Shown piece after piece: positions 1 through 64,000 of a stretch of 64,000 bases of DNA. The first letter of the stretch is position 1; every line of letters starts with the position of its first letter. The stretch covers positions 471-64,470 of the forward strand of contig CAZKCI010000117.1 of assembly GCA_964551475.1 (NCBI GenBank). The letters run 5' to 3'. Source of the DNA: an uncultured bacterium. Its GTDB lineage: Bacteria; Auribacterota; Erginobacteria; Erginobacterales; CAZKCI01. The position numbers and the translations under genes were made by a program. The notes under the pieces are model-generated. The model did no database searches. It had not been told where the DNA came from and worked only from the letters and a program-made list of their open reading frames with translations.

Positions 1-1
1 T

Positions 2-706
2 AGGCCGGTTTTTCACCATTCACCATTCACCATTCACCATTCACCATCTTCTGGTTTCACCATCATCGAAATCCTGCTGGCCATGGCTCTCAGCGGGACG
101 GTCCTGGGCGTCCTCTACTGGGCCTACAGCGCGGTGGTCGGATCGACCCGCAACTACGACTCCGTCTCCGACATCTATCAGACCGCCCGGATCGTGCTCG
201 GCAATATGTCCCGGGAGATCTCCGGGGCTTTTCAGCCGCTCTACGCGGAAGAGGTGATTCTTTTCGCGGGCGAAAGCAAGGATTACCGCGGCGGCGAGGC
301 CGACCGACTGTCCCTGGTCACCACCACCTGCCTGCGCGGAGGCGAGGAGGAGACGGGCTATGACGCCTACGAACTCACCTATTACCGCGGCTTCGGCATG
401 AAGGACGGTCTGCTCCTGATGAAGCGTTCCCCCTACTACGATCCCGAAGAGCCGTTTGAGGAGGGGGAGGATGTGGTCATCGCCGAACATGTCCGCGGGC
501 TGGATTTCGCCTACTACGACGGAGAGGTCTGGCTCGAGGAGTGGGACGGAGAGACCGAGGAGAAGCTCCCCCGGGCGGTCCGGATCACGCTCGCCCTTGC
601 CGTCGACGAAGAGGGGCCGCTTCACCGTTTCTCCACCGTCGTCAATCTTCCTCTCGCCGCCCTGACCGAGGAGGAGGAAGAGGAAGTGACGGAGGAGAAG
701 ACGTAA
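2..706 (+). CDS. Minor pseudopilin, GspJ/PulJ-like. The 5' end is uncertain and may start left of the window.
   Basis: The frame is open to the left edge. The translation reads ...SSGFTIIEILLAMALSG, which is the prepilin G/FTxxE cleavage-methylation motif (codons from nt 53). A GspJ-like C-terminal region follows (RGLDFAYYDGEVWLEEWDG...LPRAVRITLAL). There is no in-window ATG/GTG/TTG upstream of the motif. Confidence 0.7.
   Translation, partial: RPVFHHSPFTIHHSPSSGFTIIEILLAMALSGTVLGVLYWAYSAVVGSTRNYDSVSDIYQTARIVLGNMSREISGAFQPLYAEEVILFAGESKDYRGGEADRLSLVTTTCLRGGEEETGYDAYELTYYRGFGMKDGLLLMKRSPYYDPEEPFEEGEDVVIAEHVRGLDFAYYDGEVWLEEWDGETEEKLPRAVRITLALAVDEEGPLHRFSTVVNLPLAALTEEEEEEVTEEKT
12..46. repeat. 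Perfect heptanucleotide tandem array (TTCACCA)x5
   Basis: Read directly from the sequence. It lies in the open frame immediately upstream of the prepilin motif. Confidence 0.95.
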
Positions 707-744
707 GCGGTAAAACGGTAAGCGGTAAGCAGTAAGCGGTAAAC
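703..744. repeat. Imperfect heptamer array (GGTAAGC-like, about 6 units)
   Basis: gtaagcggtaaaacggtaagcggtaagcagtaagcggtaaac, starting at the stop codon of the GspJ-like gene. Confidence 0.85.
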
Positions 745-753
745 AATGAAAAA

Positions 754-785
754 CTGAACCCTGAACCCTGAACCCTGAACCCTGA
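754..785. repeat. Heptamer tandem array (CTGAACC)x4.5
   Basis: ctgaaccctgaaccctgaaccctgaaccctga, 15 nt upstream of the GspK-like start. Confidence 0.95.
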
Positions 786-799
786 TCAGTACTCGTCGA

Positions 800-2107
800 A
801 TGAACATAGGCTTTAAACGTCATGCGGAAAGCGAGAGCGGTTTCGTCCTCGTCGTCGTGGCTTTCTTCATTGTCGTCCTCTCCATCCTGGTCCTCCAGTT
901 CGGCTATCTCGCCCGTCTCGACGCCCGGATGGCCGTGAACTTCCGCGACGCCACCGAGGCCGCCGCCCTGGCCCGGGCCGGCGTGGCCCAGGCGATCGCC
1001 CTGCTCCAGGAGGACGCGCTCGAGGACGAGAAGGGGGACGAGGAGGAAAAGGCGGCGGAAGCTTCCGCGGATCAGCCGCGCCGCGGCCGCCGGAGCCCGG
1101 AGCCGGAACCGGAGACCGCCGAAGGAAAGGACAAGGAAAAGGAAGGCAAGGACGATCTGAACGAGGTCTGGGCCGTGGCTCAGTCGCCGGTCAAGCTCGG
1201 CGGCGGCGAGTTCATCTTCTCGATCGTGGACGAGGACCGGAAATTCAACGTCAACCTGGTCGCCGAAGAAGCCGTGGAGGAAGTGGAGGAGCTCCGCCAG
1301 AAGAAGGAGAAGAAAGAAGAGGAGGGGACGGAGGAGAAGGAAGGGGAAACGGCGGGCGCCGCCCAGGCGAGGAAGAAGGACGAGAAAAAGGCCGCCGACG
1401 AAACCGCGGCGGCGGGAGAGGAGGGCGAGGAGGAAAAGGTGGAGGAGACCAAGATCAACGAGGAGGTCCGGGACAAGCTCATCGTCCTTTTCGACGAGCT
1501 CGACCTTTCCGCTTCCAAGGATCTGGTCAAGAATATCATCGATTGGATCGACCTCGACGACGACGGCGACGCCGAGGACAAGAGCTATTCCCTGCTCGAG
1601 CCGCCCTATCGCTGCCGGAACGCCCCCCTGGAGTCGGTCGGCGAGCTGGCCCTGATCAAGGACCTGGGGCCGAGGATGCTCGACGGCGAACGCCTGCGGG
1701 AGGAGATATCGGAGACGAAGAAGGGCGAAGAGAAGCCCTCGGCCAAGCTTGACGACGACGCCTTCCTCGGCCTGCGCCGCTACCTCACCGTTTATTCCGA
1801 CGGACTGATCAACGTGAACACCGCCCCGGAAGAGGTCCTGCGGGCCTGGCTGGGGGAGGACCAGGCGGATCTGGCCGCCGACATCGTCTCCGCCCGGGAG
1901 AAGGAACCGTTTGCCAAGACGGACGAGATCAAGGAGGCGATCGGCGAGGATATCCCGTCCAAGGTCCTGGAGAAGATGAAAGTCAAAAGCGCCTATTTCA
2001 CCATTCTGTCCGAGGGACGTTCCGGCGGCGTCGCCGCGCGTCTGCGGGCCGTGGTGCAGAGGCTCCCGGAGGAGATCCGGATCATGTACTGGAGATACGA
2101 ATCATGA
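800..2107 (+). CDS. gspK: Type II secretion protein K-like (GspK) with a large E/K-rich insert
   Basis: N-terminal anchor GFVLVVVAFFIVVLSILVL. C-terminal T2SSK-like HhH region LINVNTAPEEVLRAWLG...IVSAREKEPFAKTDEIKEAIG. Low-complexity E/K/A insert at about nt 1007-1505. The stop overlaps the next start (ATGA at 2104-2107). Confidence 0.75.
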   Translation: MNIGFKRHAESESGFVLVVVAFFIVVLSILVLQFGYLARLDARMAVNFRDATEAAALARAGVAQAIALLQEDALEDEKGDEEEKAAEASADQPRRGRRSPEPEPETAEGKDKEKEGKDDLNEVWAVAQSPVKLGGGEFIFSIVDEDRKFNVNLVAEEAVEEVEELRQKKEKKEEEGTEEKEGETAGAAQARKKDEKKAADETAAAGEEGEEEKVEETKINEEVRDKLIVLFDELDLSASKDLVKNIIDWIDLDDDGDAEDKSYSLLEPPYRCRNAPLESVGELALIKDLGPRMLDGERLREEISETKKGEEKPSAKLDDDAFLGLRRYLTVYSDGLINVNTAPEEVLRAWLGEDQADLAADIVSAREKEPFAKTDEIKEAIGEDIPSKVLEKMKVKSAYFTILSEGRSGGVAARLRAVVQRLPEEIRIMYWRYES

Positions 2108-3747
2108 TGACCTGGCTCAAAAACGCCTCGGCCCTGGCCGGCCTGCCCCGCTCCTGTCTCGCCATCGAGATCGGGACCGCCGCCGTTCGGGCCGCCGCCC
2201 TGCAGCGGAAGGGCCGCTCCGCGCGGGTCTTGTGGCTCAAGGAGGAGGCGATCCTCCGGAAGGAGCCCGGCGCGCCCCCCCCGGACGCGGTCAAGGAGGC
2301 GGTCTGCCGCCTCTTCCGCGACCGGCGCCTTCGGGAGGAGACCGTGGTCTCCTCGCTGCCTCTCCACCGCGCTTTCATCCGCTCGCTCACTCTGCCCTTC
2401 CGGGAGATCAGCCAGATTCGCCGGGTCATCGCCTCCGAGGCCGAGATGCATGTCCCGTTTCCCCTGGACCGGATCGTCATCGATTTCTGGCCGGTGGAGG
2501 AGCTGGCGGGGGGGAAGACCCGGGTGATCATGGTTGCGGTGAAGAAGGAGCAGATCGCCGCCCATCTCGCCCTCTTGAACGAGTGCGGCGTCGACCCGGC
2601 CGCGCTTGGGATCGATTTCCTGGGCCTCTCCTCCGCCTATCGCCTGACCGGACTGGTCGATCCTGCCGTCCCGACCCTGCTCGTGGAGGCCGGCGCTTCC
2701 CACACCACCGTCGGTCTTTTCTCCCGCGACCGCCTCCGCTACCTCCGCTCCTTCGCCTGGGGAGGCGATTCCCTGACCCAGGCGATCATGAAGGAGACGG
2801 GCAAGTCCTTCGCCGAAGCGGAGAAGATGAAGCTTGTCCTCTCCTCCGATGTCTCCGCCGGTGAGAAGACGGCCGCCGCCGTCCGGGCCGCCCTGGCGCC
2901 GCTGGAGAGCGAGATCCTGCGCACCGTCCATTCCGCCTCCTCCGAGTCCGGAGAAGCCGCCCCCTCCGTCCTGATCCTCTCCGGCGGCGCGTCGGCCTCG
3001 CCGGAATTCGCCGAGCTCGTCTCCGCCAAGGCCGCCGCCGCCCTGTCCCGGGCGGACCCCTGGAAGAAGATGGAGAAAAAAGCGAATGCGGGCCTGTCAT
3101 CGTCCGGCCTGCTTCCCGCCCTCGGCCTTGCCCTCTCCGTGGTTCGCCCCAGCCCCGAGAAGCTCGACTTCCGCCGGGCGGAGTTCGCCTTCCAGGGGTC
3201 GTGGAAATCGGTTAAGAAGCGCCTCCTGATCACCGCCGGTCTGGGGTTGGGACTGGCGGCGCTCTTCGTCTTTTTCCTCTTCTCCCGGATCGCCCTGGAA
3301 AGAAAGTGGGACGAGGAGCTCTCCGGCCAGATCCGGTCGGTCCTCCTCAGAACCTTCCCCGGCGCTGAAGCGACCGCTTCCGGCGCCGAGCTCTCGGAGA
3401 TGGAGTCCCGGGTGAAGCGAATGGAAGGGAACGACGCCGTCTATCGGAAGTTCGCCGTGGTCTCCGCCCTCGATGTTCTGCGCGAGATCAGCCGGGTCAT
3501 CCCGCCGGAGCTCGACGTTCAGGTGGTGGAGCTGGACATCAACCAGGAGCACGTCCGTTTCCTGGGTCGGACCGACTCCTACGCCTCCGCCTCCAAGGTC
3601 AAGAACGCCTTTTCGGCCTCGCCCTATTTCCAGACGGACAAAATCCGTCCCGGGGAGTCGAAGAAGAAGGAGAAAGAGGGGAGGGTGGTGACGGTCGAGT
3701 TCAGCTACGTCATCCCCCTGCGCAAGGAGATCCGTGAGGACCGTTGA
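2104..3747 (+). CDS. PilM/GspL-like assembly ATPase-fold protein fused to a TM and a PilN-like domain
   Basis: Actin-like PilM motifs (LAIEIGTAAVRAA, EAEMHVPFPLD, GGDSLTQAIMKETGKSFAEAEKMK). A TM helix follows (LLITAGLGLGLAALFVFFLF), then a periplasmic domain. Translationally coupled to gspK. Confidence 0.7.
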   Translation: MMTWLKNASALAGLPRSCLAIEIGTAAVRAAALQRKGRSARVLWLKEEAILRKEPGAPPPDAVKEAVCRLFRDRRLREETVVSSLPLHRAFIRSLTLPFREISQIRRVIASEAEMHVPFPLDRIVIDFWPVEELAGGKTRVIMVAVKKEQIAAHLALLNECGVDPAALGIDFLGLSSAYRLTGLVDPAVPTLLVEAGASHTTVGLFSRDRLRYLRSFAWGGDSLTQAIMKETGKSFAEAEKMKLVLSSDVSAGEKTAAAVRAALAPLESEILRTVHSASSESGEAAPSVLILSGGASASPEFAELVSAKAAAALSRADPWKKMEKKANAGLSSSGLLPALGLALSVVRPSPEKLDFRRAEFAFQGSWKSVKKRLLITAGLGLGLAALFVFFLFSRIALERKWDEELSGQIRSVLLRTFPGAEATASGAELSEMESRVKRMEGNDAVYRKFAVVSALDVLREISRVIPPELDVQVVELDINQEHVRFLGRTDSYASASKVKNAFSASPYFQTDKIRPGESKKKEKEGRVVTVEFSYVIPLRKEIREDR

Positions 3748-4010
3748 AATCGTTCAAATCGTTGAAGCCGTTGCACGTAACCGAGGGAACGGCCGTTCAA
3801 ATCGTTGAAGCCGAGCCGACCGGTTTTTCGCGCTTTATTCGCGCCTGCGCGCTGAAGCGCTACGGCGCGCAAGCGCGTGGATTCGCGGTTAAAAAGCCAA
3901 GCCAAGCCCATTCGTGAAAATTCGTGTCAATTCGTGGAAATCATCAGCCAAGCCGATTGGCGGTTATTGGCCGGTCTGAGATCTGAAATCTCAAATCTGA
4001 GATCCGAGAA

Positions 4011-4580
4011 ATGAAAAAACTGAAGCTCACTCTCAAGTCCCGCGAAAAACGCACGCTGGTCATCGGCGCCGTCGCGCTGGTCCTCCTGGCCCTGGGCTGG
4101 TACCTGTTCTTCTGGGAGAATTCCCTCTGGGCCCATTACCGCAACCTGCAGGCGGAGGCGGTGGTCCGTGAGGGCGTCCTTCGCCAGATGCTCCGGCAGG
4201 AACGCCATGCCGCGACCGTCAACAGCCGCCTGGATCGGATCAAGGCCCGGATGCAGACGCAGGGCCAGGGCCCGGCCCTCGAAGAGATGCTGGACGGCCT
4301 GGTCAAAGAGAAAGCCCCCAGCGCCGAAGTCCCGATGATGAAGCCGGAGTCGCCCCAGACGGTCGAAGGGCTGTACCGCGTGAACGCGGTCGAGGTCAAG
4401 CTCCTCCGGGTACCCCTCTCCGAACTGGTGGACCTCCTCTACACGGTCGACCACCTGACGCCCGGCCTCAAGGTCCGCGAGCTCAAGATCAAGGAGGACA
4501 AGAACGACCCCTCGCTCCTGGAAGCGGAATTCGTCGCCGTCGCCGGCTCCCCGATCGAGGAGGAGAAGGCCAAGAAATAA
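4011..4580 (+). CDS. GspM/PilO-like bitopic inner-membrane protein (tentative)
   Basis: Single N-terminal TM (LVIGAVALVLLALGWYLFFW), a coiled coil and a small C-terminal domain, in operon context. No diagnostic motif. Confidence 0.45.
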   Translation: MKKLKLTLKSREKRTLVIGAVALVLLALGWYLFFWENSLWAHYRNLQAEAVVREGVLRQMLRQERHAATVNSRLDRIKARMQTQGQGPALEEMLDGLVKEKAPSAEVPMMKPESPQTVEGLYRVNAVEVKLLRVPLSELVDLLYTVDHLTPGLKVRELKIKEDKNDPSLLEAEFVAVAGSPIEEEKAKK

Positions 4581-4633
4581 AGGATTGAACGGACGATGCG
4601 CCGATCGGGGACTGCCGTGTCGATCTTCTTCCG

Positions 4634-4675
4634 GTCCATCGCGTCCATACCGTCCATATCGTTCATATTGTCCAT
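4634..4675 (+). repeat. 9-bp-period GTCCAT array (5 units)
   Basis: ggtccatcgcgtccataccgtccatatcgttcatattgtccat. Confidence 0.9.
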
Positions 4676-4936
4676 GGAGTCCTGCCCGGGGATCCGTGGT
4701 TAAAATGCCGGGCCAAGCCAAGTCGATCTGAAATCTGAAATCTCAAATTTGAGATTACTGGCTGCGTATTTGATTTATTATTCATTCGCGAATGCTCGCG
4801 GATAAGCGTTATGGTGATAGGATCCAAGCCGGGCCCATTCGCGCAGATTCCCGCCTTCGCGCTGTGCGCTACGGCGGGCAAGCGCGCGTTATTCGCGGTT
4901 AAAATGTCGAGCCAAGCCAAGCCAATTCGTGGAAGG

Positions 4937-7900
4937 ATGGGGACCCAAGCCATGACAATCCGCCGAGCCATCTTCGCAGCCACTCTTTTATCCGTCGGTG
5001 GAGCCGCCTGGCTTCTCCGCGCCGAGTCCGGTCCGTCGGACCCGAACCTTCCCCCGATCCCTTCCTGGTTCGCTCCCCGTCTGACCGCCCCCTCTCCCAC
5101 GCCCTACGCCTTCGTCTCCACGCCCGCCCCCACGCCCTCGCCCGATCCCGACTCCTCCCGCTGGGTCCCCTCCGACGACCATTTCAGCGCCTTCGGCCCC
5201 CGCCGCGCCCGTGTCTCCGGATCCAGCATGCTCAAGAAGGTCGGCGATCCCAAGGAAGTGACCATCATCAAGCCCGGCTCCCCCCCGGTGACCTACGACG
5301 ACTACGAGGAGAAGGACTACGAGACCGAAGACAAGACGATCGCCTATCCCCTGATCGAGGAGGCCTACCGCCAAGTCTATCGCCAGCTTTTCGGCATCGA
5401 GCTGACCACGCCCACGCCCGCTTCGTCCCCCGGCCCGACCGCCGAGCCCACCACCGAGCCGAGCGCCGGACCCACCGGAGCTCCCACCGCCCCGCCGGTC
5501 GATACGCCCTCTCCGATCGAAACACCGACGCCTTCGCCCAGCCCATCTCCCGTTCCTTCTCCCTTCGATCTGGTCGCGGTCCTCAACGGGGCGAGTCCGA
5601 TGTGGTCTGTTTATGCGGACCAGAACCGGATATACGGGGCATCAGGCAACGGAAGTATTTCCATTTGGGACCGGTCCGGGCTCTCCTTTAATACAACGGT
5701 TTTCCCTCCGGGTTCTCCTCAAGATATGTATTCGACAGCTTCCTTCGACCGCTTGTTTGTGGGAGGAAACCGCAACGGTAGTACCTATGTCTGGTCATGG
5801 GATTTGAACGATCAGCTATCCTTCAAAACCACCCTTGCTCCATCCGGGGGCATCATCTTCTCCGTCTTCGCCGATTCCGATTATATTTACGCCGCGAGTG
5901 AGGACCAGAATATCTACGTCTGGGACGCCGCGAGTTTCTCCCTTCAGACCATCCTCGCCAACGGCACGGATCAGATGGCCTCGGTTTACGCCGATTCTCA
6001 ATTCATTTACGGTGCCAGCGCCAATAGTTACATCTATGTTTGGAACCGGAACAACCTGGGTTTCAATACCGCCTGGACCTCAAGTTCCCTAGTTATGTCC
6101 TCTGTCACCGCCGATTCTCAGTACATCTACGGAGGTTCCGAAGACCGGAACATCTACGTCTGGAACCGCTCCGACTTCTCCCCGAAAACCCCTCTGACCG
6201 GGGCCACCAATGACATCGAGTCGGTCGCTTCGGATGAGCGAGCTTATGTCTACGGCGCCTCTTTTGATAGTGAAGTCTACGTCTGGAGCCCCCAATCTTC
6301 CTCTTTTTCGGAATTCACTCTTCCCGAGTGGACTTCTGTGACCACACCGATGCACTCGGTTTTCGCCGACCGTTATCTCCCCGGCGACGGGATCACCCAC
6401 TACATCTTCGGCGCCAACGACGACGGCAATATCTACGTCTGGCTGGCGGAGAGGACGCCGACACCGACTCCGGAAGCGACCGCGACCCCTTCGCCGGTGG
6501 GATTCCGCACACCGACTCCCTCGCCTTCACCGAGCCCCACCCCGGAAGGATTTAAGACGCCAACGCCATCCCCCCTCCCCACGTCTTCCCCTTCTCCTAC
6601 GCAGATTCCGTCTCCCTCGCCGACGAGTTCTCCCATTACTCCTACGCCGACTCCCATCCCCGCCGCCTCGCCAGCTCCAACGGCGATCAATCGTCTGCTC
6701 GATCCGGAGTTTGACGAATGGTCTTCCCAGAGCGAAACCTATTACTGGGTGGTGAAATACCAAGGCGCTCCAGGGACGTGGTCGCAGACTACCTATGCCT
6801 GGACAGCGGATTATGCGGGGGATTTTTATAATAGCGACAGCGTCCCCGCTTGGGTCTATCAGACGGGACTTTCTGTGGAATCGGCCGCGACCTACCATGG
6901 CAGCTTCTACGTGAAAGGGTGGGGGACTGCGCGAGTGGGCATCAACGACTCTGGCGGCTGGAGCTATTCGAGTCCCACCATTTTTAACGATTCGGGTTGG
7001 ACGTTGGTTGAATACAGCAAGGCCTCTTCCTACACTTCTTCGACCGCCTCGCTGGCTCTGGAAGTGACGAACTGTTCCGGCGGACCTCTCACCGTCGACT
7101 CCGCCTGGTTCTCCGACGAGGAACGACCCGAACCCGGACCCTTCTCGCCCGCCCGTTCCCGCCGCGAGGCCTTCGACCTCCTGGCCAAGCTCTCCGGCGG
7201 CGAGGGCTGGATGTTCTCCGTCGCCGCCGACTCCACCTCCATCTACGGGGCGAGCGAGGACAAGTCCATCTATGTCTGGGACCGCTCGACGCGCTCCCTC
7301 CAGGCCGCCCTCACCGGCCCCTCCGACGCCGTCCTCTCCGTCTATGCCGATCCGTCTCCGTCCGGCTATGTCTACGGGGCGAGCCGCGACAACCGCATCT
7401 ACATCTGGGAGAAGACGGGCTGGACGCTCAAGATGAGCCTCGGCATCGGCCGCTGGCCGATAGAGTCGGTTTGGGCCGACGCCGACTACATCTACGGGGC
7501 TTCCTCCGACCACTACATCTACGTCTGGAACCGCTCCGACTTCAGCTTCAAGACGAAGCTCGCCCAGCCCGAGAAGCGCCCCGGACCGGGCGGGATCATG
7601 ATCTCGGTGACGGGCGATGCCGCCCACGTCTACGGCGGCTCCGGCGATTTCGACGACACGCTCTACGTCTGGAAACGGGCGGACTTCTCCGTCCTCACCG
7701 TTTTCAAGGCTGGCGCCGACGACCTCAACTCCATCTCCTCCTTCAACGGCAGCCTCTACGTCGCCAACGCCGACGGGACCATCCGCGTCTACGACGCCGC
7801 CTCGCTCGCCCCGGTCAAGGTTCTCTCCCAGTCGACCGGCGGTATGACCTCGGTCGCTCCCGCCTCCGATTATCTCTACGCCGGGAATTCCAACGGCTCG

Positions 7901-10675
7901 GTCTACGCCTGGGAACGGCGCGGTTACTCGCTGCTCACACGCCTTCGCGCCGGCGAACAGGGCGTCCTCTGGGTCTGGGCCGACGACGAGCTCATCCTCG
8001 CCTCCTCCCAGGACGGCAGCGTCTACGTCTGGCAGGCCCCGGCCACCCTCAAGGAACTGCGCTCCTCCGGTCTCCCCGGCCCGACGCCTTTCGGGGGTCG
8101 GCCCCGCTTCGCCCCAACTCCCTCGGGCCGTGGAGGATCGACGGTTGACCGGGACGACTTCTCCTCACGCCAGCCCACTCCCTTCCACTGGGACTATAAG
8201 CCCACGCCGATGCCCTTCGACCCGGCCAAGAAGACGATCGACTACCCTCTCCTCGACGACACCTACAAGAAGATCTACAAGGACCTCTTCGGGATCATCC
8301 TGACCACTCCCACGCCCCCGCCCACGCCCATTGCCACGAGGACGCCGGAAGCAGTGCCGACCGGTTCTCCCGGCGGGACGCCGACGGGCGGCGCCGTGGT
8401 GATCAACGAGATCAACTGGTTCGGGACTCAAGCCGCCGTTGATGGCGAATGGATCGAACTCTACAATAGCGGTTCGTCTGCGGTTGATCTGGACGGATGG
8501 AAGATCGTCAATTCCACGCAAGGCTGGACTGCCCCGATCGGAAGTGGGGTCAGTATCTCCTCTGGGGGATACCTAGTGATCGCCCGTCGTCCCGATATCA
8601 CGAACCTAGCGGAATATCTTTACGACAACTACAACTTCGGTGTGACCGGCGATAGCGTCTCTCTTCTCGACGATGCCGGTACACCCAAGGATACGGTCAA
8701 TTGCTCCAACGGCTGGTTCGCGGGCTTGACGCTGGGTGTATCCATGGAACGGATCAATGCCTCTGTCAGCGGGGACTCTTCCAGCAACTGGTCTGATGCC
8801 TTGCCCACCGCCACATATTCGGGCGATAACCGTGGCACTCCGCGGGCTAAGAACTCCGTCACGTCCTCCGAAGCCGCCTCATCATTCTCCTCGGCCTCCG
8901 GCGTGACCGGCGTGGCCACGCAGAATCTGAAGCTCCTGGACTACGCCGAGTGGATCGACTTCGAAACGGGGAACTACTTCAAGCTCTTCGAGTGGGACCT
9001 CTCCAAGTATCCGAAGTCGGCCGCCCAGTTCGACTATCTCCCCAACTCCGCCTTCCTCTTCCTCGCCACCGGCTTCCGCCCCTCCGCCGAGTATTTCTGC
9101 AAGAACCTCCTCGCCCTGGTCCGGGATAACGGCCTGGACTGGGCGGGCGAGGAGACCTGCCGCTACATCGCCGACGTCGCCGAAGCCTACGCCGCCATGC
9201 GCGCGGCGGGATTCTTCACCCGCCTCGAGCGCCGCGAGATTGAGGACGCCTTCGTCAAGCTGGCCTTGAAAGCGCGGGAGACCTACAACTACGGCAATTT
9301 CGCCCAAGGAATCGTTTGCGGTCTGAACGCCGCCGTCGGCTATATCGTCGGCGGGAAGCAGGGGAAGGAGATGATCGCCTGGTCGAGCCAGCTCCTCTCC
9401 TACGACGACACCTGGACCCTGCCCGAGGACTCCCGCCACTACCAGGGTCTCTTCCTTCGGGAAACCCTCCGGGTGGCCCTCTATTCCAACGGGATGAACA
9501 TCCCGGACAAGGACGAAGAGGGCAAGGCCTGGAAGGACAACTTCATCCGCCAGATCAACTGGATCATCGACACCTTCCCCGGGAACGGCTTTTGCCCCAG
9601 CTACGGGCGCGACTACCGCCAGAACTATATCGACCACTACATGATGCCGCTGATCGTCGCCACCACGGTTCTCGACGACGGTGATCCCGCCCACCAGCGG
9701 TTGGCCCGGGAGGCGAAGTGGCTCATGGAGAAGATGTTCTACTACGGGACCCATCACACCGTCGGTCCCTACGGCCAGAATACGAAGGGCTATGAGGCGG
9801 TCCAGTGGGGGCCATTCGCCATCCTCCTCAATCCCATCTACCTCTGGTGGTATCTGAACGAGGACATCGAGCCGCTCGCCCCGGATGCCTCCCTCCACGG
9901 CAGCCAGGTGGTCTATCGCGACCGCATGCCGGAGGGCGCCATCGCCAGCGTCTACGACGCGAGCGTGAAACAGCTCAAAACCCAGATGGACAAGATCGTC
10001 CATCGCTCGGGCTGGGCTGAGGACGCCCTCTTCGCCCTGATCGATCCGGCCTACCCGGCAGCCAAGAACGGGGACAACAAGCACAACCTGGCCGGGAACC
10101 TCTTGAGCCTCTCCTACGGCCCGGAGGAGTTCCTGACCGGCCTCACCCTGTCCTTCTGGAACGGGGAGAAGAAGCGGGTCAACGTTGCCGACATTCTCGA
10201 CGACTACACCGGCGCGACTCTCGCCTCCTGGGAAGACAACGAGAAGTTCTCCCGCTCCGTGACCAAGCTCAAGGACAAGCGGGGATCCTGGACGCGGGAG
10301 GTCACCCTCTACAAGACCGAGGACATTCGCCTCGAAGTGAAGGACACCCTCTCCAAGGGCGGATCGGTCTGGTGGCATCTCCAGGGGACTCCGCAGTGGG
10401 GGACGAACGAGGTCGCCCTCGACGTGAACGGCACCCAGCTCAAGGTCTCCTGGGAGGGCGCGGAAGACGCGACCCATCGCGACGTCGACTCCTGGTCGGA
10501 GAAGGATCCGCTCCAGCGCTGGTGCTACTCGGGCAATCCCGACCGGGAGTTGAAGCTCTCCCGTCCCGTCGCCGGGACGATCATCACGATCTTCCGGGGC
10601 GTGAAGATCACCCCCCCCGCGCCCCAGCCCTCCGCCTCGCCATCGGCCGTCGAGGATGAGATCCCGGGGATGTGA
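4937..10675 (+). CDS. Giant secreted multidomain protein: P/T linkers, two propeller-repeat blocks, a lamin-tail domain and a large unassigned C-terminal domain
   Basis: Signal peptide [24 protein letters not shown] (ATG at 4937 or 4952, GGAAGG upstream). Repeats of the form IYGAS.D..IYVWD/N. LTD motif [37 protein letters not shown]. The track ORF begins at 4811, but 4811-4936 is repeat DNA. Confidence 0.8.
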
Positions 10676-10940
10676 GGTCTTAGAATGCCGCTCCGGCCCG
10701 GTATATTGAACAGACGATTGAATAGGATTGGATAGGATAAAAACAGACCAGCCGGACAAACCCATCCTATTCAATCATCTATTAAAACGCCAAGCCCATT
10801 CGTGCAAATTCCCGCCTCCGCCCCGACAAGTCGGGGCTATGGCGGGCAAGCGTGTCAATTCGTGGAAATCATTAGCCGAGTTTCCGCCAAGCTCATTTGC
10901 GCCCCGTTCGCGGTGAAAGCACCGCGTCGAATTATTTTGA

Positions 10941-10982
10941 GTCCATCTCGTCCATATTGTCCATTATGTCCATCCCGTCCAT
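10941..10982 (+). repeat. 9-bp-period GTCCAT array (5 units)
   Basis: gtccatctcgtccatattgtccattatgtccatcccgtccat, about 48 nt upstream of the 11031 start. Confidence 0.9.
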
Positions 10983-11030
10983 TCAGCCCCCCTGCCTATC
11001 CGCAGATCGCCCGCTAACCTGGAGACTCCC

Positions 11031-11711
11031 GTGAAAGACGAGACCCCGCCCGCCGCCGATCCCCGCGACCCCGAATTCCAGCGCTGGAAATACGTCACCC
11101 TGCGCCTGAAGGCCCCCATCCGCACCGACGAGGCCTACCTGGTGGACCTCGGGCAAGGCAAGGTCTGGATCCCGCTCTCCGCCATCCGGGCCACCCGCCG
11201 CGTCGAGCACGGCATCTTCGAGATCGAGGTCCGCGAGGACGCGATCCAGGAGAAGCGCAAGGAGATGCGCAAGCTCAAGGAGAAGGCGACCGGCGTCAAG
11301 GGATCGATCCTCGGGGACGTGGTCGCCGTGAAGGGGAAGATCGTCGAGGAGAACGACGAGTATCTGCGTATCTCCTGCCAGGGGAAGGAGATGGCTATCC
11401 CCCGCGTCTGCTTCGCCGAATGCAACCGCTCGCCCGACGGGACCTGCGACTTTGTGATCCAGAAGGATTACTATTCCTACGCGCTGCGCTCCTCTGCCGC
11501 CGCCGCGTCCGCCGCCGCCGAGGCGACCGTCGAGGTGGACCTGGTCCGCGAGACCGACCGCGCCTATCTCTTCTCGGTCCAAGGAAGGGAGATCTGGTTT
11601 CCCAAGCGCCAGGTGGTCTCGATCAAGGAGCTGGAGGGGAACCGCCGCCAGATAGTCGTCCCCGCCGAGTTCTGGCGCTTCAAGGTGGAGGGCGGGGGGG
11701 AGATACAGTAA
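11031..11711 (+). CDS. Hypothetical protein
   Basis: 226-aa ORF (GTG start) with protein-like composition and two similar halves (WIPLSAIRATRRV... / IWFPKRQVVSIKEL...). No recognised motif. Confidence 0.55.
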   Translation: MKDETPPAADPRDPEFQRWKYVTLRLKAPIRTDEAYLVDLGQGKVWIPLSAIRATRRVEHGIFEIEVREDAIQEKRKEMRKLKEKATGVKGSILGDVVAVKGKIVEENDEYLRISCQGKEMAIPRVCFAECNRSPDGTCDFVIQKDYYSYALRSSAAAASAAAEATVEVDLVRETDRAYLFSVQGREIWFPKRQVVSIKELEGNRRQIVVPAEFWRFKVEGGGEIQ

Positions 11712-11851
11712 AAGCAATGGAAGCGATCAGTCGACAGTGATCAGGGGAAAATCGTTTTTCCCCCTGTTTTCTTTTTTTCTCTTGTTGCCCTGGTTGCTTT
11801 TGTTTTCCTTGTTTACCTTGTTTCCTTTGTTTCCCTTTTTTCCTTCAGCCT

Positions 11852-12970
11852 TCAGTCTTCAGCCTTCAGTCTTGAGTCCTCAACCTTCAGCCTGTTTATT
11901 ATTTCCCTGACCCCCGGATACAGCTTCCAGATCTCCTCGATCAGTCCCGCTCCCTTTCCGCAGGCTTCCTCTCGGGTCCAGATCCTGGCCGGCAGGAAGG
12001 CGTCCCAGGTATACGGCGTCTTTTCCAGCATTCCCCGCGCCTCTTCCGCCCGTTTCCGAATCGCCGTATCCGTGTCTTTCTCCCGGGAAAGGCATGACCG
12101 GATCGGGAGGCGGTTCTCGAGGTTGTAAAACCAGAAGGTATCCAGGAATTCAGCGCCGGCGCTCTCCAGCGCCTCCAGCGACGGATTGAGCTTCTCGTCC
12201 GCGATCAACCCGTAGTAGCGTTCCCGCGCCTCCCGGGCCGCAAATCCGATGTAGAGCCCGGCCAGTATGAAATCGTTGGTCGCCATGACCCGGAAGGAAA
12301 CCTCCTGTCCCGGGCCCTTTTCGGCGCCGACGCCGAAGGCGGTGGTGACATAGGCCGTAGTGTAGTCGGCATGCGAGATCACCGGACCGGGGATCGGTTC
12401 CCTCTCTCGATCCATCTTTTTCCGCAGGAGAACGCTCGCCTCCTCCAGGGTTTTCTTCAGGGCGAAGATGGTGTCGAAATCGGCGGCGGCGAAGCCGCTC
12501 CAGATGATCTCTTCTCCTTCGATTTCGGGCATCAGATAGACGGAGTAGAGTTCCTGCAGGCGCCCGCGGTCGACCAGTGTCATCTCGGCCAGGAGTTCAG
12601 ACAGATTCACCCCCGCGTGTTCTTCGAAGATCTCGCGAATATTCTCCACGCAGGTCTTGATCTTGCGCAGGCGCAGGGTGGGGATGTAACCGGCCTTCGA
12701 CCCCAGGTATTGCTTGATTTCCCCCCAAAGGTTTATGATCTCCGCTTTGCGCTCTTCCGGAAGTTCTTTGGCCGTCCAGACCTCCGCCATCCGGCGGGTG
12801 AAATTGGTCGGATTGGTGGCGCTTTCCTCGCGGGGCAGGTTTTTGGCTAAAACCTTCCCCAGGGCGGAGAAGGCGAAGTGCCCGGCCTGGGCGATCTCCT
12901 CCTTGTCTCGGAGAGAGAGCGCCGTCAGCATCAGGTCCACCGAGCCGGGATCGATTTTCAAACGAGCCAT
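11852..12970 (-). CDS. Hypothetical protein
   Basis: 372-aa ORF with balanced composition and no recognised domain. The last ~12 codons are encoded by an 8-bp-period CTTCAGYC array (about 11842-11892). Confidence 0.7.
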   Translation of the reverse strand: MARLKIDPGSVDLMLTALSLRDKEEIAQAGHFAFSALGKVLAKNLPREESATNPTNFTRRMAEVWTAKELPEERKAEIINLWGEIKQYLGSKAGYIPTLRLRKIKTCVENIREIFEEHAGVNLSELLAEMTLVDRGRLQELYSVYLMPEIEGEEIIWSGFAAADFDTIFALKKTLEEASVLLRKKMDREREPIPGPVISHADYTTAYVTTAFGVGAEKGPGQEVSFRVMATNDFILAGLYIGFAAREARERYYGLIADEKLNPSLEALESAGAEFLDTFWFYNLENRLPIRSCLSREKDTDTAIRKRAEEARGMLEKTPYTWDAFLPARIWTREEACGKGAGLIEEIWKLYPGVREIINRLKVEDSRLKAED

Positions 12971-12991
12971 GTCGGGACAGGATAGGAGGCA

Positions 12992-13083
12992 TGGAGTATT
13001 GGAGTGATGGAGTACTGGGTTATCGGGACCGCAGCCTGCTTTCCATACTCCATTACTCCACTACTCCAGTACTCCAGGACTCC
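12992..13083. repeat. Inverted pair of 8-bp-period arrays: GGAGTA x3, then TACTCC x5
   Basis: tggagtattggagtgatggagtactgg ... tactccattactccactactccagtactccaggactcc, in the divergent intergenic region between the 12970 and 13163 genes. Confidence 0.8.
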
Positions 13084-13162
13084 TCTGTTGTTGCCCCTTT
13101 GCGTCTTGGCGTGGGATTGTCGTTAGTATAATATATATCGCCGGGAAGTTCTATCGTTCGAA

Positions 13163-14290
13163 ATGACGACCACCGAACCGATCAAATCCGACTGCCGTTT
13201 CTACCGGGGCGACCGTCCCTGCTCGCTGCACAAGCGGGAAGGCGTGAAATGCTCCGCCTGTTCTCATTACGCCCCCTTTGCCGAGAAGATCCTGATCGTC
13301 AAGCTGGAGGCGATGGGGGACGTCCTGCGCACTACCTCCATCCTCCCCGGCCTCCGTAAAAAGTATCCTTCCGCCCAGATCACCTGGATCACGGCCCCCT
13401 CCGCCCTTCCCCTCTTCCCCGGCAATCCTTATGTCGATCGCGTTCTCCCGCTTCTCCCGGACGGGCTTCTCTGCGTTCTCTCGGAAACCTTCACGCTCGC
13501 CCTCAACCTCGATACCGCCCCCGTGAGCGCCTCTCTGCTGGCCCGGGCCTCGGCGAAGGAGAAACGCGGATTCTCCATCGATAAGCGTGGCCAGGTCTGC
13601 GCCTTGAGCGCTCCGGCCGAGGAATGGCTCCGGATGTCCGTCTTTGACGATGTCAAGAAGGCGAATCGCAGAACGTACCAGGAGATCATCCATGAAATCC
13701 TGGGTTTGGGCTCGCCTCCCGGAGAGATCGTCCTCAACCTTTCGGAGGAGGAGACCGCTTTCGCCCGTTCCTTGGTCGCCCGGCGGAGCCTCACTCATCC
13801 CCGCCCCTGGCTCGGCCTCAACACCGGCGGGGGGGGAAGATGGCGTTTCAAGCGCTGGAGCAAGGAGGCGACGCTCGCCCTCGCCCGTCTCTGCGCCGCC
13901 GAGTTCAACATCCGCCTCTTCCTTTTCGGCGGTCCGGAGGAGGAGGAGCGGAATGACTGGCTGATGTCCTGCGCCGGGGACATTCTTGTCGACACCGGCT
14001 GCCGGAACTCGGTCCGTGAGTTTTTCTCCCTGCTCGATCTCTGCGACCTGATCGTGACCAGCGACACGCTCGCCCTCCACGCCGCGACCGGCCTGAAGAA
14101 GAAGGTGGTCGCCCTCTTCGGCCCCACCTCCGCCGCCGAGATTGAACTCTACGGAAGGGGGGAGAAAGTGGTCGCCCCTGTTCCCTGCCGCTGCTGCTAT
14201 CTCCAGGACTGCCGCGTCCAGCCTAACTGCATGGAGTCGATCACGCCCGAGCTGGTGCTGTCCGCCATCCGCAAATTGCTGAAATCGTGA
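13163..14290 (+). CDS. Glycosyltransferase family 9 (heptosyltransferase-like)
   Basis: KILIVKLEAMGDVLRTTSILPGLRKKYPSAQITWIT matches the GT9 N-terminal signature. C-terminal ...LIVTSDTLALHAATGLKKKVVALFGPT. There is an extra N-terminal Cys4 motif (CX8CX9CX2C). Confidence 0.8.
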   Translation: MTTTEPIKSDCRFYRGDRPCSLHKREGVKCSACSHYAPFAEKILIVKLEAMGDVLRTTSILPGLRKKYPSAQITWITAPSALPLFPGNPYVDRVLPLLPDGLLCVLSETFTLALNLDTAPVSASLLARASAKEKRGFSIDKRGQVCALSAPAEEWLRMSVFDDVKKANRRTYQEIIHEILGLGSPPGEIVLNLSEEETAFARSLVARRSLTHPRPWLGLNTGGGGRWRFKRWSKEATLALARLCAAEFNIRLFLFGGPEEEERNDWLMSCAGDILVDTGCRNSVREFFSLLDLCDLIVTSDTLALHAATGLKKKVVALFGPTSAAEIELYGRGEKVVAPVPCRCCYLQDCRVQPNCMESITPELVLSAIRKLLKS

Positions 14291-14456
14291 CCGCGAACTT
14301 GCCCGCCCCACGGGGCCGGGCCTCGCGTCTGCGCGCCGGCCGCTCTGCCGACTCCGCCCAAACCGCCTGGGACTTCGTCGGCTGGAACGGCAGCAATCGT
14401 GAATGGGAATAAAACAGCCGATTCGATGATCAGAGTCCGTTGCTCCAAGTTTATTC

Positions 14457-14489
14457 GTCCATCCGGTCCATTTCGTCCATATCGTCCAT
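14457..14489 (+). repeat. 9-bp-period GTCCAT array (4 units)
   Basis: gtccatccggtccatttcgtccatatcgtccat, just upstream of or overlapping candidate starts of the GT2 gene. Confidence 0.9.
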
Positions 14490-14508
14490 GGAGTCCTATC
14501 GGCCTGAA

Positions 14509-15264
14509 ATGAAGAAGACGATTGTCATCATCCCCACTTACAACGAGGTGGAGAACATCGCCTCCGTGGCTGCCGCCGTTCTCGCCTCTCCCGGCGATAT
14601 CGAGGCCGTGGTGGTGGACGACAACTCCCCGGACGGGACAGCGGAGGCGGTTCGCCGCCTCTCTCTCCAGGATCCGCGCGTCCATCTCCTTCTGCGGACC
14701 GGCCGCCGGGGGAGGGGACTGGCGGGGCGGGAAGGCTTCCTCTGGGCGCTCGATCATGGCGCCGACTGTATCGTGGAGATGGACGGCGACGGTTCCCACA
14801 ACCCCGCTGACATCCCCCGTTTCATCGCCGCGGCGGCGTCCGGCGCCGCGGTGGTGGTCGGCTCCCGTTTTCTGCCCGGGGGCGGGGTGATGGGGAGAGG
14901 GGGCTGGCGCGATTCGATCAGCCTCCTGGCCCGTTCCTATCTGCGCCTGGTCCTGGGAATCCGCATCAGCGATCCCACCTCGGGATACCGTCTCTTCACC
15001 CGTACCGCTCTCGAGGCGATCGATCCCGCGACGCTGACCGCCGTCGACCCCTTCACCGTCGCCGAAGTTCTCTACCGCTGCCACCGGTCCAGGCTACCGA
15101 TCGTGGAGATCCCCATTGTCTTCCGCGACCGGGAGAAGGGGGAATCGAAGCTCCGGGCCTCGATCCTCCTCAAGTATTTCTTCCGCGTCTTGCTCCTCCG
15201 CCTCCGGCCTGGCATTGCCACCAAGGCACAAAGACACGAAGTGAATATGGAGAAATCAAAATAG
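14509..15264 (+). CDS. GT2 polyprenol-phosphate mannosyl/glycosyltransferase (Dpm1-like)
   Basis: KTIVIIPTYNEVENI, VVVDDNSPDGT, EMDGDGSHNP. The start is ambiguous (14440, 14488 or 14509); the upstream part is repeat DNA. Confidence 0.85.
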   Translation: MKKTIVIIPTYNEVENIASVAAAVLASPGDIEAVVVDDNSPDGTAEAVRRLSLQDPRVHLLLRTGRRGRGLAGREGFLWALDHGADCIVEMDGDGSHNPADIPRFIAAAASGAAVVVGSRFLPGGGVMGRGGWRDSISLLARSYLRLVLGIRISDPTSGYRLFTRTALEAIDPATLTAVDPFTVAEVLYRCHRSRLPIVEIPIVFRDREKGESKLRASILLKYFFRVLLLRLRPGIATKAQRHEVNMEKSK

Positions 15265-15337
15265 TGGAAGCGTGCTTCGAGTCAGATGACTTTTATTGCT
15301 TTCCGTGGGAGCGGCGTCCTCGCCGCGATTCATAGTT

Positions 15338-15472
15338 AATTCGCGAAATTCGCGAAATTCGTAGTTTGCCAGGCTCAGTTGCGTTCATATCGTCCATTGT
15401 GTCCATATCGTCCATACAGTCCATTGATCCCTAGTGGAAATCATTCGCCGAGCCAAGCCGGGCCAATTCGTA
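15338..15472 (+). repeat. Composite dispersed repeat, copy A: AATTCGCG units, a GTCCAT array (15383-15424) and GCCAAGCC units
   Basis: About 135 bp, colinear and highly similar to 17055-17189. Confidence 0.85.
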
Positions 15473-15485
15473 GGAGGACCTTGCC

Positions 15486-16865
15486 ATGACCGATTTCCCG
15501 ACCCGTTACGGTTTTCACCCCGACGAGTTCCGTCGTCTCCAGGACGCCTATCGTTCGGGTAAGCTCAGCCTCAAGACCAACGTCATCACCTTCGGGAACG
15601 ACTGGGAGGTCCGCTACCCCCGCCCCGAAGACTCCGCCCCGGTCCCGCCCGCCGGTTCCGAGGAAGAGAAGATCGGCCGGGAGGCGATCCGCCGCGGATC
15701 CTACGGCCTCGTCCTGATGAACGGCGGCGCCGCCACCCGCTTCCAGAAGCCGGGCGAGAACCTGCCCAAGGGCGCTTTCGAGATCATGGAGATGGACGGC
15801 CGTCCCCGTTCCTTTATGGAGCTCAAACTCGCCCACGCCCGCTGGGCGGAGAAGGAATACGGGGGCGCCATCCCGGTCTGGATACTCAACTCCTACTTCA
15901 CCGACGCCAAGACCCGGGAGATTCTGGAGAAGAACCGCTCTTTCGCCAAGAAGAGCGTCTCCACCTACTGCCAGGGGATCATGAAGCGGGTTGTCCCCTC
16001 CGCCGGGGACCTGGAGATCCACTACGGGAAATCGCTCGGCAAACTGGAGAAGAAGATCGCCGCCCTTCCCCCCGGGAAAGACCGCGCGGCGGCCGAAGAC
16101 GGGAAGAGGAAACTGGAGTCGGACCTGGCCTCCTGGATGGCGATAAGCCGGAAGAAGACGGGGGAGGAGATCGAAGCCGAGGGTGAGGACCGCTATAACC
16201 CCCCGGGCCATCTCGACGCCACGCTCTTTCTCGTCCTGGACCCTTCCCGCCCCCTGCTCAGGATGATCGATCTGGGAGTGGAGTATCTTCATATCTCCAA
16301 CATCGACAACCTGGGCGCCACCGTCTGCCCCGCGCTGGTCGGTCTTCTCTCCCGCCGTTCCAGCGGGGAAGTGCGGATCCTCTGCGAGGTGAGCAAAAAG
16401 CCCGCCGGCCAGAAGGGCGGGGCGCTGGCCCGGGTCTACGATCCCTCCGCCCGCAAGGAGTGGACGCAGATCATCGAGGAGTTCGCCTTCCCGCCCGCCT
16501 TCGACCAGGACCGCATACCCGAGTTCAACAACGCCACCTATGTCGTCGCCGTTTCTTCGCTGCTCTCCCTCTTCGGGCTCGATCGGGAAACCCTCCGCTC
16601 GGCCGACCAGGAAGTCCTCCGGGGGAAGGTCAAGGCGGTGACCGACCGCCTCCCTGTCTACATCGCGATCAAGGAGATCCGGGGGAGGGAGGGCGTCCGC
16701 CCGGTGGTCCAGTTCGAGCGTCTCCAGGGCGACCTGACCCGCCTGCTGCAGCCCCTGGCGATCAGGACCGCCGACCGCTTCTTCCCGGTGAAGAGCCGCG
16801 AGGACATCCCCATCGTCGTCCCCGACCTCCGCCGCATTCTCTCCGGCCGGGTTCTCCTCGCCTGA
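15486..16865 (+). CDS. UDPGP-family nucleotide-sugar pyrophosphorylase
   Basis: VLMNGGAATRFQKPGENLPKG and HISNIDNLGA motifs, typical of the UTP-sugar-1-P uridylyltransferase family. AGGAGG RBS. Confidence 0.75.
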   Translation: MTDFPTRYGFHPDEFRRLQDAYRSGKLSLKTNVITFGNDWEVRYPRPEDSAPVPPAGSEEEKIGREAIRRGSYGLVLMNGGAATRFQKPGENLPKGAFEIMEMDGRPRSFMELKLAHARWAEKEYGGAIPVWILNSYFTDAKTREILEKNRSFAKKSVSTYCQGIMKRVVPSAGDLEIHYGKSLGKLEKKIAALPPGKDRAAAEDGKRKLESDLASWMAISRKKTGEEIEAEGEDRYNPPGHLDATLFLVLDPSRPLLRMIDLGVEYLHISNIDNLGATVCPALVGLLSRRSSGEVRILCEVSKKPAGQKGGALARVYDPSARKEWTQIIEEFAFPPAFDQDRIPEFNNATYVVAVSSLLSLFGLDRETLRSADQEVLRGKVKAVTDRLPVYIAIKEIRGREGVRPVVQFERLQGDLTRLLQPLAIRTADRFFPVKSREDIPIVVPDLRRILSGRVLLA

Positions 16866-17054
16866 CCCGCCTCCGTCGCACCGCTGCATCGGAGAGAATC
16901 TTCTCTGCGCCGATTGTGGGAGCGGCGTCTCGCCGCGATCCGAGTCCTGTGGGAGCGACATTCTTGCCTGTCCCGATCTATCGGGGTCGCGATCCATTGT
17001 CAATTCGCGAAATTCGCGTAATTCGTAGTTAAATTCGCCGAGCCAAGCCAGGCC

Positions 17055-17189
17055 AATTCGTGAAATTCGCGCAATTCGTAGTTCGCCAGGCCCAGTTGCG
17101 TCCATATCGTCCATTGTGTCCATATCGTCCATACAGTCCATTGAGCCCTAGTGGTAATCTTTAGCCGAGCCAAGCCAGGCCAATTCGTG
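17055..17189 (+). repeat. Composite dispersed repeat, copy B (GTCCAT array at 17100-17141)
   Basis: Colinear with 15338-15472. An extra half copy lies at about 17000-17054. Confidence 0.85.
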
Positions 17190-17278
17190 GACATCATTCG
17201 CCGGGCCAATCTTTTACTGATCACTGTTTACTGATCACATCATTTCGGTTACAGTATTATCGAAACAGGAGGTTCCCC

Positions 17279-18034
17279 ATGAGCACCCAAAGAGAAGACC
17301 AGAATGTTTTAGCCGTCCTGATCGACGCCGACAACGCCCAGGCCTCGATCATCGAAGGGCTTTTAACCGAGGTGGCCAAATACGGCGTGGCCAGCGTCCG
17401 GCGCATCTACGGCGACTGGACCACACCCCAGCTCGGCAAGTGGAAAGAGGTTCTCCTTCAGAACTCGATCCAGCCCATCCAGCAGTTCCGCTACACCATT
17501 GGCAAGAACGCCACCGACAACGCCATGACCATCGACGCCATGGACCTTCTCCACTCCGGGCGCTTCGACGGCTTCTGCCTGGTCTCCAGCGACAGCGACT
17601 TCACCCGCCTGGCCTCCCGGATCCGCGAGCAGGGCCTCAAGGTCTACGGCTTCGGCGAGCGCAAGACCCCCAAGCCCTTCGTCGCCGCCTGCGAGAAGTT
17701 CGTCTACACCGAGGTCTTGCGGGCCGGCGACGAAGCGAGCCAGCCGGTGAAGCGGAAATCGGCCAACGAGCTCAAGTGCGACGCCCGTCTCGCCAACCTC
17801 CTGAAGAGCGCGATCGAGGCCGCCTCCGACGACGCCGGCTGGGCCCATCTGGCCGCGGTCGGCTCCAACATCGCCAAGCAGGCCCCGGACTTCGACCCCC
17901 GCAACTACGGCTACAAGCGTCTGCGCGAGCTCCTCGTCGCCACCGGCCTTTTCGACATCGCCGAGAGGCGAAGCGGCGACGGCACCTCCCGCTCGATTTA
18001 CCTGCGCGACAAGCAGAAGAAATCGGGCGATTAG
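17279..18034 (+). CDS. NYN (LabA-like) ribonuclease-fold protein with a C-terminal OST-HTH/LOTUS domain
   Basis: LAVLIDADNA...RIYGDW...FCLVSSDSDFTRLASRIREQGLKVYGFGE. The C-terminal part reads ...GWAHLAAVGSNIAKQAPDFDPRNYGYKRLRELL. Confidence 0.85.
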   Translation: MSTQREDQNVLAVLIDADNAQASIIEGLLTEVAKYGVASVRRIYGDWTTPQLGKWKEVLLQNSIQPIQQFRYTIGKNATDNAMTIDAMDLLHSGRFDGFCLVSSDSDFTRLASRIREQGLKVYGFGERKTPKPFVAACEKFVYTEVLRAGDEASQPVKRKSANELKCDARLANLLKSAIEAASDDAGWAHLAAVGSNIAKQAPDFDPRNYGYKRLRELLVATGLFDIAERRSGDGTSRSIYLRDKQKKSGD

Positions 18035-18075
18035 GCGCCGCCCCGCCGCGGCCACTCGTTGGCGGTTGGGCTTCT

Positions 18076-18117
18076 GTCCATAACGTCCATAGTGTCCATA
18101 ACGTCCATTCCGTCCAT
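18076..18117 (+). repeat. 9-bp-period GTCCAT array (5 units)
   Basis: gtccataacgtccatagtgtccataacgtccattccgtccat, 40 nt upstream of the 18157 start. Confidence 0.9.
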
Positions 18118-18156
18118 CGCGCCCGCCCCGCCGGGCCCACCCCAAAGGAGATTCTG

Positions 18157-19401
18157 ATGAGGATGAGAGCGTTTTTCATCGTCGCGGCGATCATGTTGTC
18201 GGCGGCCTCCGCCCTGCCCGCCGCCGAAGGCGCCTACCGCCAGCTTGGCCGTCCGGGCGCCTGGGCGAACACGCGGGCCGGCGCGGTCCTCGACGGGCAG
18301 CTCTACACGGCCGAGGCGAGCGGCTCCTTCTATGCCACCGATCTCTCTTCGGGCGTTTACCGTCAAATTGGCAAGGCGATGTTCGCCGACACCCAGTTCC
18401 TTTTCGCCTCCGGGGGTAGCCTCTACTCGATCGAGAAGAGCGGGAGCTTCTACCGGATCAGCCCCGCCGACGGCTCGTATGAGCGTCTCGGCCAGCCCGG
18501 CGACTGGGCGAACACGCTGGCCGGAACGATCCTCGACGGCAAGCTGTATACGGCCGAAGCGAGCGGCGCCCTCTACGCCACCGACCTGTCCTCGGGGACG
18601 TATCAGCAGATCGGGGGAGCGGATTTCGGCGGCACTGCTTTCCTTTTCGCCTCCGGGGGTAGCCTCTACTCGATCGAGAAGAGCGGGAACCTCTATCGGA
18701 TCAACCCCGCCGACGGGGCCTATGAGCGTCTCGGCCAGGCCGGCGACTGGTCCGGCACTCTCGCCGGAGCGGTGATCGGGACAACCCTCTACAGCGCCGA
18801 GTCGAGCGGCGCCCTCTACGCCACCGACCTTTCCTCGGGGACCTGGCGGAAGCTCGGCGAGCCGACTTTTGGCAACACCGCCTTCATGTTCGCTTCGGCC
18901 GACGGCGTCTTCACCTTCGAGAAGGACGGATCTCTCTACGCCGTCGACACCGGCTCGGCCCCCTCCTACGTTTCTTCTCCCGCCGTTCCTGCCTCCCCTG
19001 CTTCTCTTCCCCCCTCCGAGACCAGCGCCGCCGCCGTGGCCGGCAACCTCACCTTCGCCTTCATGGGAACGTGGAAGGGCGACGCTTCCACCTACGAGAA
19101 GGACGCCGCCTACCAGGAAGCGGCCAAGGCCAACCCCCAGATGGCCCAGGGGCTCTTGTCCATGATCGGCTCGGCCTCGATGAAGGTCACACTGGACGGG
19201 ATCACCATGGAAGTGATGGGCGAGAAGGCCGCCCCCGTCGCCTTCACCGTCATCACCTCCGAAGGGAACGACCTGGTCATCGAGAATCAGGATGGCCCCA
19301 AGAAGGGCGTGCAGTCGACCGTCACCTTCATCGACGCCAGCCACATCAAGGTGGTCGAAGGCGCCAACGCCGCCCAGGCCATGTATTTCGTCAAGCAGTA
19401 A
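18157..19401 (+). CDS. Secreted repeat protein (about 48-aa propeller-like repeats) with a small C-terminal domain
   Basis: AAAGGAG RBS. Signal peptide MRMRAFFIVAAIMLSAASALPAAEG. Repeats of the form Y.Q(L/I)G...W......LDG.LYTAEASG.(F/L)YATDLSSG. The track ORF (17440) has a spurious N-terminal extension across the NYN gene. Confidence 0.75.
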   Translation: MRMRAFFIVAAIMLSAASALPAAEGAYRQLGRPGAWANTRAGAVLDGQLYTAEASGSFYATDLSSGVYRQIGKAMFADTQFLFASGGSLYSIEKSGSFYRISPADGSYERLGQPGDWANTLAGTILDGKLYTAEASGALYATDLSSGTYQQIGGADFGGTAFLFASGGSLYSIEKSGNLYRINPADGAYERLGQAGDWSGTLAGAVIGTTLYSAESSGALYATDLSSGTWRKLGEPTFGNTAFMFASADGVFTFEKDGSLYAVDTGSAPSYVSSPAVPASPASLPPSETSAAAVAGNLTFAFMGTWKGDASTYEKDAAYQEAAKANPQMAQGLLSMIGSASMKVTLDGITMEVMGEKAAPVAFTVITSEGNDLVIENQDGPKKGVQSTVTFIDASHIKVVEGANAAQAMYFVKQ

Positions 19402-19420
19402 TCAAGCTGCCCGTCGCCTA

Positions 19421-19463
19421 AAAACCGGTGCGCCTCGTTTTCGATAAGGCGCGCCGGTTTTTC
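19421..19463 (+). terminator. Rho-independent terminator
   Basis: aaaaccggtgcgcc-N13-ggcgcgccggttttt, directly after the 19401 stop. Confidence 0.6.
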
Positions 19464-19482
19464 ATCAGGGTATGTTGCTTTT

Positions 19483-19662
19483 TGTAGGCCGCTTCTTTTG
19501 TAGGCCGCTTCTATGAAGCGGCGTGTGGTGTTGATCGGGTTTTGTTGTTTTTTGTAGGCCGCTTCTGTGAAGCGGCGGCCCGGCTGCTTTAGGAGAGTCA
19601 TTTTTAGTCGCGCCTATTCCGTCCATTTCGTCCATGCCGTCCATATCGTCCATATAGTCCAT
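19483..19662 (+). repeat. Composite dispersed repeat, copy C: GTAGGCCGCTTC-N4-GAAGCGGC hairpins plus a GTCCAT array (19621-19662)
   Basis: Positions 19503-19662 are colinear with 21893-22045. Confidence 0.85.
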
Positions 19663-19701
19663 ACTCCCTTGTTCCACCGTTTGGCCGGTCGCGATGTCAG
19701 C

Positions 19702-19744
19702 AAAAAGCCGGCTTGGCCCGTCTAACGGGCCAAGCCGGCTTTTT
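19702..19744 (-). terminator. Bidirectional hairpin terminator
   Basis: aaaaagccggcttggcccg-tcta-acgggccaagccggcttttt. Perfect stem, with A-run and T-run on either side, downstream of the minus-strand protease stop (19784). Confidence 0.65.
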
Positions 19745-19783
19745 GCCGACTATTCGCTATTTGCTATCCCCCATTCCCCATCC

Positions 19784-21571
19784 CTACCTCGTCACCCCGA
19801 CGTCCCCTGCCGCGCCATAGTAGGCGGAGCCGTAGTCCCTGATCGACCAGTAACCGGAGTTAGCTCTGAAAATGGCAATCTCGTCTCCATAGTATTCATT
19901 GAAATCGGCGGGGACGGGTTGGTCGCCGCTCGCTCCGAAGTTGCAGCGGATGCCGCCCCGGACCGACCAGAGGCCGTTCGAAGGCCGGAAGATCGCCGCC
20001 TTCCAGGGGCCGTTCTGAGTGGCGGTGTAGTTCCCCGGGACGGGGATGTCGCCGCTGGCCCCGAGATAGAACCTGGTCTGCCCCTTGATCGACCAGAGCC
20101 CGTTCGATGGCCGGAAGATCGCGATCTCCGATCTGGTCCCGTTCACGTATGCCCCCGGGACCGGCAGATCGGCCGAAGATCCGAGGTAAACGGTGGAGAG
20201 GTTGCGGATCGCCCACTTGCCGTTGGAGGGGCGGAAGACGGCGATGTCGGTCCGCCCGTCGCCGTTGTAGTCCCCGGGGACGGGCGTGTCGGTGGAGGAC
20301 CCATAGTAAACCGTGGAGAGGCCGCGGATCGCCCACTTGCCGTTGGAGGGCTGGTAGACGGCGATTTCGGCTCGGCCGTCGCCGTTGTAGTCACCGGGGA
20401 CGGGGATGTCGTCGGAGGAGCCGTAATAGACCGTGGAGAGGTTGCGGATCGCCCACATCCCGGTCGAGGGGCGGAAGATGGCGATGTCGGAGTAGTTGTC
20501 GCCGTTGTAGTCGCCCTTGGCAAGGACCCGGTAGGTGGAGGTAGCCGGCGTGACGTTCCAGTCGATGTCGTAGGACGCCCAAGAGTAGTTGTCGCGCCAG
20601 GCGGTGTCGTAGTACTGGCAGGAGTAGTTGATGTCCATGTCGACATAGAATGTTCCCCGGGGGCGCTTCGCCGTCGTCCCCCAGGAGTTGAGCATATACC
20701 AGACAGAGTGGTTGGGGTCGTTGTCGTTGTAGCCGTAGCAGAGGACGGCGTGTCCCCAGCCGTCGGAGGTGTATGTCGCTCCGCACGCGGAGCTGTCCAG
20801 GAAGTTGATGAGGTAGATGTTCTCGCTTTGGTTGTTCCAGGAATTCATAAAGGCGGTGTCGGCCGCGGAGGTGGGCGCATAGAAGGCGAACCAGACCGGC
20901 TTGTTCTGGTTGAGAACGTTCTTGATATTGGCGATCGCGGTGGCCTGGGTGACGCCATAGGTGGTGATGTAGGTGGCCGAGCAGGAGTTGATGTCGTAGT
21001 TCGGCGTGACGCTGATCGAGCCGCAGGAGACCGACGGCACTCCGCCGCAGGATTTCCCGCCGTCCAGCCAGGAGGCGTTGGTATTCGACCAGGGGATGCA
21101 GTATCCTTTGCTGGTGAAGAAGTTGGAGACGTATTCCGCCCATCCGCCGCAGCAGACGGTCCCGTAGCAGCTGTTCATGTGTTGGACGGAAAGGCTGTCG
21201 TAGATCCCCTCCTGGACGTGGAGGTCGATGGCGAAGCAGGCCGTTCCGGCCCACTCCCAGCAGTTGCCGCAAGCACCTTGGTTGCGTGTGGAGGGTGTGT
21301 AGTTCAGATGGCTCAGGAGGCTGGTCGCTCCCCGCTTGTCCCTGATCCCCGGGTCGATGTAGGCCCGCGGCCCCTGGAGCGACATCTCCTGCCAGAGTCG
21401 GCGGGTTTCCGCATCCGGCCGCATCACTCCGGGATGGGCCGCTCCCTCCTTGAGCGCTGTCAGGTCGGCGTGGACCCCCTGGAACTCTCCGACGATGAAC
21501 TCTTCCGCGGCCGTGACCGCGGGCATCGCCGCCATCAGTATGATCGCCGCGCACACCAGTGCCGTTTTCAT
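19784..21571 (-). CDS. Secreted papain-like (C1) cysteine protease with a six-repeat FG-GAP-like C-terminal module
   Basis: AAGGAGG RBS. Signal MKTALVCAAIILMAAMPAVTA. Catalytic motifs NQGACGNCWEWAG, GHAVLCYGYND and YMLNSWGT. Six GDYNGDG..(D/E)IA(V/I)FRPS.G.WAIR repeats, ending ...GVTR. Confidence 0.85.
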   Translation of the reverse strand: MKTALVCAAIILMAAMPAVTAAEEFIVGEFQGVHADLTALKEGAAHPGVMRPDAETRRLWQEMSLQGPRAYIDPGIRDKRGATSLLSHLNYTPSTRNQGACGNCWEWAGTACFAIDLHVQEGIYDSLSVQHMNSCYGTVCCGGWAEYVSNFFTSKGYCIPWSNTNASWLDGGKSCGGVPSVSCGSISVTPNYDINSCSATYITTYGVTQATAIANIKNVLNQNKPVWFAFYAPTSAADTAFMNSWNNQSENIYLINFLDSSACGATYTSDGWGHAVLCYGYNDNDPNHSVWYMLNSWGTTAKRPRGTFYVDMDINYSCQYYDTAWRDNYSWASYDIDWNVTPATSTYRVLAKGDYNGDNYSDIAIFRPSTGMWAIRNLSTVYYGSSDDIPVPGDYNGDGRAEIAVYQPSNGKWAIRGLSTVYYGSSTDTPVPGDYNGDGRTDIAVFRPSNGKWAIRNLSTVYLGSSADLPVPGAYVNGTRSEIAIFRPSNGLWSIKGQTRFYLGASGDIPVPGNYTATQNGPWKAAIFRPSNGLWSVRGGIRCNFGASGDQPVPADFNEYYGDEIAIFRANSGYWSIRDYGSAYYGAAGDVGVTR

Positions 21572-21644
21572 GCCCCCTCCTTCTCGAGAGGTTGTGTGAG
21601 ACTGCAAAAACGAGTGATCAGTAATCAGTTAATCCGTCCATCAG

Positions 21645-21850
21645 TTACTGATCACTGTTCACTGATCGCTTCTTTTTCAGTTACTGTTTACTGTGGGAGG
21701 GGCGTCTCGCCCCGATCCCTTTACTGATCACTGTTCACTGATCGCTTCTTTTTCGGTTACTGTTTACTGTGGGAGGGGCGTCTCGCCCCGATCCCTTTAC
21801 TGATCACTGTTCACTGATCGCTTCTTTTTCGGTTACTGTTTTCTGTGGGA
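21645..21850. repeat. 76-bp tandem repeat, about 2.7 copies
   Basis: The unit is ttactgatcactgttcactgatcgcttctttttcRgttactgtttactgtgggaggggcgtctcgccccgatccc, starting at 21645, 21721 and 21797. It lies upstream of the protease start. Confidence 0.9.
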
Positions 21851-21892
21851 GCGGCATATTGCTTATCTATCAGATATTGTCGCCTATGGAAA

Positions 21893-22045
21893 GCCGTTTC
21901 TGTGAAGCGGCGTGTGGTGTGTTGATCAGGTCTTGTTGCCTTTTGTAGGCCGCTTCTGCGAAGCGGCGTGTCGGACTGCTTTCGGAGAGTCATTTTTAGT
22001 CGCGCTGATTCCGTCCATATCGTCCATAATGTCCATATCGTCCAT
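21893..22045 (+). repeat. Composite dispersed repeat, copy D (GTCCAT array at 22013-22045)
   Basis: Colinear with 19503-19662, including ctgctttMggagagtcatttttagtcgcgc. Confidence 0.85.
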
Positions 22046-22081
22046 TCGCCCCTCCCGCTGCCCATTGAACCTTCTTATTCT

Positions 22082-24454
22082 TTATCTCTCCTCTTCGAAC
22101 ATCACCTCCAGTATCAGGAAGACCGAGGGAGAGGCGTTCTCCCAGTAGCTTTCCCCCTCGTCCGGATCGATCCTCTTCCAGGTGAGCCTCGGCGCCACCT
22201 CCAAGCGGAGCCACTCCCGCCAGATCGAGTGGCGCAGGCGCAGCGTCAGCGTGTGGCTGTCGGCCCGGAAGCATGGCCAGGTGTGCGCCTTGCTCACCCA
22301 CTCGAGGCTGGCGGCGAAGTGGTCCATTCCCTCCAGGCTGAAATCGAGATAGCGGAGGTCAAACCCTTGGGAGAGGTCGACGCCGCTGCTGGTGTTCGAA
22401 TAGATGACCTCGCTTTCTCCCCGGGTCAACCAGTGCCGGTCGAGGAGACGGTTGGCGATGAAGCGCGTCGTCTCGCCGAGTCCGTCGTCGCTGTACCAGT
22501 AGAGATACTGGATAGACTGCAGGTACCAGGGGTCGTCGGAGTGGTCCCACTCCAGACGCGGCTTCACGTAGACCACGGGCTTTCCGCTCCACTCCACCCC
22601 TCCGCTCAACGATGGCTTGAGCTCGGCTATCTGGTGGAGGTAGTAGCGCAGCCCCGCGGTGAAATGCTTGTCCTCGGTCGGGTCGCGATAGTCGCTGTCG
22701 GTCCCGAGATCGTCGTCCGCGTCGGACCCGAAGAAGGTGTGCAGCCGCCGTTCCAGGATGGGGAGGGGGAGGTTGGCGCTGAAGTGCTGGGCGAAGTCGA
22801 GCTTCAATCGCTCCTTGATCTCCACCGATCCCCGGACGCGGATCCAGGGGGTGTCGATCTCCTCCTCCACGATCTGCTCCCCGAAGAAGGAGTCGAATTG
22901 ATAGACCGTCCGCGAGACCATCTGCGAGAGCTTGTGGTACTGGCGGTCGATGAAGGTCTCCCCGGGCGGGGGAGGGGGGCGGAACTTGGCGGCGAAGCCG
23001 TCCTCCCCGCCCCCGGAGGCGGCCTGGCGGGCGTTGATCGTCGGGAAGTTCTCCGAAGTGGTCCGCCCGCAGATATAGACGCAGGCGTCCTGGTCCGCCC
23101 AGCTTCCGAAGCTTTCCTCCTCCCCCGCTCCGCCCCAGTAGGTGGAGAAGAGGAGGTCGCCCCCCGCGGAGGAGACGCAGGAGAGGAAAGCGTCGCGACC
23201 GCCGGCGCGGGAGGCTTGAGCGGGGGCGGCGGTGGGGAAATTGTCGGAGTCGGTGGAACCCGCCACCCAGATGTTTTTCCGCCAGTCAGAGACGACCTCG
23301 GCCCCCCTCTCGTTTCCTCTTCCACCCAGGAAAACCGTGAAGGCGAGGGGAGAGGAGTCGGCGGAGAACTTTCCCAGCCAGACGTCGCTGTCTACGGCCT
23401 CGCTCCAACTTCCGGCCCGGGACGGGAAGTCGCTGGGGAGGCTGGCGCCTATCGCGTAGAGCCCCCCTTCGCTGTCGAGGTCGAGCGAGAGTCCGTCGGT
23501 TGCCCCGGCGTCTCCCAAGCAGGCAGCGTAGGTCGTCTCGCCGGTCGCTTGGGAAAGCGCGGCGACGAACGGCTCTCCTTCTCCGATTCTCTCCAGCGGG
23601 CGAGGATTCCGGGTGGGGAATTCCCGCGACCGGCTCTCCCCGATCACGACGGCGTTCTCTTCGAAGATTACCGCTTCCCTGGCCCTTCCCGGAGCGAGTG
23701 CGGTGGAGAAGATAAGGGCCGAGCCGCCCGAGGCGAGCTTCGCCACGAAGGCTTCGCTCCCCGTGCCGCCGGCGGACCGTCCGTCGCCCGCCGTCGGAAA
23801 ATCGCCGGAAGCTGTGGCTCCGGCCAGGAAGAGGCATCCGTGCTGGTCGAGGCCGGCCCCGAGGCATCCGTCCGCGCCGCTGCCGCCGATGAACGCGGCG
23901 TAGAGGAGCGAGGAGCCGGCGCTGTCGAGCTTGGCCGCGAAAGCTTCGGCCGTGCCGCCCTTGGCAACCCCGCTGAGATAGACGCGCTCGGTCGCGTCCG
24001 CCAGGATCGAGAGGGGCTCGCATTCCCCCCCTATCTCCCCCAGGTAGACGGACCAGAGGATTGACGATCCGGTGGAGGAGAGCTTGGCGGCGAAAGCGTC
24101 ACTCGCCTTCGTCCCGCATAGGGGGCCCTGGTAGGGGGATAGTGAAGGAAAATCGACCGAAGATGTGCTGCCGCAGACATAGACCTCCCAGTCCCTGTCC
24201 ACGGTTATGCCGGTGACCGTATCCCTTCCCGTCCCGCCCAGATACGTGGAGAAGATGATCGCGCTCGTTTCTTCAGCGGTTGGTGTCGGCGCCGGCAGTG
24301 CGTGTGAAACGGATGGGACTGGTGAAGGGGGAGGGGAGGCGCGCGGGGGCGAGGGCTCGTCCGCGGCCGTCGAGCGGGCGGCCAAGACCATCAGGATCAA
24401 CCCCGGCAGGATCGATCCCCCCGCCCGCTTTATCCAGGATCGCATCCCTGCCAT
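22082..24454 (-). CDS. Secreted SBBP (beta-propeller) repeat protein with a C-terminal beta-rich, possibly barrel-like, domain
   Basis: Start at MAGMRSWIKRAGGSILPGLILMVLAA (signal). Repeated D/EAF(A/V)AKL.S.GS.L.(Y/F)S.(Y/F)LGG...FP motifs. The last ~320 aa have alternating aromatic and polar beta-strand-like segments. The track's upstream extension to 24814 overlaps the next gene. Confidence 0.75.
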   Translation of the reverse strand: MAGMRSWIKRAGGSILPGLILMVLAARSTAADEPSPPRASPPPSPVPSVSHALPAPTPTAEETSAIIFSTYLGGTGRDTVTGITVDRDWEVYVCGSTSSVDFPSLSPYQGPLCGTKASDAFAAKLSSTGSSILWSVYLGEIGGECEPLSILADATERVYLSGVAKGGTAEAFAAKLDSAGSSLLYAAFIGGSGADGCLGAGLDQHGCLFLAGATASGDFPTAGDGRSAGGTGSEAFVAKLASGGSALIFSTALAPGRAREAVIFEENAVVIGESRSREFPTRNPRPLERIGEGEPFVAALSQATGETTYAACLGDAGATDGLSLDLDSEGGLYAIGASLPSDFPSRAGSWSEAVDSDVWLGKFSADSSPLAFTVFLGGRGNERGAEVVSDWRKNIWVAGSTDSDNFPTAAPAQASRAGGRDAFLSCVSSAGGDLLFSTYWGGAGEEESFGSWADQDACVYICGRTTSENFPTINARQAASGGGEDGFAAKFRPPPPPGETFIDRQYHKLSQMVSRTVYQFDSFFGEQIVEEEIDTPWIRVRGSVEIKERLKLDFAQHFSANLPLPILERRLHTFFGSDADDDLGTDSDYRDPTEDKHFTAGLRYYLHQIAELKPSLSGGVEWSGKPVVYVKPRLEWDHSDDPWYLQSIQYLYWYSDDGLGETTRFIANRLLDRHWLTRGESEVIYSNTSSGVDLSQGFDLRYLDFSLEGMDHFAASLEWVSKAHTWPCFRADSHTLTLRLRHSIWREWLRLEVAPRLTWKRIDPDEGESYWENASPSVFLILEVMFEEER

Positions 24455-24456
24455 GA

Positions 24457-24504
24457 TAAAAAAGCCGGTCCCGGCCGCGTGGAGGCGCCCGAGACCGGCT
24501 TTTT
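24457..24504 (-). terminator. Hairpin terminator after the 24523 stop
   Basis: aaaaaagccggtc-N22-gaccggcttttt. Confidence 0.6.
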
Positions 24505-24522
24505 CATCCCCGGATTGTTCGT

Positions 24523-25260
24523 TTAGATGGCCACTTCGTCGGGAACGATCATCTTCTCGTTCTTCTTGATCAGCTCGGGCGGAACCGGGCGCTTGAGCTC
24601 GGTGCCGACCAGATCCTGCACGTACTTCTTCACCCGGGCTTCCCAATATTTCTTGGTGATGTAAAAGACCTTGGCGCCTCCCAACTCGTGCTGAATTTCC
24701 GGCCAGGGCTTCGACGGCTGGCACATCCCCAGCCCCCAGCGCTTCAAGCCGTTGATCGACTCGTAGGTGGCCTGGAACTCCTGCTGGCCGAGGATGTCGA
24801 AGCAGTACTCGCACTTGGCGTAGTACATCACCGCCCCCACCCGCATCCCGCGGTGGATGGCCATGGTGTGGAGGGAAATGTTGATGTTCTCGTCGAAGAG
24901 GCGGCCGTTGCAGAAGCCGGCGAGCTTGCCGTCGATCAGGCCGACGAAGGTGTAGGGGTCTTTAAGCCTCTTGCGCAATACGCCCAACAGCTCGGCGTAG
25001 ACCCGGGCGGCCACGATGTCGTAGTAGTCCTTGCCCTCTTTGAACTGCTCGCTGTCCATGATCTTGCGCATGTAACCGACCAGAAGGGGGATCTCCTCCT
25101 CCTTGGCCTCGCGGATCAGCATGGTCTGCCCCTTGAGCGTGATGAAGGAGGGGGGGTAGGGTTTGAGGACCAGCGGCGGCGGCTGGAGAAGAGCCTCGAT
25201 CTCCGAGGCCTCGAAAACAATCTGCTCCTGAGAAACTTTACAGGGCGGCGTTACTTTCAC
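24523..25260 (-). CDS. Hypothetical protein, possibly a GNAT-fold acyltransferase
   Basis: GTG start with an AGGAGG RBS. LIREAKEEEIPLL..., GLIDGKLAGFCNG and HTMAIHRGMRVGA resemble GNAT strands, but no strict motif was identified. Confidence 0.6.
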   Translation of the reverse strand: MKVTPPCKVSQEQIVFEASEIEALLQPPPLVLKPYPPSFITLKGQTMLIREAKEEEIPLLVGYMRKIMDSEQFKEGKDYYDIVAARVYAELLGVLRKRLKDPYTFVGLIDGKLAGFCNGRLFDENINISLHTMAIHRGMRVGAVMYYAKCEYCFDILGQQEFQATYESINGLKRWGLGMCQPSKPWPEIQHELGGAKVFYITKKYWEARVKKYVQDLVGTELKRPVPPELIKKNEKMIVPDEVAI

Positions 25261-25389
25261 AGATGCCTCCTTTCGTTTTCGTGAGATGGATTAATAGCAT
25301 AATCCGCCTCGTGAAAAAAGAATAAACAAGAAGCAGTCTAGGGCTCTTGCCCCGCGATGAATGCCCCCGGCATTCATTTTGCGCGGGTA

Positions 25390-25463
25390 TGGCTGGGGTC
25401 GGGATCGAACCGACGGCCTAGGGCTTATGAGTCCCTCGCTCTAACCAACTGAGCTACCCAGCC
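25390..25463 (-). tRNA. tRNA-Met (anticodon CAT); a tRNA-Ile2 identity via lysidine cannot be excluded
   Basis: The reverse complement is GGCTGGGTAGCTCAGTTGGTTAGAGCGAGGGACTCATAAGCCCTAGGCCGTCGGTTCGATCCCGACCCCAGCCA. It has a 7-bp acceptor stem (G1-C72 paired, so elongator type), a GCTC/GAGC D-stem, a CTCATAA anticodon loop and a GTCGG/CCGAC T-arm. CCA is not encoded. Confidence 0.85.
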
Positions 25464-25544
25464 GCGCTTTCGCTTTATGGAATCCAAGGAATCATACGGT
25501 AAGGCCCTGCATATTTCAACCGCCTATCCCCGATCGCTGTCCAT

Positions 25545-25925
25545 CCGTGGGAGCGACATTCCTGCCTGTCCCGATAGTCCCGGCAGAGATACGGGACTAT
25601 CGGGGTCGCGATCCAAGCCAAAGCCAGCCTGTGGGAGCGGCGTCCTCGCCGCGATCCGAGTCAGCTGAGCCATGTGGGAGCGACGTCTCGCCTGCCCCGA
25701 TTACAAGAAGATTTATACGAAGATCGGGGCCCCGATCCATCGTGGGGCTCGATGCCGTTCGTAGCTGCGGACCCCGCCCTAAAGGGCGGGCAAGCTTCAG
25801 GTCCGCGGGACGAGCCAGACCGGCAGTCGCTATCCCTCTCCCCAACTTTTCGGGGAAGCTTGCCCTGTCGCAGACCCTGAGCTTGCCGAAGGGAGCGAAG
25901 TCAAAGGGAGGGCCGGGGTGAGGGG
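25545..25925. repeat. Dense field of REP-like hairpin elements
   Basis: TGTGGGAGCG(A/G)C-type units, with hairpins cccgatagtcccg-N9-cgggactatcggg, gcggcg-tcct-cgccgc, ccccgat-N21-atcgggg, gcggacc...ggtccgc and gagggga-ttttt-cccctc. Confidence 0.7.
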
Positions 25926-26265
25926 GATTTTTCCCCTCAGCCCTTAGCATATCCCCTCCTGAACTTAACAACTTAAAACCGTCCCTCCCGGTCATCTCCG
26001 CTGCATATGTCCGGCCAATCAACATTAACTGTAATAATGCCGATAATATTATTGACTGTGCAATTAAACGGTGATAACTTTATTTTAGTCAAGGGAGGTC
26101 TGTATGCTTTTCTCGGCCATGACCGAACGGAGCTCTCACCCCGGCCCTGGATACAGTCCAGGCCGGGATATTTTTTTGACCAGAATACCGCTTCTGCAAA
26201 CGAAACTGCGCGGCCGTCGCGCCGAGCGCTTGCCTCCGTCCCGGACCGGGACGGGGAGGAGAACC

Positions 26266-29200
26266 ATGAGATCGAAGATTAAGCGTGGAGCCGGATTTGT
26301 CGCCTGCCTGCTGGCCATAATGTGGGCGTTGCCGGTCCTCGGGGGCGAGCCGGAACAAGACGCCGCGGGGAAGGTTGTCCGGAACGGCTGGGATGAACTG
26401 TACAATTATCGAATAACCCCCGGAACGACCGCGCGGATGCGCCTGGATTCCAATCGCGAGACGATCGCGGTTGAATACCTGCCGGCGGCCCCCCGTCTCT
26501 CCGGGGCTGCGGAAGCCAGGATCCTTTCTCCGCCCCGGCTGCCTTCCCCCGCGCCTCGGGCCTGCTCTTCCCCGTCCCCCCTGCTCGAGTTGGAATGGAA
26601 GAAGGGGGTGTTCGGCAGCGGAATTGGGAAAAGCAACATCTGCTTGGCGGATGTCGACGGGGACGCGACTCCGGAAATCATCGTCGGAGGCTGCAGCACT
26701 ATCTTCGGCGCCGATGACTTCTGGCACGTGGTTCATTATGACGCGGCTTCGAACGGCTATCAGGATGCGTGGGTGAGCGACTATTATCCGGAGACCATTT
26801 CGAGAATGGTGATCGCCGATCCGGATCTGGACGGTTCCACTGAGATCGTTTTGGGCTTGGGCAACGGCTCGGTGCAAATCTTCGACGCTTCTCGGTTGGA
26901 ACTTGAAGACGCTTTTTCCACCGCCGCCGGCGGCATCAGCGAGTTGTCGGTATTCGACGTAGACCAGGACGGGAAGAACGAAATCGTCGTCACCAACGGC
27001 AGCGCCTTGTATGTCTACGACGCCACGCAACACACCCTTGAATGGTCCAACCTGACCGGCGGGGGGAAAGGCTTGGCGATCGGAAACGTGGACGCGGATC
27101 CCGCCGTGGAAATCGTCGCGAGCTCCAGCGGCAAGCAGGGTTATGTGATCGACGGCAGCTCTCGCGCCGTAACCTGGGAATACGCGACGGGATTTGGGAA
27201 TATTGTTCGGACCGGTGACATCGACGGGGACGCGATCAACGAGATCGTCGGCGCCAACGCTTGGTACTACGTGACTGCCTTTGATGCCGACAGCGAATCG
27301 CTCAAATGGCAGATCGGTACCAGTCATGACATCGGGGCGCTCCGGTTGATGGACATCGACGGGGATTCGGCAACGGAAGTTCTCTACGGCGATGGGCAGG
27401 GGGGCTATATTCACTGCCTCGACGGCCGGACCCAAGCCGAAGAATGGAAGATCGCCAACCCCAAGCACGGGGTCACCGACATCGGCGCCGCGGACGTGGA
27501 CGGAGATGGAACCACCGAATTGCTCTGGGGAGCGGGCGTCACCTCCACTGGGGAAGATCATTTATACGTGTCGGATTTTTCCATTCAATCCATCGAGTGG
27601 CGGAACGAGCATTTAGATCCGCCTTTCCAGGCATTCGACGCCGGAGACGTGGACGGGGACGGCGCCGGCGAAATCGTCATGGGCTCCTACACTACCAACA
27701 GCGGGTCTGACAGCGGGACGGTGCTTATATACGACGCCGCGACCCACGCTTTCGAATGGAGCAGCGGCCCCCTCCCCGAAGCGATGACCTGGGGCGGCCT
27801 GCAATCGATCAAGGTCGCCGACGTCGACCAGGACGGGGCGAAGGAATATTTAGTGGGGACATCCGATATCCATTCCGGCGTGATCCTTTGCTACCGCGGG
27901 GCTACCCGCTCGCTCATGTGGACTTCCCCGGAATACGAGGGGGTTATCTTTTGCCCGATCGCAGTTTGCGATCTCGATGGCGACGGGCAGACGGAAGTCA
28001 TCGGAGGGGCCACCCAGGAGAGCAGCTCCGCCGAGGGCGCCTCTGTCTGCGTCCTCCGCGGCTCCGATGGGACGGAGGAGTGGCGCAGCACAGATTTGGG
28101 CGCCTCCTGGCCGGTGCTCTATGCCCTGCGCGTCGTGGACGTGGATAACGACGGCCATCAGGAGATCGTCGCCGGGATCAAAAACGGCGCCATCTACATT
28201 TTCGACGGCGTGACTAAAGCCTTGGATGGCCAAATCGAGCGCGCCGACACCGGCGGGCTGGACGCCTGCGATATCGATGGGGACGGGGTGGTGGAAATCC
28301 TGGTCGGGACTTCCGGCGGAGACCTGATCGTCTACAACGGGATCAGCCGGGAGGTGAAAAAGCAATCTGACCTCGGTTCGTCGTCGATCGATGCGGTCAA
28401 GGTCGCGTCCATTAACTCGCTTACCTATAGCCCGTTGTTGCTACTGGGGAGCGGCGGAAGGCTCAGCGTCATCAAGTATTCCGACCTCTCTACGCTCTGG
28501 CAAAGCCCGATCCTGGGAGAGACGACCGGCTATTTGAACAATCTCGTCTGTGGCGATATCGACCAGGATTCTCAATGCGAGATAGTCGTCGCCGGTTCTC
28601 ACGCCTTGAACGTCTACGAGGCGCCCGCGGAAAAGAATTTAAACCTGGAGCAGGTCGATTTCGACGGCGATGGATCGAGCGACATCGCTCTTTATCGCGG
28701 ATCATCGGGGCTCTGGTCGGTGAGGAACCTTACCCGCGCTTATTTCGGGAACTCGATCGACCGGCCGGTCCCGGCGGATTATAACGGCGACGGGACGGCG
28801 GATATCGCCATTTTCCGGTTCTCCTCAGGCCTGTGGTCGGTCAAGAACATCAGCCGCTTATATATGGGCGGAGTCGGCGATTGCCCGATTCCCAAAGACT
28901 ACAACGGGGACGGAAGCGCCGATTTGGGAACGTTTCGGGCTTCGAACGGGATGTGGGCGATCCGGAATTGGACTCGGTTCTTTTTCGGATCCACGGGAGA
29001 TACGGCCGTTCCCGGTTCCTACGTCACGAGTGACGCCATCAACTTCGCGATCTATCGCGGAAGCATGGGGATGTGGTCGATCCGGAACGTGACTAAGTTC
29101 TATTTCGGTTACACCATCGATCGGCCCGTCCCGGGCGATTATACCGGCCTCGGCCGGTGGGTATGCTCCATTTACCGCCCGACCTCCGGCTTCTGGTCGA

Positions 29201-29379
29201 TCCGAAATGTGACGAAGTATTACCTGGGGAATTCAAGCGACTGGCCTCTCCCCGCGGACTACAACGGGGATGGCAAAGACGAACCGGGGATCTTCCGCGC
29301 ATCGACGGGGATGTGGTCGGTGTTGAACCTGACCCGCCTGTATTTCGGCGCCGCCTCCGATCTCACCGTGACGCGATAA
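26266..29379 (+). CDS. Secreted FG-GAP/VCBS repeat protein (about 14 blades, two propellers) plus a six-repeat C-terminal module
   Basis: GGAGGAG RBS. Signal MRSKIKRGAGFVACLLAIMWALPVLG. Fourteen D(V/I/L)D(G/Q/N)DG..E(I/V)(V/L)(V/G)G motifs. The C-terminal 240 aa (28657-29376) hold six DYNGDG...FR...G.WS(V/I)RN repeats, ending ...LTVTR. Confidence 0.85.
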   Translation: MRSKIKRGAGFVACLLAIMWALPVLGGEPEQDAAGKVVRNGWDELYNYRITPGTTARMRLDSNRETIAVEYLPAAPRLSGAAEARILSPPRLPSPAPRACSSPSPLLELEWKKGVFGSGIGKSNICLADVDGDATPEIIVGGCSTIFGADDFWHVVHYDAASNGYQDAWVSDYYPETISRMVIADPDLDGSTEIVLGLGNGSVQIFDASRLELEDAFSTAAGGISELSVFDVDQDGKNEIVVTNGSALYVYDATQHTLEWSNLTGGGKGLAIGNVDADPAVEIVASSSGKQGYVIDGSSRAVTWEYATGFGNIVRTGDIDGDAINEIVGANAWYYVTAFDADSESLKWQIGTSHDIGALRLMDIDGDSATEVLYGDGQGGYIHCLDGRTQAEEWKIANPKHGVTDIGAADVDGDGTTELLWGAGVTSTGEDHLYVSDFSIQSIEWRNEHLDPPFQAFDAGDVDGDGAGEIVMGSYTTNSGSDSGTVLIYDAATHAFEWSSGPLPEAMTWGGLQSIKVADVDQDGAKEYLVGTSDIHSGVILCYRGATRSLMWTSPEYEGVIFCPIAVCDLDGDGQTEVIGGATQESSSAEGASVCVLRGSDGTEEWRSTDLGASWPVLYALRVVDVDNDGHQEIVAGIKNGAIYIFDGVTKALDGQIERADTGGLDACDIDGDGVVEILVGTSGGDLIVYNGISREVKKQSDLGSSSIDAVKVASINSLTYSPLLLLGSGGRLSVIKYSDLSTLWQSPILGETTGYLNNLVCGDIDQDSQCEIVVAGSHALNVYEAPAEKNLNLEQVDFDGDGSSDIALYRGSSGLWSVRNLTRAYFGNSIDRPVPADYNGDGTADIAIFRFSSGLWSVKNISRLYMGGVGDCPIPKDYNGDGSADLGTFRASNGMWAIRNWTRFFFGSTGDTAVPGSYVTSDAINFAIYRGSMGMWSIRNVTKFYFGYTIDRPVPGDYTGLGRWVCSIYRPTSGFWSIRNVTKYYLGNSSDWPLPADYNGDGKDEPGIFRASTGMWSVLNLTRLYFGAASDLTVTR

Positions 29380-29604
29380 TTCGCTTTGTCGGCCCGGACT
29401 GCATCCGGTCGCGTGGGTGATGCAGGCCCGGCCCATCTCCGGGCGGTGGGAGAGGTAGGCCCGGACTGTGTCCGGGCGTGTGGGATTGCAGCGTCGCCCC
29501 GATTTCCAGTACCTGCATACAAGGATCGGGGCCTCGATCTATCGGGACCCCAATCCATCGTGGGTATCGATGCCGTTCTGTCTAAAAACGATGTCGCGAA
29601 CTTG

Positions 29605-29916
29605 ATGTTCCATTTTGGAACATCAAGATGGGGCGGGACGCGGAAATTACCCAGGGTGTTTACCGAACAGGGTGTGGCCATGCTTTCCAGCGTTCTCAGA
29701 AGCCCGCTGGCCATCCGTGTCAACATCGCCATCATGCGGGCTTTCGTACGCCTCCGGGAAGCTTTGATCGTCCACGAGGATCTGGCGGCCAAGCTCGCCG
29801 AACTGGAAAGGAAAATCGAAAGCCACGACGAGGGGATTCGAACCCTGTTTGAAGCCATCCGCCAGCTGATGGCTCCCCCGCCTCCGTCCCGCCGCCGGAT
29901 CGGCTTTCAGCCCTGA
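29605..29916 (+). CDS. Stand-alone C-terminal half of an ORF6N-family (KilA-N-like) protein
   Basis: [52 protein letters not shown]... No N-terminal half lies upstream (REP DNA instead). The start codon region lies within a 12-bp hairpin (29601-29627). Confidence 0.55.
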   Translation: MFHFGTSRWGGTRKLPRVFTEQGVAMLSSVLRSPLAIRVNIAIMRAFVRLREALIVHEDLAAKLAELERKIESHDEGIRTLFEAIRQLMAPPPPSRRRIGFQP

Positions 29917-30528
29917 TGTGCTGTAGCGTCGCCACTCCCGCCTTCGCGCTCCGCGCTGCTGCGGGCAAGCCCGTGGCGACGCCTTATTGTCCAGCGAGAG
30001 CTTCACCGTTCCCGTAGCCGCGGACCTTTGAGTTTAGGTCCGCGGGACAAGCCAAGCCATCAGGCTTCCTTGATTCACCTTCTTGATGTTCCCAAACTAA
30101 TCCTCCCGACGAATGTCGGGACAGCCCTCAGCCTATTCTTATGCCCTTCCTGTCGGAGCGAAGCGGAGATCCAGAACTTGCCAATTTGCCCCCGTCCCTC
30201 CTGCCTTGCATCAGGGTCTGAACCAGGGCAATTTTTGCACAGGTTCAAGCCCTCGTGGGGAAGGTGAGCAGTACGGCAACTACCGTGGATTCCTCGGTAG
30301 TTGCCAGGTTGACACCGTTCTTCCCTTCGGGTCATTGCGAGGAGCGAAGCGACGAAGCAATCTAATCTTCAAAATAATTGAAAAAAATATGCCCATACTT
30401 CTGACTAATGAGTGGCATGATTATCCCTTCTCCCATATACTATTAGATCAGGTTGCGTCGCATGATCCCAAACGCGCCACGCTCTCCCAAGGTCGGACAA
30501 ATCCTCGTCGGCCCGCTTTTCAGCGAGC

Positions 30529-30822
30529 GAATCGTCATGGACTCTGACCGCCTCAAAAAAGCTCCAAAACTCGCCGAGTTGGAAGCGCGCCTTCCGGCGA
30601 ATTCTCTCCACGGAGATAGCGCCCCTGGGGATGCCCCGCGGTCATGCGAAATGTTTTGTTTTCACGGCGGCTCCCTTCATCGTTGTGAGATCGACCATCT
30701 TCTGAGGGACGGTCGTTAAATCTAAAGTGGGACAACTTCATTCCGATCGGACAAGAGTTGTCCCACAGCCCATACTGAATGGAGGACCAGCTTAAGTAAG
30801 GCAATAAGCGGAGGGGGGACGG
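30529..30822 (+). repeat. 294-bp direct repeat, copy A
   Basis: Nearly identical to 32464-32760. It contains an 11-bp-stem hairpin gtgggacaact-N18-agttgtcccac and the palindrome ggaagcgcgccttcc. It ends in GGAGGGGGGACGG. Confidence 0.9.
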
Positions 30823-31046
30823 TCTTAAGAATTTCAAATTCGTGCTGGTGGAGGCGGAACGGTGTCAACTTGTTGAAATTCTTGCTCCGGAAACGATTGA
30901 TACAAGATATAGGATGCAGGGTCGGCGGCACCTTGCAGTATCGGCCTTGCAGCCTTGCAGTATCGGCTTCGCCTTGCAGAGAAAAAATCGCAAATATATT
31001 TGGAATAAAAGACCGACCTCCACGACTAATAGATTGAGGATAAATA

Positions 31047-32178
31047 ATGCTGCGGGTATTTGTCAGTTCGGTCCAGAAAGAGTTGGAGGATGAGCGTTTG
31101 ATCGTCCAGAACCTTTTCAACACCGATCCTTTCCTTTCCGCGCATTGCACGCCGGTGCTCTACGAGTATGAACCTGCCTCCGCCGAACAAGCGAATGTGG
31201 AGTGCTTAACAATTCTTGGGACCTGCCAAGCATATCTCCTGATTATCTGGCGGGAGTACGGTCGTATGGTGGAAGGTATGCCTATGCCTCACCGTGAGTA
31301 TCGTCTGGCCAAAGAGAAAAAGCTGCCGGCCTTAGTGTTTATCCGGGGAGAAAGGGATGTTCAGCGTGAGGAGGGGACCCAAAAACTAATCAACGAGATC
31401 GAGCAGGACAGGTTCAAATACAAGCGTTTTGGAAATGTGATCGATCTTCAGAAGGAAGTACGGGCTGCGCTGGTAAAGCTCTTAAGGGAACGGTTCGGTG
31501 TCGAACCGTCTTCGGATGAAAATCTGGTAGCCAGGCAAAATATCGAAGCTACATCGCCCTTCGAATCTCAGCCCCTGTCCCGCCTTCGCTGGGAAGATTT
31601 GGACCATGGTGTTGCATGTCGTCTTGTTGCTGCGGCAGAGAGACGTGAGGCTGATTCCATCACGGGCGAGAACCTGCTTCGCGCTGCGATCGCCCGAGGT
31701 CTGGCGTGGCGCGAACGCGAATCCGGCACGCATTACGCGACCGCCGCGGGTATTGTTCTCCTCTCGAAAGACCCATCAGCGGTTTTCCCGCAGTGCAGGA
31801 TTCTCGCCGATGCCTACCGGGGTACGGTCCCCGACGGCGACCCGCGCGATCATGAGGATATCCGGGCGCCCATGCCCTTTGCTGTTGAGCGGGCCATAGC
31901 TTTCGTGGATCGAAACACGCGCCATCCCATGCGCGTGGTGGGTATTAACCGTCTTCGCTTAGATGAGTATCCGGCGGAGGCGCTCGAGGATTATTCGGCG
32001 GCTGCTTGAGACCCAGGAGATCTCCGCTTCCCAATGTCAGCGGCAATTCAAGGTTAGCCGGCCGGTAATCACTGCGGATCTTGGCAGGCTGATCGCCCTG
32101 GATATTATTTACAAGACAGGAGCCGGACCAGCGACCCGATATAGGCTGCGGACACAAAGAGAAACTAGCGAATCATAA
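31047..32178 (+). pseudogene. Degraded DUF4062-domain / Schlafen-AlbA2-associated regulator-like gene
   Basis: N-terminus MLRVFVSSVQKELEDERL (DUF4062-like VF(I/V)SS...L..ER). ...LDEYPAEAL resembles the start of the HATPase_c_4 region, but the ORF stops at 32009. The wHTH-like tail (QEISASQCQRQFKVSRPVITADLGRLIALDIIYKTGAGPATRYRL) lies in another frame (31963-32178), which implies an internal deletion or frameshift. Confidence 0.55.
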
Positions 32179-32463
32179 AGTCAAAGGCCACGAATCATTA
32201 AGTGGGGACATAAATGGCATTTGCTTAACCTGTTGATTTGAAGGGGATTACTGCCGAAGTCATATGGGTCTGGAGGCGCGGGATATCAATAACCTAGCAT
32301 CGGGGCCGGATACTCTCAAACGGCGGATACAAGTGGACGGAGGGGGGACGGTGTCAACTTGTCAACTATCTCCGGTCGCTCCGCATACGAGGGATTGAAA
32401 TGAGAGGATAGATGCCGGAGGCGGGGGGCGAACCCGCAACGCCACCGGATAAAAAAATAATCA

Positions 32464-32760
32464 GAATCGTCATGGACTCTGACCGCCTCAAAAAAGCTCC
32501 AAAACTCGCCGAGTTGGAAGCGCGTCTTCCGGCGAATTCTCTTCACGGAGATAGCGCCCCTGGGGATGCCCCGCGGTCATGCGAAATGTTTTGTTCTCAC
32601 GGCGGCTCCCTTCATCGTTGTGAGATCGACCATCTTCTGAGGGACGGTCGTTAAATCTGAAGTGGGACAACTTCATTCCGATCGGACAAGAGTTGTCCCA
32701 CAGCCCATACTGAATGGAGGAGAACCAGCTTAAGTAAGACAATAAGCGGAGGGGGGACGG
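32464..32760 (+). repeat. 294-bp direct repeat, copy B
   Basis: See copy A. The differences are a few substitutions and a 3-bp indel. Confidence 0.9.
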
Positions 32761-32910
32761 AGCGGAGTAGGGACGGTGGCAACTTGTCAACTTGCCGCAC
32801 GAGGGGTAAGGCCGTTTGTGGCCGATTGTCAGTTATTTCGTCTTCTTTTCTATAGGAAAGGGCGAAAAGCCGTATGAAATCCGCCGGGATTATTGAAAAA
32901 GGCTTGAAAC

Positions 32911-33396
32911 ATGTACGTATCGAACGGACATAAACAACCGGCGGTCCTGTGCATCCTGAAGTCGGGTGACCGCTTCTTGCTGTTGGAGCGCAAAAAAGAA
33001 CCCAATAAGGGCAAATACACGCCCGTCGGCGGGAAGATCGATCCCCACGAGAGCCCGTTACATGCGGCCGCCAGGGAGACGTTCGAGGAAACCGGCATCC
33101 GCATCGCGGATCCGAAATACTGTGGTGTGATGGTCGAGAGCTCGCCGACAGACTATAACTGGATCTGCTTCGTATATCTCGCCGAGATCGCGCCTATTGA
33201 TCCCCCTCCCTGCAACGAAGGCAAGCTCGAGTGGATCGATATTTCAGAATTGTTGAATATCCCCACCCCCCAAACCGACTGGCACATATACAAGCATGTG
33301 ATTGAGAATAAGCCTTTCATGCTGAACGTTGAATACGACGAACAGCTGAACATCCTTTCCATGAGGGAAGAGATAGGAAACACATCGCTTATTTAA
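32911..33396 (+). CDS. NUDIX hydrolase
   Basis: Complete Nudix box GKIDPHESPLHAAARETFEETGI (GX5EX7REUXEEXGU). Confidence 0.85.
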   Translation: MYVSNGHKQPAVLCILKSGDRFLLLERKKEPNKGKYTPVGGKIDPHESPLHAAARETFEETGIRIADPKYCGVMVESSPTDYNWICFVYLAEIAPIDPPPCNEGKLEWIDISELLNIPTPQTDWHIYKHVIENKPFMLNVEYDEQLNILSMREEIGNTSLI

Positions 33397-33496
33397 TCGA
33401 GGGGGGGACGGCATGTCAAAACGGGGTTGATCCGACAGGAGAGCAAACTCTATATTCCGTGCCTCGCTCCCCGATTGGGAGTATGATAGAGGAGGC

Positions 33497-35257
33497 ATGA
33501 AAGCGTCGGCGGCTATCGTCATCTGCCTCGCGGCGAACGCGTGCGTCCTCCTCTCCGCGCGGGCGGCCTCACCGGACGACGTTCTCGAAGAGATCCGTTT
33601 CCGGATCGAAGAGAAGGGCTGGCGCTTTCGCGTCGAGCGGAACCGTTTCCTGGAACAATCGCTCGCCCGCGCTGCCCCCGGCTCCCGTTTCGCCGGACCG
33701 ATCCCCGCCCCCTCGGAAGATTTGGGCCCCCTGAAGCGTTTCCTCGGCCGGGTAAGCCTCCCTTCCCGCTTCGACTGGCGGGACCGCGACGGCCACAGCT
33801 ACATCGGCCCCATCCGCGACCAGGAGCGCGAAGTCTGCTCTTCCTGTTACGCCTTCGGCGCCTGCGCCGCCGCCGAGGGGACCTATAACTTCGCCCGCGG
33901 CCTCTTCGACGGGAACTGCGCCGACTTCTCCGAATCCTTCGTGATGTGGTGCCTGGGTGTCTACGGCCCCTACGCCGCGGATATACACGGGTGCGCCTGC
34001 GGGGATGCACTCCGGGCGCTCCAGGCCTTCTGCCGCCAAGGGATCGTCTTCGAATCCTCATTCCCCTATCAGACCGACGATCCCGGCTCCTGCACCCACT
34101 GGAGCGACGAGACCGTCTCCTTCCAGTCCTGGCATTTCCTGCCGGAGAACGACATCGAGGCGATCAAGACTGCGATCATGACCTTCGGCGTGGTCCTGGC
34201 GGGCGTGAGAGAGGACGCGGCCTGGGACGCCTACGCCGGGGGGGTCTACGAGGACGAGGTGGAAGACTGCGTCAACGCCGAGGGAGCGATCGGCCACGCG
34301 GTCTCACTCGTCGGCTGGGACGACGAACCCCCCGAGGGGGGTTCGGGGTGCTGGATCCTCCGCAACCAGTACGGGACGGATTGGGGCGAGGGCGGCTACA
34401 TGCGCATCTCCTATCTCTCGGCGTATGTCTCGTGCCGGGCCGCTTACCTCGTCTACCGCGATCCTCCCCTCGATTATCGCGTGATCGGCGGCGGCAATTA
34501 CAACGGCGACATCTTCGGCCATGTCAACATCGCCGTCTTCCGCCCCGCGACCGGCCTCTGGGCGGTCCGGGGGATCACCCGCTTCTTCTTCGGATCGTCC
34601 GGGGACATCCCCGCCCCGGGAGATTTCGACGGCGACCGGACGACCGACGCCGCCGTCTTCCGCCCCGCCTCCGGCCTCTGGGCGGTCCGGGGGATCACCC
34701 GCGCCTATCTCGGGAGCACGGGAGACATAGCCGTTCCCGCCGATTATGCCGGCGAGGGGACCTGCTCGATCGGCGTCTTTCGCCCCGGCGCGGGGTTCTG
34801 GTCGGTCCGGGATTGGACACGGGCCCACTTCGGGATCATGACCGAGGCCGACTCCGACCTCCCCGTCCCCTTCGATTACGACCAGGACGGCGGGGCCGAG
34901 TTCGGCGTCTTCCGGGGGACGACGGGTCTCTGGGCCTTCTCCGGAGTCACCCGCTTCTATTTTGGGACCAGGGGCGATCAGCCGCAGGTCGGGATCGAGC
35001 AATCGTCGCCGGCCTTCCCCACGGCGGCGGTCTACCGGGCCGGTGAATGGGCGGTCCGGGGCGTCACAAGGTTCTCGCTGGGGTCTCCTGCCTTCGCGCC
35101 GGTGATGATCGCCGACGGCCCGTCCATCCCTCCCGATCCCCGGGTGACCGTCTACACTGTCTTCGATCCCGCGCAGGGTCTCTGGATACAGAAGAACGGC
35201 GGGCGGTTCTTCTTCGGAACGGCGGGGGACGTTCCGGCGACAGGAGCAAAAAAATAG
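33497..35257 (+). CDS. Secreted papain-like (C1) cysteine protease with an FG-GAP-like C-terminal module
   Basis: GGAGG RBS and a signal peptide. Motifs QEREVCSSCYAFGACAAAEG (Cys), IGHAVSLVGWDD (His) and WILRNQYGTDWGEGGYMRI. C-terminal repeats at about 34493-35254. Confidence 0.85.
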   Translation: MKASAAIVICLAANACVLLSARAASPDDVLEEIRFRIEEKGWRFRVERNRFLEQSLARAAPGSRFAGPIPAPSEDLGPLKRFLGRVSLPSRFDWRDRDGHSYIGPIRDQEREVCSSCYAFGACAAAEGTYNFARGLFDGNCADFSESFVMWCLGVYGPYAADIHGCACGDALRALQAFCRQGIVFESSFPYQTDDPGSCTHWSDETVSFQSWHFLPENDIEAIKTAIMTFGVVLAGVREDAAWDAYAGGVYEDEVEDCVNAEGAIGHAVSLVGWDDEPPEGGSGCWILRNQYGTDWGEGGYMRISYLSAYVSCRAAYLVYRDPPLDYRVIGGGNYNGDIFGHVNIAVFRPATGLWAVRGITRFFFGSSGDIPAPGDFDGDRTTDAAVFRPASGLWAVRGITRAYLGSTGDIAVPADYAGEGTCSIGVFRPGAGFWSVRDWTRAHFGIMTEADSDLPVPFDYDQDGGAEFGVFRGTTGLWAFSGVTRFYFGTRGDQPQVGIEQSSPAFPTAAVYRAGEWAVRGVTRFSLGSPAFAPVMIADGPSIPPDPRVTVYTVFDPAQGLWIQKNGGRFFFGTAGDVPATGAKK

Positions 35258-35265
35258 AAGGAGAG

Positions 35266-35319
35266 GTCCCGATAATCATCCCAAGGTGACTATCGGGATC
35301 TCCGCTTTGCTCCGACAGG
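35266..35319 (+). repeat. REP hairpin family GTCCCGATAATCA-N-TGAYTATCGGGATCTCCGCTTYGCTCCGACAGG, copy 1
   Basis: Starts 9 nt after the 35257 stop. Same orientation as the copies at 37428 and 41554. Confidence 0.85.
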
Positions 35320-35461
35320 GAATAGGCTGAGGGCTGAAGACTAAAGGAACCCGGCGGTATTTTCGGAATATATTTCCAAGATCTGCGACATATAGATTGA
35401 GAAGGATGGAACCGCTCGTCCGGAGATTGGCCCGCGGCAGACCGGAAAAGGCTGGTGAGCC

Positions 35462-35644
35462 ATGAACAGTCTCGTTCCATCGGAAAGCATCGAGAAAGCC
35501 ATCCGCCTGGTGCGCGGGCATAAGGTCATGCTCGATTTCGATCTCGCCGTACTCTATGGAGTGACTACCCGCCATCTAAACCGTTGTGTGCGACGAAACG
35601 CGAGACGCTTCCCGCTGGATTTTATGTTTCAACTTGATGCGTAA
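35462..35644 (+). CDS. ORF6N-family protein, N-terminal half (paralog 1)
   Basis: [47 protein letters not shown], then TAA. Confidence 0.7.
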
Positions 35645-35656
35645 GAGGTTGCGCAT

Positions 35657-36001
35657 TTGATGTACCAAAACGGTACATCAAAAACCGGCCGCGGCGGACG
35701 CCGGAAACCGGTTTTAGCGTTCACGCAAGAAGGAGTGGCGATGCTCTCGAGCGTGTTGCACAGTCCGCGCGCGGTCAGGGTGAACATTGAAATCATGCGC
35801 GCATTTGTCCGGCTTCGGTCGTTGCTGGCCCTGCATACCGACCTCGCGAGGCGGCTGGATGAAATAGAGAGCCGCTATGACGGGCAGTTCCGAGTAGTAT
35901 TTGAGGCGCTCCGGGAATTGATGACGCCGCCTGAACCGCCAAGGAGACAGATCGGCTTTAAGGTAAAAGAGAATGGCGCTCGCAAGAGATTGGAAGCTTG
36001 A
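35657..36001 (+). CDS. ORF6N-family protein, C-terminal half (paralog 1), in the same frame as 35462-35644
   Basis: The start is TTG-ATG, 8 nt after GAGG. The translation reads ...[41 protein letters not shown]... Confidence 0.7.
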
Positions 36002-36058
36002 TATTCCAAAATGGAATATCAAGCGCGGGAAATTATTCGGTAGTGTGTAGCGTCGGCC

Positions 36059-36634
36059 ATGGGAATGACCATCCATTACCGGGGCTGTCTGAAGAACATC
36101 GACCTGATCGGCCAGCTGGTCGACGAGGTCGAGGACATCGCGAAGAGCCTGGGCTGGACGACCCAGCGTCTGGACGGCGATCTCATGCGCGAAAATACCG
36201 CGCGACTTGTCCACACCCCCAAAGGAGCGACAATCACCGGCTATCTTCCCATCCGTGGAGTCTGCCTCGCGCCCGGGAGGGGCTGTGAGGGGATCGATCT
36301 CTTTTTCGACCGCTGGGGCTGGCTGGCCTCCCCTTTGACCATGGCCCTCGCCGATCCCTTGCAGTCCGAATATCCCTATCTCTGGGTGAAGACGCAATTC
36401 GCCGGCCCGGATGTCCACATCGCCATCGTCAAGCTCCTGAAGTACCTCGAGAATAAATACTTCGAGTGCTTCGAGGTCATGGACGAGGGCGACTATTGGC
36501 AGACGGGGAATGCCGTCCTCCTGAAGAAGAAGATGGAGTTCCTGGACGGCAAGATCGAGGAGGTGGGGAAGGCCCTCTCTGCCGCCGCCGCCAGACCTTC
36601 CGCCCGACGCCTCCTCCCATCAACTCGCCGATGA
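36059..36634 (+). CDS. Hypothetical protein
   Basis: 191-aa ORF between the two ORF6N paralogs, with plausible composition and no motif. Confidence 0.5.
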   Translation: MGMTIHYRGCLKNIDLIGQLVDEVEDIAKSLGWTTQRLDGDLMRENTARLVHTPKGATITGYLPIRGVCLAPGRGCEGIDLFFDRWGWLASPLTMALADPLQSEYPYLWVKTQFAGPDVHIAIVKLLKYLENKYFECFEVMDEGDYWQTGNAVLLKKKMEFLDGKIEEVGKALSAAAARPSARRLLPSTRR

Positions 36635-36770
36635 GATCGAACGGATTCTCGGAGAAAGGTTCGAGTGAAATGAACCAGGAAACTTGCCGTGCGAGAGGGA
36701 CGAGCATTTTTGACCGGTTGTCAGGAAATTATAAAAAGGGCCGGTCGACAAATTTGAAGATCGCTACGCT

Positions 36771-36956
36771 ATGAGCAAGGAGCTAATACCGATCGAGAGG
36801 ATCGAGCAGAAAATCTTCCTTTTGCGCGGGCAGAAGGTGATGCTGAGTCCCGATCTGGCGAAGCTCTACGGAATCGAACCCAAAGTCCTCATCCAGGCCG
36901 TTAAAAGAAACGCGGAACGGTTCCCATCAGACTTTATGTTTCAGCTTGCGCCGTAG
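36771..36956 (+). CDS. ORF6N-family protein, N-terminal half (paralog 2)
   Basis: IFLLRGQKVMLSPDLAKLYGIEPKVLIQAVKRNAERFPSDFMFQLAP, then TAG. Confidence 0.7.
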   Translation: MSKELIPIERIEQKIFLLRGQKVMLSPDLAKLYGIEPKVLIQAVKRNAERFPSDFMFQLAP

Positions 36957-36968
36957 GAGGTTGTAATC

Positions 36969-37331
36969 TTGAAGTCACAATTTGTGACTTCAAATTGGGG
37001 TGGCATGCGCAGAGCCAGACCGTACGCTTTCACCGAACAGGGTGTGGCCATGTTGTCGAGCGTGTTGAATAGCCCGCGCGCCATTCAGGTGAACATTACC
37101 ATCATGCGAGCTTTCGTTAAACTTCGCCATATATTGGCCACGCACGCCGACCTGGCGCGAAAACTGGACGAGATGGAGAGCAAATATGACGATCGGTTTC
37201 GCGTCGTTTTTGACGCCTTGCGCCGTTTGATGAATCCGCGATGCCGGCCGCGTAGGCGGATCGGCTTCACTGTGCGCGAGCAACGCGCCTTGTACCGGGC
37301 AGGAACGGCGCACGGGAGACTCGCTCAATAA
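36969..37331 (+). CDS. ORF6N-family protein, C-terminal half (paralog 2), same frame
   Basis: TTG start 8 nt after an AGGAGG that overlaps the TAG. The translation reads [53 protein letters not shown]... Confidence 0.7.
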
Positions 37332-37427
37332 TCCTTTGCCAGGGCTCCGACCTTTGTCCCGATTGCTGAGGACGAGGCGAGAAAAAGGAGGAGGGGGGAC
37401 GGTGTGAAATTGTTAAGTTCAGGAAGG

Positions 37428-37481
37428 GTCCCGATAATCACATCAAGGTGATTATCAGGATCTTCGCTTCGCTCTGACAGG
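37428..37481 (+). repeat. REP hairpin family GTCCCGATAATCAC..., copy 2
   Basis: gtcccgataatcacatcaaggtgattatcaggatcttcgcttcgctctgacagg. Confidence 0.85.
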
Positions 37482-37612
37482 CGAGAAGGGGGAATCACAA
37501 ATCACAATATACAAACCGGCAATGGCCGGCGGAAAAGCACGAAAAACAGGAGCATAGCGCGCCCGGATGCAGTCCGGGCTGACAAGGCGAAGGAATCATA
37601 GGGGAGGCGGAT

Positions 37613-38071
37613 ATGTATGCGGATTTGCTAAAAGAGATTTACTTCAGGGAGAGGCAGAAATTGGAGGGGATGAGGATCTGCCAGCAGGAAGCGAAGATGC
37701 GCATGCTCCGCTTGCTCGGCGAGGTGACCGACCAGGTGCAAGGAGTCCTCACCCTGGGGGAGATCGAGGGCCGAAACGACATTCACGAAGTCGTCAAAGA
37801 ACAGTTGCTGAGGATACAGGAAAACGCCAATCAGATCGAGGAACGCCTGGAGACAATTGCCGACGAGGAGCGGGAGGTTCTTGCCAAGGCGGTGGAGGTC
37901 GAGGCGAAAAATATCGACTACTCGCCATCCGAATATGCCGATTATCTCTATCAGTTGGAAAAAGTTTACGCCCTGGAGACGGCGCTCACGGAAGAGAAGC
38001 TGTTTCCCGAGGCCGTATATGCCGAGATGTCGGAACGGGAACGCCCTCAAACCGGCGAGAAAGCTGAATGA
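37613..38071 (+). CDS. Hypothetical coiled-coil protein
   Basis: GGAGG RBS. 152 aa, E/L/K-rich with heptad-like character. Confidence 0.5.
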   Translation: MYADLLKEIYFRERQKLEGMRICQQEAKMRMLRLLGEVTDQVQGVLTLGEIEGRNDIHEVVKEQLLRIQENANQIEERLETIADEEREVLAKAVEVEAKNIDYSPSEYADYLYQLEKVYALETALTEEKLFPEAVYAEMSERERPQTGEKAE

Positions 38072-38319
38072 GGGGAAACTAATAAGTCAGAAGTAAGAAG
38101 TAAGAAAAATGCCGATCAGGCAGAAGTAAGAAGGCAGAAGCAAGAAGTAAGAAGACAACCGATCGGGCAGAAGGCAGAAGTAAAAAGACGCACAAGATCG
38201 GCATACCGCAACTCACAAAGAACAAATCGCAAGCAAAATACAAAACAAACAATATGCAAACAAGCAGAGGCCGGCGGAGAAGAAGGATCTCCGCTCCGAC
38301 AGGAGAGACAGAAAATAAT

Positions 38320-38679
38320 ATGGAATCGCAGGGAAAAAGCCGCTGGCTCGCCATCGTATCGACAATTTCCTGGGTTTGGGGCGCGATCTTGGCCTTGATT
38401 TCGATCTCTCTTTTCGTCCCCATGCTGGCCGGAAGTATTCCCGCTACGGGTCCGGACCTTGTTTTCGCTCTAACGCCATTGCTCCTCGCCGTTTTTGCGG
38501 GGGTTAACGGCATAGGCCTTCGACGCCAACGAAAACCATATTATGTGATCGCTATCGTTACGACCCTCGCAACGATTGTTCTCCTCTATTTCTTAAGGGT
38601 GGGCTTAAGCCTACCAGGGATTTTCTTGAATATATGCATTTTGGGAGTCGTTTTGGCCAATACCAAGCGGTTTTCATAG
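38320..38679 (+). CDS. Small integral membrane protein (about 4 TM)
   Basis: WLAIVSTISWVWGAILALISISLFV..., LVFALTPLLLAVFAGV..., YVIAIVTTLATIVLLYFL..., IFLNICILGVVL. Confidence 0.55.
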   Translation: MESQGKSRWLAIVSTISWVWGAILALISISLFVPMLAGSIPATGPDLVFALTPLLLAVFAGVNGIGLRRQRKPYYVIAIVTTLATIVLLYFLRVGLSLPGIFLNICILGVVLANTKRFS

Positions 38680-38694
38680 AACTCGAGGAAAAAT

Positions 38695-39720
38695 ATGAAA
38701 AGCAGTCCGAGCATTGAATCCCTGCCGACGATTCAGGCCGGCAAGCAAGAGATCCCGGCTTCGAAATTCGGCGGCAGACGGCTGATAGCTCTTCTCGTCG
38801 TCTGTCTGGGAATGCTGGTCTATGGGTTTTTCTCGCGGCACGGTTTGTTAACTCGCAGTCCGGCATTCCTGGCAGGCAGATATCTGGCAACCGCCCTGCT
38901 CGTTTGGGTTGTTTTCTATGCCCTATTTACCCGGAAGCGCGGTGTCATGATCAACGCCGTCGCGTTTGGTGCAATCTATGGATCACTATTCTTGGGAGGC
39001 CTGCTCGGCAATTTTCGGCAGAAGCAACAAACTGTAGCGCTGCTCGACTGGATGCAGCAGGAGTTGGAGCGCGCGAAAAATAATTTGGCAGTTCCCGGCG
39101 AGGTTCCGCCGCGGAGTGAAAGCAACCCCGCCACCGCTTTGCGTTCGAAAGGGGAATTTGGCGAAATGGAACAGTGGGGAAAGGAATATATAGATCGGTC
39201 GATCGCCCAAAGAAACGACTACGTTTCGGAATTGTCGGCGATAGGGTGGGATTCGATCTTGAATGCGCAACGATTGAAAAATGACGCGAGTCTCTCGGAA
39301 AGCAAGATGATAATCGAAAAGGCCACGGCGGTCGTCGATAAATACGCCCAGAAGTCCAAGGAATTATTCCGAAACAACCGGGCGCGCATTAATACCCTGG
39401 CCATGTCGGAAGCGACCCGAAAAGCAGCGCTGGCCGGCTTTGATTCCACCAATTCGGAAGCTCAAATTGATGAAAAATGGAAACTCGAAAAGCAGGTGAT
39501 TCTCCAATTCGGAAATATTATTAAGCTCCTCTCATCCAGCCGGGGATGGACGATCGAGGGCGACAAGATTCTCTTCGATAACGATTCGGACCTGGCCCTA
39601 TTCAACGCCTGCATGCAGGAGATTCAACAGATTGGACAACAGCAAGATCAGATGCAGGAAAGAGACTTTGCCAAGGCGAATGAGAATCTCGAGAAATTCA
39701 AGAATGTGCTTGGACGCTGA
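38695..39720 (+). CDS. Membrane protein (about 3 N-terminal TM) with an alpha-helical C-terminal domain
   Basis: LIALLVVCLGMLVYGFF, LATALLVWVVFYALF and AVAFGAIYGSLFLGGLL, followed by about 220 soluble residues. The start is 16 nt after the previous stop. Confidence 0.6.
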   Translation: MKSSPSIESLPTIQAGKQEIPASKFGGRRLIALLVVCLGMLVYGFFSRHGLLTRSPAFLAGRYLATALLVWVVFYALFTRKRGVMINAVAFGAIYGSLFLGGLLGNFRQKQQTVALLDWMQQELERAKNNLAVPGEVPPRSESNPATALRSKGEFGEMEQWGKEYIDRSIAQRNDYVSELSAIGWDSILNAQRLKNDASLSESKMIIEKATAVVDKYAQKSKELFRNNRARINTLAMSEATRKAALAGFDSTNSEAQIDEKWKLEKQVILQFGNIIKLLSSSRGWTIEGDKILFDNDSDLALFNACMQEIQQIGQQQDQMQERDFAKANENLEKFKNVLGR

Positions 39721-40059
39721 GAGCTGAGGATTGAAGGCTGAAGACTGAGAGAGAAGGCGGGAGGGACGGAAGAAGCCCGAATAGGAATCGCCCGGACGCA
39801 GTCCGGGCCTACAAACGAGAACGTCGTCCCGGGCATGCCCGCCGCACCGCGTAGCGTGAAGGCGGGAGGCCCCGATCTTTGTATGCAGGTAATGGAAATC
39901 GGGGCAGGCGGGGGCGACGCTACAACACGATAAAAAATAAGATTACCGATTATAGATTATAGGCAACAACGATAGCCTGGCTAAAACGCCGCCTCGCACT
40001 TGTCCTCCGTAGCCCGAAGGGCGGAGGGGGAGAGGCGGCCTACAGCGGGTGGTTTGGAT

Positions 40060-41553
40060 ATGGCCTTGACGATAAACATCACTGCTTCGATGCTGTATAA
40101 CCTGGTGCAGTGCCCCCGGCGTTTCACCCTCGACCTTTTTGGCGATCCCAAGCAGAAGGACCCGGTCAGCCCCTTTGTCCAGCTCCTCTGGGAGAAGGGG
40201 AACGCCTACGAAGAGGAGGTCATCAAGGGGCTCAAAATCCCTTTCACCAATCTCCGGATTCAGGACGACAGGGAGAGGGAACGGCTGACTGTAGAGGCGA
40301 TTTCGCGGGGGGACGAGCTGATCTACGGGGGGCGGTTGTCCGCGGGGGACCTCCTGGGCGAGCCCGACCTGATCAGAAAGTCGCCCGGCGGCTACGTCGC
40401 CGGGGACATCAAGAGCGGAGCGGGGCGGACGGGGGTGACCGAGGAGAGCGAGGGCAGGCCCAAGGAGCACTACGCCGTCCAGCTCGCTCTCTACACCGAC
40501 ATCCTCGAGAAGAATGGTTTTTCGCCCGGCCGCGTCCCCTACGTCTTGGACGCGAATGGCGAGGAGGTCCCTTACGATCTGGATTCCGACCTACGCAAGG
40601 ACCAGACCCTCTGGGACGCCTATCAGGCCGCCCTCGCTCTGGCGCGCGACCTTGCCGCGAAGAAAGCCCGCTCCACGCCCGCGCTGACCGCGATCTGCAA
40701 GCTCTGCCACTGGCGGTCATTCTGCCTGCGCCAAATGGAGAAGGCGGACGACCTCACGCTGATCCCCGAACTCGGCCGCTCCCGCCGCGACGCCCTGATC
40801 TCCCGTGTCCGCACCGTAGAAGACCTGGCGAAGATGGACGTCGAGGGGCTGATGGTCGGGAAGAAAACGGCGATCAAGGGTATCGGCCCCGATACGCTCC
40901 GCAAGTTCAAGGCGCGGGCGATCCTTCAGAAGACCCCGGGGGCGAAGCCCTATCTCAAGCAACCCCTGAACCTGCCCGTTTCCGGCCGCGAGTTGTTCTT
41001 TGACATCGAGGCGGACCCGATGCACGACATCTGTTACCTCCACGGTTTCCTCGAACGGGAGGGAGGGGAAGAGAGCTATTCGGCTTTCCTGGCGGAAAAG
41101 CCCTCGGCGGAAGAGGAAGAAAGGGCCTTCCAGGAAGCCTGGCGGTTTATCCGGGCGCGCCCGCCGTGCGTGATCTACTACTACTCGCCTTACGAACGGA
41201 CGTATTGGCGCAAGCTGCGGAAGAAATACCCCAAGGTTTTGTCGGAGTCTGAAGTCGAAGGATTGTTCGATCCCAATACCTCGATTGACTTGTATAAAGA
41301 TGTGATTCGATCCAAGACTGAGTGGCCGACCAGGGATTACTCAGTCAAGACACTGGCGAAATTCCTCGGATTCAAATGGCGCGACATGAGCCCCTCGGGC
41401 GCCGAATCGATCGAGTGGTACAACCGGTGGACAGAAACCGGCGACCCCGCCCTCCGGGACCGGATTCTTCAATACAACGAGGACGACTGCGCCGCGATGA
41501 GGGTTCTGTTGGATGGACTCAGGGAGATGAAAGATACAGGGAAGGCAGGATAG
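40060..41553 (+). CDS. TM0106-family RecB-like nuclease (PD-(D/E)xK + Cys cluster + RNase H-like exonuclease domain)
   Basis: ITASMLYNLVQCPRRFTLDLFG, GEPDLIRK...GDIKSG, CKLCHWRSFC, ELFFDIEADP...YLHGF, YNEDDCAAM. Confidence 0.75.
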   Translation: MALTINITASMLYNLVQCPRRFTLDLFGDPKQKDPVSPFVQLLWEKGNAYEEEVIKGLKIPFTNLRIQDDRERERLTVEAISRGDELIYGGRLSAGDLLGEPDLIRKSPGGYVAGDIKSGAGRTGVTEESEGRPKEHYAVQLALYTDILEKNGFSPGRVPYVLDANGEEVPYDLDSDLRKDQTLWDAYQAALALARDLAAKKARSTPALTAICKLCHWRSFCLRQMEKADDLTLIPELGRSRRDALISRVRTVEDLAKMDVEGLMVGKKTAIKGIGPDTLRKFKARAILQKTPGAKPYLKQPLNLPVSGRELFFDIEADPMHDICYLHGFLEREGGEESYSAFLAEKPSAEEEERAFQEAWRFIRARPPCVIYYYSPYERTYWRKLRKKYPKVLSESEVEGLFDPNTSIDLYKDVIRSKTEWPTRDYSVKTLAKFLGFKWRDMSPSGAESIEWYNRWTETGDPALRDRILQYNEDDCAAMRVLLDGLREMKDTGKAG

Positions 41554-41607
41554 GTCCCGATAATCACATGCCGGTGATTATCGGGATCTCCGCTTCGCTC
41601 CGACAGG
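41554..41607 (+). repeat. REP hairpin family GTCCCGATAATCAC..., copy 3
   Basis: Begins at the nucleotide after the 41553 stop. Confidence 0.85.
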
Positions 41608-41801
41608 AAGGGCAGGAAAGGCAGGGAAATGGAGGCGTTTCAGGATCAGGCCTGCACAAAATATTTAGGAATAAAATCGCCGCTTATACGACATATCTAT
41701 CAGAAGGGAGAGAAGCTTTTCGGCTTTGGCGACTAGTGGAATTCGAGAGATAGATATTCGGTAGATCGAAAGTCGGATCTTGTGACGAAAGGAGGCATGG
41801 C

Positions 41802-41984
41802 ATGCCGGCGAACGAAGAGATGATGGCCAAGATAGATGCGGCAGCGGGAGAGGCCGAAAAGGAACTGAAGGAGAAATATACCGGCTGGTCCGCCAATGAT
41901 TTAATCGACTGGTGGGCAAGATGGTATATGAAGGCCGGCCATAAACGCCTAGGACGGGTCCTCGTCAGCATCAGCAAAGGGTGA
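41802..41984 (+). CDS. Small hypothetical protein (60 aa)
   Basis: AGGAGG 5 nt upstream of the ATG. No motif. Confidence 0.35.
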   Translation: MPANEEMMAKIDAAAGEAEKELKEKYTGWSANDLIDWWARWYMKAGHKRLGRVLVSISKG

Positions 41985-42041
41985 AGATGGAGGGGCGGGG
42001 AGGCGGGAGGGGCAGGGGAAAAGGCTGAAGGACGGACCGGA

Positions 42042-42070
42042 TTGACAACTCCCCGTTGGGATAGCATAAT
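42042..42070 (+). promoter_or_regulatory. Sigma70-like promoter for the vapB operon
   Basis: TTGACA-N17-CATAAT, about 30 nt upstream of the 42099 start. Confidence 0.5.
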
Positions 42071-42098
42071 TATACCGAAATGCTAAGGGAGGATTCCG

Positions 42099-42317
42099 AT
42101 GCCTGCTCTGCTGATCAAAGATCTGCCGGCCGAGGTGCACCGATGGCTGAAACGCGAAGCCGAGGCGAACCGCCGTTCCATGACTCAACAGGTCATTGTC
42201 CTGTTTGAAGAACGGATGCGGAAGTTCCACCCCGTCGATTTCGGGCGGCCGACGAAGACGCGGACACCCCTGACGCCCGAGTTCATCGATAACGCCAAAA
42301 AGACGGGCAGGCCGTGA
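42099..42317 (+). CDS. vapB: Ribbon-helix-helix antitoxin (VapB/FitA-like)
   Basis: MPALLIKDLPAEVHRWLKREAEANRRSMTQQVIVLFEE has the RHH pattern. It overlaps the PIN gene start. Confidence 0.75.
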   Translation: MPALLIKDLPAEVHRWLKREAEANRRSMTQQVIVLFEERMRKFHPVDFGRPTKTRTPLTPEFIDNAKKTGRP

Positions 42318-42874
42318 TCGTGGCGGATTCCAACGTCCTGTCCGCCCGCAATCTGAGCAGCGTCTCCACGCGCCTGGCCGAAGAAGTCGAGAAGAGAGAC
42401 CCGGTCTGGATCGTCCCTCCCCTGTGGCGTTACGAGTTTCAGAACATTCTGGCGACAGCGATCCGGAACGGGCAGCTCGCGCCGGAGGATGCATCCGAAG
42501 CGTGGAGAAAAGCATCGGCCCAGCTCAAGGCGAACGAGCATGAGCCCGATCCGGAAGCGGTCATCGACCTGGCGGGACGCCATCGGATCAGCGGCTATGA
42601 CGCGAATTTCATCGCCCTCGCCAGGGAAATGGGCGTCCGGTGCGTCACGGAAGACGGCGAACTCATCCGCAAATTCCCCGGTCTCGCCGTGAGCATGGCG
42701 GGTTTCGTGAAAGCGGGGCGGACGGGGGAGGGAGTTCGCGAGGCCAGAGCGCGGCATATCGCCGCCGCCGCTCGGCTATTCTGTCCCGAAGGACGGATCG
42801 TCCAACCTCTACGCGCCGAACGGCAAGTACAAGGGATATGCGAGGTAAAATATGATCGGCGCCATCGCGGGTGA
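42314..42874 (+). CDS. vapC: PIN-domain toxin (VapC-like) with a C-terminal extension of about 50 aa
   Basis: Acidic PIN residues in IVADSNVL, WRYEF, SGYDANFIALA and TEDGEL. Confidence 0.8.
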   Translation: MIVADSNVLSARNLSSVSTRLAEEVEKRDPVWIVPPLWRYEFQNILATAIRNGQLAPEDASEAWRKASAQLKANEHEPDPEAVIDLAGRHRISGYDANFIALAREMGVRCVTEDGELIRKFPGLAVSMAGFVKAGRTGEGVREARARHIAAAARLFCPEGRIVQPLRAERQVQGICEVKYDRRHRG

Positions 42875-43667
42875 CATCATCGGATCGGTGTACGAGTTCC
42901 ATCCGATCAAGACGAAGGAGTTCCCCCTCTTCTCGCCGAAATGTCGATTCACCGACGACTCGGTCCTCACCATCGCCGTCGCCAAGGCGATCCTGGAAGG
43001 GTCGAGCTATCGCGAGGCGGTCCTCTCCTTCGGGCGGAGATATCCCGACGCAGGATACGGCGGACGGTTCATCGGCTGGCTCGCCTCGCCCGACCCCCAA
43101 CCCTATAAAAGCTTCGGGAACGGCTCGGCGATGCGGGTGAGCCCGATCGGCTTCGCATTCGATACGGTCGAGGAAGTTCTACGGGAGGCGTGGGCTACGG
43201 CCGTCATCTCCCACGACCATCCGGAAGGGATCAAGGGGGCGGAAGCAACGGCGCTGGCGGTTTTCCTGGCGAGGAAAGGGAGAAGCAAGAAGGAGATAAG
43301 TCAGGAGATCGCGGGACGGTTCGGCTACGACCTGGACCGCACCCTGGACGAGATCAGGCCGGCATACAGTTTTGACGAGACCTGCCAGGGGACAGTCCCA
43401 GAGGCGATCATATCCTTCCTGGAGTCGGATTCATGGGAGAATACGGTCCGGAACGCGGTCTCCCTCGGCGGGGACGCCGATACACTGGCCTGCATCGCCG
43501 GAGGTATCGCGGAGGCATTTTATGGACCATCTCCTGCTACCGTCATAGCGGAAGTCCGAAGAAGCCTTACCCGGGAACTGTGGGAGATATGCGAGGAGTT
43601 CCAGACAAAATACGGGATAGGCGGGAAAGGCAGGAGTGGCAGGAAAAACAGGCAGGAGAAATTATGA
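42852..43667 (+). CDS. ADP-ribosylglycohydrolase family protein
   Basis: MIGAIAGDIIGSVYEF...RFTDDSVLTIAVA...GNGSAMRVSPIGF...GGDADTLACIAGGIAEAFYG. Confidence 0.85.
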   Translation: MIGAIAGDIIGSVYEFHPIKTKEFPLFSPKCRFTDDSVLTIAVAKAILEGSSYREAVLSFGRRYPDAGYGGRFIGWLASPDPQPYKSFGNGSAMRVSPIGFAFDTVEEVLREAWATAVISHDHPEGIKGAEATALAVFLARKGRSKKEISQEIAGRFGYDLDRTLDEIRPAYSFDETCQGTVPEAIISFLESDSWENTVRNAVSLGGDADTLACIAGGIAEAFYGPSPATVIAEVRRSLTRELWEICEEFQTKYGIGGKGRSGRKNRQEKL

Positions 43668-44341
43668 TCTTCATCATCCATCTCCATCGGTCCAAAAGCG
43701 ACAGGTTCTATCTCCGCCTGGAAAAGGACGGAGTCCTCAAGAACTGGGCGATACCCAAAGGCATCCCGGATTCTCCCGGACCCAAGCGTTTAGCCGTACA
43801 GATCCGTGATGGCGAACTCTCGGTAGTCGGCTTCGTCGGGCCTATCTCCAAGGGCGAGTTCGGCCGCGGTGTCATCTCGATCTGGGACAAAGGCACATAT
43901 ACACCGATCAGTTGGCAGGCGGATAAAATCAGTTTTCAGCTTCAGGGAGACAAGTCCTCGGGGACCTACTCCATGGAACGGTTTCCCAAGGCCGGCAAAG
44001 ACTGCTGGACCATATCGAAGGTCGAAGCACAGAGCCTTAAGCCACCACCACTACCGCCGCCGGCGTCTGTAGCCGCGAGGCCCGGGTTTCCGGCGCCGCC
44101 CAGGAAAAGAGAAACGAATCGTCCCCGCCGATCTCAATCCTCGCCTCCGGCGCCTGCGTCCGCGAGACCCGGGTTTCCGGCGCCGCCGAGAAAAAGAGAG
44201 ACGAATCGTCCCGTCAAATCTCAATCCCCGGCTCCCAGGGCCAAGAGACCTTTTTCCCCCAAGAGTAAGAAAGGGTGGGGTGGAGCATCTAAATCCGGCG
44301 GCGGTCACCCCTCCCTGGCGACATGGTGGATGAGAAAGTGA
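43664..44341 (+). CDS. LigD 3'-phosphoesterase-like domain protein (catalytic residues apparently substituted) with a basic tandem-repeat tail
   Basis: HLHRSKSDRFYLRLEKDGVLKNWAIPKGIPDSPGPKRLAVQIRD...GRGVISIWDKGTY is colinear with the LigD-PE signature (H.A...HYDLRLE..GVLKSWAVPKG...KRLAV.VEDHP). The HYD and EDH positions read RFY and RDG. The tail has a 2x 90-bp tandem (ARPGFPAPPRKRETNRP). The start overlaps the ARH stop (ATGA). Confidence 0.6.
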   Translation: MIFIIHLHRSKSDRFYLRLEKDGVLKNWAIPKGIPDSPGPKRLAVQIRDGELSVVGFVGPISKGEFGRGVISIWDKGTYTPISWQADKISFQLQGDKSSGTYSMERFPKAGKDCWTISKVEAQSLKPPPLPPPASVAARPGFPAPPRKRETNRPRRSQSSPPAPASARPGFPAPPRKRETNRPVKSQSPAPRAKRPFSPKSKKGWGGASKSGGGHPSLATWWMRK

Positions 44342-44388
44342 GGAGGGACATGCATTCAGAACACATAACGCGGGAGGATAAACCGACC

Positions 44389-47034
44389 ATGAGAAATACT
44401 CTCGATACGATCTTCTTTTCCCTTCGACGGATGGCGATGGCGGGTTTGGCGGCGATTGCCGCGCTGTATCCATGGGCCGGGCGGGCGGAAATACCCGCGG
44501 GATGGCCCGGGGAGATAAACCGCCTCATCTATCCCACCATCGGCCGCCCGCTGATCATCCGCCCGGGCGACTCCTTCACACTGGAGTTCGACTGCATCGG
44601 CGACGGGGCGGGCGGTTCGCAACCGGCGGTCTCCGTCTGGAATGTTTCCCTGGCTTCCAGCAACGACCAATGGGCCACCGAGACCGATTGCGTAGTCTGG
44701 TCGGCCCTGACCGGCGTCTCCGAAAGCTGGCCGGGCGATTCCACGGCCGATTACTGGTCCGGCTCGGGCCCGTGGGCCGGCCGCGAGGTATGGCGGGTGA
44801 CGGTCGGCGTCCCCCTGGGGACGCGGGCGGACCTCTACGACCTCTACGCGAGCGCCTGGGACGGGGAAACGATCGCCGACGATCAGCCCCACGCCGTCCA
44901 GGTGATCGACGAGTTCAAGGACAACTACACCTTCATCCAGATCAGCGATTTTCACATCAACGATCCCCGGGGGCCGTCCGTCATCCTCGACCTCCCCGGC
45001 CCCCATCCCCGCTCCCAGGAGTTCATCGGTTACCAGTACATCAAGAAGGCGATCGACGAGGTCAACCGGATCAACCCCGACTTTGTGATCATCACCGGCG
45101 ACCTCGTCTTCGGTGTCCCCTTCTTCGTCGAATACCCCTACGCGTCCACCGGCGTCACCGACTACACCGGCGACCACCCCGACTGGAATGGCGAATACGC
45201 CCAGGCCTACCAGCACCTTCTCCGCTTCGAGGTCCCGGTCGTCTGCCTTCCGGGCAACCACGATTCCTACAACCTGGAGACCGCCGAGGGCGATCCGCTG
45301 GAGGGGCACTTCCGCCAAGACGGGGCCGAGATCTGGCCGACCATGTTCTCCCCCCGCTATTTCGACTGGAACTACGGCGACAAGTGCCACTTCACCTGCT
45401 TCTGGTCCTATGACAAGGCGCCGATCGACCGGACATTTTCCGACTGGTCGGTCCTGATCCCGGAGGCGCAGTTCCCTCCGATGGACGGCGGCGGCGGACA
45501 GGTGCGGTGGAATGCGGGCGGATTGCCGCCGGCCTGGAACGATCAGATGTCCTGGATCGAGCAGGATCTCACCGCTGCCCAGGGAAATTTCAGTCTCCTG
45601 GCGATGGCCTGCCACAACCCCTTCTACGGGACCTACTCGAACTCTGACAGCTTCACCGACCTCACCAGCCGGAATAAACTCCAGGAACTGAGCCGGACCT
45701 ATGGCGTGGGTATGGCGCTTTCCGGTCACACCCACCTCGACCACGTCTTCACCGACACCACCGGCGGGGCGGACATCCTCCACGTCAACACCACTACCAC
45801 CAGCTTCAACACCTCCGAGTACCCGGGCTTCCGGCAGATCACCGTCGAGAGCGGGGCGGTGGCAAGCTATTACTACCTTGCCCCCGACTTCTCCTGCCCG
45901 AGCTACGAGAACACCATCCTCGCCAAGCACTCGACCGTCACCGACGCCTTCAACGCCATGACCAGGCTCGAAACTCCTTCGGTCGCCGCCTGGTTCAGCT
46001 CGACCAACCCCGCCGCCGTCCACAAGGAATTTGAGTGCTGGAACCACCTGACCGAAGGGGAACCGCCGGTTTCCCTGGACAACACGGTGGCGGATTTCGT
46101 CATGCCCGACCTCGGCGAGGTCGGGTCCTACCTGGTCACCGGCGGCAGTCTCCTTCAGTACTGGCGCCCGGCGCCGGGCTACCTGACCCTCCAGGTCAGG
46201 GCGGACGGCATCCCGCCGGGGGGAATGGGCCTCATCACGGTGGAGGCGCCGGTCCCCGGAGCGGAGCACCTGGTCCTGCAGTCCGGCGACTACGACGGCG
46301 ACGGCAAGTCGGATATCGCCGTCTTCCGCTCCGGGAACGGCCGGTGGTCTGTCCGGGGGCTCGGCAACGTCTACTTCGGAACGGCGGGGGACATTCCGGC
46401 CAGCGGCGACTACGACGGCGACGGGCATGCCGAGATAGCCGTCTTCCGTCCCGGAAACGGCCTCTGGGCGGTCAGGGAGGTCACACGCTTCTTCTTCGGC
46501 GGGTCGGACAGCGTCTCCGCCCCGGCCGACTACGACGGCGACGGCTCCTGCGACGCCTCCGTCTTTTCCGGGGGAGTGGGATTATGGAGCGCGCGGGGGA
46601 TCACAGCGGCCTTCTTCGGGCAAACCGGCGACCTCCCGGTCCCGGCCGATTACAACGCGGACGGGCGGACGGAGTTCGCCGTCTTCCGCCCCTCGTCCGC
46701 TCTCTGGGCGGTCTACGGCGGCGGGCGCTATTACTTCGGTCAGAACGGGGATGCTCCGGTTCCGGGCGCCTACTGCTGGCCGGGAGACGCTTCGCGGACC
46801 GCTCCGCTGGCGGAGTACCCGGCGGTCTTCCGTCCCATGAACGGCCTCTGGGCGGTATTGGGCCATACTCGCCTGTATTTCGGGATGGACGGCGACAGTC
46901 CCGTCCCGGGGGCCTTCGGGGGCGGGATCGTCGACGACTTCGCCGTCTTTCGGGGGAGTTCGGGGATGTGGGGGGTGAGGGACCAGACGCGGTGTTTCTT
47001 CGGGACGGCGGGCGACCTGCCGGCGACAAGATAG
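44389..47034 (+). CDS. Secreted calcineurin-like metallophosphoesterase with a six-repeat C-terminal module
   Basis: GGAGG RBS. Motifs FIQISDFHIND, VIITGDLV, LPGNHD, SGHTH. Module at 46285-47031, ending ...GDLPATR. Confidence 0.8.
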   Translation: MRNTLDTIFFSLRRMAMAGLAAIAALYPWAGRAEIPAGWPGEINRLIYPTIGRPLIIRPGDSFTLEFDCIGDGAGGSQPAVSVWNVSLASSNDQWATETDCVVWSALTGVSESWPGDSTADYWSGSGPWAGREVWRVTVGVPLGTRADLYDLYASAWDGETIADDQPHAVQVIDEFKDNYTFIQISDFHINDPRGPSVILDLPGPHPRSQEFIGYQYIKKAIDEVNRINPDFVIITGDLVFGVPFFVEYPYASTGVTDYTGDHPDWNGEYAQAYQHLLRFEVPVVCLPGNHDSYNLETAEGDPLEGHFRQDGAEIWPTMFSPRYFDWNYGDKCHFTCFWSYDKAPIDRTFSDWSVLIPEAQFPPMDGGGGQVRWNAGGLPPAWNDQMSWIEQDLTAAQGNFSLLAMACHNPFYGTYSNSDSFTDLTSRNKLQELSRTYGVGMALSGHTHLDHVFTDTTGGADILHVNTTTTSFNTSEYPGFRQITVESGAVASYYYLAPDFSCPSYENTILAKHSTVTDAFNAMTRLETPSVAAWFSSTNPAAVHKEFECWNHLTEGEPPVSLDNTVADFVMPDLGEVGSYLVTGGSLLQYWRPAPGYLTLQVRADGIPPGGMGLITVEAPVPGAEHLVLQSGDYDGDGKSDIAVFRSGNGRWSVRGLGNVYFGTAGDIPASGDYDGDGHAEIAVFRPGNGLWAVREVTRFFFGGSDSVSAPADYDGDGSCDASVFSGGVGLWSARGITAAFFGQTGDLPVPADYNADGRTEFAVFRPSSALWAVYGGGRYYFGQNGDAPVPGAYCWPGDASRTAPLAEYPAVFRPMNGLWAVLGHTRLYFGMDGDSPVPGAFGGGIVDDFAVFRGSSGMWGVRDQTRCFFGTAGDLPATR

Positions 47035-47065
47035 TGACTAGTTGACCAGTGACCAGGAGGATAGC

Positions 47066-49003
47066 ATGAGAAAGATGGCGATGTGTTTCGGGATACTGGC
47101 CGCCGGCCTGATTCCGATTGTCGGGGTAAGCGCGCCGGTCAACTTCCGTGTCATCCACGAGTTCGACGGCTCGAACGGCGCGGCGCCCTATGGTCACCTG
47201 ATCTCCGTTTATGGCCTGCTCTACGGGATGACCGCAGGGGATACGGACGGCAACACGGGGACGGTCTTCTCCATCGCCCCCGATGGCTCCGGCTACACCG
47301 TCCTTCACAAATTTGCCGGGCCGCCCGATGACGGGCAATGGCCCCACGGAAGCCTTTTCTTCCAGAACGATGGTTTCTACGGGATCACCTGGGCGGGAGG
47401 CTGCTCCGATAATAATTGCGGCAACCTGGACGGCACGGGCTGCGGCACGCTTTTCTCGATGCAGAGCGACGGTTCCGGCTACCAGGTCTTCTGGACATTC
47501 GCCTGCGGGGGAGGAGACCAGGGTGTCGCCACGCCGGGCGCCCACTTTGTCTCCGACGGCAGCGTGCTCTACAGCACCGCGGAAATGGGCGGGCCCTACA
47601 GCTTCTGGGGCGGCGGCGCGGTCTTCTCCATCCGACCGGACGGAACCGAGTTTCAACTCCTCCACATCTTCAGCGACACCGACGGGGAGCACCCCGCGGC
47701 CGGCCTGCTCCTGAACCAGGGCGTTCTGTACGGGACGACCATGGCCGGGGGCGAGAACGCCGACGGGACGGTATTCTCCATCGGGACCGATGGCTCCAAT
47801 TTCACCACCCTTCACCAGTTCGACGGAGACGACGGCACCGGCTGCTTCTCCGCGCCGGTCATGGCCGGCGGGAGGCTCTTCGGCGCGACCGCGCTGGGCG
47901 GCGAGGACGGCAACGGGAACCTCTTTTCGCTCCGTCCCGACGGCTCGGACTTCCGGGTTATCCACGATTTTGCGGAGGAAGACGGCGGACCGATGGAGGG
48001 CGTGATCCTCGCCGGCGATACGCTGTACGGAGTCACGGTCGGGAACGGCCCCGATGCGTTCGGGACGATCTTCTCGATCAAGACGGACGGGAGCGATTAC
48101 ACGGTCCTCCATCGCTTCAGCTATGACGACGGGTCCTGGATTGACGGCCATTTGCTCCTGGTCGGGAACACCTTCTACGGTCTCGCCTCCCACGGCGGTT
48201 CCGGCGAGAATGGCCTCATCTTCGCTTTCGACCGGCCGGACCCCGACTATATCGTCCTGGGATCGGGCGATTACAACGGGGACTCGACGTCCGATGTCGC
48301 GGTTTTCCGTCCTTCTTCGGGACTCTGGTCGATCCGTTCCCTGAGCCGGGCATATTTCGGAACCGCCGGCGACATCCCCGCTCCCGGGGATTTCGACGGT
48401 GACGGGACAGCAGATCCCGCGATTTATCGCCGCGCTGCCGGTCTCTGGGCGGTGCGCGGAATCACGAGGCTTTCGTTCGGGGGGGTGGACGATCTGCCTG
48501 TCCCCGCCGACTACGACCGCGACGGCCGCTGTGACCCCGCGCTCTTCAATCAGTCCTCCGGCCTGTGGCATGTGGCTGGTTTGACCCGCGTGCAGCAGGG
48601 GACGCTGGGCGACCTGCCGGTCCCCGGCGACTGGAACGGGGACGGCTCCGCCGATGCGGCCGTCTTCACTCCCTCCTCCGGTTTGTGGTCCATCCGGAAT
48701 TTCACTGAATCTTATTTTGGACTTCCGGGAGACATCCCGGTTCCCAGGGATTACGACGCGGACGGCAGGACAGACCGGGCGATCTTCCGGCCCTCGACGG
48801 GGATGTGGAGGGCGGCGTTATCGGCGGGAGGCGGGATGACGGCCGGCCTGGGGTCGGAGAGAGATCTGCCGGTCCCGGCTGAGTATTCAGGGACCGGTCC
48901 GGCCGTTCCGGCGATCTTCCGCCCGATCAGCGGCCTCTGGGCGGTGAGGGACCTGACCCGTCTCTATCTCGGTTCGACCGACGATATGCCGATGACACGC
49001 TGA
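47066..49003 (+). CDS. Secreted Gloeo_Verruco (GloVer) repeat protein with a six-repeat C-terminal module
   Basis: AGGAGG RBS and a signal peptide. Repeats of the form G(T/A)(V/L)FS(I/L)..DGS....(L/I)H.F. Module at 48266-49000, ending ...DDMPMTR. Confidence 0.75.
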   Translation: MRKMAMCFGILAAGLIPIVGVSAPVNFRVIHEFDGSNGAAPYGHLISVYGLLYGMTAGDTDGNTGTVFSIAPDGSGYTVLHKFAGPPDDGQWPHGSLFFQNDGFYGITWAGGCSDNNCGNLDGTGCGTLFSMQSDGSGYQVFWTFACGGGDQGVATPGAHFVSDGSVLYSTAEMGGPYSFWGGGAVFSIRPDGTEFQLLHIFSDTDGEHPAAGLLLNQGVLYGTTMAGGENADGTVFSIGTDGSNFTTLHQFDGDDGTGCFSAPVMAGGRLFGATALGGEDGNGNLFSLRPDGSDFRVIHDFAEEDGGPMEGVILAGDTLYGVTVGNGPDAFGTIFSIKTDGSDYTVLHRFSYDDGSWIDGHLLLVGNTFYGLASHGGSGENGLIFAFDRPDPDYIVLGSGDYNGDSTSDVAVFRPSSGLWSIRSLSRAYFGTAGDIPAPGDFDGDGTADPAIYRRAAGLWAVRGITRLSFGGVDDLPVPADYDRDGRCDPALFNQSSGLWHVAGLTRVQQGTLGDLPVPGDWNGDGSADAAVFTPSSGLWSIRNFTESYFGLPGDIPVPRDYDADGRTDRAIFRPSTGMWRAALSAGGGMTAGLGSERDLPVPAEYSGTGPAVPAIFRPISGLWAVRDLTRLYLGSTDDMPMTR

Positions 49004-49037
49004 TTTGGCGACCGCCTGGCTGAATTCGCCAGGATTA

Positions 49038-49075
49038 GAGGGACGGTGTCAACTTGCAAGTTGGCACCGTCCCTC
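49038..49075. terminator. Bidirectional hairpin between convergent genes (full palindromic form of the GGGACGGTGTCAACTTG REP family)
   Basis: gagggacggtgtcaacttg/caagttggcaccgtccctc, a 19-bp stem with one G-T pair. Confidence 0.6.
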
Positions 49076-49103
49076 CTCCCCATCCTCGGAATTACAGCAG
49101 CGA

Positions 49104-50762
49104 TTAGGGCTTCTTGACTTCGTCCACCACGATCCCCACGGGATACTGGTAGGTGTCGGTCCCGAAGTAGTAGGCCTTGCCCTTGATGATCAACCCTTCG
49201 GCGGCATAGTCGGCTTTCTTTTTCGAGATCTTTGCCCAGTCCTTGGCCGCCTGGGACCCCTTGAGGAAATACCCCCGGAGGCACTTCATCGTCGTCTCGG
49301 GCTCGCCGGGGAGGTTGAGCTTCCAACATTCGTAGTTGTCCCTGCCGAACTCCTTCAGGGGGAAGGTGGAGAGATCGGCGGCGCCCATCCCGGCGCGGAA
49401 GGAGACCGGCTTGCCGGCGAGGGTCTTGACCTCGGCTGAGTCTTTCTGGAAGAGGGCGAAAGCCGTTTCGGCGTAGTCAACAGACGCGGTGGGGGCGGCG
49501 GCGGATTGGTAGGACGCGAAAGGCCCCGCGATCTGGACGCCCCGTTCCGGAAGCTTGGAGACCAGATTCGGGACGACGGCGGCCAGGGGATAGGCGACCC
49601 CGTGGTTCTGGCGCTTCGACCCCGCCTCGGCCTGGAGGGGAAGGCCGACGGAGCGGCGCCACTCGTTCATCGTGTCCATGTTTAGCTTCCCGGGCTCGGA
49701 AGCCACGAAGCTGGAGAACTGGTCAAAATAATCCTGGTCGGGATTGAAGCCGGGGTTCTCGTCGCTGTTGCCGCCGGTTCCGCCGAGCATGAACGGCTCG
49801 CCGTCCGCGTTCAGCGCTTTGAGCTCCTCCGGTTTCCAGACCAGGAGGTTCTTCTTGTCGGCGTCCATATACTTGTAGTAGCCGCCCTGGTTCTGAAAGA
49901 GGACGTTGTCCTTCATGACCAGGTCTTCACTCCCGAAGGTGTTGGAGACGGCGTAGCCGGCCTCGCCGCCCTCGGTCTGGCAGAAGGCGATGATGTTCTT
50001 CTCCAGGACCGTCTTCCCCTGACGGCCGACGAAAACGCCCATGCCGCCGCCCCGGCTCGGGTAGTACCAGCAGAAGACCAGCGCGCAGTTCCGGACCGTC
50101 ACCGTCCCTCCGGGCTGTGTGGATCGGGTCTCGACCCCGGCATAAATGGCGTTGACGATGAAGGTGTTGGCCACCAGGTTGTCCTTCCCCGCCCAGGCGA
50201 CATAGATCCCCTCGCCGATCGGGTTGGCGATGATGCAGTTGAGGATCTTGATGTTGGGCGAGGAGCCCTCGAAGGCCTTGCCGGGGTAGGAAGGCGCCTT
50301 GAGCATCACGCTGCCTTCCGGGGTGTAACGGTTCCGGGAGAAGCAGTTCAGGACCAGGCCGTCCACGGTGAGGCCGCTGTGGTCCTTCCCGCCCACGCCC
50401 GCGATGATCCCCTCGGGGAGGCCCGTCCAGTCGCCCTTGTAATCGGAGGCGCGTTCCAGGACCGTGAGATTCTTGAAGGGGTCCCGCTCCGAGAAATCGT
50501 CGTTATAGCCTCCGGCGATGGTGAGATCCGGGATCTTGATCGAGTAATGGCCGCATCCCCCCTTGCCGTTGTAGACGCCTTTGGCGACATGGATGACGTC
50601 GCCGCGAGTCGCTTTGTCCAATGCGTTCCAGATGTCGCCAAAGGGAGACTCCTTGGAGCCATTCCCCTCCGACCCCGCTTTCACGTACCAGTCGGCGGCG
50701 GGGAGCGAGGAAGACCAGGCAAAAAACAGGGCGCAGAACAGGATGCCTACAAAATATTTCAT
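49104..50762 (-). CDS. Secreted right-handed parallel beta-helix protein (DUF1565/pectate-lyase-like)
   Basis: AAGGAGG RBS and a signal peptide. WYVKAGSEGNGSKESPFGDIWNALDKATRGDVIHVAKGVY matches the N-terminal cap signature. Confidence 0.75.
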   Translation of the reverse strand: MKYFVGILFCALFFAWSSSLPAADWYVKAGSEGNGSKESPFGDIWNALDKATRGDVIHVAKGVYNGKGGCGHYSIKIPDLTIAGGYNDDFSERDPFKNLTVLERASDYKGDWTGLPEGIIAGVGGKDHSGLTVDGLVLNCFSRNRYTPEGSVMLKAPSYPGKAFEGSSPNIKILNCIIANPIGEGIYVAWAGKDNLVANTFIVNAIYAGVETRSTQPGGTVTVRNCALVFCWYYPSRGGGMGVFVGRQGKTVLEKNIIAFCQTEGGEAGYAVSNTFGSEDLVMKDNVLFQNQGGYYKYMDADKKNLLVWKPEELKALNADGEPFMLGGTGGNSDENPGFNPDQDYFDQFSSFVASEPGKLNMDTMNEWRRSVGLPLQAEAGSKRQNHGVAYPLAAVVPNLVSKLPERGVQIAGPFASYQSAAAPTASVDYAETAFALFQKDSAEVKTLAGKPVSFRAGMGAADLSTFPLKEFGRDNYECWKLNLPGEPETTMKCLRGYFLKGSQAAKDWAKISKKKADYAAEGLIIKGKAYYFGTDTYQYPVGIVVDEVKKP

Positions 50763-50793
50763 ATTCCCTCCTTGGGTTGTCTCGTTCTCGGAA

Positions 50794-51003
50794 TCAGTCG
50801 ACGCCGATCATCACGCTGGAGGCCTTGATCACGGCGTAGGCCTTCTGCCCGCACTTCAGGCCGAGGGACTGGGCGGACTCCTTGGTGATGATCGAGGCGA
50901 TCTTCTGGCCGTCGGGGAGGCCGATAACCACCTCGACGTTCACCGCTCCGTCCGTGATCTCCTTGATCGTGCCGCGCAGTATGTTCCGGGCGCTGATCTT
51001 CAT
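50794..51003 (-). CDS. Molybdopterin-binding Mop/TOBE-domain protein
   Basis: MKISARNILRGTIKEITDGAVNVEVVIGLPDGQKIASIITKESAQSLGLKCGQKAYAVIKASSVMI, 69 aa. Confidence 0.85.
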   Translation of the reverse strand: MKISARNILRGTIKEITDGAVNVEVVIGLPDGQKIASIITKESAQSLGLKCGQKAYAVIKASSVMIGVD

Positions 51004-51091
51004 GGCCTACGCCTCCTTCGGTTCCGGGTCATTCCCGCATGGAAGTATAGCACTTTTGCCATTGTTTGAACGGGGGGCGCTCTGACCCAGC

Positions 51092-52192
51092 CTACGAGCG
51101 GAGGGTGATGCGGAGGATCTCGGCCGGTCGCCAGAGGCGCATACGCGGGCCCCAGGTCCCCGTGCCGCGGCTCACGATGACCGTCAGCCCATCATCTTCA
51201 TATGCCCCCTCGAAAAATGCGTAGTGCGGACGGACGAAATAGCTGAAAGGCCAAATCTGCCCCGCGTGTGTGTGGCCGCATAGCATCAAACCCACACCCT
51301 TTCCTTCTAAATCCTCGGGCCGAGGAGGGGAGTGAGAGAGCATGATTGTCGCGCCAGTTGGACGGCCCGCGAGAGCTTTCCCGAAAGGATCGCCGGTTCT
51401 CCGGACCGATCGCATCCCCCCGCCGATGTTGTCCACACCCGCCAGGACCAGGCCTGGCCGCACCTCGGCCCACGTGTCGTGAAGGACACGGAAGCCTCCC
51501 GCGGTGATAAGTTCCTTGCCGGCACCATCGTGGCCGTAGGATTCGTGATTGCCGAGGACCGCCCAGAGTCCCAGGGGAGCGGACAGGCGGCGGAGGATGG
51601 GGGGCAGGGCTTCAGGGACCTGGCCGTGGCCTTCGAAGGCATCCCCGAGCAGGACCACCAGGTCGGGATTGAGTTTCCGGACCTGATCGACACGGGCCGA
51701 GAGCCATTCCTCTCCGAGGAGTGTGCCGAGATGGAGGTCCGAAAGGGCAACGATCGTCGTTCCGTTGAGCTCCCCAGGTAAGCCTGCGAGGCGCACCTCG
51801 TAGTCGATCACCACAGGGGGACGGAGACCCTGCACCAGTGCGACCGCCGAGAGAGCGCTGCCCGCGATCAAAGCCCAGCCCCTCAGGACTGGGGCAGTGC
51901 GCCGGAATAGGAAACCGAAGCCGGTGGCCACGTCGACCGCGAACAGGCAGGCGAAAAGCAGGAAGAGCGCGGCCATCCAAGTCATGCCGACCAACTCGAC
52001 AGCCGCGGCCACCGTTCCCGCTCCGTTGTGGCCGAAGTGAAGGCCGAGGACGAAGACCCCCCAGAGGGCCGCGCCCGCCAGGGGGAGGAAGCCGCGATGC
52101 AGTCGGCGCTTCAGGGCCGGTATCGAACCGGCTCGCCAGAAGACATAGAGCTGCAGGACGGAAAAGAGAACAGTGAGGATGGGTCCAAACAC
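51092..52192 (-). CDS. Membrane-anchored metallophosphoesterase (YkuE-like)
   Basis: GTG start with an AAGGAGG RBS. About 4 N-terminal TM. Motifs IVALSDLHLG, VVLLGDAFEG, LGNHE, CGHTHAGQ. Confidence 0.85.
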   Translation of the reverse strand: MFGPILTVLFSVLQLYVFWRAGSIPALKRRLHRGFLPLAGAALWGVFVLGLHFGHNGAGTVAAAVELVGMTWMAALFLLFACLFAVDVATGFGFLFRRTAPVLRGWALIAGSALSAVALVQGLRPPVVIDYEVRLAGLPGELNGTTIVALSDLHLGTLLGEEWLSARVDQVRKLNPDLVVLLGDAFEGHGQVPEALPPILRRLSAPLGLWAVLGNHESYGHDGAGKELITAGGFRVLHDTWAEVRPGLVLAGVDNIGGGMRSVRRTGDPFGKALAGRPTGATIMLSHSPPRPEDLEGKGVGLMLCGHTHAGQIWPFSYFVRPHYAFFEGAYEDDGLTVIVSRGTGTWGPRMRLWRPAEILRITLRS

Positions 52193-52280
52193 GCTTCCTC
52201 CTTGTTATTGCGTGAAGCATCCCACGAAAACGCCTGGAAGGCAACCGGCGGGGAGGGACGGGGAGCCGGCCGCGCCGGCT

Positions 52281-52470
52281 TGGTCAAGGCGCTGGCCGGA
52301 TATTCCTCAAAGTATTATTCGGCCAGATATAAATTTACAAAGATTATTGACTTCATAACCATCCCCGTGATAGCGTCCCTTTCAACCATGGGAGGTTATC
52401 GTGCTTTTCTCGGGTGAGGTTAGGTGGCTTTCCAACCCGGCGCTGGAGAGTAGTCCAGGCCGGGTATTCC
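52281..52470 (+). repeat. Cassette-leader module, copy 1 (hairpin + promoter-like + structured leader + hairpin)
   Basis: tggtcaaggcg; ctggccg-N21-cggccag (52292-52326); TTGACT (52347-52352)-N18-TAGCGT; cccgg..ctgga-N6-tccag.ccggg (52436-52464). It lies 57 nt upstream of the RelA/SpoT-like gene. Confidence 0.85.
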
Positions 52471-52526
52471 ATTATCGAACTCCGGAAGGAAATGGGAAAC
52501 AGATGTAGCTGAACAAGGAAACAATC

Positions 52527-53222
52527 GTGCAAAAAGGCGAATTCGAAAGCCTGACTACGAGGTTGAACAAGCTATGGGCGGCGCTATGCGAATGCGCACG
52601 TCGCTATCGGCGCCGCTATTCATTAGCAACCAATCCGAAAGAGGTTCTCCCCCGCAGTCAAACCCATAACCTTGATGACCTTAGGGAGGCCGCCGAAGAT
52701 GCACTTCCTCTCCTGAAGAAAATCTGCGGGCGAGTCGCTGATGATCTCGGGGGACGCTTTATAGCCAATGTGAAATCCTGCAAGCGGATAGAGGAGCGCT
52801 TAAAGCAGGGGATTCATCTGGGAGATATCGAAGATCCGGTCCGGGCTACAATTATTTTCAAGAGCCTGGATCAGATGGCGGAAGGCCTCAATCTTCTCCT
52901 GGACGCATTGAAAGAAGAGACGCCAGAACATATTCGCGTCGAAGATTATTATGCCGATCCTCTGGATTATGGGTATATCGGACTTCAGGTCGAAACATTG
53001 CTTCCGGCCAGCATAAGGGGAGAACCGAGACTGATAAGGGCCGAGATACAAATTCACACCGATCTCTCACTGGAAGCAAGGGAGACGGTGCATCGCTCCT
53101 ACGAAGGGCTTCGGTCACAAAAAGACACAGCCATCTTCGAGGAAGATGATTACAAAGCTTATCTCCAAAGGAGGCTGGCTTCGATGGAGAGCTTCGTCAA
53201 CGCTTTCCGGAAGATGTTGTAG
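52527..53222 (+). CDS. RelA/SpoT-domain nucleotidyltransferase (small alarmone synthetase / toxSAS-like)
   Basis: VKSCKRIEERLKQ, IEDPVRATIIF, DYGYIGLQVE, AEIQIHT, HRSYEGLR. These are colinear with the RSH synthetase motifs (RxKxxxSixxK; DxxGxR; GYxSxH; EiQiRT; HxxYK). GTG start. Confidence 0.7.
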   Translation: MQKGEFESLTTRLNKLWAALCECARRYRRRYSLATNPKEVLPRSQTHNLDDLREAAEDALPLLKKICGRVADDLGGRFIANVKSCKRIEERLKQGIHLGDIEDPVRATIIFKSLDQMAEGLNLLLDALKEETPEHIRVEDYYADPLDYGYIGLQVETLLPASIRGEPRLIRAEIQIHTDLSLEARETVHRSYEGLRSQKDTAIFEEDDYKAYLQRRLASMESFVNAFRKML

Positions 53223-53562
53223 ATGCCTGAGAATATTCCCGATGGATTATTTTCCAGGCTTGCTCTTCGGAAATCCGTCTCCCATAGAACTGGGCTTCAA
53301 CCGGATTTACCGGCTTCCAATCGGAAAGATCGCGGTTGAAAACCTCGCCCCTAATCCCCCGATTGTTTGGCAGGCTGACAACTCGATAGACGGTTTCACC
53401 TCGGACGTAATATCCCGCGATAGTCGCTTTCATCTTTTGTTCCTCCAATAAAAGTTTGCGAATGTATGCCGCTGCCGAAAGGTTATATGCGTTGCCGGAG
53501 GCAAATTCCCAGAGATCATCTTCCAGGTAAACATTATGCCTTTTCCGATTGGAGATTTTCAT
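53197..53562 (-). CDS. Hypothetical protein with an RHH-like N-terminus; convergent with and overlapping the 3' end of the RelA/SpoT-like gene
   Basis: MKISNRKRHNVYLEDDLWEFASGNAYNLSAAAYIRKLLLEE fits a beta-alpha-alpha pattern. The rest is unassigned. The track ORF extends to 53619. Confidence 0.4.
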   Translation of the reverse strand: MKISNRKRHNVYLEDDLWEFASGNAYNLSAAAYIRKLLLEEQKMKATIAGYYVRGETVYRVVSLPNNRGIRGEVFNRDLSDWKPVNPVEAQFYGRRISEEQAWKIIHREYSQASTTSSGKR

Positions 53563-53756
53563 TGGGTTTAGCCGTGGGAGAGTCCTTTCCCTAGCTTCAG
53601 TATAGCATATACACAACATTTATGTATATCAAGCGAAAAATGCAAAAATCTACCGGCCATCTCTGTCGCTGTATCATCCTATACGATAATGAGTAACGAA
53701 TATCCCCAGTCTGCTCCAGTGCGATGCATAAGCGATTTTTTATGCGCCAGGTTTAA

Positions 53757-54050
53757 AATGCGCCTTTTCAATCGAGAGGAAATCAGGCCGGAAAAGAATC
53801 ATGTTCTGGCAACGCCACCGCCCTGCCGATCACGGTCGGCGAAATCAGCGGCGGGGCGGCCTTGACGCTGCGGATGGCTCAGCAGAACCGCAAGCCATAC
53901 CTGCACATCGACTTGGAGTCGGTTCCGGCAGATAAGGCGATTCGGCTAATCCAGTCATGGTTAGGCCGGATAAAGTCAGGGATTCTAAACATCGCCGGTT
54001 CCCGAGAATCGAAGTCACCTGGGATTGATAAGAAGGCTTACGCCGTCCAA
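53757..54050 (+). pseudogene. C-terminal fragment of a cpYpsA / MoCo-carrier-like SLOG protein
   Basis: ...GNATALPITVGEISGGAALTLRMAQQNRKPYLHIDL...ILNIAGSRESKSPGI matches the C-terminal signature (..GGT..T......KP......LNVAGPRES..PGI). There is a stop at 53754-53756 just upstream and no N-terminal half. The reading frame runs into module copy 2. Confidence 0.5.
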
Positions 54051-54240
54051 GTCAAGGCGCTGGCCAGATATTCCTCAAAGTATTCTTCGGCCAGAATTAA
54101 ATCCCTAAAGATTATTGACTTTTCAACCTTCCCCGTGATAGCGTCCTTTTCAACCATGGGAGGTTCCCGTGTTGTTCTTGAGTGAGGTCAGGTGGTGTTC
54201 TAAACCCGGTGCTGGAGGTTAGTCCAGGCCGGGTATTTTT
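54051..54240 (+). repeat. Cassette-leader module, copy 2
   Basis: Same order of elements as copy 1. TTGACT at 54115-54120. Terminal hairpin followed by TATTTTT. It lies 79 nt upstream of the PLD gene, with an extra 11-bp hairpin gcggtccggtt-N10-aaccggaccgc in between. Confidence 0.85.
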
Positions 54241-54318
54241 ATTCGATTGTCTCCGCCCCGCCGAAGCGGTCCGGTTTGTCGCGATTAACCGGACCGCTAT
54301 TCGCGCGGGAAGAAACCA

Positions 54319-56061
54319 ATGGTCTTGGCCAATCGTAGGGGGTGCGCATTGACTGCGGAATTTCAAGTCAGCGGCCAGAATGTCTCGGCGCTGTTCACGT
54401 TAACGATTCACCGCGGTGAGGGTATGGCCCTGCTTGCGATGAACTGGAAAAAGGGGGAACCCCCGCAGGACTTTGTCGGTTTCGCCATCGAATATAGTGA
54501 GCCGAATGGCGAAAAATTCTACGTCTTGAAAAACCGCTTGGGCTTCTGCGATGCGAGCGGCAACGTCAATCCAAACGTGCTGTCGACCAGGCTCTCGCCG
54601 ATCCAGAAATTCCGCTGGGTGCATTTCCCCTACCATGCCGAGCTCCCCGGCACATTCGTTTACCGGGTCACCCCGGTATTTATGAATGGAGCTGACGAGT
54701 TGAGCTATGGCGAAGCACAAGAGGCCGCCATTGAGCTCCGCCGCGAGACCTATCCGGGTTTGCTCAACGTCGCCTTCACCCGCGGATTCATCTCGTCGCA
54801 GGCATTCGTTCGGAACTACAAGTACGCCGGGGCCATCTCCACGCTATTGCCGGAGAAAGCGTCCGACGGGTTGACCTTTGTTCCGACCCATCCCAAGACC
54901 GATGAGGCCCTGGCGTGGATGGGCTTCGAAGCGCGGAATGCGATCCTTGATGTGCTCGACAAGGCCATCGCCGACGAGAAGGCTCAGGTCCGCGTGGTGG
55001 CTTATGATCTCAGCGAATGCGATGTTGTGTCGCGTCTGGAGAAGCTCGGGCCACGCCTAAAGATCATCATCGATGACAGCCAAGACCATGGCGAAGCGGA
55101 TTCGGGCGAAAGGCAGGCGGAAACGCGCCTGTCGGCCTCGGCGGGCGCCGCCAACGTCAAGCGGCAGCACGTGTCGAAACTCCAGCACAACAAGACCATC
55201 GTGATCGACGGCCCCGAAAGCCAGACGGTCGTGTGCGGCTCGACCAATTTCAGCTGGCGCGGATTATTCGTGCAATCGAACAATGCGATGATTCTGCATG
55301 GGGCAAGCGCAGTCGCACCATTTCTGGCGGCATTCGAGAACTATTGGTCGCTGAAACCGGCAGGTTTCAAGAACTCTGCATCCGCGGGATGGACCGATCT
55401 CGGCCTGGATGGGATCGACGCGCGCGTAGCGTTTTCTCCCCACGCGCCATCGAACGCGTTGTTGGAAACCATCGCTGACGACATTGGAAACAACACCACA
55501 TCGTGCCTATTCTTTTCTCTGGCATTTCTCGCTCAAACCCCGGGGCCCATTCTGGAAGCAATCAAGAAGGTGTCGGCAGACGACAAGCTTTTTGTCTATG
55601 GCCTCTCCGACCGGAAAGTAGGCGGTCTCGATCTGCAGAAGCCTGACGGCGATGTCTCGTCGGTCTTTCCCGCAGCGCTGGCGAAGAACCTCCCGGAGCC
55701 GTTTTCCCAAGAACCAACCGGAGGCGGGGGCATCCGCATGCATCACAAATTCATCGTTATCGACTTCGACAAGCCGACCGCCCGGGTCTATCTCGGCTCG
55801 TATAACTTTTCCTCGCCCGCGGACACCAAGAACGGAGAAAACCTGCTTCTGATCCGAGACCGCCGGATCGCGGTCTCCTATATTGTCGAGGCGCTGCGCA
55901 TTTTCGACCACTACCATTTCAGGGTGACCCGGCAGGAAGCCAAGAAGGCCAAAAGGAAGCTCATACTTGCCACGCCGCCGCGGAAAGAGGGGGAAGAGCC
56001 TTGGTGGGCCAAGTACTATATGAACGCCCGGAAAATCCGCGATCGCGAACTCTTCGCTTAG
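54319..56061 (+). CDS. Phospholipase D-superfamily (two HKD motifs) protein with a beta-rich N-terminal domain
   Basis: LQHNKTIVID...GSTNFS and MHHKFIVID...GSYNFS (HxKxxxxD...GSxN, twice). Confidence 0.85.
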   Translation: MVLANRRGCALTAEFQVSGQNVSALFTLTIHRGEGMALLAMNWKKGEPPQDFVGFAIEYSEPNGEKFYVLKNRLGFCDASGNVNPNVLSTRLSPIQKFRWVHFPYHAELPGTFVYRVTPVFMNGADELSYGEAQEAAIELRRETYPGLLNVAFTRGFISSQAFVRNYKYAGAISTLLPEKASDGLTFVPTHPKTDEALAWMGFEARNAILDVLDKAIADEKAQVRVVAYDLSECDVVSRLEKLGPRLKIIIDDSQDHGEADSGERQAETRLSASAGAANVKRQHVSKLQHNKTIVIDGPESQTVVCGSTNFSWRGLFVQSNNAMILHGASAVAPFLAAFENYWSLKPAGFKNSASAGWTDLGLDGIDARVAFSPHAPSNALLETIADDIGNNTTSCLFFSLAFLAQTPGPILEAIKKVSADDKLFVYGLSDRKVGGLDLQKPDGDVSSVFPAALAKNLPEPFSQEPTGGGGIRMHHKFIVIDFDKPTARVYLGSYNFSSPADTKNGENLLLIRDRRIAVSYIVEALRIFDHYHFRVTRQEAKKAKRKLILATPPRKEGEEPWWAKYYMNARKIRDRELFA

Positions 56062-56787
56062 GAGCTCAGGTGGCTTCCGCGGGGCGGTCACGCTCGGGGG
56101 ACAGGCGGGCAGGACCGATGGGAGAGGGGGGAAGGAGATCGCGCGGAATCCCCCTGATCTCCAGCAGCGAGCGATCTGATGCTCTGAACGCCAAGCTGTG
56201 CAATGGGAACTCGGTCTAGAACACTGATCCCCGAGTCGGGATCGCTCGCTGAAACCGTCGGGTTCGAGCTTTTAACTCCCGGCCTGGGCGAAGATGTAAG
56301 GAGTGCGCTGAAAGCCGCATTGGCGGGCGGCGCAGTATTTTCAAGTGGGGCCTCGCCCCGTTTCATCTTTCGCCGGGCGCTCACCGCTTCCATCCGCGAC
56401 ATCGAGGCGCACCCGCGGGGCAAGCTGGAGCTCTCTACAACTGTTACGGATACGGCTACGCGCTTGGGATGAACCACAAGAACGAAGAAGGAAGACGCGA
56501 GATGCTTTGGCCTCATGGTTTGGATAAAATCAAGACTGAGATGGATGCGGGGATCGAACCACGATAAGCAGCATGAGGGTAAGAAGCTAGCTTCCGCCAT
56601 AGCTGAGCGGGAATATTTATAGAGTGAGGGGCGGGGGGAGCAGGGTTTCAGGCTGGAACCAGCCTCCCAAGGGGGGAGAAATTTCAACCGCCAACCCAAG
56701 TAACTATCCGCGAATTCCGGGGGCATCATGCACATATTGCTGCATTCAATGATTTGGAGCTAAGCACGGTGTCCGCGGAATTCTAGA

Positions 56788-59493
56788 ATGAAAACGATGA
56801 AAATGATCTGTGCGGGATTGACGGGAATCCTTTTTGTCTTCCTTTTCGCGCCCGTCGCGCCGGCGGAAAATCTTTTGGACGGACGCGATCCCGGGTTTGA
56901 ATCCAGTACCCCTAACGGCAAATATCCGGATTCGGGGTATTGGCAGATGGGTTGGCTTGGGGAAGCGGGGGCGGTTTGCACATCGACGGCCGCTTATACT
57001 GGCGGCGCCGGCCTGTGGGAATACACCGGCACTTCCGGGACCGATTGGTGGTCGGGCCAATATCAGGATATTTCCGCTAACCCCGGAGAAACCTTCACGG
57101 GAAGCGCCTGGGTAGAGTCGCAATATACATGGGTGAGCGGGAGCAAGGCCCTCGTCAGGCTGGCCTTCCTGGATGCCTCGCATAATGTCCTGGCTACGAA
57201 AGACAGCCCGGCCATAACTGCTGCCTCCTGCGACTGGCAACCACTCACCGGACAAACTGATTCCGCCCCGGCCGGCACAGCGTTCATCAGATTTCGTCTG
57301 TACCTGGAAAAGCCCAATGGCTTATCCGGCCAGAGCATCGCCACCTTCGACGATTGCAGTCTTGAACGGGCCGCGCCGCAACCGCAGCTTTCCGTAAACC
57401 CTTCGGTATTGGGGTACGGCAATGATCTTGTGACCCTTTCGTTCGGCATCACGAATTCCGGAGCCGGCACGGTCTCCTGGACCATAACTAAAAATGCCGA
57501 CTGGATAGGCGTTTCTCCCGCGAGCGGAAGCACGACGACGGAAACCGACACCGTAACCGTGACGGTCAACAGAAGCGGATTGAAATTATCCGACTATAGT
57601 AGCGCCCTGGTCGTAACGTCGAACGGCGGGAATAAAGATGTCGACGTCATCATGGAGATCCCCCCGGCGACCGCCGTGCCCGCCGCTCCGGCCATAGTGG
57701 CCGTGAGCGGATACCGGCTTATGGTCAGGCGCAGGCTGCCGGACGGAACACTTGACGTTGCTCGTCCGTATACAATTAAAGGCGCCGCCTGGGATCCGGC
57801 CGGTATCGGCACTACCTCGGGATATTCCAGCCGCCGCGCCGAATTCGGGAACTGGTATCGGCTTGACCTGCAGCTTTTAAAAGAGATGTCTGCCAATACG
57901 GTGTACCTGTTTCTCGATCCCGGTACCGACCCGACCATGATTAATACCGCGCGGGCCGTGCTCGACTACTGCTATCAAAACGGTGTCATGGTTATAATGA
58001 CCGTCGATGAAGACGGTACGGATAATTCAGCGAATATCGCTCAGGTAATGAATGCGTTTAAGAACCACCCGGCGATACTGATGTGGGCGCTCGGGAACGA
58101 GTGGAACCTCTTGCGCCCGGATAAGCAGCTCTATTACGAGCATTACAGCACGCTCGCGGCGGCCGCGGCGGCGATGCAGACAAATGCCCTGCAGGTCCAA
58201 TCGCTGGACGCTAATCATCCGGTCGCTTCCATCCTAGGCGAGATAAATAATCCGACGCCGGCGGAAGTAGATTCTATCGTCAATAATATCTGTACGGCGG
58301 TCGACGTATGGGGGGCCAATATATACCGGGGGCCGGAATTTTACGCACTCTTTACCGAATGGAAAAATATGGCCTCCAAGCCGCTCTTTCTCTCCGAATT
58401 CGGCACAGACGCTTTTCACTCAACGTCATGGTGGCCCGTAGTCGGATACGAGGACCAGGCGGCGCAGGCGAACTATACCAATACGTTGTGGTTCGATATG
58501 GCGCAGGAGCTTTCCGCGGATGATACCGCGAAAGTTTGCCTGGGGGGCACTGTTTTTGAATGGAACGACGAATGGTGGAAAACGGCGACCGGTAGTCCGA
58601 GCGTCCATGATCCCGGCGGTTATGTGACTACGTGGAACCCCAATGCTCATCCCGATGGCTTTGCCAATGAAGAATGGTTCGGCATCGTTAGCGTAGGCCG
58701 CGAAAGACGGCGGGCGTATTACAAGCTCCAATACCAGTATCAACCGGGAATTAGCGTTATTGATTCCGGAGATTTCAACGGCGACGGGACGAGCGACATC
58801 GCGGTCTTCCGGGGGAGTTCGGGGACGTGGTCGGTGCGGAATATCACGCGGGTCTACTTCGGATCTTCCGCCGACTTTCTCGTCCCCGGAGATTATAAGG
58901 GAGATGGCACCACCGACGTCGCCGTCTTCCGGGATAGCAGTGGCCTGTGGTCGGTTAGGGATCTGACTCGGTTCTACCTGGGAAGCAACGGGGATGTTCC
59001 GGTCCCCGGGGACTACGATGGGGATGGCGCCGCCGAGGCGGGATTGTTCCGGCAGTCCGCGGGGCTGTGGTCGATCCGGAACCTGTCCCGGGTGTATTTC
59101 GGATTTACCGGCGACCGGGCAGTCCCGGGGCACTACGATGCCGGCAGCGTCAAGGATATCGCGGTCTTCCGGGATAGCGCGGGGATGTGGTCGGTGCGCG
59201 ATATCACGAGGTTTTATTTCGGTTCCGCGACCGATGACCTGGTCCCGGGGGACTATGGCGGGGCAGGGAAGTGGGAAGGGGGGATCTTCCGCTCGTCTAC
59301 GGGGTTCTGGTCGATCCGGAACGTGACTCGATTCTATCTGGGGACCTCGACCGATCGTCCTCTCCCGGCGGACTACGATGGAGATGGGATAGATGAGGAG
59401 GGAATCTTTCGCGACTCAAATGGGATGTGGTCAGTGCGAGACCTGACCAGGGTATATTTCGGTACAACGGGAGATAGCCCAGTGACGAGATAA
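56788..59493 (+). CDS. Secreted clan GH-A (TIM-barrel) glycoside hydrolase with CBM-like and BACON-like domains and a six-repeat C-terminal module
   Basis: Signal peptide. LSVNPSVLGYGNDLVTLSFGITNSGAGTVSWTI...WIGVSPASGS (BACON-like). MWALGNEWN (acid/base NE) and LFLSEFGTDAF (nucleophile E). Module at 58768-59490, ending ...GDSPVTR. Confidence 0.8.
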   Translation: MKTMKMICAGLTGILFVFLFAPVAPAENLLDGRDPGFESSTPNGKYPDSGYWQMGWLGEAGAVCTSTAAYTGGAGLWEYTGTSGTDWWSGQYQDISANPGETFTGSAWVESQYTWVSGSKALVRLAFLDASHNVLATKDSPAITAASCDWQPLTGQTDSAPAGTAFIRFRLYLEKPNGLSGQSIATFDDCSLERAAPQPQLSVNPSVLGYGNDLVTLSFGITNSGAGTVSWTITKNADWIGVSPASGSTTTETDTVTVTVNRSGLKLSDYSSALVVTSNGGNKDVDVIMEIPPATAVPAAPAIVAVSGYRLMVRRRLPDGTLDVARPYTIKGAAWDPAGIGTTSGYSSRRAEFGNWYRLDLQLLKEMSANTVYLFLDPGTDPTMINTARAVLDYCYQNGVMVIMTVDEDGTDNSANIAQVMNAFKNHPAILMWALGNEWNLLRPDKQLYYEHYSTLAAAAAAMQTNALQVQSLDANHPVASILGEINNPTPAEVDSIVNNICTAVDVWGANIYRGPEFYALFTEWKNMASKPLFLSEFGTDAFHSTSWWPVVGYEDQAAQANYTNTLWFDMAQELSADDTAKVCLGGTVFEWNDEWWKTATGSPSVHDPGGYVTTWNPNAHPDGFANEEWFGIVSVGRERRRAYYKLQYQYQPGISVIDSGDFNGDGTSDIAVFRGSSGTWSVRNITRVYFGSSADFLVPGDYKGDGTTDVAVFRDSSGLWSVRDLTRFYLGSNGDVPVPGDYDGDGAAEAGLFRQSAGLWSIRNLSRVYFGFTGDRAVPGHYDAGSVKDIAVFRDSAGMWSVRDITRFYFGSATDDLVPGDYGGAGKWEGGIFRSSTGFWSIRNVTRFYLGTSTDRPLPADYDGDGIDEEGIFRDSNGMWSVRDLTRVYFGTTGDSPVTR

Positions 59494-59543
59494 GGAGCAA
59501 GCAGAAAACCATAAAGCGGTTAGGTTAGGTAAGGAGGGACGAG

Positions 59544-59777
59544 TTGACCGCCATCGAGCCCCTGCTTGAAGAGGTGACGAGGGAAGACAGCCTTAGGACC
59601 GACGATCCCGGTGTGGAAGCGGCGCGCGAATGGCGGGAACGCGATCTGGCGCGTCTGAATAGGGGCGTCAGACGCCTGGTTGAACCGGGAGTTTTTTCGG
59701 TCGTCCTGACCGCGAAGCTGTGGAACCTGAAAGAAAACCTTCTGCGCCGAATGAACATACACCGGAATTCCCACTGA
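59544..59777 (+). CDS. Small hypothetical protein (77 aa)
   Basis: TTG start 6 nt after AAGGAGG. No motif. Confidence 0.4.
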   Translation: MTAIEPLLEEVTREDSLRTDDPGVEAAREWRERDLARLNRGVRRLVEPGVFSVVLTAKLWNLKENLLRRMNIHRNSH

Positions 59778-59781
59778 GCCT

Positions 59782-59970
59782 TGGTCAAGGCGCTGGCCAG
59801 ATATTCCTCAAAGTATTATTCTGCCAGATTAAATACCATAATGATTATTGACTTTTCGACCTTCCCCGTGATAGTATCCCTTTCAACCATGGGAGGTTCC
59901 CGTGCTTTTCTTGGGTGAGGTCAGGTGGTGCTCTAAACCCGGCTTTGGACGTTAGTCCAGGCCGGGTTTT
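59782..59970 (+). repeat. Cassette-leader module, copy 3 (best promoter and terminator)
   Basis: ctggcca-N21-ctgccag; TTGACT (59848-59853)-N18-TAGTAT; cccggc-tt-tggac-gtta-gtcca-g-gccggg followed by TTTT (59938-59970). Confidence 0.85.
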
Positions 59971-60116
59971 GAATTTTATAGGATCAACACCCCAAACCAC
60001 ATAGGGATGCTTGAAGATATTTATCGGAGACACATTACTGAGGAATCCATCAATATCTCATTGATATTCGATGGAGTTATGCATCTCTTAAAACGATAAG
60101 CGAGTAGCTCACATAT

Positions 60117-60926
60117 ATGAGTCTTCACTCAAGAATATATTCTATTAGATATAGGGTATTCACTTCTATTCAGGGTACTTTAGGATTAATATTAGTAGCT
60201 TGGGGTGCAGCATTAAAAGCAGATCCATTAGCTCTATCAAGGCAATGGGTATTTGCAGGGATATTACTAAGAAGTATGCAGACAAATGCATACCTTGTAA
60301 TTCCCATCGGTACGGTTATTGTAGGTTGCTTACAGCTCTATAAGCGGCATGTGGGCCACCCGAGTGTATGGAATGCGGTACATTCATGGCTTGATGCATT
60401 TAGGGCAAATGTATTTGAAGATTATCCCGCCGAGCAGGACCATCGAGTTACCCTTTTTAAGCATAAAGATTATCATTTATCATGGTATACACTATTTCGA
60501 AAACCATGGCTAGGTTTCCTAATTCCCATAGAACGATCTGGAGAGGTTACGCAGAATCCGAGTGTAATATTTTCCGCCCCTAGGAGTAATCCAAATCGAG
60601 CGGAGGGCATAGCAGGCTATATTTGGAAAACAAAGGAATGCCATTATGTTTGCAATCTACCAGAATTAAATGATGCAAGCTCCGATAAAACATGTAAAAC
60701 ATACTCTAGAAAAAGCAAAACGAATAAGAAATATGTTCTTAAAAGGGCAAAAACCGGGAAACCCTTCGCTAGATCATTTTGGGGCACGCCCGTAGAAGTG
60801 AATGGCAAGTGCTGGGGAGTTATTGTAATTGATAGTCGCCATCCCGAGCTCGCCGGAAAAGATGAAATAAAGGCAATATTTCAACCGATGGCGAGCGTTC
60901 TGGGCAAACTATTAGAATATGTATGA
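60117..60926 (+). CDS. Membrane-anchored (2-3 TM) GAF-like domain protein
   Basis: TM segments GTLGLILVAWGAAL and AYLVIPIGTVIVGCLQL. C-terminal HRVTLF..., GIAGYIWKTKECHYVCNLPE and SFWGTPVEVNGKCWGVIVIDS resemble GAF core strands. AT-rich codon usage unlike the host genes. Confidence 0.55.
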   Translation: MSLHSRIYSIRYRVFTSIQGTLGLILVAWGAALKADPLALSRQWVFAGILLRSMQTNAYLVIPIGTVIVGCLQLYKRHVGHPSVWNAVHSWLDAFRANVFEDYPAEQDHRVTLFKHKDYHLSWYTLFRKPWLGFLIPIERSGEVTQNPSVIFSAPRSNPNRAEGIAGYIWKTKECHYVCNLPELNDASSDKTCKTYSRKSKTNKKYVLKRAKTGKPFARSFWGTPVEVNGKCWGVIVIDSRHPELAGKDEIKAIFQPMASVLGKLLEYV

Positions 60927-60941
60927 ATACGGAGATATCCA

Positions 60942-61382
60942 ATGTCAGCATGGATTGCCATTGATAATCGTTCTGTAGACGTTATCAATAAAAAGATTAG
61001 AGAAGGTGTCACTGTCGAAGCATCAGTATCACCATATGATATTCCTAGTGCCGTAAGAGGGTATATGAGAGTTGAAGACGGCTGGTTTGTTATTGAATAT
61101 AAGTACTTGTCCGATGAACCAGTCATTAAATTGCATGAAGACGCAAAAATTCGAATATATATTGGCATAAATAGTGGCCGATTGATTCAATTGCATCTTA
61201 ACGCGATCATTCTGGAAGAAGATAAAGATCAAATGCAAAGGAAATATGGGATCGAAAGAATTGCGAAGGATGCGATCAAATACTTCAATGAACTAGATCG
61301 CAATATCTTCAACACAATGAGAATGAATGTATCTCAAAATGTTATAGAGCTGAAAAAGGATGAGATATTTGCTGAAATATAA
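60942..61382 (+). CDS. Hypothetical protein (146 aa), likely co-transcribed with the TM-GAF gene
   Basis: GGAGA RBS and a 15-nt gap after the previous stop. No motif. Confidence 0.55.
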   Translation: MSAWIAIDNRSVDVINKKIREGVTVEASVSPYDIPSAVRGYMRVEDGWFVIEYKYLSDEPVIKLHEDAKIRIYIGINSGRLIQLHLNAIILEEDKDQMQRKYGIERIAKDAIKYFNELDRNIFNTMRMNVSQNVIELKKDEIFAEI

Positions 61383-61397
61383 TTATGGAATTGAATA

Positions 61398-61681
61398 AGG
61401 GAACCGAAGCCGGTGGCGACATCGACCGCGAACAGGCAGGCGAAGAGCAGGATGAGCCTGGCCATCCAAGTCATGCCGACCAACTCGACAGCCGCGGCGG
61501 CAGTCCCCGATCCGTTGTGGCCGAAGTGAAGGCCGAGGACAAAGACCCCTCAGAGCGCTACGCCCGCCAGGGGGAGGAAGCCCCAAGGCAGATGGCGCTT
61601 CAGAGCTGGTATCGTCCCAGCGCGCCAAAAGACATAGATCTGCAGGACGGAAAAGAGAACAGTGAGGATGGGTCCAAACAC
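61398..61681 (-). pseudogene. Duplicated, inactivated 5' fragment of the metallophosphoesterase gene (paralog of 51910-52192)
   Basis: The reverse complement reads VFGPILTVLFSVLQIYVFWRAGTIPALKRHLPWGFLPLAGVAL*. The TGG of the intact copy is TGA here, and homology ends after about 94 codons. Confidence 0.8.
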
Positions 61682-61768
61682 ACGGCCTCCTAAATGTTGC
61701 GTGAAGCATCCCATGAAAACGCCCGGAAGGCAACCGGCGGGGAGGGACGGGGAGCCGGCCGCGCCAGC

Positions 61769-61823
61769 TTGGTCAAGACGCTGGCCGGATATTCCTCAAA
61801 GTATTCTTCGGCCAGAATTAAAT
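61769..61823 (+). repeat. Cassette-leader module, copy 4 (left part only: GTCAAG...hairpin...ATTAAAT)
   Basis: ttggtcaagacgctggccggatattcctcaaagtattcttcggccagaattaaat. It diverges from the other copies immediately after ATTAAAT, where the ATG at 61822 begins. Confidence 0.85.
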
Positions 61824-62985
61824 GGAAGCATGGGAAGTAGCAAAACGGGAGAAGGCCAGAGTGGTTACTGACACTGATAGGTTACTAGCGGAACTGAGGC
61901 ATACGTGCAGTTCTATCACCCCTGCTTCCCTTTTGACGTGCGATTGTCCATCGAATACGGCAGGTAGTTTCTATCGCATCGCAAGGCAATACTGCCAAGA
62001 AGGTCAACGTCGACTTGGAAATCCCATAATCGCTATTAACATCATGCGGGAACTTGAGAAGTGCGGTGTGAACCGCACTCTAATCGACACCTTCTGCAAG
62101 AATGAGTTCCAGGATGACATCGTCTATCCGCATATTGTAATAGAACTATTAGCGTATGCCTTTGCGCTTGATATCGGTGTTTTTTGGTCTGAAGGGGAGG
62201 TATCGCGGCGATGTCCAGAACTGGAGTTTGATGAGGACGGCTTGCTCATTGGCCCCAGGGGCAAGATCCGCTTTGGGAGAGACGGTGTGCGATGTGGTAA
62301 ATTCCTCATACCGTACTGTGACGAGATACAGAGATATGGTCTTGGCTTATCAGGTGGCTTCTTGGATCGATTGTCATCTCTTATAGAGCAAAAGACACCC
62401 TCCAAGGTTGGGTTACGTGTCGCAAGCGACATGGTTTATGATCCCTCTAAGTTCTCGCTATATGTCACCAAGGCATATATCCGTGGGCCGAAGGGCCTAT
62501 CCGCCACGTTGCTTAACAGCCCAGATTTTCCGGAGAACATGCGCGGCACAGTCACCGTGCATGAACGGCTATCTCGTGATCCGGTCCTCAATCTCACCTT
62601 CCCGCTTGTTCGTACTGAGATCATGTGGAGTTCGAAAGGCAGAACCAAGACGGTACAAATCGAGGAGTTGATTCCTAGTGACGACTGGCACAACCATGAC
62701 AGGGCAAAAATATCAAATAGGTACTTGCATGCTATATGGATGCCAGAAAAAGGCTTTTTCGATCATGTAGACGGTGCCGTTAGGTCATACGCAAAAGATG
62801 TCTACGATACTCGCCTGTCGAATGATATCAAGAGCGCCAGAGAAGTCCCAGCTGACTACCGAAAACTATTTCTAATAAATGCGGATCTTCCTTTAGACAT
62901 TTGGTGCGACCTATCGATGCGGTATTTCTATCAGAATGAATTGGTGTTGGAGTATCTTGGTGGCCCCAAGAACGACAATCAATAA
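61822..62985 (+). CDS. Hypothetical protein (387 aa) upstream of the reverse transcriptase
   Basis: Long AT-richer ORF. No recognised motif. Start uncertain (no clear RBS). Confidence 0.55.
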   Translation: MEAWEVAKREKARVVTDTDRLLAELRHTCSSITPASLLTCDCPSNTAGSFYRIARQYCQEGQRRLGNPIIAINIMRELEKCGVNRTLIDTFCKNEFQDDIVYPHIVIELLAYAFALDIGVFWSEGEVSRRCPELEFDEDGLLIGPRGKIRFGRDGVRCGKFLIPYCDEIQRYGLGLSGGFLDRLSSLIEQKTPSKVGLRVASDMVYDPSKFSLYVTKAYIRGPKGLSATLLNSPDFPENMRGTVTVHERLSRDPVLNLTFPLVRTEIMWSSKGRTKTVQIEELIPSDDWHNHDRAKISNRYLHAIWMPEKGFFDHVDGAVRSYAKDVYDTRLSNDIKSAREVPADYRKLFLINADLPLDIWCDLSMRYFYQNELVLEYLGGPKNDNQ

Positions 62986-63150
62986 ATCGGTTTCTAGATG
63001 AAGTCTCGGATGGGGTGGCCAAAACGCTAAACCGTCGCGGCGGTTAAGCGTAGAATTAGGAATTCGAAGCCGCAGTCCATCCCCCGATTAGCGCGGTCGT
63101 TAGGACTATGTTCCATTAAAGGGACAATCACGGAATACCTTCGTCTCATA

Positions 63151-63172
63151 GTGTAATGCTATAGCATTACAC
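63151..63172. promoter_or_regulatory. Perfect 22-bp palindrome, 17 nt upstream of the RT start
   Basis: gtgtaatgcta/tagcattacac. It could be an operator or a 5'-UTR/ncRNA stem. Confidence 0.6.
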
Positions 63173-63188
63173 GAGGGTTTAGAAGACT

Positions 63189-64000
63189 ATGGCTCTCATA
63201 AACGACATTCTTCAACGAGGCTACTTTCCAAAAGAATTGCCTCCCCCATTCACAACCGCAAATTATGCACAATCTTTTGTAAGCCTAGCTTCCCCGATGA
63301 CCAAAGAATCCTTATGCCTTCGATATTCATATTCCAAGTATGCGTGTATCCGACGAGGGCTAGCTATTCCGAATCCTGCCCAAATGGTTGCGCTCGCAAA
63401 AGCTGTATCAGACAACTGGGAAGCAATCATTAGGCATTGCAATAAATCGGTGCTTTCGCAGACCGTACCTAGGCTGGACGCTGAGAGATCTATAACCGGA
63501 ACGCATGACTTGAACGAAATCCCTGCTATCCGGGCCAAGATTCGTATCGGAGCGAAATATATTCTAAAAGCCGACGTAGCGAATTTCTATGGGAGCATCT
63601 ATACCCATGCTATCCCATGGGCGTTTCATTCAAAACCAATCGCCAAGAGAGATCGGAGTGTCAGTAAGTCAAGAACCGGTGGTCAGGCTCTTTTTGGGAA
63701 TTTGCTCGATCAAGCGTCCCGAGATATACAATCCGGGCAAACGATTGGAGTCCCTATTGGGCCCGATACGTCGTTCGCAATTGCGGAGTCTGTGCTTTGC
63801 GCAGTGGATTCACACTTTACAAGGAAAATCGGTGCTCCAATCACTGGCTTCCGCTTTATTGACGATTACGAATTTGCCTGTGATAGATTATCGAAGGCCG
63901 AATCTATAAGGGCGATATTGCAAGACGCTTTGATGGAATTTGAACTTCAGCTAAACTCGAGAAAGACCCGCATCATCGAATTGCCGGACGTATTGGATAC
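63189..64000 (+). CDS. Reverse transcriptase, UG/Abi-like (defence-associated type), 3'-truncated by the window end
   Basis: Not in the supplied track because it has no stop in the window. My translation is MALINDILQRGYFPKELPPPF...KADVANFYGSIYTHAIPWA...GQTIGVPIGPDTSFAIAESVL...TGFRFIDDYEFAC...LQLNSRKTRII. That gives RT motifs 1-2 (D..NFY.SI), 4 (G.P.G...S..(A/L)E), 5 (F/Y-x-DD) and 6-7. Confidence 0.8.
   Translation, partial: MALINDILQRGYFPKELPPPFTTANYAQSFVSLASPMTKESLCLRYSYSKYACIRRGLAIPNPAQMVALAKAVSDNWEAIIRHCNKSVLSQTVPRLDAERSITGTHDLNEIPAIRAKIRIGAKYILKADVANFYGSIYTHAIPWAFHSKPIAKRDRSVSKSRTGGQALFGNLLDQASRDIQSGQTIGVPIGPDTSFAIAESVLCAVDSHFTRKIGAPITGFRFIDDYEFACDRLSKAESIRAILQDALMEFELQLNSRKTRIIELPDVLD

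Follow-up and report, generated by a model that had tools for sequence, protein, structure and literature searches.

At the far end of the 64,000-nt stretch of DNA analysed here (the window), a 12.7-kb slot lies behind the gene of a membrane metallophosphoesterase (MPE). In it, copies of a module of about 140-190 bp, made up of a promoter, a short leader that carries a ribosome-binding site and a start codon, and a terminator, alternate with unrelated genes and gene remnants. A further, diverged copy lies well upstream. The features are as follows.

26044-26184, plus strand: module copy 5, promoter, leader and terminator without the left part (covariance model R1, 43 bits, E ~1e-9); -35 TTGACT 26052-26057; extended -10 TGATAACTT, hexamer 26075-26080; SD GGGAGG 26093-26098; ATG 26104-26106; terminator 26140-26167 followed by T7
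51092-52192, minus strand: MPE, 366 aa (Pfam Metallophos, 9.1e-11), divergent from the module
52283-52473, plus strand: module copy 1, resident and syntenic (covariance-model score 154 bits); left part 52283-52334; -35 TTGACT 52347-52352; -10 TAGCGT 52371-52376; SD GGGAGG 52390-52395; GTG 52401-52403; terminator hairpin 52435-52465, U-tract weak
52527-53619: cassette A (GC 0.49); 231-aa protein, 52527-53222, plus strand; convergent 140-aa ORF, 53197-53619, minus strand
53751-54050, plus strand: 5'-truncated cpYpsA (SLOG) remnant (Pfam cpYpsA, 2.7e-11, profile positions 82-140 of 145)
54051-54243, plus strand: module copy 2 (162 bits); -35 54115-54120; -10 TAGCGT 54139-54144; SD 54158-54163; GTG 54169-54171; 17-codon ORF with stop TAG 54220-54222 inside the terminator loop; terminator 54204-54234 and U-tract
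54319-59493, plus strand: cassette B (GC 0.58); two-HKD PLD-family protein, DrmC-like, 54319-56061, plus strand (Pfam PLDc_2, 4.7e-20; PADLOC DrmC, 1.2e-12); 725 nt of unassigned DNA; secreted GH2/BACON/FG-GAP protein, 56788-59493, plus strand (Pfam BACON_2, Glyco_hydro_2_C, FG-GAP)
59544-59777, plus strand: nicotinate phosphoribosyltransferase C-terminal-domain remnant, 77 aa (NAPRTase_C, 2.9e-8, positions 51-111 of 111)
59784-59976, plus strand: module copy 3 (160 bits); -35 59848-59853; extended -10 TGATAGTAT, hexamer 59872-59877; SD 59891-59896; GTG 59902-59904; 17-codon ORF with stop TAG 59953-59955; terminator 59937-59967 and U-tract
60117-61382, plus strand: cassette C (GC 0.39); TM-GAF protein, 60117-60926 (Pfam GAF, 6.5e-6); 146-aa protein, 60942-61382
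61398-61823: second, diverged MPE 5' end (61398-61697, minus sense), spacer and module copy 4 (61772-61823); repeats D9 and D16
61822-64000, plus strand: cassette D; 387-aa (or 313-aa) ORF; reverse transcriptase that begins at 63189 and continues past the window edge

A sequence-only reading of the window had described three full, colinear copies and one left-part-only copy on the plus strand, and this observation is confirmed. A repeat search of the window returned a family of three 187-nt copies (D8; 52283-52469, 54051-54237 and 59784-59970; 76-89% identity to the reference) and a 52-nt family of four (D16; 88-96% identity) which includes 61772-61823; all lie on the plus strand, and the earlier coordinates were off by 2-3 nt only. 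The length and identity of these repeats are far beyond chance, and over their whole extent the three full copies are 76-90% identical. Could the array be a metagenome assembly chimera across a repeated element? Such repeats can cause mis-joins, and at the modules the short contigs assembled from public sequencing runs are interrupted. We find this scarcely credible, however, as two separately assembled contigs from those runs match 52247-54080 and 59788-61489 at 100% identity, crossing the stretch from the MPE spacer through copy 1, cassette A and the cpYpsA remnant into copy 2 and that from copy 3 through cassette C into the second MPE 5' end. A 121-kb JGI contig has the array in this order, as does a 65.5-kb NCBI contig with the island's MPE gene and NAPRTase remnant, and a difference of 10-24% between copies is one that assemblers can resolve. 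The junctions of the array are thus not artefacts of assembly.

The island is a mosaic that includes defence genes, namely the PLD nuclease and a reverse transcriptase of the DRT6/DRT4 type (PADLOC Drt6 1.3e-96, Drt4 3.5e-90; NCBIfam Drt4 3e-63). The earlier assignments of the PLD/HKD, GAF and reverse transcriptase genes thus hold. The toxSAS-like assignment of the gene at 52527 is weakly supported: the best PDB match of the 231-aa protein is RelQ/YwaC (E=0.019), a weak similarity to small alarmone synthetases, but cassette A has no Pfam or PADLOC hit. The GC content of the cargo is 0.39-0.58 as against 0.62-0.67 in the flanks. One feature of the array had been missed here: copies 2 and 3 stand directly 3' of 5'-truncated gene remnants, the cpYpsA homology ending at the left edge of copy 2 and the NAPRTase stop codon lying about 4 nt before copy 3.

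The slot has a counterpart in a sister species, in which a single module lies in the same MPE spacer and is followed 118 nt on by a co-oriented SBBP/FG-GAP gene. The MPE gene bounds the variable slot on the left and is conserved; its sister-species orthologue, P0001, is 83% identical in protein sequence. From MPE through the module the two genomes are 81% identical, the alignment ends at 52473, at the terminator, and collinearity resumes 12.7 kb later at a convergent FG-GAP gene (93.7%); this right flank resumes at position 14196 of L001, corresponding to position 7261 of L008, which places the island end at about 65136 in window numbering. Because the sister species preserves the slot in its single-copy state, the cassettes have really accreted behind the element. 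As the array is seen in only one genome, the mechanism of accretion is drawn from one case. Further copies had been called for, and a covariance model (R1) built from four sequences, copy 5 excluded, matched 26082-26177. This fifth copy, which the sequence-only reading had missed, lies upstream of the gene of a 1091-aa FG-GAP repeat protein with a probable start at 26267. At copy 5 and in the sister species alike, the native partners of the module are secreted SBBP/FG-GAP repeat proteins, and the module itself is a native chromosomal element, not the end of a mobile one. In six of six module instances the neighbouring gene is co-oriented, at a distance from module to start codon that varies between 57 and 150 nt.

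The anatomy proposed earlier, with promoter, leader and intrinsic terminator, is borne out by comparison, as the -35, the -10, the 5' end of the leader and the terminator are conserved between this genome, the sister species and the diverged paralogue. Read from the sequence, the full copies hold GTCAAGGCGCTGGCC, the upstream hairpin CTGGCCRG-N21-CKGCCAG, AATTAAAT and TTTCAACCATGGGAGGTT, with the promoter GATTATTGACT-N18-TAGCGT in copies 1 and 2 and GATTATTGACT-N18-TAGTAT in copy 3, the only copy to pass a generic promoter scan. Copy 1 and the sister species agree at 15 of 18 positions in the -35 block, 23 of 27 in the SD region and 30 of 33 in the terminator (24-26 of 33 are kept in copy 5), as against 12 of 24 in the -35/-10 spacer. 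That the -35 and -10 were kept while the spacer drifted to 50% identity is the pattern to be expected from a working promoter. The compound hairpin CCCGG..TGGA-N6-TCCAG-G-CCGGG is seen in the full copies, followed by a T-run that is good in copy 2 and copy 3, as had been noted, and poor in copy 1; four of the five module versions have a good terminator. Folding z-scores range from -2.5 to -4.1, and the terminator, 98.6% paired across the module sequences, occurs in all minimum-free-energy structures. The leader begins with a 16-nt segment, UCAACCAUGGGAGGUU, that does not vary among copies 1-3 and the sister species. It also has a conserved, strong Shine-Dalgarno GGGAGG with a start codon 5 nt on (GTG in four versions, ATG in copy 5), a distance that is constant even in copy 5; the sequence-only reading had missed this pair. 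Neither the length nor the frame of the leader ORF is kept: it spans 35 codons in copy 1 and 17 in copy 2, copy 3 and the sister species, and in copy 5 it shares the frame of the main gene. Most substitutions in the ORF are non-synonymous, and the encoded peptide is therefore not under constraint. A pyrimidine tract just 5' of the terminator could pair with the SD. The four core pairs form in six of six sequences, with U/C changes confined to the pyrimidine side; this pairing demands just a pyrimidine tract and is weak evidence.

Is the leader a metabolite- or nucleotide-sensing riboswitch with terminator and antiterminator alternatives, as had been suggested? Its layout, structured and promoter-proximal with an intrinsic terminator, is consistent with this, as is a z-score as low as -4. 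However, the leader offers just about 55 nt upstream of the terminator, and copy 5 has not kept the middle of it, GGGTGAGGTCAGGTGG. Of the 7-bp stem proposed earlier, copies 2 and 3 alone have a perfect version; copy 1 has a G-A mismatch and in copy 5 the stem is broken. The GGGT/ACCC antiterminator, which not all copies have lost, is missing from copy 2 (GAGT) and copy 5. No helix has a compensatory change among six distinct sequences from two species and one paralogue, so the proposed covariation check came out negative. The earlier reading had matched the leader to no riboswitch or sRNA family, and an Rfam search gave no family match to the module, and at E<=10 just a terminator-driven 23-bit hit. 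What is conserved instead is the SD GGGAGG, the start codon and the pyrimidine tract able to pair with the SD, and we consider a riboswitch very improbable.

On balance we lean towards the view that the module is a native, lineage-specific sigma70 promoter with a leader/attenuator of about 95 nt, in which read-through is coupled to translation of the leader, and that cassettes accreted through module homology. The firing of the promoter, the working of the terminator, the translation of the leader ORF and its control of read-through are all predictions. By default, transcription would end at the hairpin and U-tract to give a short RNA. In three versions the stop codon of the short ORF falls within the terminator loop, and in two the ORF continues through the terminator. 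Most likely a ribosome on the leader, trailing the polymerase, would cover the 5' arm of the terminator and permit read-through into the co-oriented gene, while the SD/anti-SD pairing would favour termination. This resembles coupling-dependent attenuation of the pyrBI type. The module would then give the cargo both transcription and conditional read-through. The idea that one signal governs a whole defence island was not upheld: the native partners are SBBP/FG-GAP proteins and one cassette carries a GH2/BACON/FG-GAP gene, so the module is not defence-specific. The earlier interpretation is therefore supported in part, and the module is of interest for the reuse of a promoter and leader and for cassette accretion rather than as a defence-specific switch or an integron-like site.

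How did the cassettes accrete? Behind the copy adjoining MPE, three further segments lie head to tail, each of which opens with a truncated remnant of what preceded the module at its source, followed by its own diverged module copy (in one case the left part only) and cargo, which includes several defence genes. A divergence of 10-24% means that the copies came from other lineages or loci and did not arise by duplication in place. The left-part-only copy is present but not isolated: it belongs to a repeat of 425 nt that had been missed (51909-52334 and 61398-61823, 88-90% identity) and that takes in the 5' end of the minus-strand MPE gene and its spacer. Homology of copy 4 stops at ...AATTAAAT, without promoter, leader or terminator, and its right part was not found displaced elsewhere. 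The 61398-61823 segment shares 81% identity with the sister species and 88% with the resident copy, and so derives from a third lineage. Most likely the module served as a homology patch at which host recombination joined one end of a segment, while the other end was joined illegitimately, and accretion probably proceeded by homologous recombination within it; the truncated remnants between units speak for homologous and illegitimate recombination rather than for clean excision and integration of cassettes.

Three other explanations have to be weighed against promoter reuse and accretion by homology. The transcript of about 95 nt could be a stand-alone, trans-acting small RNA gene adjoined by the island as islands adjoin tRNA or tmRNA genes, with the copies as integration by-products and the downstream genes unregulated by the RNA. 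The discrete promoter-to-terminator unit with its mostly good terminators, the invariant UCAACCAUGGGAGGUU and the variable distance to downstream starts would suit such a gene. We think it unlikely, since the neighbouring genes are consistently co-oriented, a hairpin after copy 5 sequesters the SD of the main gene with which this copy is in frame, and the conserved segment is a canonical SD and start codon with no obvious seed region. The duplicated unit also takes in the promoter and some 60 nt 5' of it, in contrast to att-site duplications. Neither the Pfam matches nor the Pfam annotation of the contig's called genes includes an integrase or transposase domain; together they cover the window from 29 to 64 kb and roughly 7.6 kb past it, with no gene calls at 53.6-53.9 kb and 56.06-56.8 kb. 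Far less probable is a miniature non-autonomous transposable element with an outward promoter, comparable to Correia or ERIC elements, that hopped before genes. A unit of about 190 nt upstream of unrelated genes, discrete edges in two copies and a GC content of 0.47-0.49, below the host flanks, would agree with it, but no copy has terminal inverted repeats or target-site duplications, plasmids and phages hold no match, and the sister species is the sole match among 185,579 species genomes. Moreover, about 94 kb of this genome has no dispersed copies outside the slot, the old paralogue excepted, and at least five assemblies of the sister species have the locus in a stable, single-copy form.

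As unlikely as the small RNA, in our judgement, is a site (the module or its left-part palindrome) for a recombinase encoded elsewhere, Xer-like or integron-like, which captures and exchanges cassettes as discrete units. In its disfavour, the roughly 45 kb examined around the island has no recombinase gene, the modules have no attC-like cores and neither an attC R''/L'' nor a dif-like arm-spacer-arm architecture, the sister species lacks the stem of the upstream hairpin, the repeat is the whole 190 nt and not a short core, the stem decays from 7 to 5 base pairs among copies without compensation, gene remnants separate the units, and the right part of copy 4 is missing. Thus, of the earlier proposal, cassette accretion stands and the integron-like site does not. 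In the array genome all four copies have the outer stem CTGGCCRG/CKGCCAG, whereas the array-free sister species has none (CTGGTCAG...CCTCCGG). This fits a recombinase site, as do cassettes without their own integrase, known from elements using host Xer, and the clean end of copy 4 just past the palindrome. Copies 2 and 3 share their left edge to within about 4 nt, at GTCAAGG, which is not expected of homologous or illegitimate events at random positions; here a discrete unit or defined site fits better.

A repeat search of the window bore out the recurring plus-strand element described in the sequence-only reading, and each of the sub-features listed there can be read in the sequence. The search returned three 187-nt copies of the module (a unit of predicted promoter, leader and predicted terminator) and, at a fourth place, a 52-nt segment corresponding to its upstream left part. 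These copies and the genes or gene remnants next to them are as follows.

51092-52192, minus strand: metallophosphoesterase gene (MPE; Pfam Metallophos)
52283-52469, plus strand: copy 1
Ending at 54050: cpYpsA/SLOG fragment before copy 2, profile positions 82-140 of 145
54051-54237, plus strand: copy 2
Stop codon about 4 nt before copy 3: C-terminal fragment (77 aa) of a nicotinate phosphoribosyltransferase (NAPRTase)
59784-59970, plus strand: copy 3
61772-61823, plus strand: copy 4, left part only

Copies 1-3 are pairwise 84-90% identical over 184-192 nt, and the recurring element is 76-90% conserved overall. The array has the same order in a 121-kb JGI contig, and two separately assembled contigs from public runs span 52247-54080 and 59788-61489 at 100% identity. 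Because the order agrees and separate contigs cross the junctions, the array is not an assembly artefact. The fourth copy, described earlier as consisting of the left part only, is indeed present but does not stand alone. It belongs to a 425-nt repeat (51909-52334 versus 61398-61823, 88-90% identical) which contains the 5' end of MPE with the N-terminal membrane region, the MPE spacer and the module left part, and whose homology ends at ...AATTAAAT. Copy 4 is the sole partial copy and consists of the non-transcribed left part. Directly before copies 2 and 3 lie 5'-truncated gene remnants, one for each copy, with their 3' ends against the module; the left edges of the two copies agree within about 4 nt. 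A displaced right half of copy 4 was sought beyond the reverse transcriptase gene and none was found.

The closest MPE homologue, 83% identical, belongs to a sister species, while the next-best is about 61% identical. The sister-species gene is present in several assemblies, among them GCA_016294925.1 and the MAG SRP192927_co7_26, and all of them carry one module within the MPE spacer. There, 118 nt after the module, lies a co-oriented 759-aa SBBP/FG-GAP gene, and next comes a convergent FG-GAP gene. From MPE through the module, the window can be aligned with this locus at 81% identity; the alignment ends at 52473, directly after the terminator, and picks up again at the convergent FG-GAP gene at 93.7%, in a place equivalent to window position about 65137. 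The slot between these flanks therefore holds a 2.4-kb SBBP gene in the sister species and, in our genome, a mosaic of 12.7 kb in which three additional module copies lie. The other MPE fragment, from 61398 onward, shares 88% identity with the resident gene and 81% with that of the sister species, and therefore derives from a third lineage. In MPE homologues that are more distant (about 60% identical; loci L027 and L028) the neighbours differ and there is no module. The right flank of the slot is thus closer to the sister species than the left flank (93.7% versus 81%). At least five large secreted proteins in the window, among them the GH2 protein of the island, share 120-nt (40-aa) FG-GAP-type repeat units which are 60-80% similar in DNA (28681-29381, 34507-35235, 46293-47037, 48274-48990 and 58776-59495), and these observations hint at recombination among the genes of these repeat proteins.

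A first covariance model, for which copies 1-3 and the module of the sister species were used, matched the window at 26082-26177 (43 bits, E about 1e-9), and this match is a fifth copy. Copy 5 has its own ATTATTGACT, a 17-nt spacer and an extended -10 (TGATAACTT); its leader contains GGGAGG, an ATG replacing the GTG of the other copies and the same CTTTTCTCGG, and its terminator, near-identical to the others, is followed by T7. Downstream of it lies the gene of a 1091-aa FG-GAP repeat protein. Copy 5 has no counterpart of the left part; its upstream region was considered as a homologue and rejected, since it does not align. From this comparison it follows that the deeply conserved unit is promoter, leader and terminator, about 140 nt, and the native partners of the module are secreted repeat proteins. 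A second covariance model which included copy 5, run unfiltered on the entire window and on related loci amounting to about 190 kb, gave no further copies, and ten further kb of the source contig, covering a type II secretion operon, held no module copy. The probable start of the 1091-aa protein is ATG 26267, with its Shine-Dalgarno sequence (SD) inside a 12-bp hairpin CCTCCGTCCCGG-A-CCGGGACGGGGAGG (window 26200-26270). The leader ORF of copy 5 (ATG 26104) stays in frame through the terminator and this SD-sequestering hairpin into the main gene, an arrangement which suggests either translational coupling or an N-terminally extended product.

What do the four cassettes behind copies 1-4 contain? 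Most of the earlier domain calls were confirmed: the PLD gene of cassette B (PLDc_2, 4.7e-20; DrmC-like, 1.2e-12), the reverse transcriptase of cassette D (Drt6, 1.3e-96; Drt4, 3.5e-90) and the GAF domain of cassette C (6.5e-6). The 'toxSAS' call for cassette A has a RelQ/YwaC match behind it, but this match is weak (E=0.019) and is all that the call rests on. Not all of the cargo is defence-related: cassette B also encodes a secreted GH2/BACON/FG-GAP protein. The proposal that the module places a defence island under one dedicated signal is accordingly not supported at present, with FG-GAP genes as native partners and a non-defence gene in cassette B.

GC content of the cassettes and of the flanking genes
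Cassette A (weak alarmone-synthetase-like): 0.49
Cassette B (PLD and GH2): 0.58
Cassette C (TM-GAF): 0.39
Cassette D (reverse transcriptase): 0.47
Flanking genes: 0.62-0.67

GC content was also tried as a means of assigning the remnants to the cargo on their left or right, and the outcome was ambiguous. Exact-protein look-ups of the cassette proteins returned the same locus or short fragments of it, and a protein-homology search for the donor of the NAPRTase remnant matched the remnant itself and nothing else. Two features beside the cassette genes may be mentioned. A non-coding gap of 200 nt (62986-63188) separates the 387-aa ORF from the DRT6/DRT4-type reverse transcriptase, and the stretch from copy 2 to the PLD gene contains an 11-bp hairpin, GCGGTCCGGTT...AACCGGACCGC (54262-54300); its minus-strand Rfam match to Termite-flg, at 23 bits against a gathering score of 40, is probably due to chance.

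The module was further examined for conservation and structure in six distinct sequences, which come from two species and one paralogue. The identities between copy 1 and the sister-species module are unevenly distributed along its length.

Identical positions between copy 1 and the sister-species module
Left part: 42/52
-35 block: 15/18
-35/-10 spacer plus -10: 12/24
5' leader to start codon: 23/27
Mid-leader: 24/31
Terminator: 30/33

Each full copy has its own predicted -35/-10, and the spacer drifts between conserved hexamer positions, as would be expected of a working promoter. Every version has GGGAGG with a start codon (GTG or ATG) 5 nt on. The leader ends in a GC-rich hairpin and U-tract in all five full versions, the U-tract being weak only in copy 1 and good in the other four; in the six sequences together, pairing in the terminator reaches 98.6%, and its changes are one-sided U/C. 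A pyrimidine tract just before the terminator has four core positions that can pair with the SD in 6/6 sequences; this SD/anti-SD pairing is possible in all versions, yet compatible with the terminator. The genes beside the modules are also co-oriented in 6/6. The leader ORF of copies 2 and 3 and of the sister species has 17 codons and a TAG stop in the terminator loop, while the ORF of copy 1, altered by a 1-nt deletion, continues past the terminator and ends 18 nt short of the following gene. The peptide that the leader ORF would encode is not conserved, and its codons show no evident bias. We also considered whether the module might be the 3'-terminal part of a coding gene, the frame being open in all three copies, and rejected this because the substitutions are mostly non-synonymous and copy 1 sits in the spacer opposite the MPE gene.

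Several structures proposed in the sequence-only reading fared less well. No compensatory, two-sided pair change was found in any proposed helix, in a set of six sequences which is too small to assess covariation. Of the 7-bp stem CAUGGGA/UCCCGUG, copy 1 has a weakened form and copy 5 no intact one, and the pairing of the proposed GGGU/ACCC antiterminator is broken in copies 2 and 5. The upstream hairpin can be formed in this genome, with an uncompensated outer stem of 5-7 bp, but it was rejected as a conserved structure, as the stem is missing in the sister species (CTGGTCAG...CCTCCGG). The AT-rich loop sequence GATATTCYTCAAAGTATTMTTC is retained there. This region may be a protein-binding site, located 60-90 nt before the predicted transcription start, rather than a hairpin.

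In outline, the evidence supports a module which by its anatomy would be a promoter with a leader-ORF attenuator, native to FG-GAP genes. The idea of a regulatory leader thus stands in the promoter, leader and terminator layout of all full versions, with its details corrected to a leader-ORF attenuator. Against a riboswitch stand the missing Rfam match, the missing compensatory changes and the 5' helix broken in copy 5. From the anatomy alone we infer that transcription would by default terminate and give a short RNA of about 95 nt, whereas a ribosome which initiates on the leader and trails the polymerase could cover the 5' arm of the terminator and so permit read-through. The SD/anti-SD pairing would oppose this ribosome-driven read-through. 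In attenuators of the E. coli pyrBI type, a ribosome trailing the polymerase likewise blocks the terminator. The module shares with them a promoter, an SD and start codon, a short ORF which reaches or crosses an intrinsic terminator before the structural gene, and a U-rich stretch (CUUUUCU) after the start codon. It differs in having no evident regulatory codons and no conserved peptide, a variable ORF end and the SD/anti-SD option, and in downstream genes unrelated to nucleotide or amino-acid biosynthesis.

Database searches placed the module in no catalogued family. No Rfam family matched it: the Rfam 15 scan of the window at gathering thresholds returned tRNA-Met only, and a permissive scan gave nothing relevant (rnk_pseudo, 23 bits against a gathering score of 55). 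Inspection of the copy edges for signs of a MITE or IS revealed no terminal inverted repeats or target-site duplications, and about 94 kb of this genome contained no dispersed module copies. Plasmids and phages gave no module match by blastn, and a scan of viral contigs gave one chance coding match. Among 185,579 species genomes an exact 23-mer of the left part had 0 matches, and a leader-plus-terminator pattern matched the sister-species MAG and two chance coding sequences only. A left-part 21-mer in a metagenome collection which does not hold the source contig gave four chance coding matches and no module, and a search of a protein database with the module's open frame (VKALARYSSKY...), for spurious ORFs over other copies, gave no candidates.

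The module nevertheless belongs to known kinds of element, a reused promoter/leader and a variable hotspot. Promoter reuse by putative mobile promoters was reportedly described by Matus-Garcia, Nijveen and van Passel in 2012. Such promoters are defined by an identity of at least 80% across 50 nt or more in front of non-homologous genes of a single genome; RNA regulatory elements occur in some of them, and the mechanism of their spread is unknown (PMC3575422). Copies 1-3 are of this kind, being 84-90% identical and ending 57-147 nt before unrelated start codons. However, they are stacked in one slot and not scattered, each is accompanied by a remnant of its former upstream gene, they have diverged enough to stem from different lineages, and the single-copy ancestral state is visible in the sister species. 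The locus is also like variable defence hotspots that lie between core genes, and like tandem islands at tRNA/tmRNA genes: MPE and the module on the left and the FG-GAP gene on the right bound a fixed slot whose cargo differs among related genomes, has atypical GC and includes defence genes, the PLD nuclease and the DRT-type reverse transcriptase. It departs from them in that one unit duplicates part of a flanking core gene from another lineage. Islands at tRNA or tmRNA genes encode their own integrase, and their direct repeats are a partial copy of the target gene end (the tRNA 3' end). Here, in contrast, no integrase domain was found around the locus and the repeat is the whole promoter-leader unit with about 60 nt upstream of the promoter.

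Could the array then have grown as an integron does? Like integron cassette arrays, it is a one-directional series of unrelated co-oriented cassettes with a recurring element on a fixed platform. The attC sites of integrons, located at the 3' ends of cassettes, are imperfect inverted repeats which carry R''/L''-L'/R' cores (GTTRRRY) and whose structure is conserved while the sequence varies; the element here, in contrast, is about 190 nt long and 76-90% conserved in sequence. Moreover, each unit has its own promoter in place of a single Pc serving promoterless cassettes, and gene remnants lie between the units. The absence of IntI and of attC cores, already noted from the sequence, was upheld: the locus shows no attI/attC architecture and no GTTRRRY cores, and integrase or recombinase Pfam domains were found neither in the ORFs of window 29-64 kb nor in the called genes of the 10 kb beyond its end and the 10 kb to the left. 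Of the suggested recombination site it remains true that cassettes accreted behind the module and carry copies of it, but we found no site-specific machinery.

The divergence of 10-24% among the copies means that they were imported from elsewhere, either other lineages or other loci, and not duplicated in place. Every unit has the form of a remnant of a former upstream gene, the module and cargo, and all units are co-oriented. The simplest account is one of two steps, in which host homologous recombination would be anchored on the module (for the last unit on MPE, spacer and left part) and an illegitimate joint would close the other end. The coincidence of the left edges of copies 2 and 3 fits this account uncomfortably and keeps alive a rival mechanism which gains cassettes at a defined site or as discrete units. 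We regard it as improbable that the module is a portable 'plug', at once a translation-coupled attenuator sensing the translational state of the cell (e.g. during phage takeover) and the shared homology by which lineages exchange cassettes equipped with promoters and stack them in one slot, or else the place where an unlinked host recombinase acts to the same effect. If true, it would be an integrase-free functional analogue of the integron, each cassette with its own copy of the regulatory leader.

If our main reading of the locus holds, it is an unusually legible case of the reuse of bacterial regulatory DNA, in which the ancestral single-copy state, a diverged paralogue and stacked imported copies can be compared directly. 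It would also contribute a leader/attenuator family, so far uncurated, of an uncultured lineage, and it suggests that newly acquired genes, defence genes among them, can obtain both their expression signal and their recombination handle from one promoter-leader unit.

The window holds other repeats as well. Eight intergenic arrays, all in one common orientation, consist of four to five GTCCAT hexamers with an exact 9-nt period (GTCCATNNN):

4624-4692
10931-10990
14456-14506
15373-15432
17090-17158
18066-18125
19611-19679
22003-22062

Several of them end ...GTCCATGGAGTCC just upstream of plus-strand genes, and two lie inside a 134-nt repeat (15338/17055, 93% identical); arrays with an ATGGAC period on the other strand were not found. 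They look like a recurrent array with a regulatory or protein-binding role. Another mosaic region of low GC extends over 29600-43000. In it, a DUF4062 gene is flanked by the two copies (30529 and 32464; 98% identical) of a 258-nt direct repeat, gene fragments with an ORF6N domain occur three times (29659, 35720 and 37029), and a 62-nt element with a 15-bp hairpin (GGTCCCGATAATCAC...GTGATTATCGGGATC) directly follows three gene ends (35258, 37420 and 41546); NUDIX, PD-(D/E)XK/RNase H-like and LigD_N genes are close by. Lastly, two stretches, 25540-25700 and 21645-21872, were noted for further repeats: REP-like GC-rich palindromic units (GTGGGAGCGRCGTCTCGCC...) adjoin tRNA-Met (25390-25463, minus strand), and at 21645-21872 a 76-nt unit is present as three tandem repeats.

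What the first reader, a model, noticed from the sequence alone, without database searches (positions are those of the whole stretch)
61822..64000. UG/Abi-type reverse transcriptase with an uncharacterised 387-aa upstream partner and a perfect 22-bp palindrome in the spacer
An ORF missing from the supplied track (63189 to beyond 64000, no stop) encodes clear RT motifs: ADVANFYGSIYTH, GVPIGPDTSFAIAESVL, RFIDDYEF and LNSRKTRI. Its N-terminus, GYFPKELPPPF, is unlike group II intron, retron (no YADD/VTG context seen so far) or DGR RTs, and it resembles defence-associated UG/Abi RTs.

The RT is preceded by a 387-aa protein of unknown function that begins exactly where module copy 4 breaks off. The 203-nt spacer (62986-63188) could encode a template or ncRNA. 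It contains gtgtaatgcta/tagcattacac (63151-63172), 17 nt before the ATG, and a gcggc...gccgc stem at about 63037-63074.

The system is cut by the window end, so C-terminal RT domains and any downstream effectors are unseen.
Basis: partly seen in the sequence, partly recalled or inferred. Interest (0 to 1): 0.7.

Follow-up and report, generated by a model that had tools for sequence, protein, structure and literature searches.

The report
DRT6-type defence reverse transcriptase, unrelated neighbour
The reverse transcriptase is an ordinary new member of the known single-gene anti-phage system DRT6 (UG12), and the upstream protein is not its partner but a separate, uncharacterised gene family that sits in defence islands next to many different systems.

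Summary

An identical public contig completes the RT at 513 aa. It matches the DRT6/UG12 profile over its full length (1e-150). Its model superposes on the DRT6 hexamer cryo-EM structure (9wy8, TM 0.87). It has the catalytic aspartates and the C-terminal helical domain. DRT6 is a known stand-alone RT that makes protein-primed, untemplated ssDNA.

The partner idea fails. Across 47 fetched loci, the two families co-occur only in this locus. This includes the closest relatives of each gene (65% identity).

No RNA family matches the spacer, and no related locus has a similar spacer. The palindrome is not a chance feature (0.01 expected per window), but it is unique to this locus. It is most likely a local operator or 5'-UTR hairpin.

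After the RT stop there is only a convergent gene, so there is no downstream effector.

The upstream protein is the more interesting part. Its family has at least 1,184 cluster representatives and no Pfam or PADLOC match. Its confident model has no fold match. Its neighbours are repeatedly defence genes (Hachiman, Mrr, GmrSD, BREX, TIR and others).

The parts
61398..61821 (.). Module copy 4, which forms the left boundary of the low-GC block. It is an 88-90% identical duplicate of the 5' end of the metallophosphoesterase gene at 51092-52192 (- strand), here a truncated fragment, plus about 125 nt of that gene's upstream region.
   Evidence: (family D7)
61822..62985 (+). ORF of 387 codons, with a likely native start at GTG 61861 (374 aa). 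It belongs to an uncharacterised defence-island protein family with no domain or fold match. It is not a conserved partner of the RT.
62986..63188 (+). Intergenic spacer of 203 nt. It is moderately structured as RNA (z = -3.0), has no Rfam match, no sigma-70-like promoter or intrinsic terminator by consensus scan, and no similarity to any related locus.
63151..63172 (.). Perfect 22-bp palindrome GTGTAATGCTATAGCATTACAC at -38 to -17 from the RT start. As RNA it forms a 9-bp stem with a UAUA loop (centroid -12.1 kcal/mol). It occurs only in this locus.
63174..63178 (+). Shine-Dalgarno-like GAGGG, 10 nt before the RT start codon. In the predicted fold it pairs with codons 1-3.
63189..64000 (+). 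First 270 codons of a 513-aa DRT6/UG12-type reverse transcriptase. The stop would fall at window-equivalent position 64730. Motif A Asp129 is at 63573-63575, and catalytic Asp225/Asp226 (FIDD) are at 63861-63866.

Best explanation
The two genes are neighbours in a horizontally acquired defence hotspot. They are not a two-gene system.

The downstream gene is a complete 513-aa member of DRT6 (UG12), a class 1 UG/Abi reverse transcriptase made of an RT domain fused to a C-terminal alpha-helical repeat domain. By homology to the characterised DRT6 and DRT4 enzymes (inferred, not shown here), it should assemble into a hexamer. It should then use one of its own side chains as primer to make single-stranded DNA without any template. 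Host 3'-5' exonucleases normally remove that DNA. During infection a phage ssDNA-binding protein protects it, and its accumulation kills or arrests the cell (abortive infection).

The upstream gene belongs to a separate, uncharacterised family. That family travels on its own through defence islands and is probably an independent defence or anti-mobile-element gene.

The 22-bp palindrome just upstream of the RT ribosome-binding site is a local feature of this locus. It is most likely an operator for a dimeric regulator or a 5'-UTR hairpin that sets RT expression. It is not a template.
For: RT identity:
- PADLOC Drt6 scores 1.1e-150 and 500.9 bits over residues 4-500 of 513. The Mestre-series Drt4/UG15 model scores 266 bits.
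- The best PDB sequence match is 9wy8 at 4e-67 over residues 4-498. UG15/DRT4 scores 1e-27.
- The AF2 model (pLDDT 92) superposes on 9wy8, 'hexameric DRT6', with TM 0.87 and rmsd 2.6 A. DRT4 gives 0.71 and AbiK or Abi-P2 give 0.5-0.6.
- D129, D225 and D226 are invariant in 40 relatives.

Mechanism from the literature:
[quoted passage not shown] It is toxic with T5 ORF55 or in sbcB-knockout cells, and it acts by abortive infection (PMC12783706).
- DRT6 consists solely of an RT that forms hexamers (bioRxiv 10.64898/2026.04.29.721553).
- UG12 defends against T5 and ZL-19, and this depends on the RT active site (PMC9226505).

Independence of the two genes:
- A profile-HMM six-frame scan of all 47 loci finds both families together only in L001, L027 and L028, which are this same locus.
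- The upstream protein's relatives at 65, 60, 57, 49 and 47% identity have no RT nearby.
- RT relatives at 65, 58, 54 and 52% identity lack the family.
- The 65% RT relative has an unrelated HExxH protein upstream instead.

Context:
- The block has 0.46-0.50 GC against flanks of 0.55-0.67.
- Neighbours of the upstream family are Hachiman, Mrr, GmrSD, KAP NTPase, TIR, a Ppl-like ATPase, PDC-M68B, type IIG restriction-modification, AbiJ, BREX and Schlafen/AlbA_2.
Against: - The two genes share strand and composition, and both lie in one discrete block of about 2.9 kb.
- The consensus scans found no terminator and no promoter in the 203-nt spacer, so co-transcription is not excluded.
- Only about 14 RT neighbourhoods out of more than 1,350 relatives were inspected, and 10 of these came from viral contigs at 26-36% identity.
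- The priming residue of DRT6 is not known to me. No biochemical property was tested here.
- No regulator gene that could bind the palindrome was identified.
Confidence: 0.8

Rival explanations
1. The pair is a lineage-specific two-gene variant. In this reading the upstream protein acts as sensor, regulator or effector for the DRT6-type RT and is co-transcribed with it.
For: - Same strand, same GC content (about 0.47-0.49) and a 203-nt gap with no predicted terminator.
- Both genes lie in one block that starts at the module breakpoint and ends shortly after the RT stop.
- An independent short-read contig (L001, 2971 bp) consists of exactly these two genes.
Against: - The families do not co-occur in any other locus, even at 65% identity on either side.
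- DRT6 works as a single gene in E. coli (PMC12783706, PMC9226505).
- The upstream family sits beside many unrelated defence systems.
Confidence: 0.1
2. The spacer encodes an ncRNA that serves as template or scaffold for the RT, as in DRT2, DRT9, DRT3 or retrons.
For: - The spacer folds better than its shuffles (z = -3.0).
- It contains a non-random palindrome.
Against: - There is no Rfam match at E <= 10 in the window stretch or at E <= 1 across the whole unit.
- No other locus has a similar spacer.
- The closest RT relative has only 25 nt between the upstream gene and its own start.
- The RT scores far lower against ncRNA-dependent types: Drt3b 107 bits and retron St85 28 bits against a cut-off of 235.
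- DRT6 synthesis is template-independent (PMC12783706).
Confidence: 0.04
3. The RT is part of a mobile retroelement (group II intron) or of a diversity-generating retroelement.
For: The generic RVT_1 domain matches.
Against: - The group II RT/maturase model scores 32 bits against a cut-off of 300.
- The C-terminal half is the DRT6-type helical repeat domain, not an X/maturase domain.
- No intron RNA domains or any other Rfam family were found up to 850 nt past the stop.
- No template or variable repeat pair was found.
Confidence: 0.01

Closest known systems
DRT6 (UG12), class 1 UG/Abi reverse transcriptase. Reference: Sphingopyxis sp. PHR10625.1, cryo-EM structure PDB 9wy8.
   Same: - Full-length profile match.
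- Same two-domain architecture, RT plus C-terminal helical repeats, with TM 0.87 to 9wy8.
- The catalytic xxDD aligns with DRT6 D223/D224, and the N-terminal G(Y/F)(F/L)P..LPP.F motif is shared.
- Stand-alone gene in a defence island.
   Different: - Only about 28% identity in the structural alignment.
- It sits in a small metagenomic clade: about 25 full-length clusters at 50% identity or more.
- It has a locus-specific palindrome in front of the ribosome-binding site.
- Activity, oligomeric state and phage range were not tested.
DRT4 (UG15)
   Same: Same class and fold (TM 0.71), a single-gene system, protein-primed untemplated ssDNA synthesis, and the same trigger logic as DRT6 (PMC12783706).
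   Different: - The NCBIfam Drt4 equivalog scores 239 bits against a cut-off of 450.
- Sequence match to solved UG15 structures is 1e-27, against 4e-67 for DRT6.
- The priming Tyr125 of DRT4 aligns with His106, and there is no tyrosine in that loop.
AbiK / Abi-P2 (lactococcal and P2-prophage abortive-infection polymerases)
   Same: Class 1 UG/Abi, an RT fused to a helical repeat domain, and protein-primed untemplated DNA synthesis. The fold matches at E 1e-10 to 1e-11.
   Different: Much more distant. Only the RT core aligns by sequence. The priming tyrosines lie elsewhere (Tyr44 and Tyr61, per PMC12783706).

Membership tests
DRT6 / UG12 (class 1 UG/Abi RT) | Best and full-length match to the UG12/Drt6 sequence profile | tested here: met
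   PADLOC PDLC03748 Drt6 scores 1.1e-150 and 500.9 bits, covering protein 4-500 and profile 4-482 of 511. Next in the same model series are Drt4/UG15 at 266 bits and UG30 at 179 bits. Older PADLOC 'Drt4' models (PDLC02179 and PDLC02177) also score 462-468 bits, so PADLOC labelling alone is ambiguous.
DRT6 / UG12 (class 1 UG/Abi RT) | Closest solved structure is DRT6, over both domains | tested here: met
   By sequence, 9wy8 scores 4e-67 over residues 4-498. By fold, 9wy8_A 'hexameric DRT6' gives TMq 0.87 and rmsd 2.6 A over 432 columns, while DRT4 gives 0.70-0.74.
DRT6 / UG12 (class 1 UG/Abi RT) | Intact RT catalytic motifs (motif A Asp and motif C xxDD) | tested here: met
   D129, D225 and D226 (FIDD) are present and invariant in 40 relatives. 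They align with the DD of 9wy8.
DRT6 / UG12 (class 1 UG/Abi RT) | C-terminal alpha-helical repeat (alphaRep) domain fused to the RT | tested here: met
   The AF2 model is all-helical from model residue 222 onward, which is about residue 287 of the full protein, with pLDDT mostly above 90. This part superposes on the DRT6 structure.
DRT6 / UG12 (class 1 UG/Abi RT) | Stand-alone: no conserved partner gene and no ncRNA | tested here: met
   There is no conserved neighbour in about 14 distinct RT loci. There is no Rfam match. The spacer is not conserved.
DRT6 / UG12 (class 1 UG/Abi RT) | Hexamer, protein-primed template-independent DNA synthesis, and abortive-infection defence | not testable with these tools
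   Known for the reference protein only (PMC12783706; bioRxiv 10.64898/2026.04.29.721553).
DRT4 / UG15 | Reaches the NCBIfam equivalog threshold | tested here: not met
   NF041749 Drt4 scores 238.8 bits against a cut-off of 450.
DRT4 / UG15 | Conserved priming tyrosine (Tyr125) | tested here: not met
   In the phmmer alignment Tyr125 falls opposite His106. There is no tyrosine between residues 95 and 123, and none is conserved there in the clade. The alignment in this loop is approximate.
Group II intron RT | RT/maturase protein plus intron RNA domains | tested here: not met
   TIGR04416 scores 32 bits against a cut-off of 300. No Rfam intron family was found in window 59000-64000 or in L027 8300-12200.
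Retron | Retron-type RT with an adjacent msr-msd ncRNA | tested here: not met
   NF038233 scores 27.8 bits against a cut-off of 235. There is no Rfam match. Retron structures give a fold TM of only 0.25-0.31.
Two-gene system (upstream protein plus RT) | The two families co-occur repeatedly across genomes | tested here: not met
   They co-occur only in this locus among 47 loci. The closest relatives of each gene lack the other.

The most novel reading that the evidence does not exclude
The upstream protein would represent a new stand-alone anti-phage (or anti-mobile-element) gene family with a previously unseen fold. The family has at least 1,184 representatives at 50% clustering, including long forms of about 700 aa. 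A less likely version of this reading is that, in this lineage, it has been recruited as a sensor or regulator of the DRT6-type RT.
Probability: 0.35. Interest if true: 0.6.

Novelty: new member of a known kind. Interest (0 to 1): 0.3.

Why it matters
The RT adds a divergent, environmental member to DRT6, whose mechanism was worked out only recently. It shows that the class-1 architecture and catalytic residues are kept at about 28% identity, while the DRT4 priming tyrosine is not.

The practical lesson is that adjacency in a defence hotspot does not make a partner gene.

The part worth following up is the upstream family. It is large, unannotated, confidently folded with no structural match, and repeatedly sits beside Hachiman, BREX, restriction enzymes, TIR and KAP NTPase genes. 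That is the usual signature of an undiscovered defence gene.

Tried and rejected
**Partner hypothesis: rejected.**
- tblastn and profile-HMM scans of 47 loci found no co-occurrence.
- The closest relatives of each gene were looked up one by one.

**The 378-aa protein upstream of the closest RT relative (L020) as a remote homologue of the upstream protein: rejected.**
- hhalign gives probability 0.1%.
- It is an HExxH family.

**ncRNA or template in the spacer: rejected.**
- Rfam at permissive thresholds found nothing.
- blastn of the spacer against all loci found nothing.
- No palindrome or shared inverted repeat lies upstream of four RT relatives.

**Function of the upstream protein: no result.**
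- Pfam, PADLOC, NCBIfam and PHROGs gave no match.
- A PDB profile search gave nothing.
- Foldseek against PDB and BFVD gave no hit with E < 0.001. The best hits were TIPRL and a few triphosphate-tunnel enzymes at probability 0.5 or less, which I do not treat as evidence.
- Pfam and PADLOC on longer relatives gave no match.
- The family has no relatives in IMG/VR viral contigs.

**Other attempts.**
- The sigma-70 promoter and intrinsic terminator scan of the spacer found nothing. The host's promoter type is unknown.
The 448-aa call from the same locus was used instead.
- A literature search for 9wy8 found no indexed paper. Its identity came from the PDB title.

Full report
**1. Observation**

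The region reads as described.
- ORF 61822-62985 (+) has 387 codons.
- The spacer is 62986-63188.
- A frame opens at ATG 63189 and has no stop up to 64000. It carries all the quoted motifs.
- GTGTAATGCTATAGCATTACAC at 63151-63172 is a perfect palindrome.
- It is the only perfect palindrome of 20 bp or more in the window. Shuffles give 0.01 per window for 11-nt arms.

**2. Completing the RT**

An exact look-up of the upstream protein returned a 2,971-bp short-read contig, L001. It is 100% identical to window 61794-64000 and continues past the window end. The RT is 513 aa.

The parent JGI contigs (L027, L028) show what follows the RT stop, which falls at window-equivalent position 64730. There are 467 nt of non-coding DNA and then a convergent 818-aa FG-GAP gene. 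There is no downstream effector.

**3. What the RT is**

- PADLOC ranks Drt6 (UG12) first: 1.1e-150 and 500.9 bits over residues 4-500. In the same model series, Drt4/UG15 scores 266 bits, UG30 179 and AbiK 118.
- Two older PADLOC 'Drt4' models also score about 465 bits, so I checked other sources.
- NCBIfam Drt4 reaches 239 bits against a cut-off of 450. Group II intron, retron and Drt3/5 models are far below threshold.
- Against PDB sequences the best match is 9wy8 (4e-67, residues 4-498). UG15/DRT4 entries follow at 1e-27, then Abi-P2 and AbiK.
- An AF2 model of the 448-aa call from this locus has pLDDT 92. It superposes on 9wy8_A, 'Cryo-EM structure of the hexameric DRT6', with TM 0.87 and rmsd 2.6 A. 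DRT4 gives about 0.71, and AbiK or Abi-P2 give 0.5-0.6.
- D129, D225 and D226 are invariant among 40 relatives.
- The DRT4 priming Tyr125 aligns with His106. No tyrosine is conserved in that loop, so priming must use another residue.

**4. How it should work (from the literature, inferred for this protein)**

- UG12 was named DRT6 after it protected E. coli from T5 and ZL-19 in a manner that depended on the RT active site (PMC9226505).
- DRT6 oligomerises and synthesises DNA without a template. The product is covalently attached to the protein.
- DRT6 acts by abortive infection. It becomes toxic when co-expressed with the T5 DNA-binding protein ORF55 or in sbcB-knockout cells, like DRT4 (PMC12783706).
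- It 'consists solely of an RT' that forms hexamers (bioRxiv 10.64898/2026.04.29.721553; summary table in PMC13213688).

**5. Is the upstream protein a partner?**

It has about 50 close relatives, none annotated.

I fetched their loci from genome and metagenome collections and by exact look-up. None contains an RT. This includes the relatives at 65% identity (L026, whose downstream gene starts MAKLGTKKNPAIVNV...) and at 60, 57, 49 and 47%.

In the other direction, RT relatives at 65, 58, 54 and 52% identity and 15 viral-contig relatives lack the upstream family.

A profile-HMM scan of six-frame translations of all 47 loci finds both families together only in L001, L027 and L028, which are this locus.

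The 65% RT relative (L020) does have a tightly linked 378-aa gene upstream. That gene belongs to a different, large family with an HExxH motif and has no profile similarity to the upstream protein here.

**6. What the upstream protein is**

- There is no Pfam, PADLOC, NCBIfam or PHROG match.
- A profile search finds 1,184 cluster representatives, including forms of about 700 aa. None has a known domain.
- The AF2 model is confident (pLDDT 89, pTM 0.86). It shows an N-terminal helical domain followed by a beta-rich C-terminal half that carries the invariant polar residues.
- The model has no significant match in PDB or BFVD.
- Its neighbours are a fused Hachiman HamA-HamB, Mrr, GmrSD, KAP NTPase, a TIR protein, Ppl-like ABC ATPases, PDC-M68B, a type IIG restriction-modification enzyme, AbiJ, Schlafen/AlbA_2, BREX, IS21 and toxin-antitoxin genes.
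- That pattern points to a stand-alone resident of defence islands. Its biochemical activity remains unknown.

**7. Spacer and palindrome**

- There is no Rfam match at E <= 10 and none at E <= 1 across the whole unit, including the 3' flank.
- The consensus scans find no promoter or terminator.
- The spacer folds with z = -3.0. The fold includes the palindrome hairpin and a second hairpin that pairs GAGGG with codons 1-3.
- The spacer has no counterpart in any other locus, so covariation cannot be tested.
- Because the enzyme family needs no template, I read the palindrome as a local expression-control element, either an operator or a 5'-UTR hairpin. This is an inference.

**8. Context**

The two genes form a low-GC block (0.46-0.50) between flanks of 0.55-0.67. 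The block starts exactly where a repeated module breaks off. Earlier copies of that module precede other low-GC blocks, which carry a PLD/DrmC-like nuclease, a cpYpsA fragment and a GAF protein. The region looks like a recombination hotspot that accumulates defence genes.

**9. Verdict**

- The 'UG/Abi defence RT' reading is right.
- The 'uncharacterised partner' and 'template in the spacer' readings are not supported.
- The RT is a new member of a known kind.
- The upstream family is the lead worth following.

Noticed in passing
window 51909-52470, 54051-54237, 59784-59970, 61398-61822: A repeated module. The full copy is the 5' end of a metallophosphoesterase gene (- strand, 51092-52192) plus its upstream region. 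All four copies share the core GGTCAAGGCGCTGGCCGGATATTCCTCAAAGTATTATTCGGCCAG, an imperfect inverted repeat. Three copies continue into a TTGACT promoter-like box and a roughly 95-nt structured stretch that ends in a GC-rich hairpin followed by Ts. Each copy precedes a low-GC gene block, which looks like a recombination hotspot or cassette array. Rfam gives only weak hits (rnk_pseudo, 23 bits).
   Followed up: partly
window 61822-61863: The first ATG of the 387-codon ORF is created at the module junction. GTG 61861, preceded by GGGAGAAGG, matches the start of the closest relatives and would give 374 aa. The gene caller on the parent contig chose a still later start (313 aa).
   Followed up: partly
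window 60117-61382: A very low-GC block (0.40) holds a 269-aa protein with N-terminal membrane segments and a weak GAF domain, followed 16 nt later by a 146-aa protein with no match. It may be another small defence or signalling pair in the same hotspot.
   Followed up: no
window 53862-56061: A cpYpsA (SLOG) C-terminal fragment runs into module copy 2. It is followed by a 580-aa two-domain PLD-family protein with a DrmC-like match (1e-12).
   Followed up: partly
L020 451-1587: The closest RT relative (65% identity) is preceded, 25 nt upstream, by a 378-aa protein with an invariant HEFGH motif. That protein belongs to a large, strongly conserved unannotated family of at least 376 clusters and is unrelated to the upstream protein in the window. 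Whether it works with that RT is unknown.
   Followed up: partly
L008 1040-5362 and L011 2913-6865: In two independent metagenome loci a relative of the upstream protein directly follows a 930-975-aa Ppl-like ABC/SMC ATPase. In L008 there is a 100-aa ORF between them, with overlapping stops and starts. This may be a real operon partner for part of the family.
   Followed up: partly
L032 6001-8088: A 695-aa long form of the upstream family, carrying a C-terminal extension of about 310 aa with no known domain, lies about 1.5 kb downstream of a BREX cluster (BrxC/PglY, BrxL), with an aminotransferase gene in between.
   Followed up: no
L027 11470-11540 (about 64850-64920 in window numbering, beyond the window): Downstream of the RT stop there are two tandem GGCCTTCGGCC / GGCCTTGCGGCC hairpins inside a short direct repeat (ATCGGCCTT.GGCCT.G.AGGA). 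They may be terminators or REP-like elements marking the right edge of the low-GC block.
   Followed up: no
window 28681-29381, 34507-35235, 46293-48990, 58776-59495: 120-nt periodic repeats sit inside several large genes and encode FG-GAP/VCBS-like repeat units, for example in the 901-aa protein at 56788-59493. These are ordinary repeat-protein genes flanking the hotspot.
   Followed up: no
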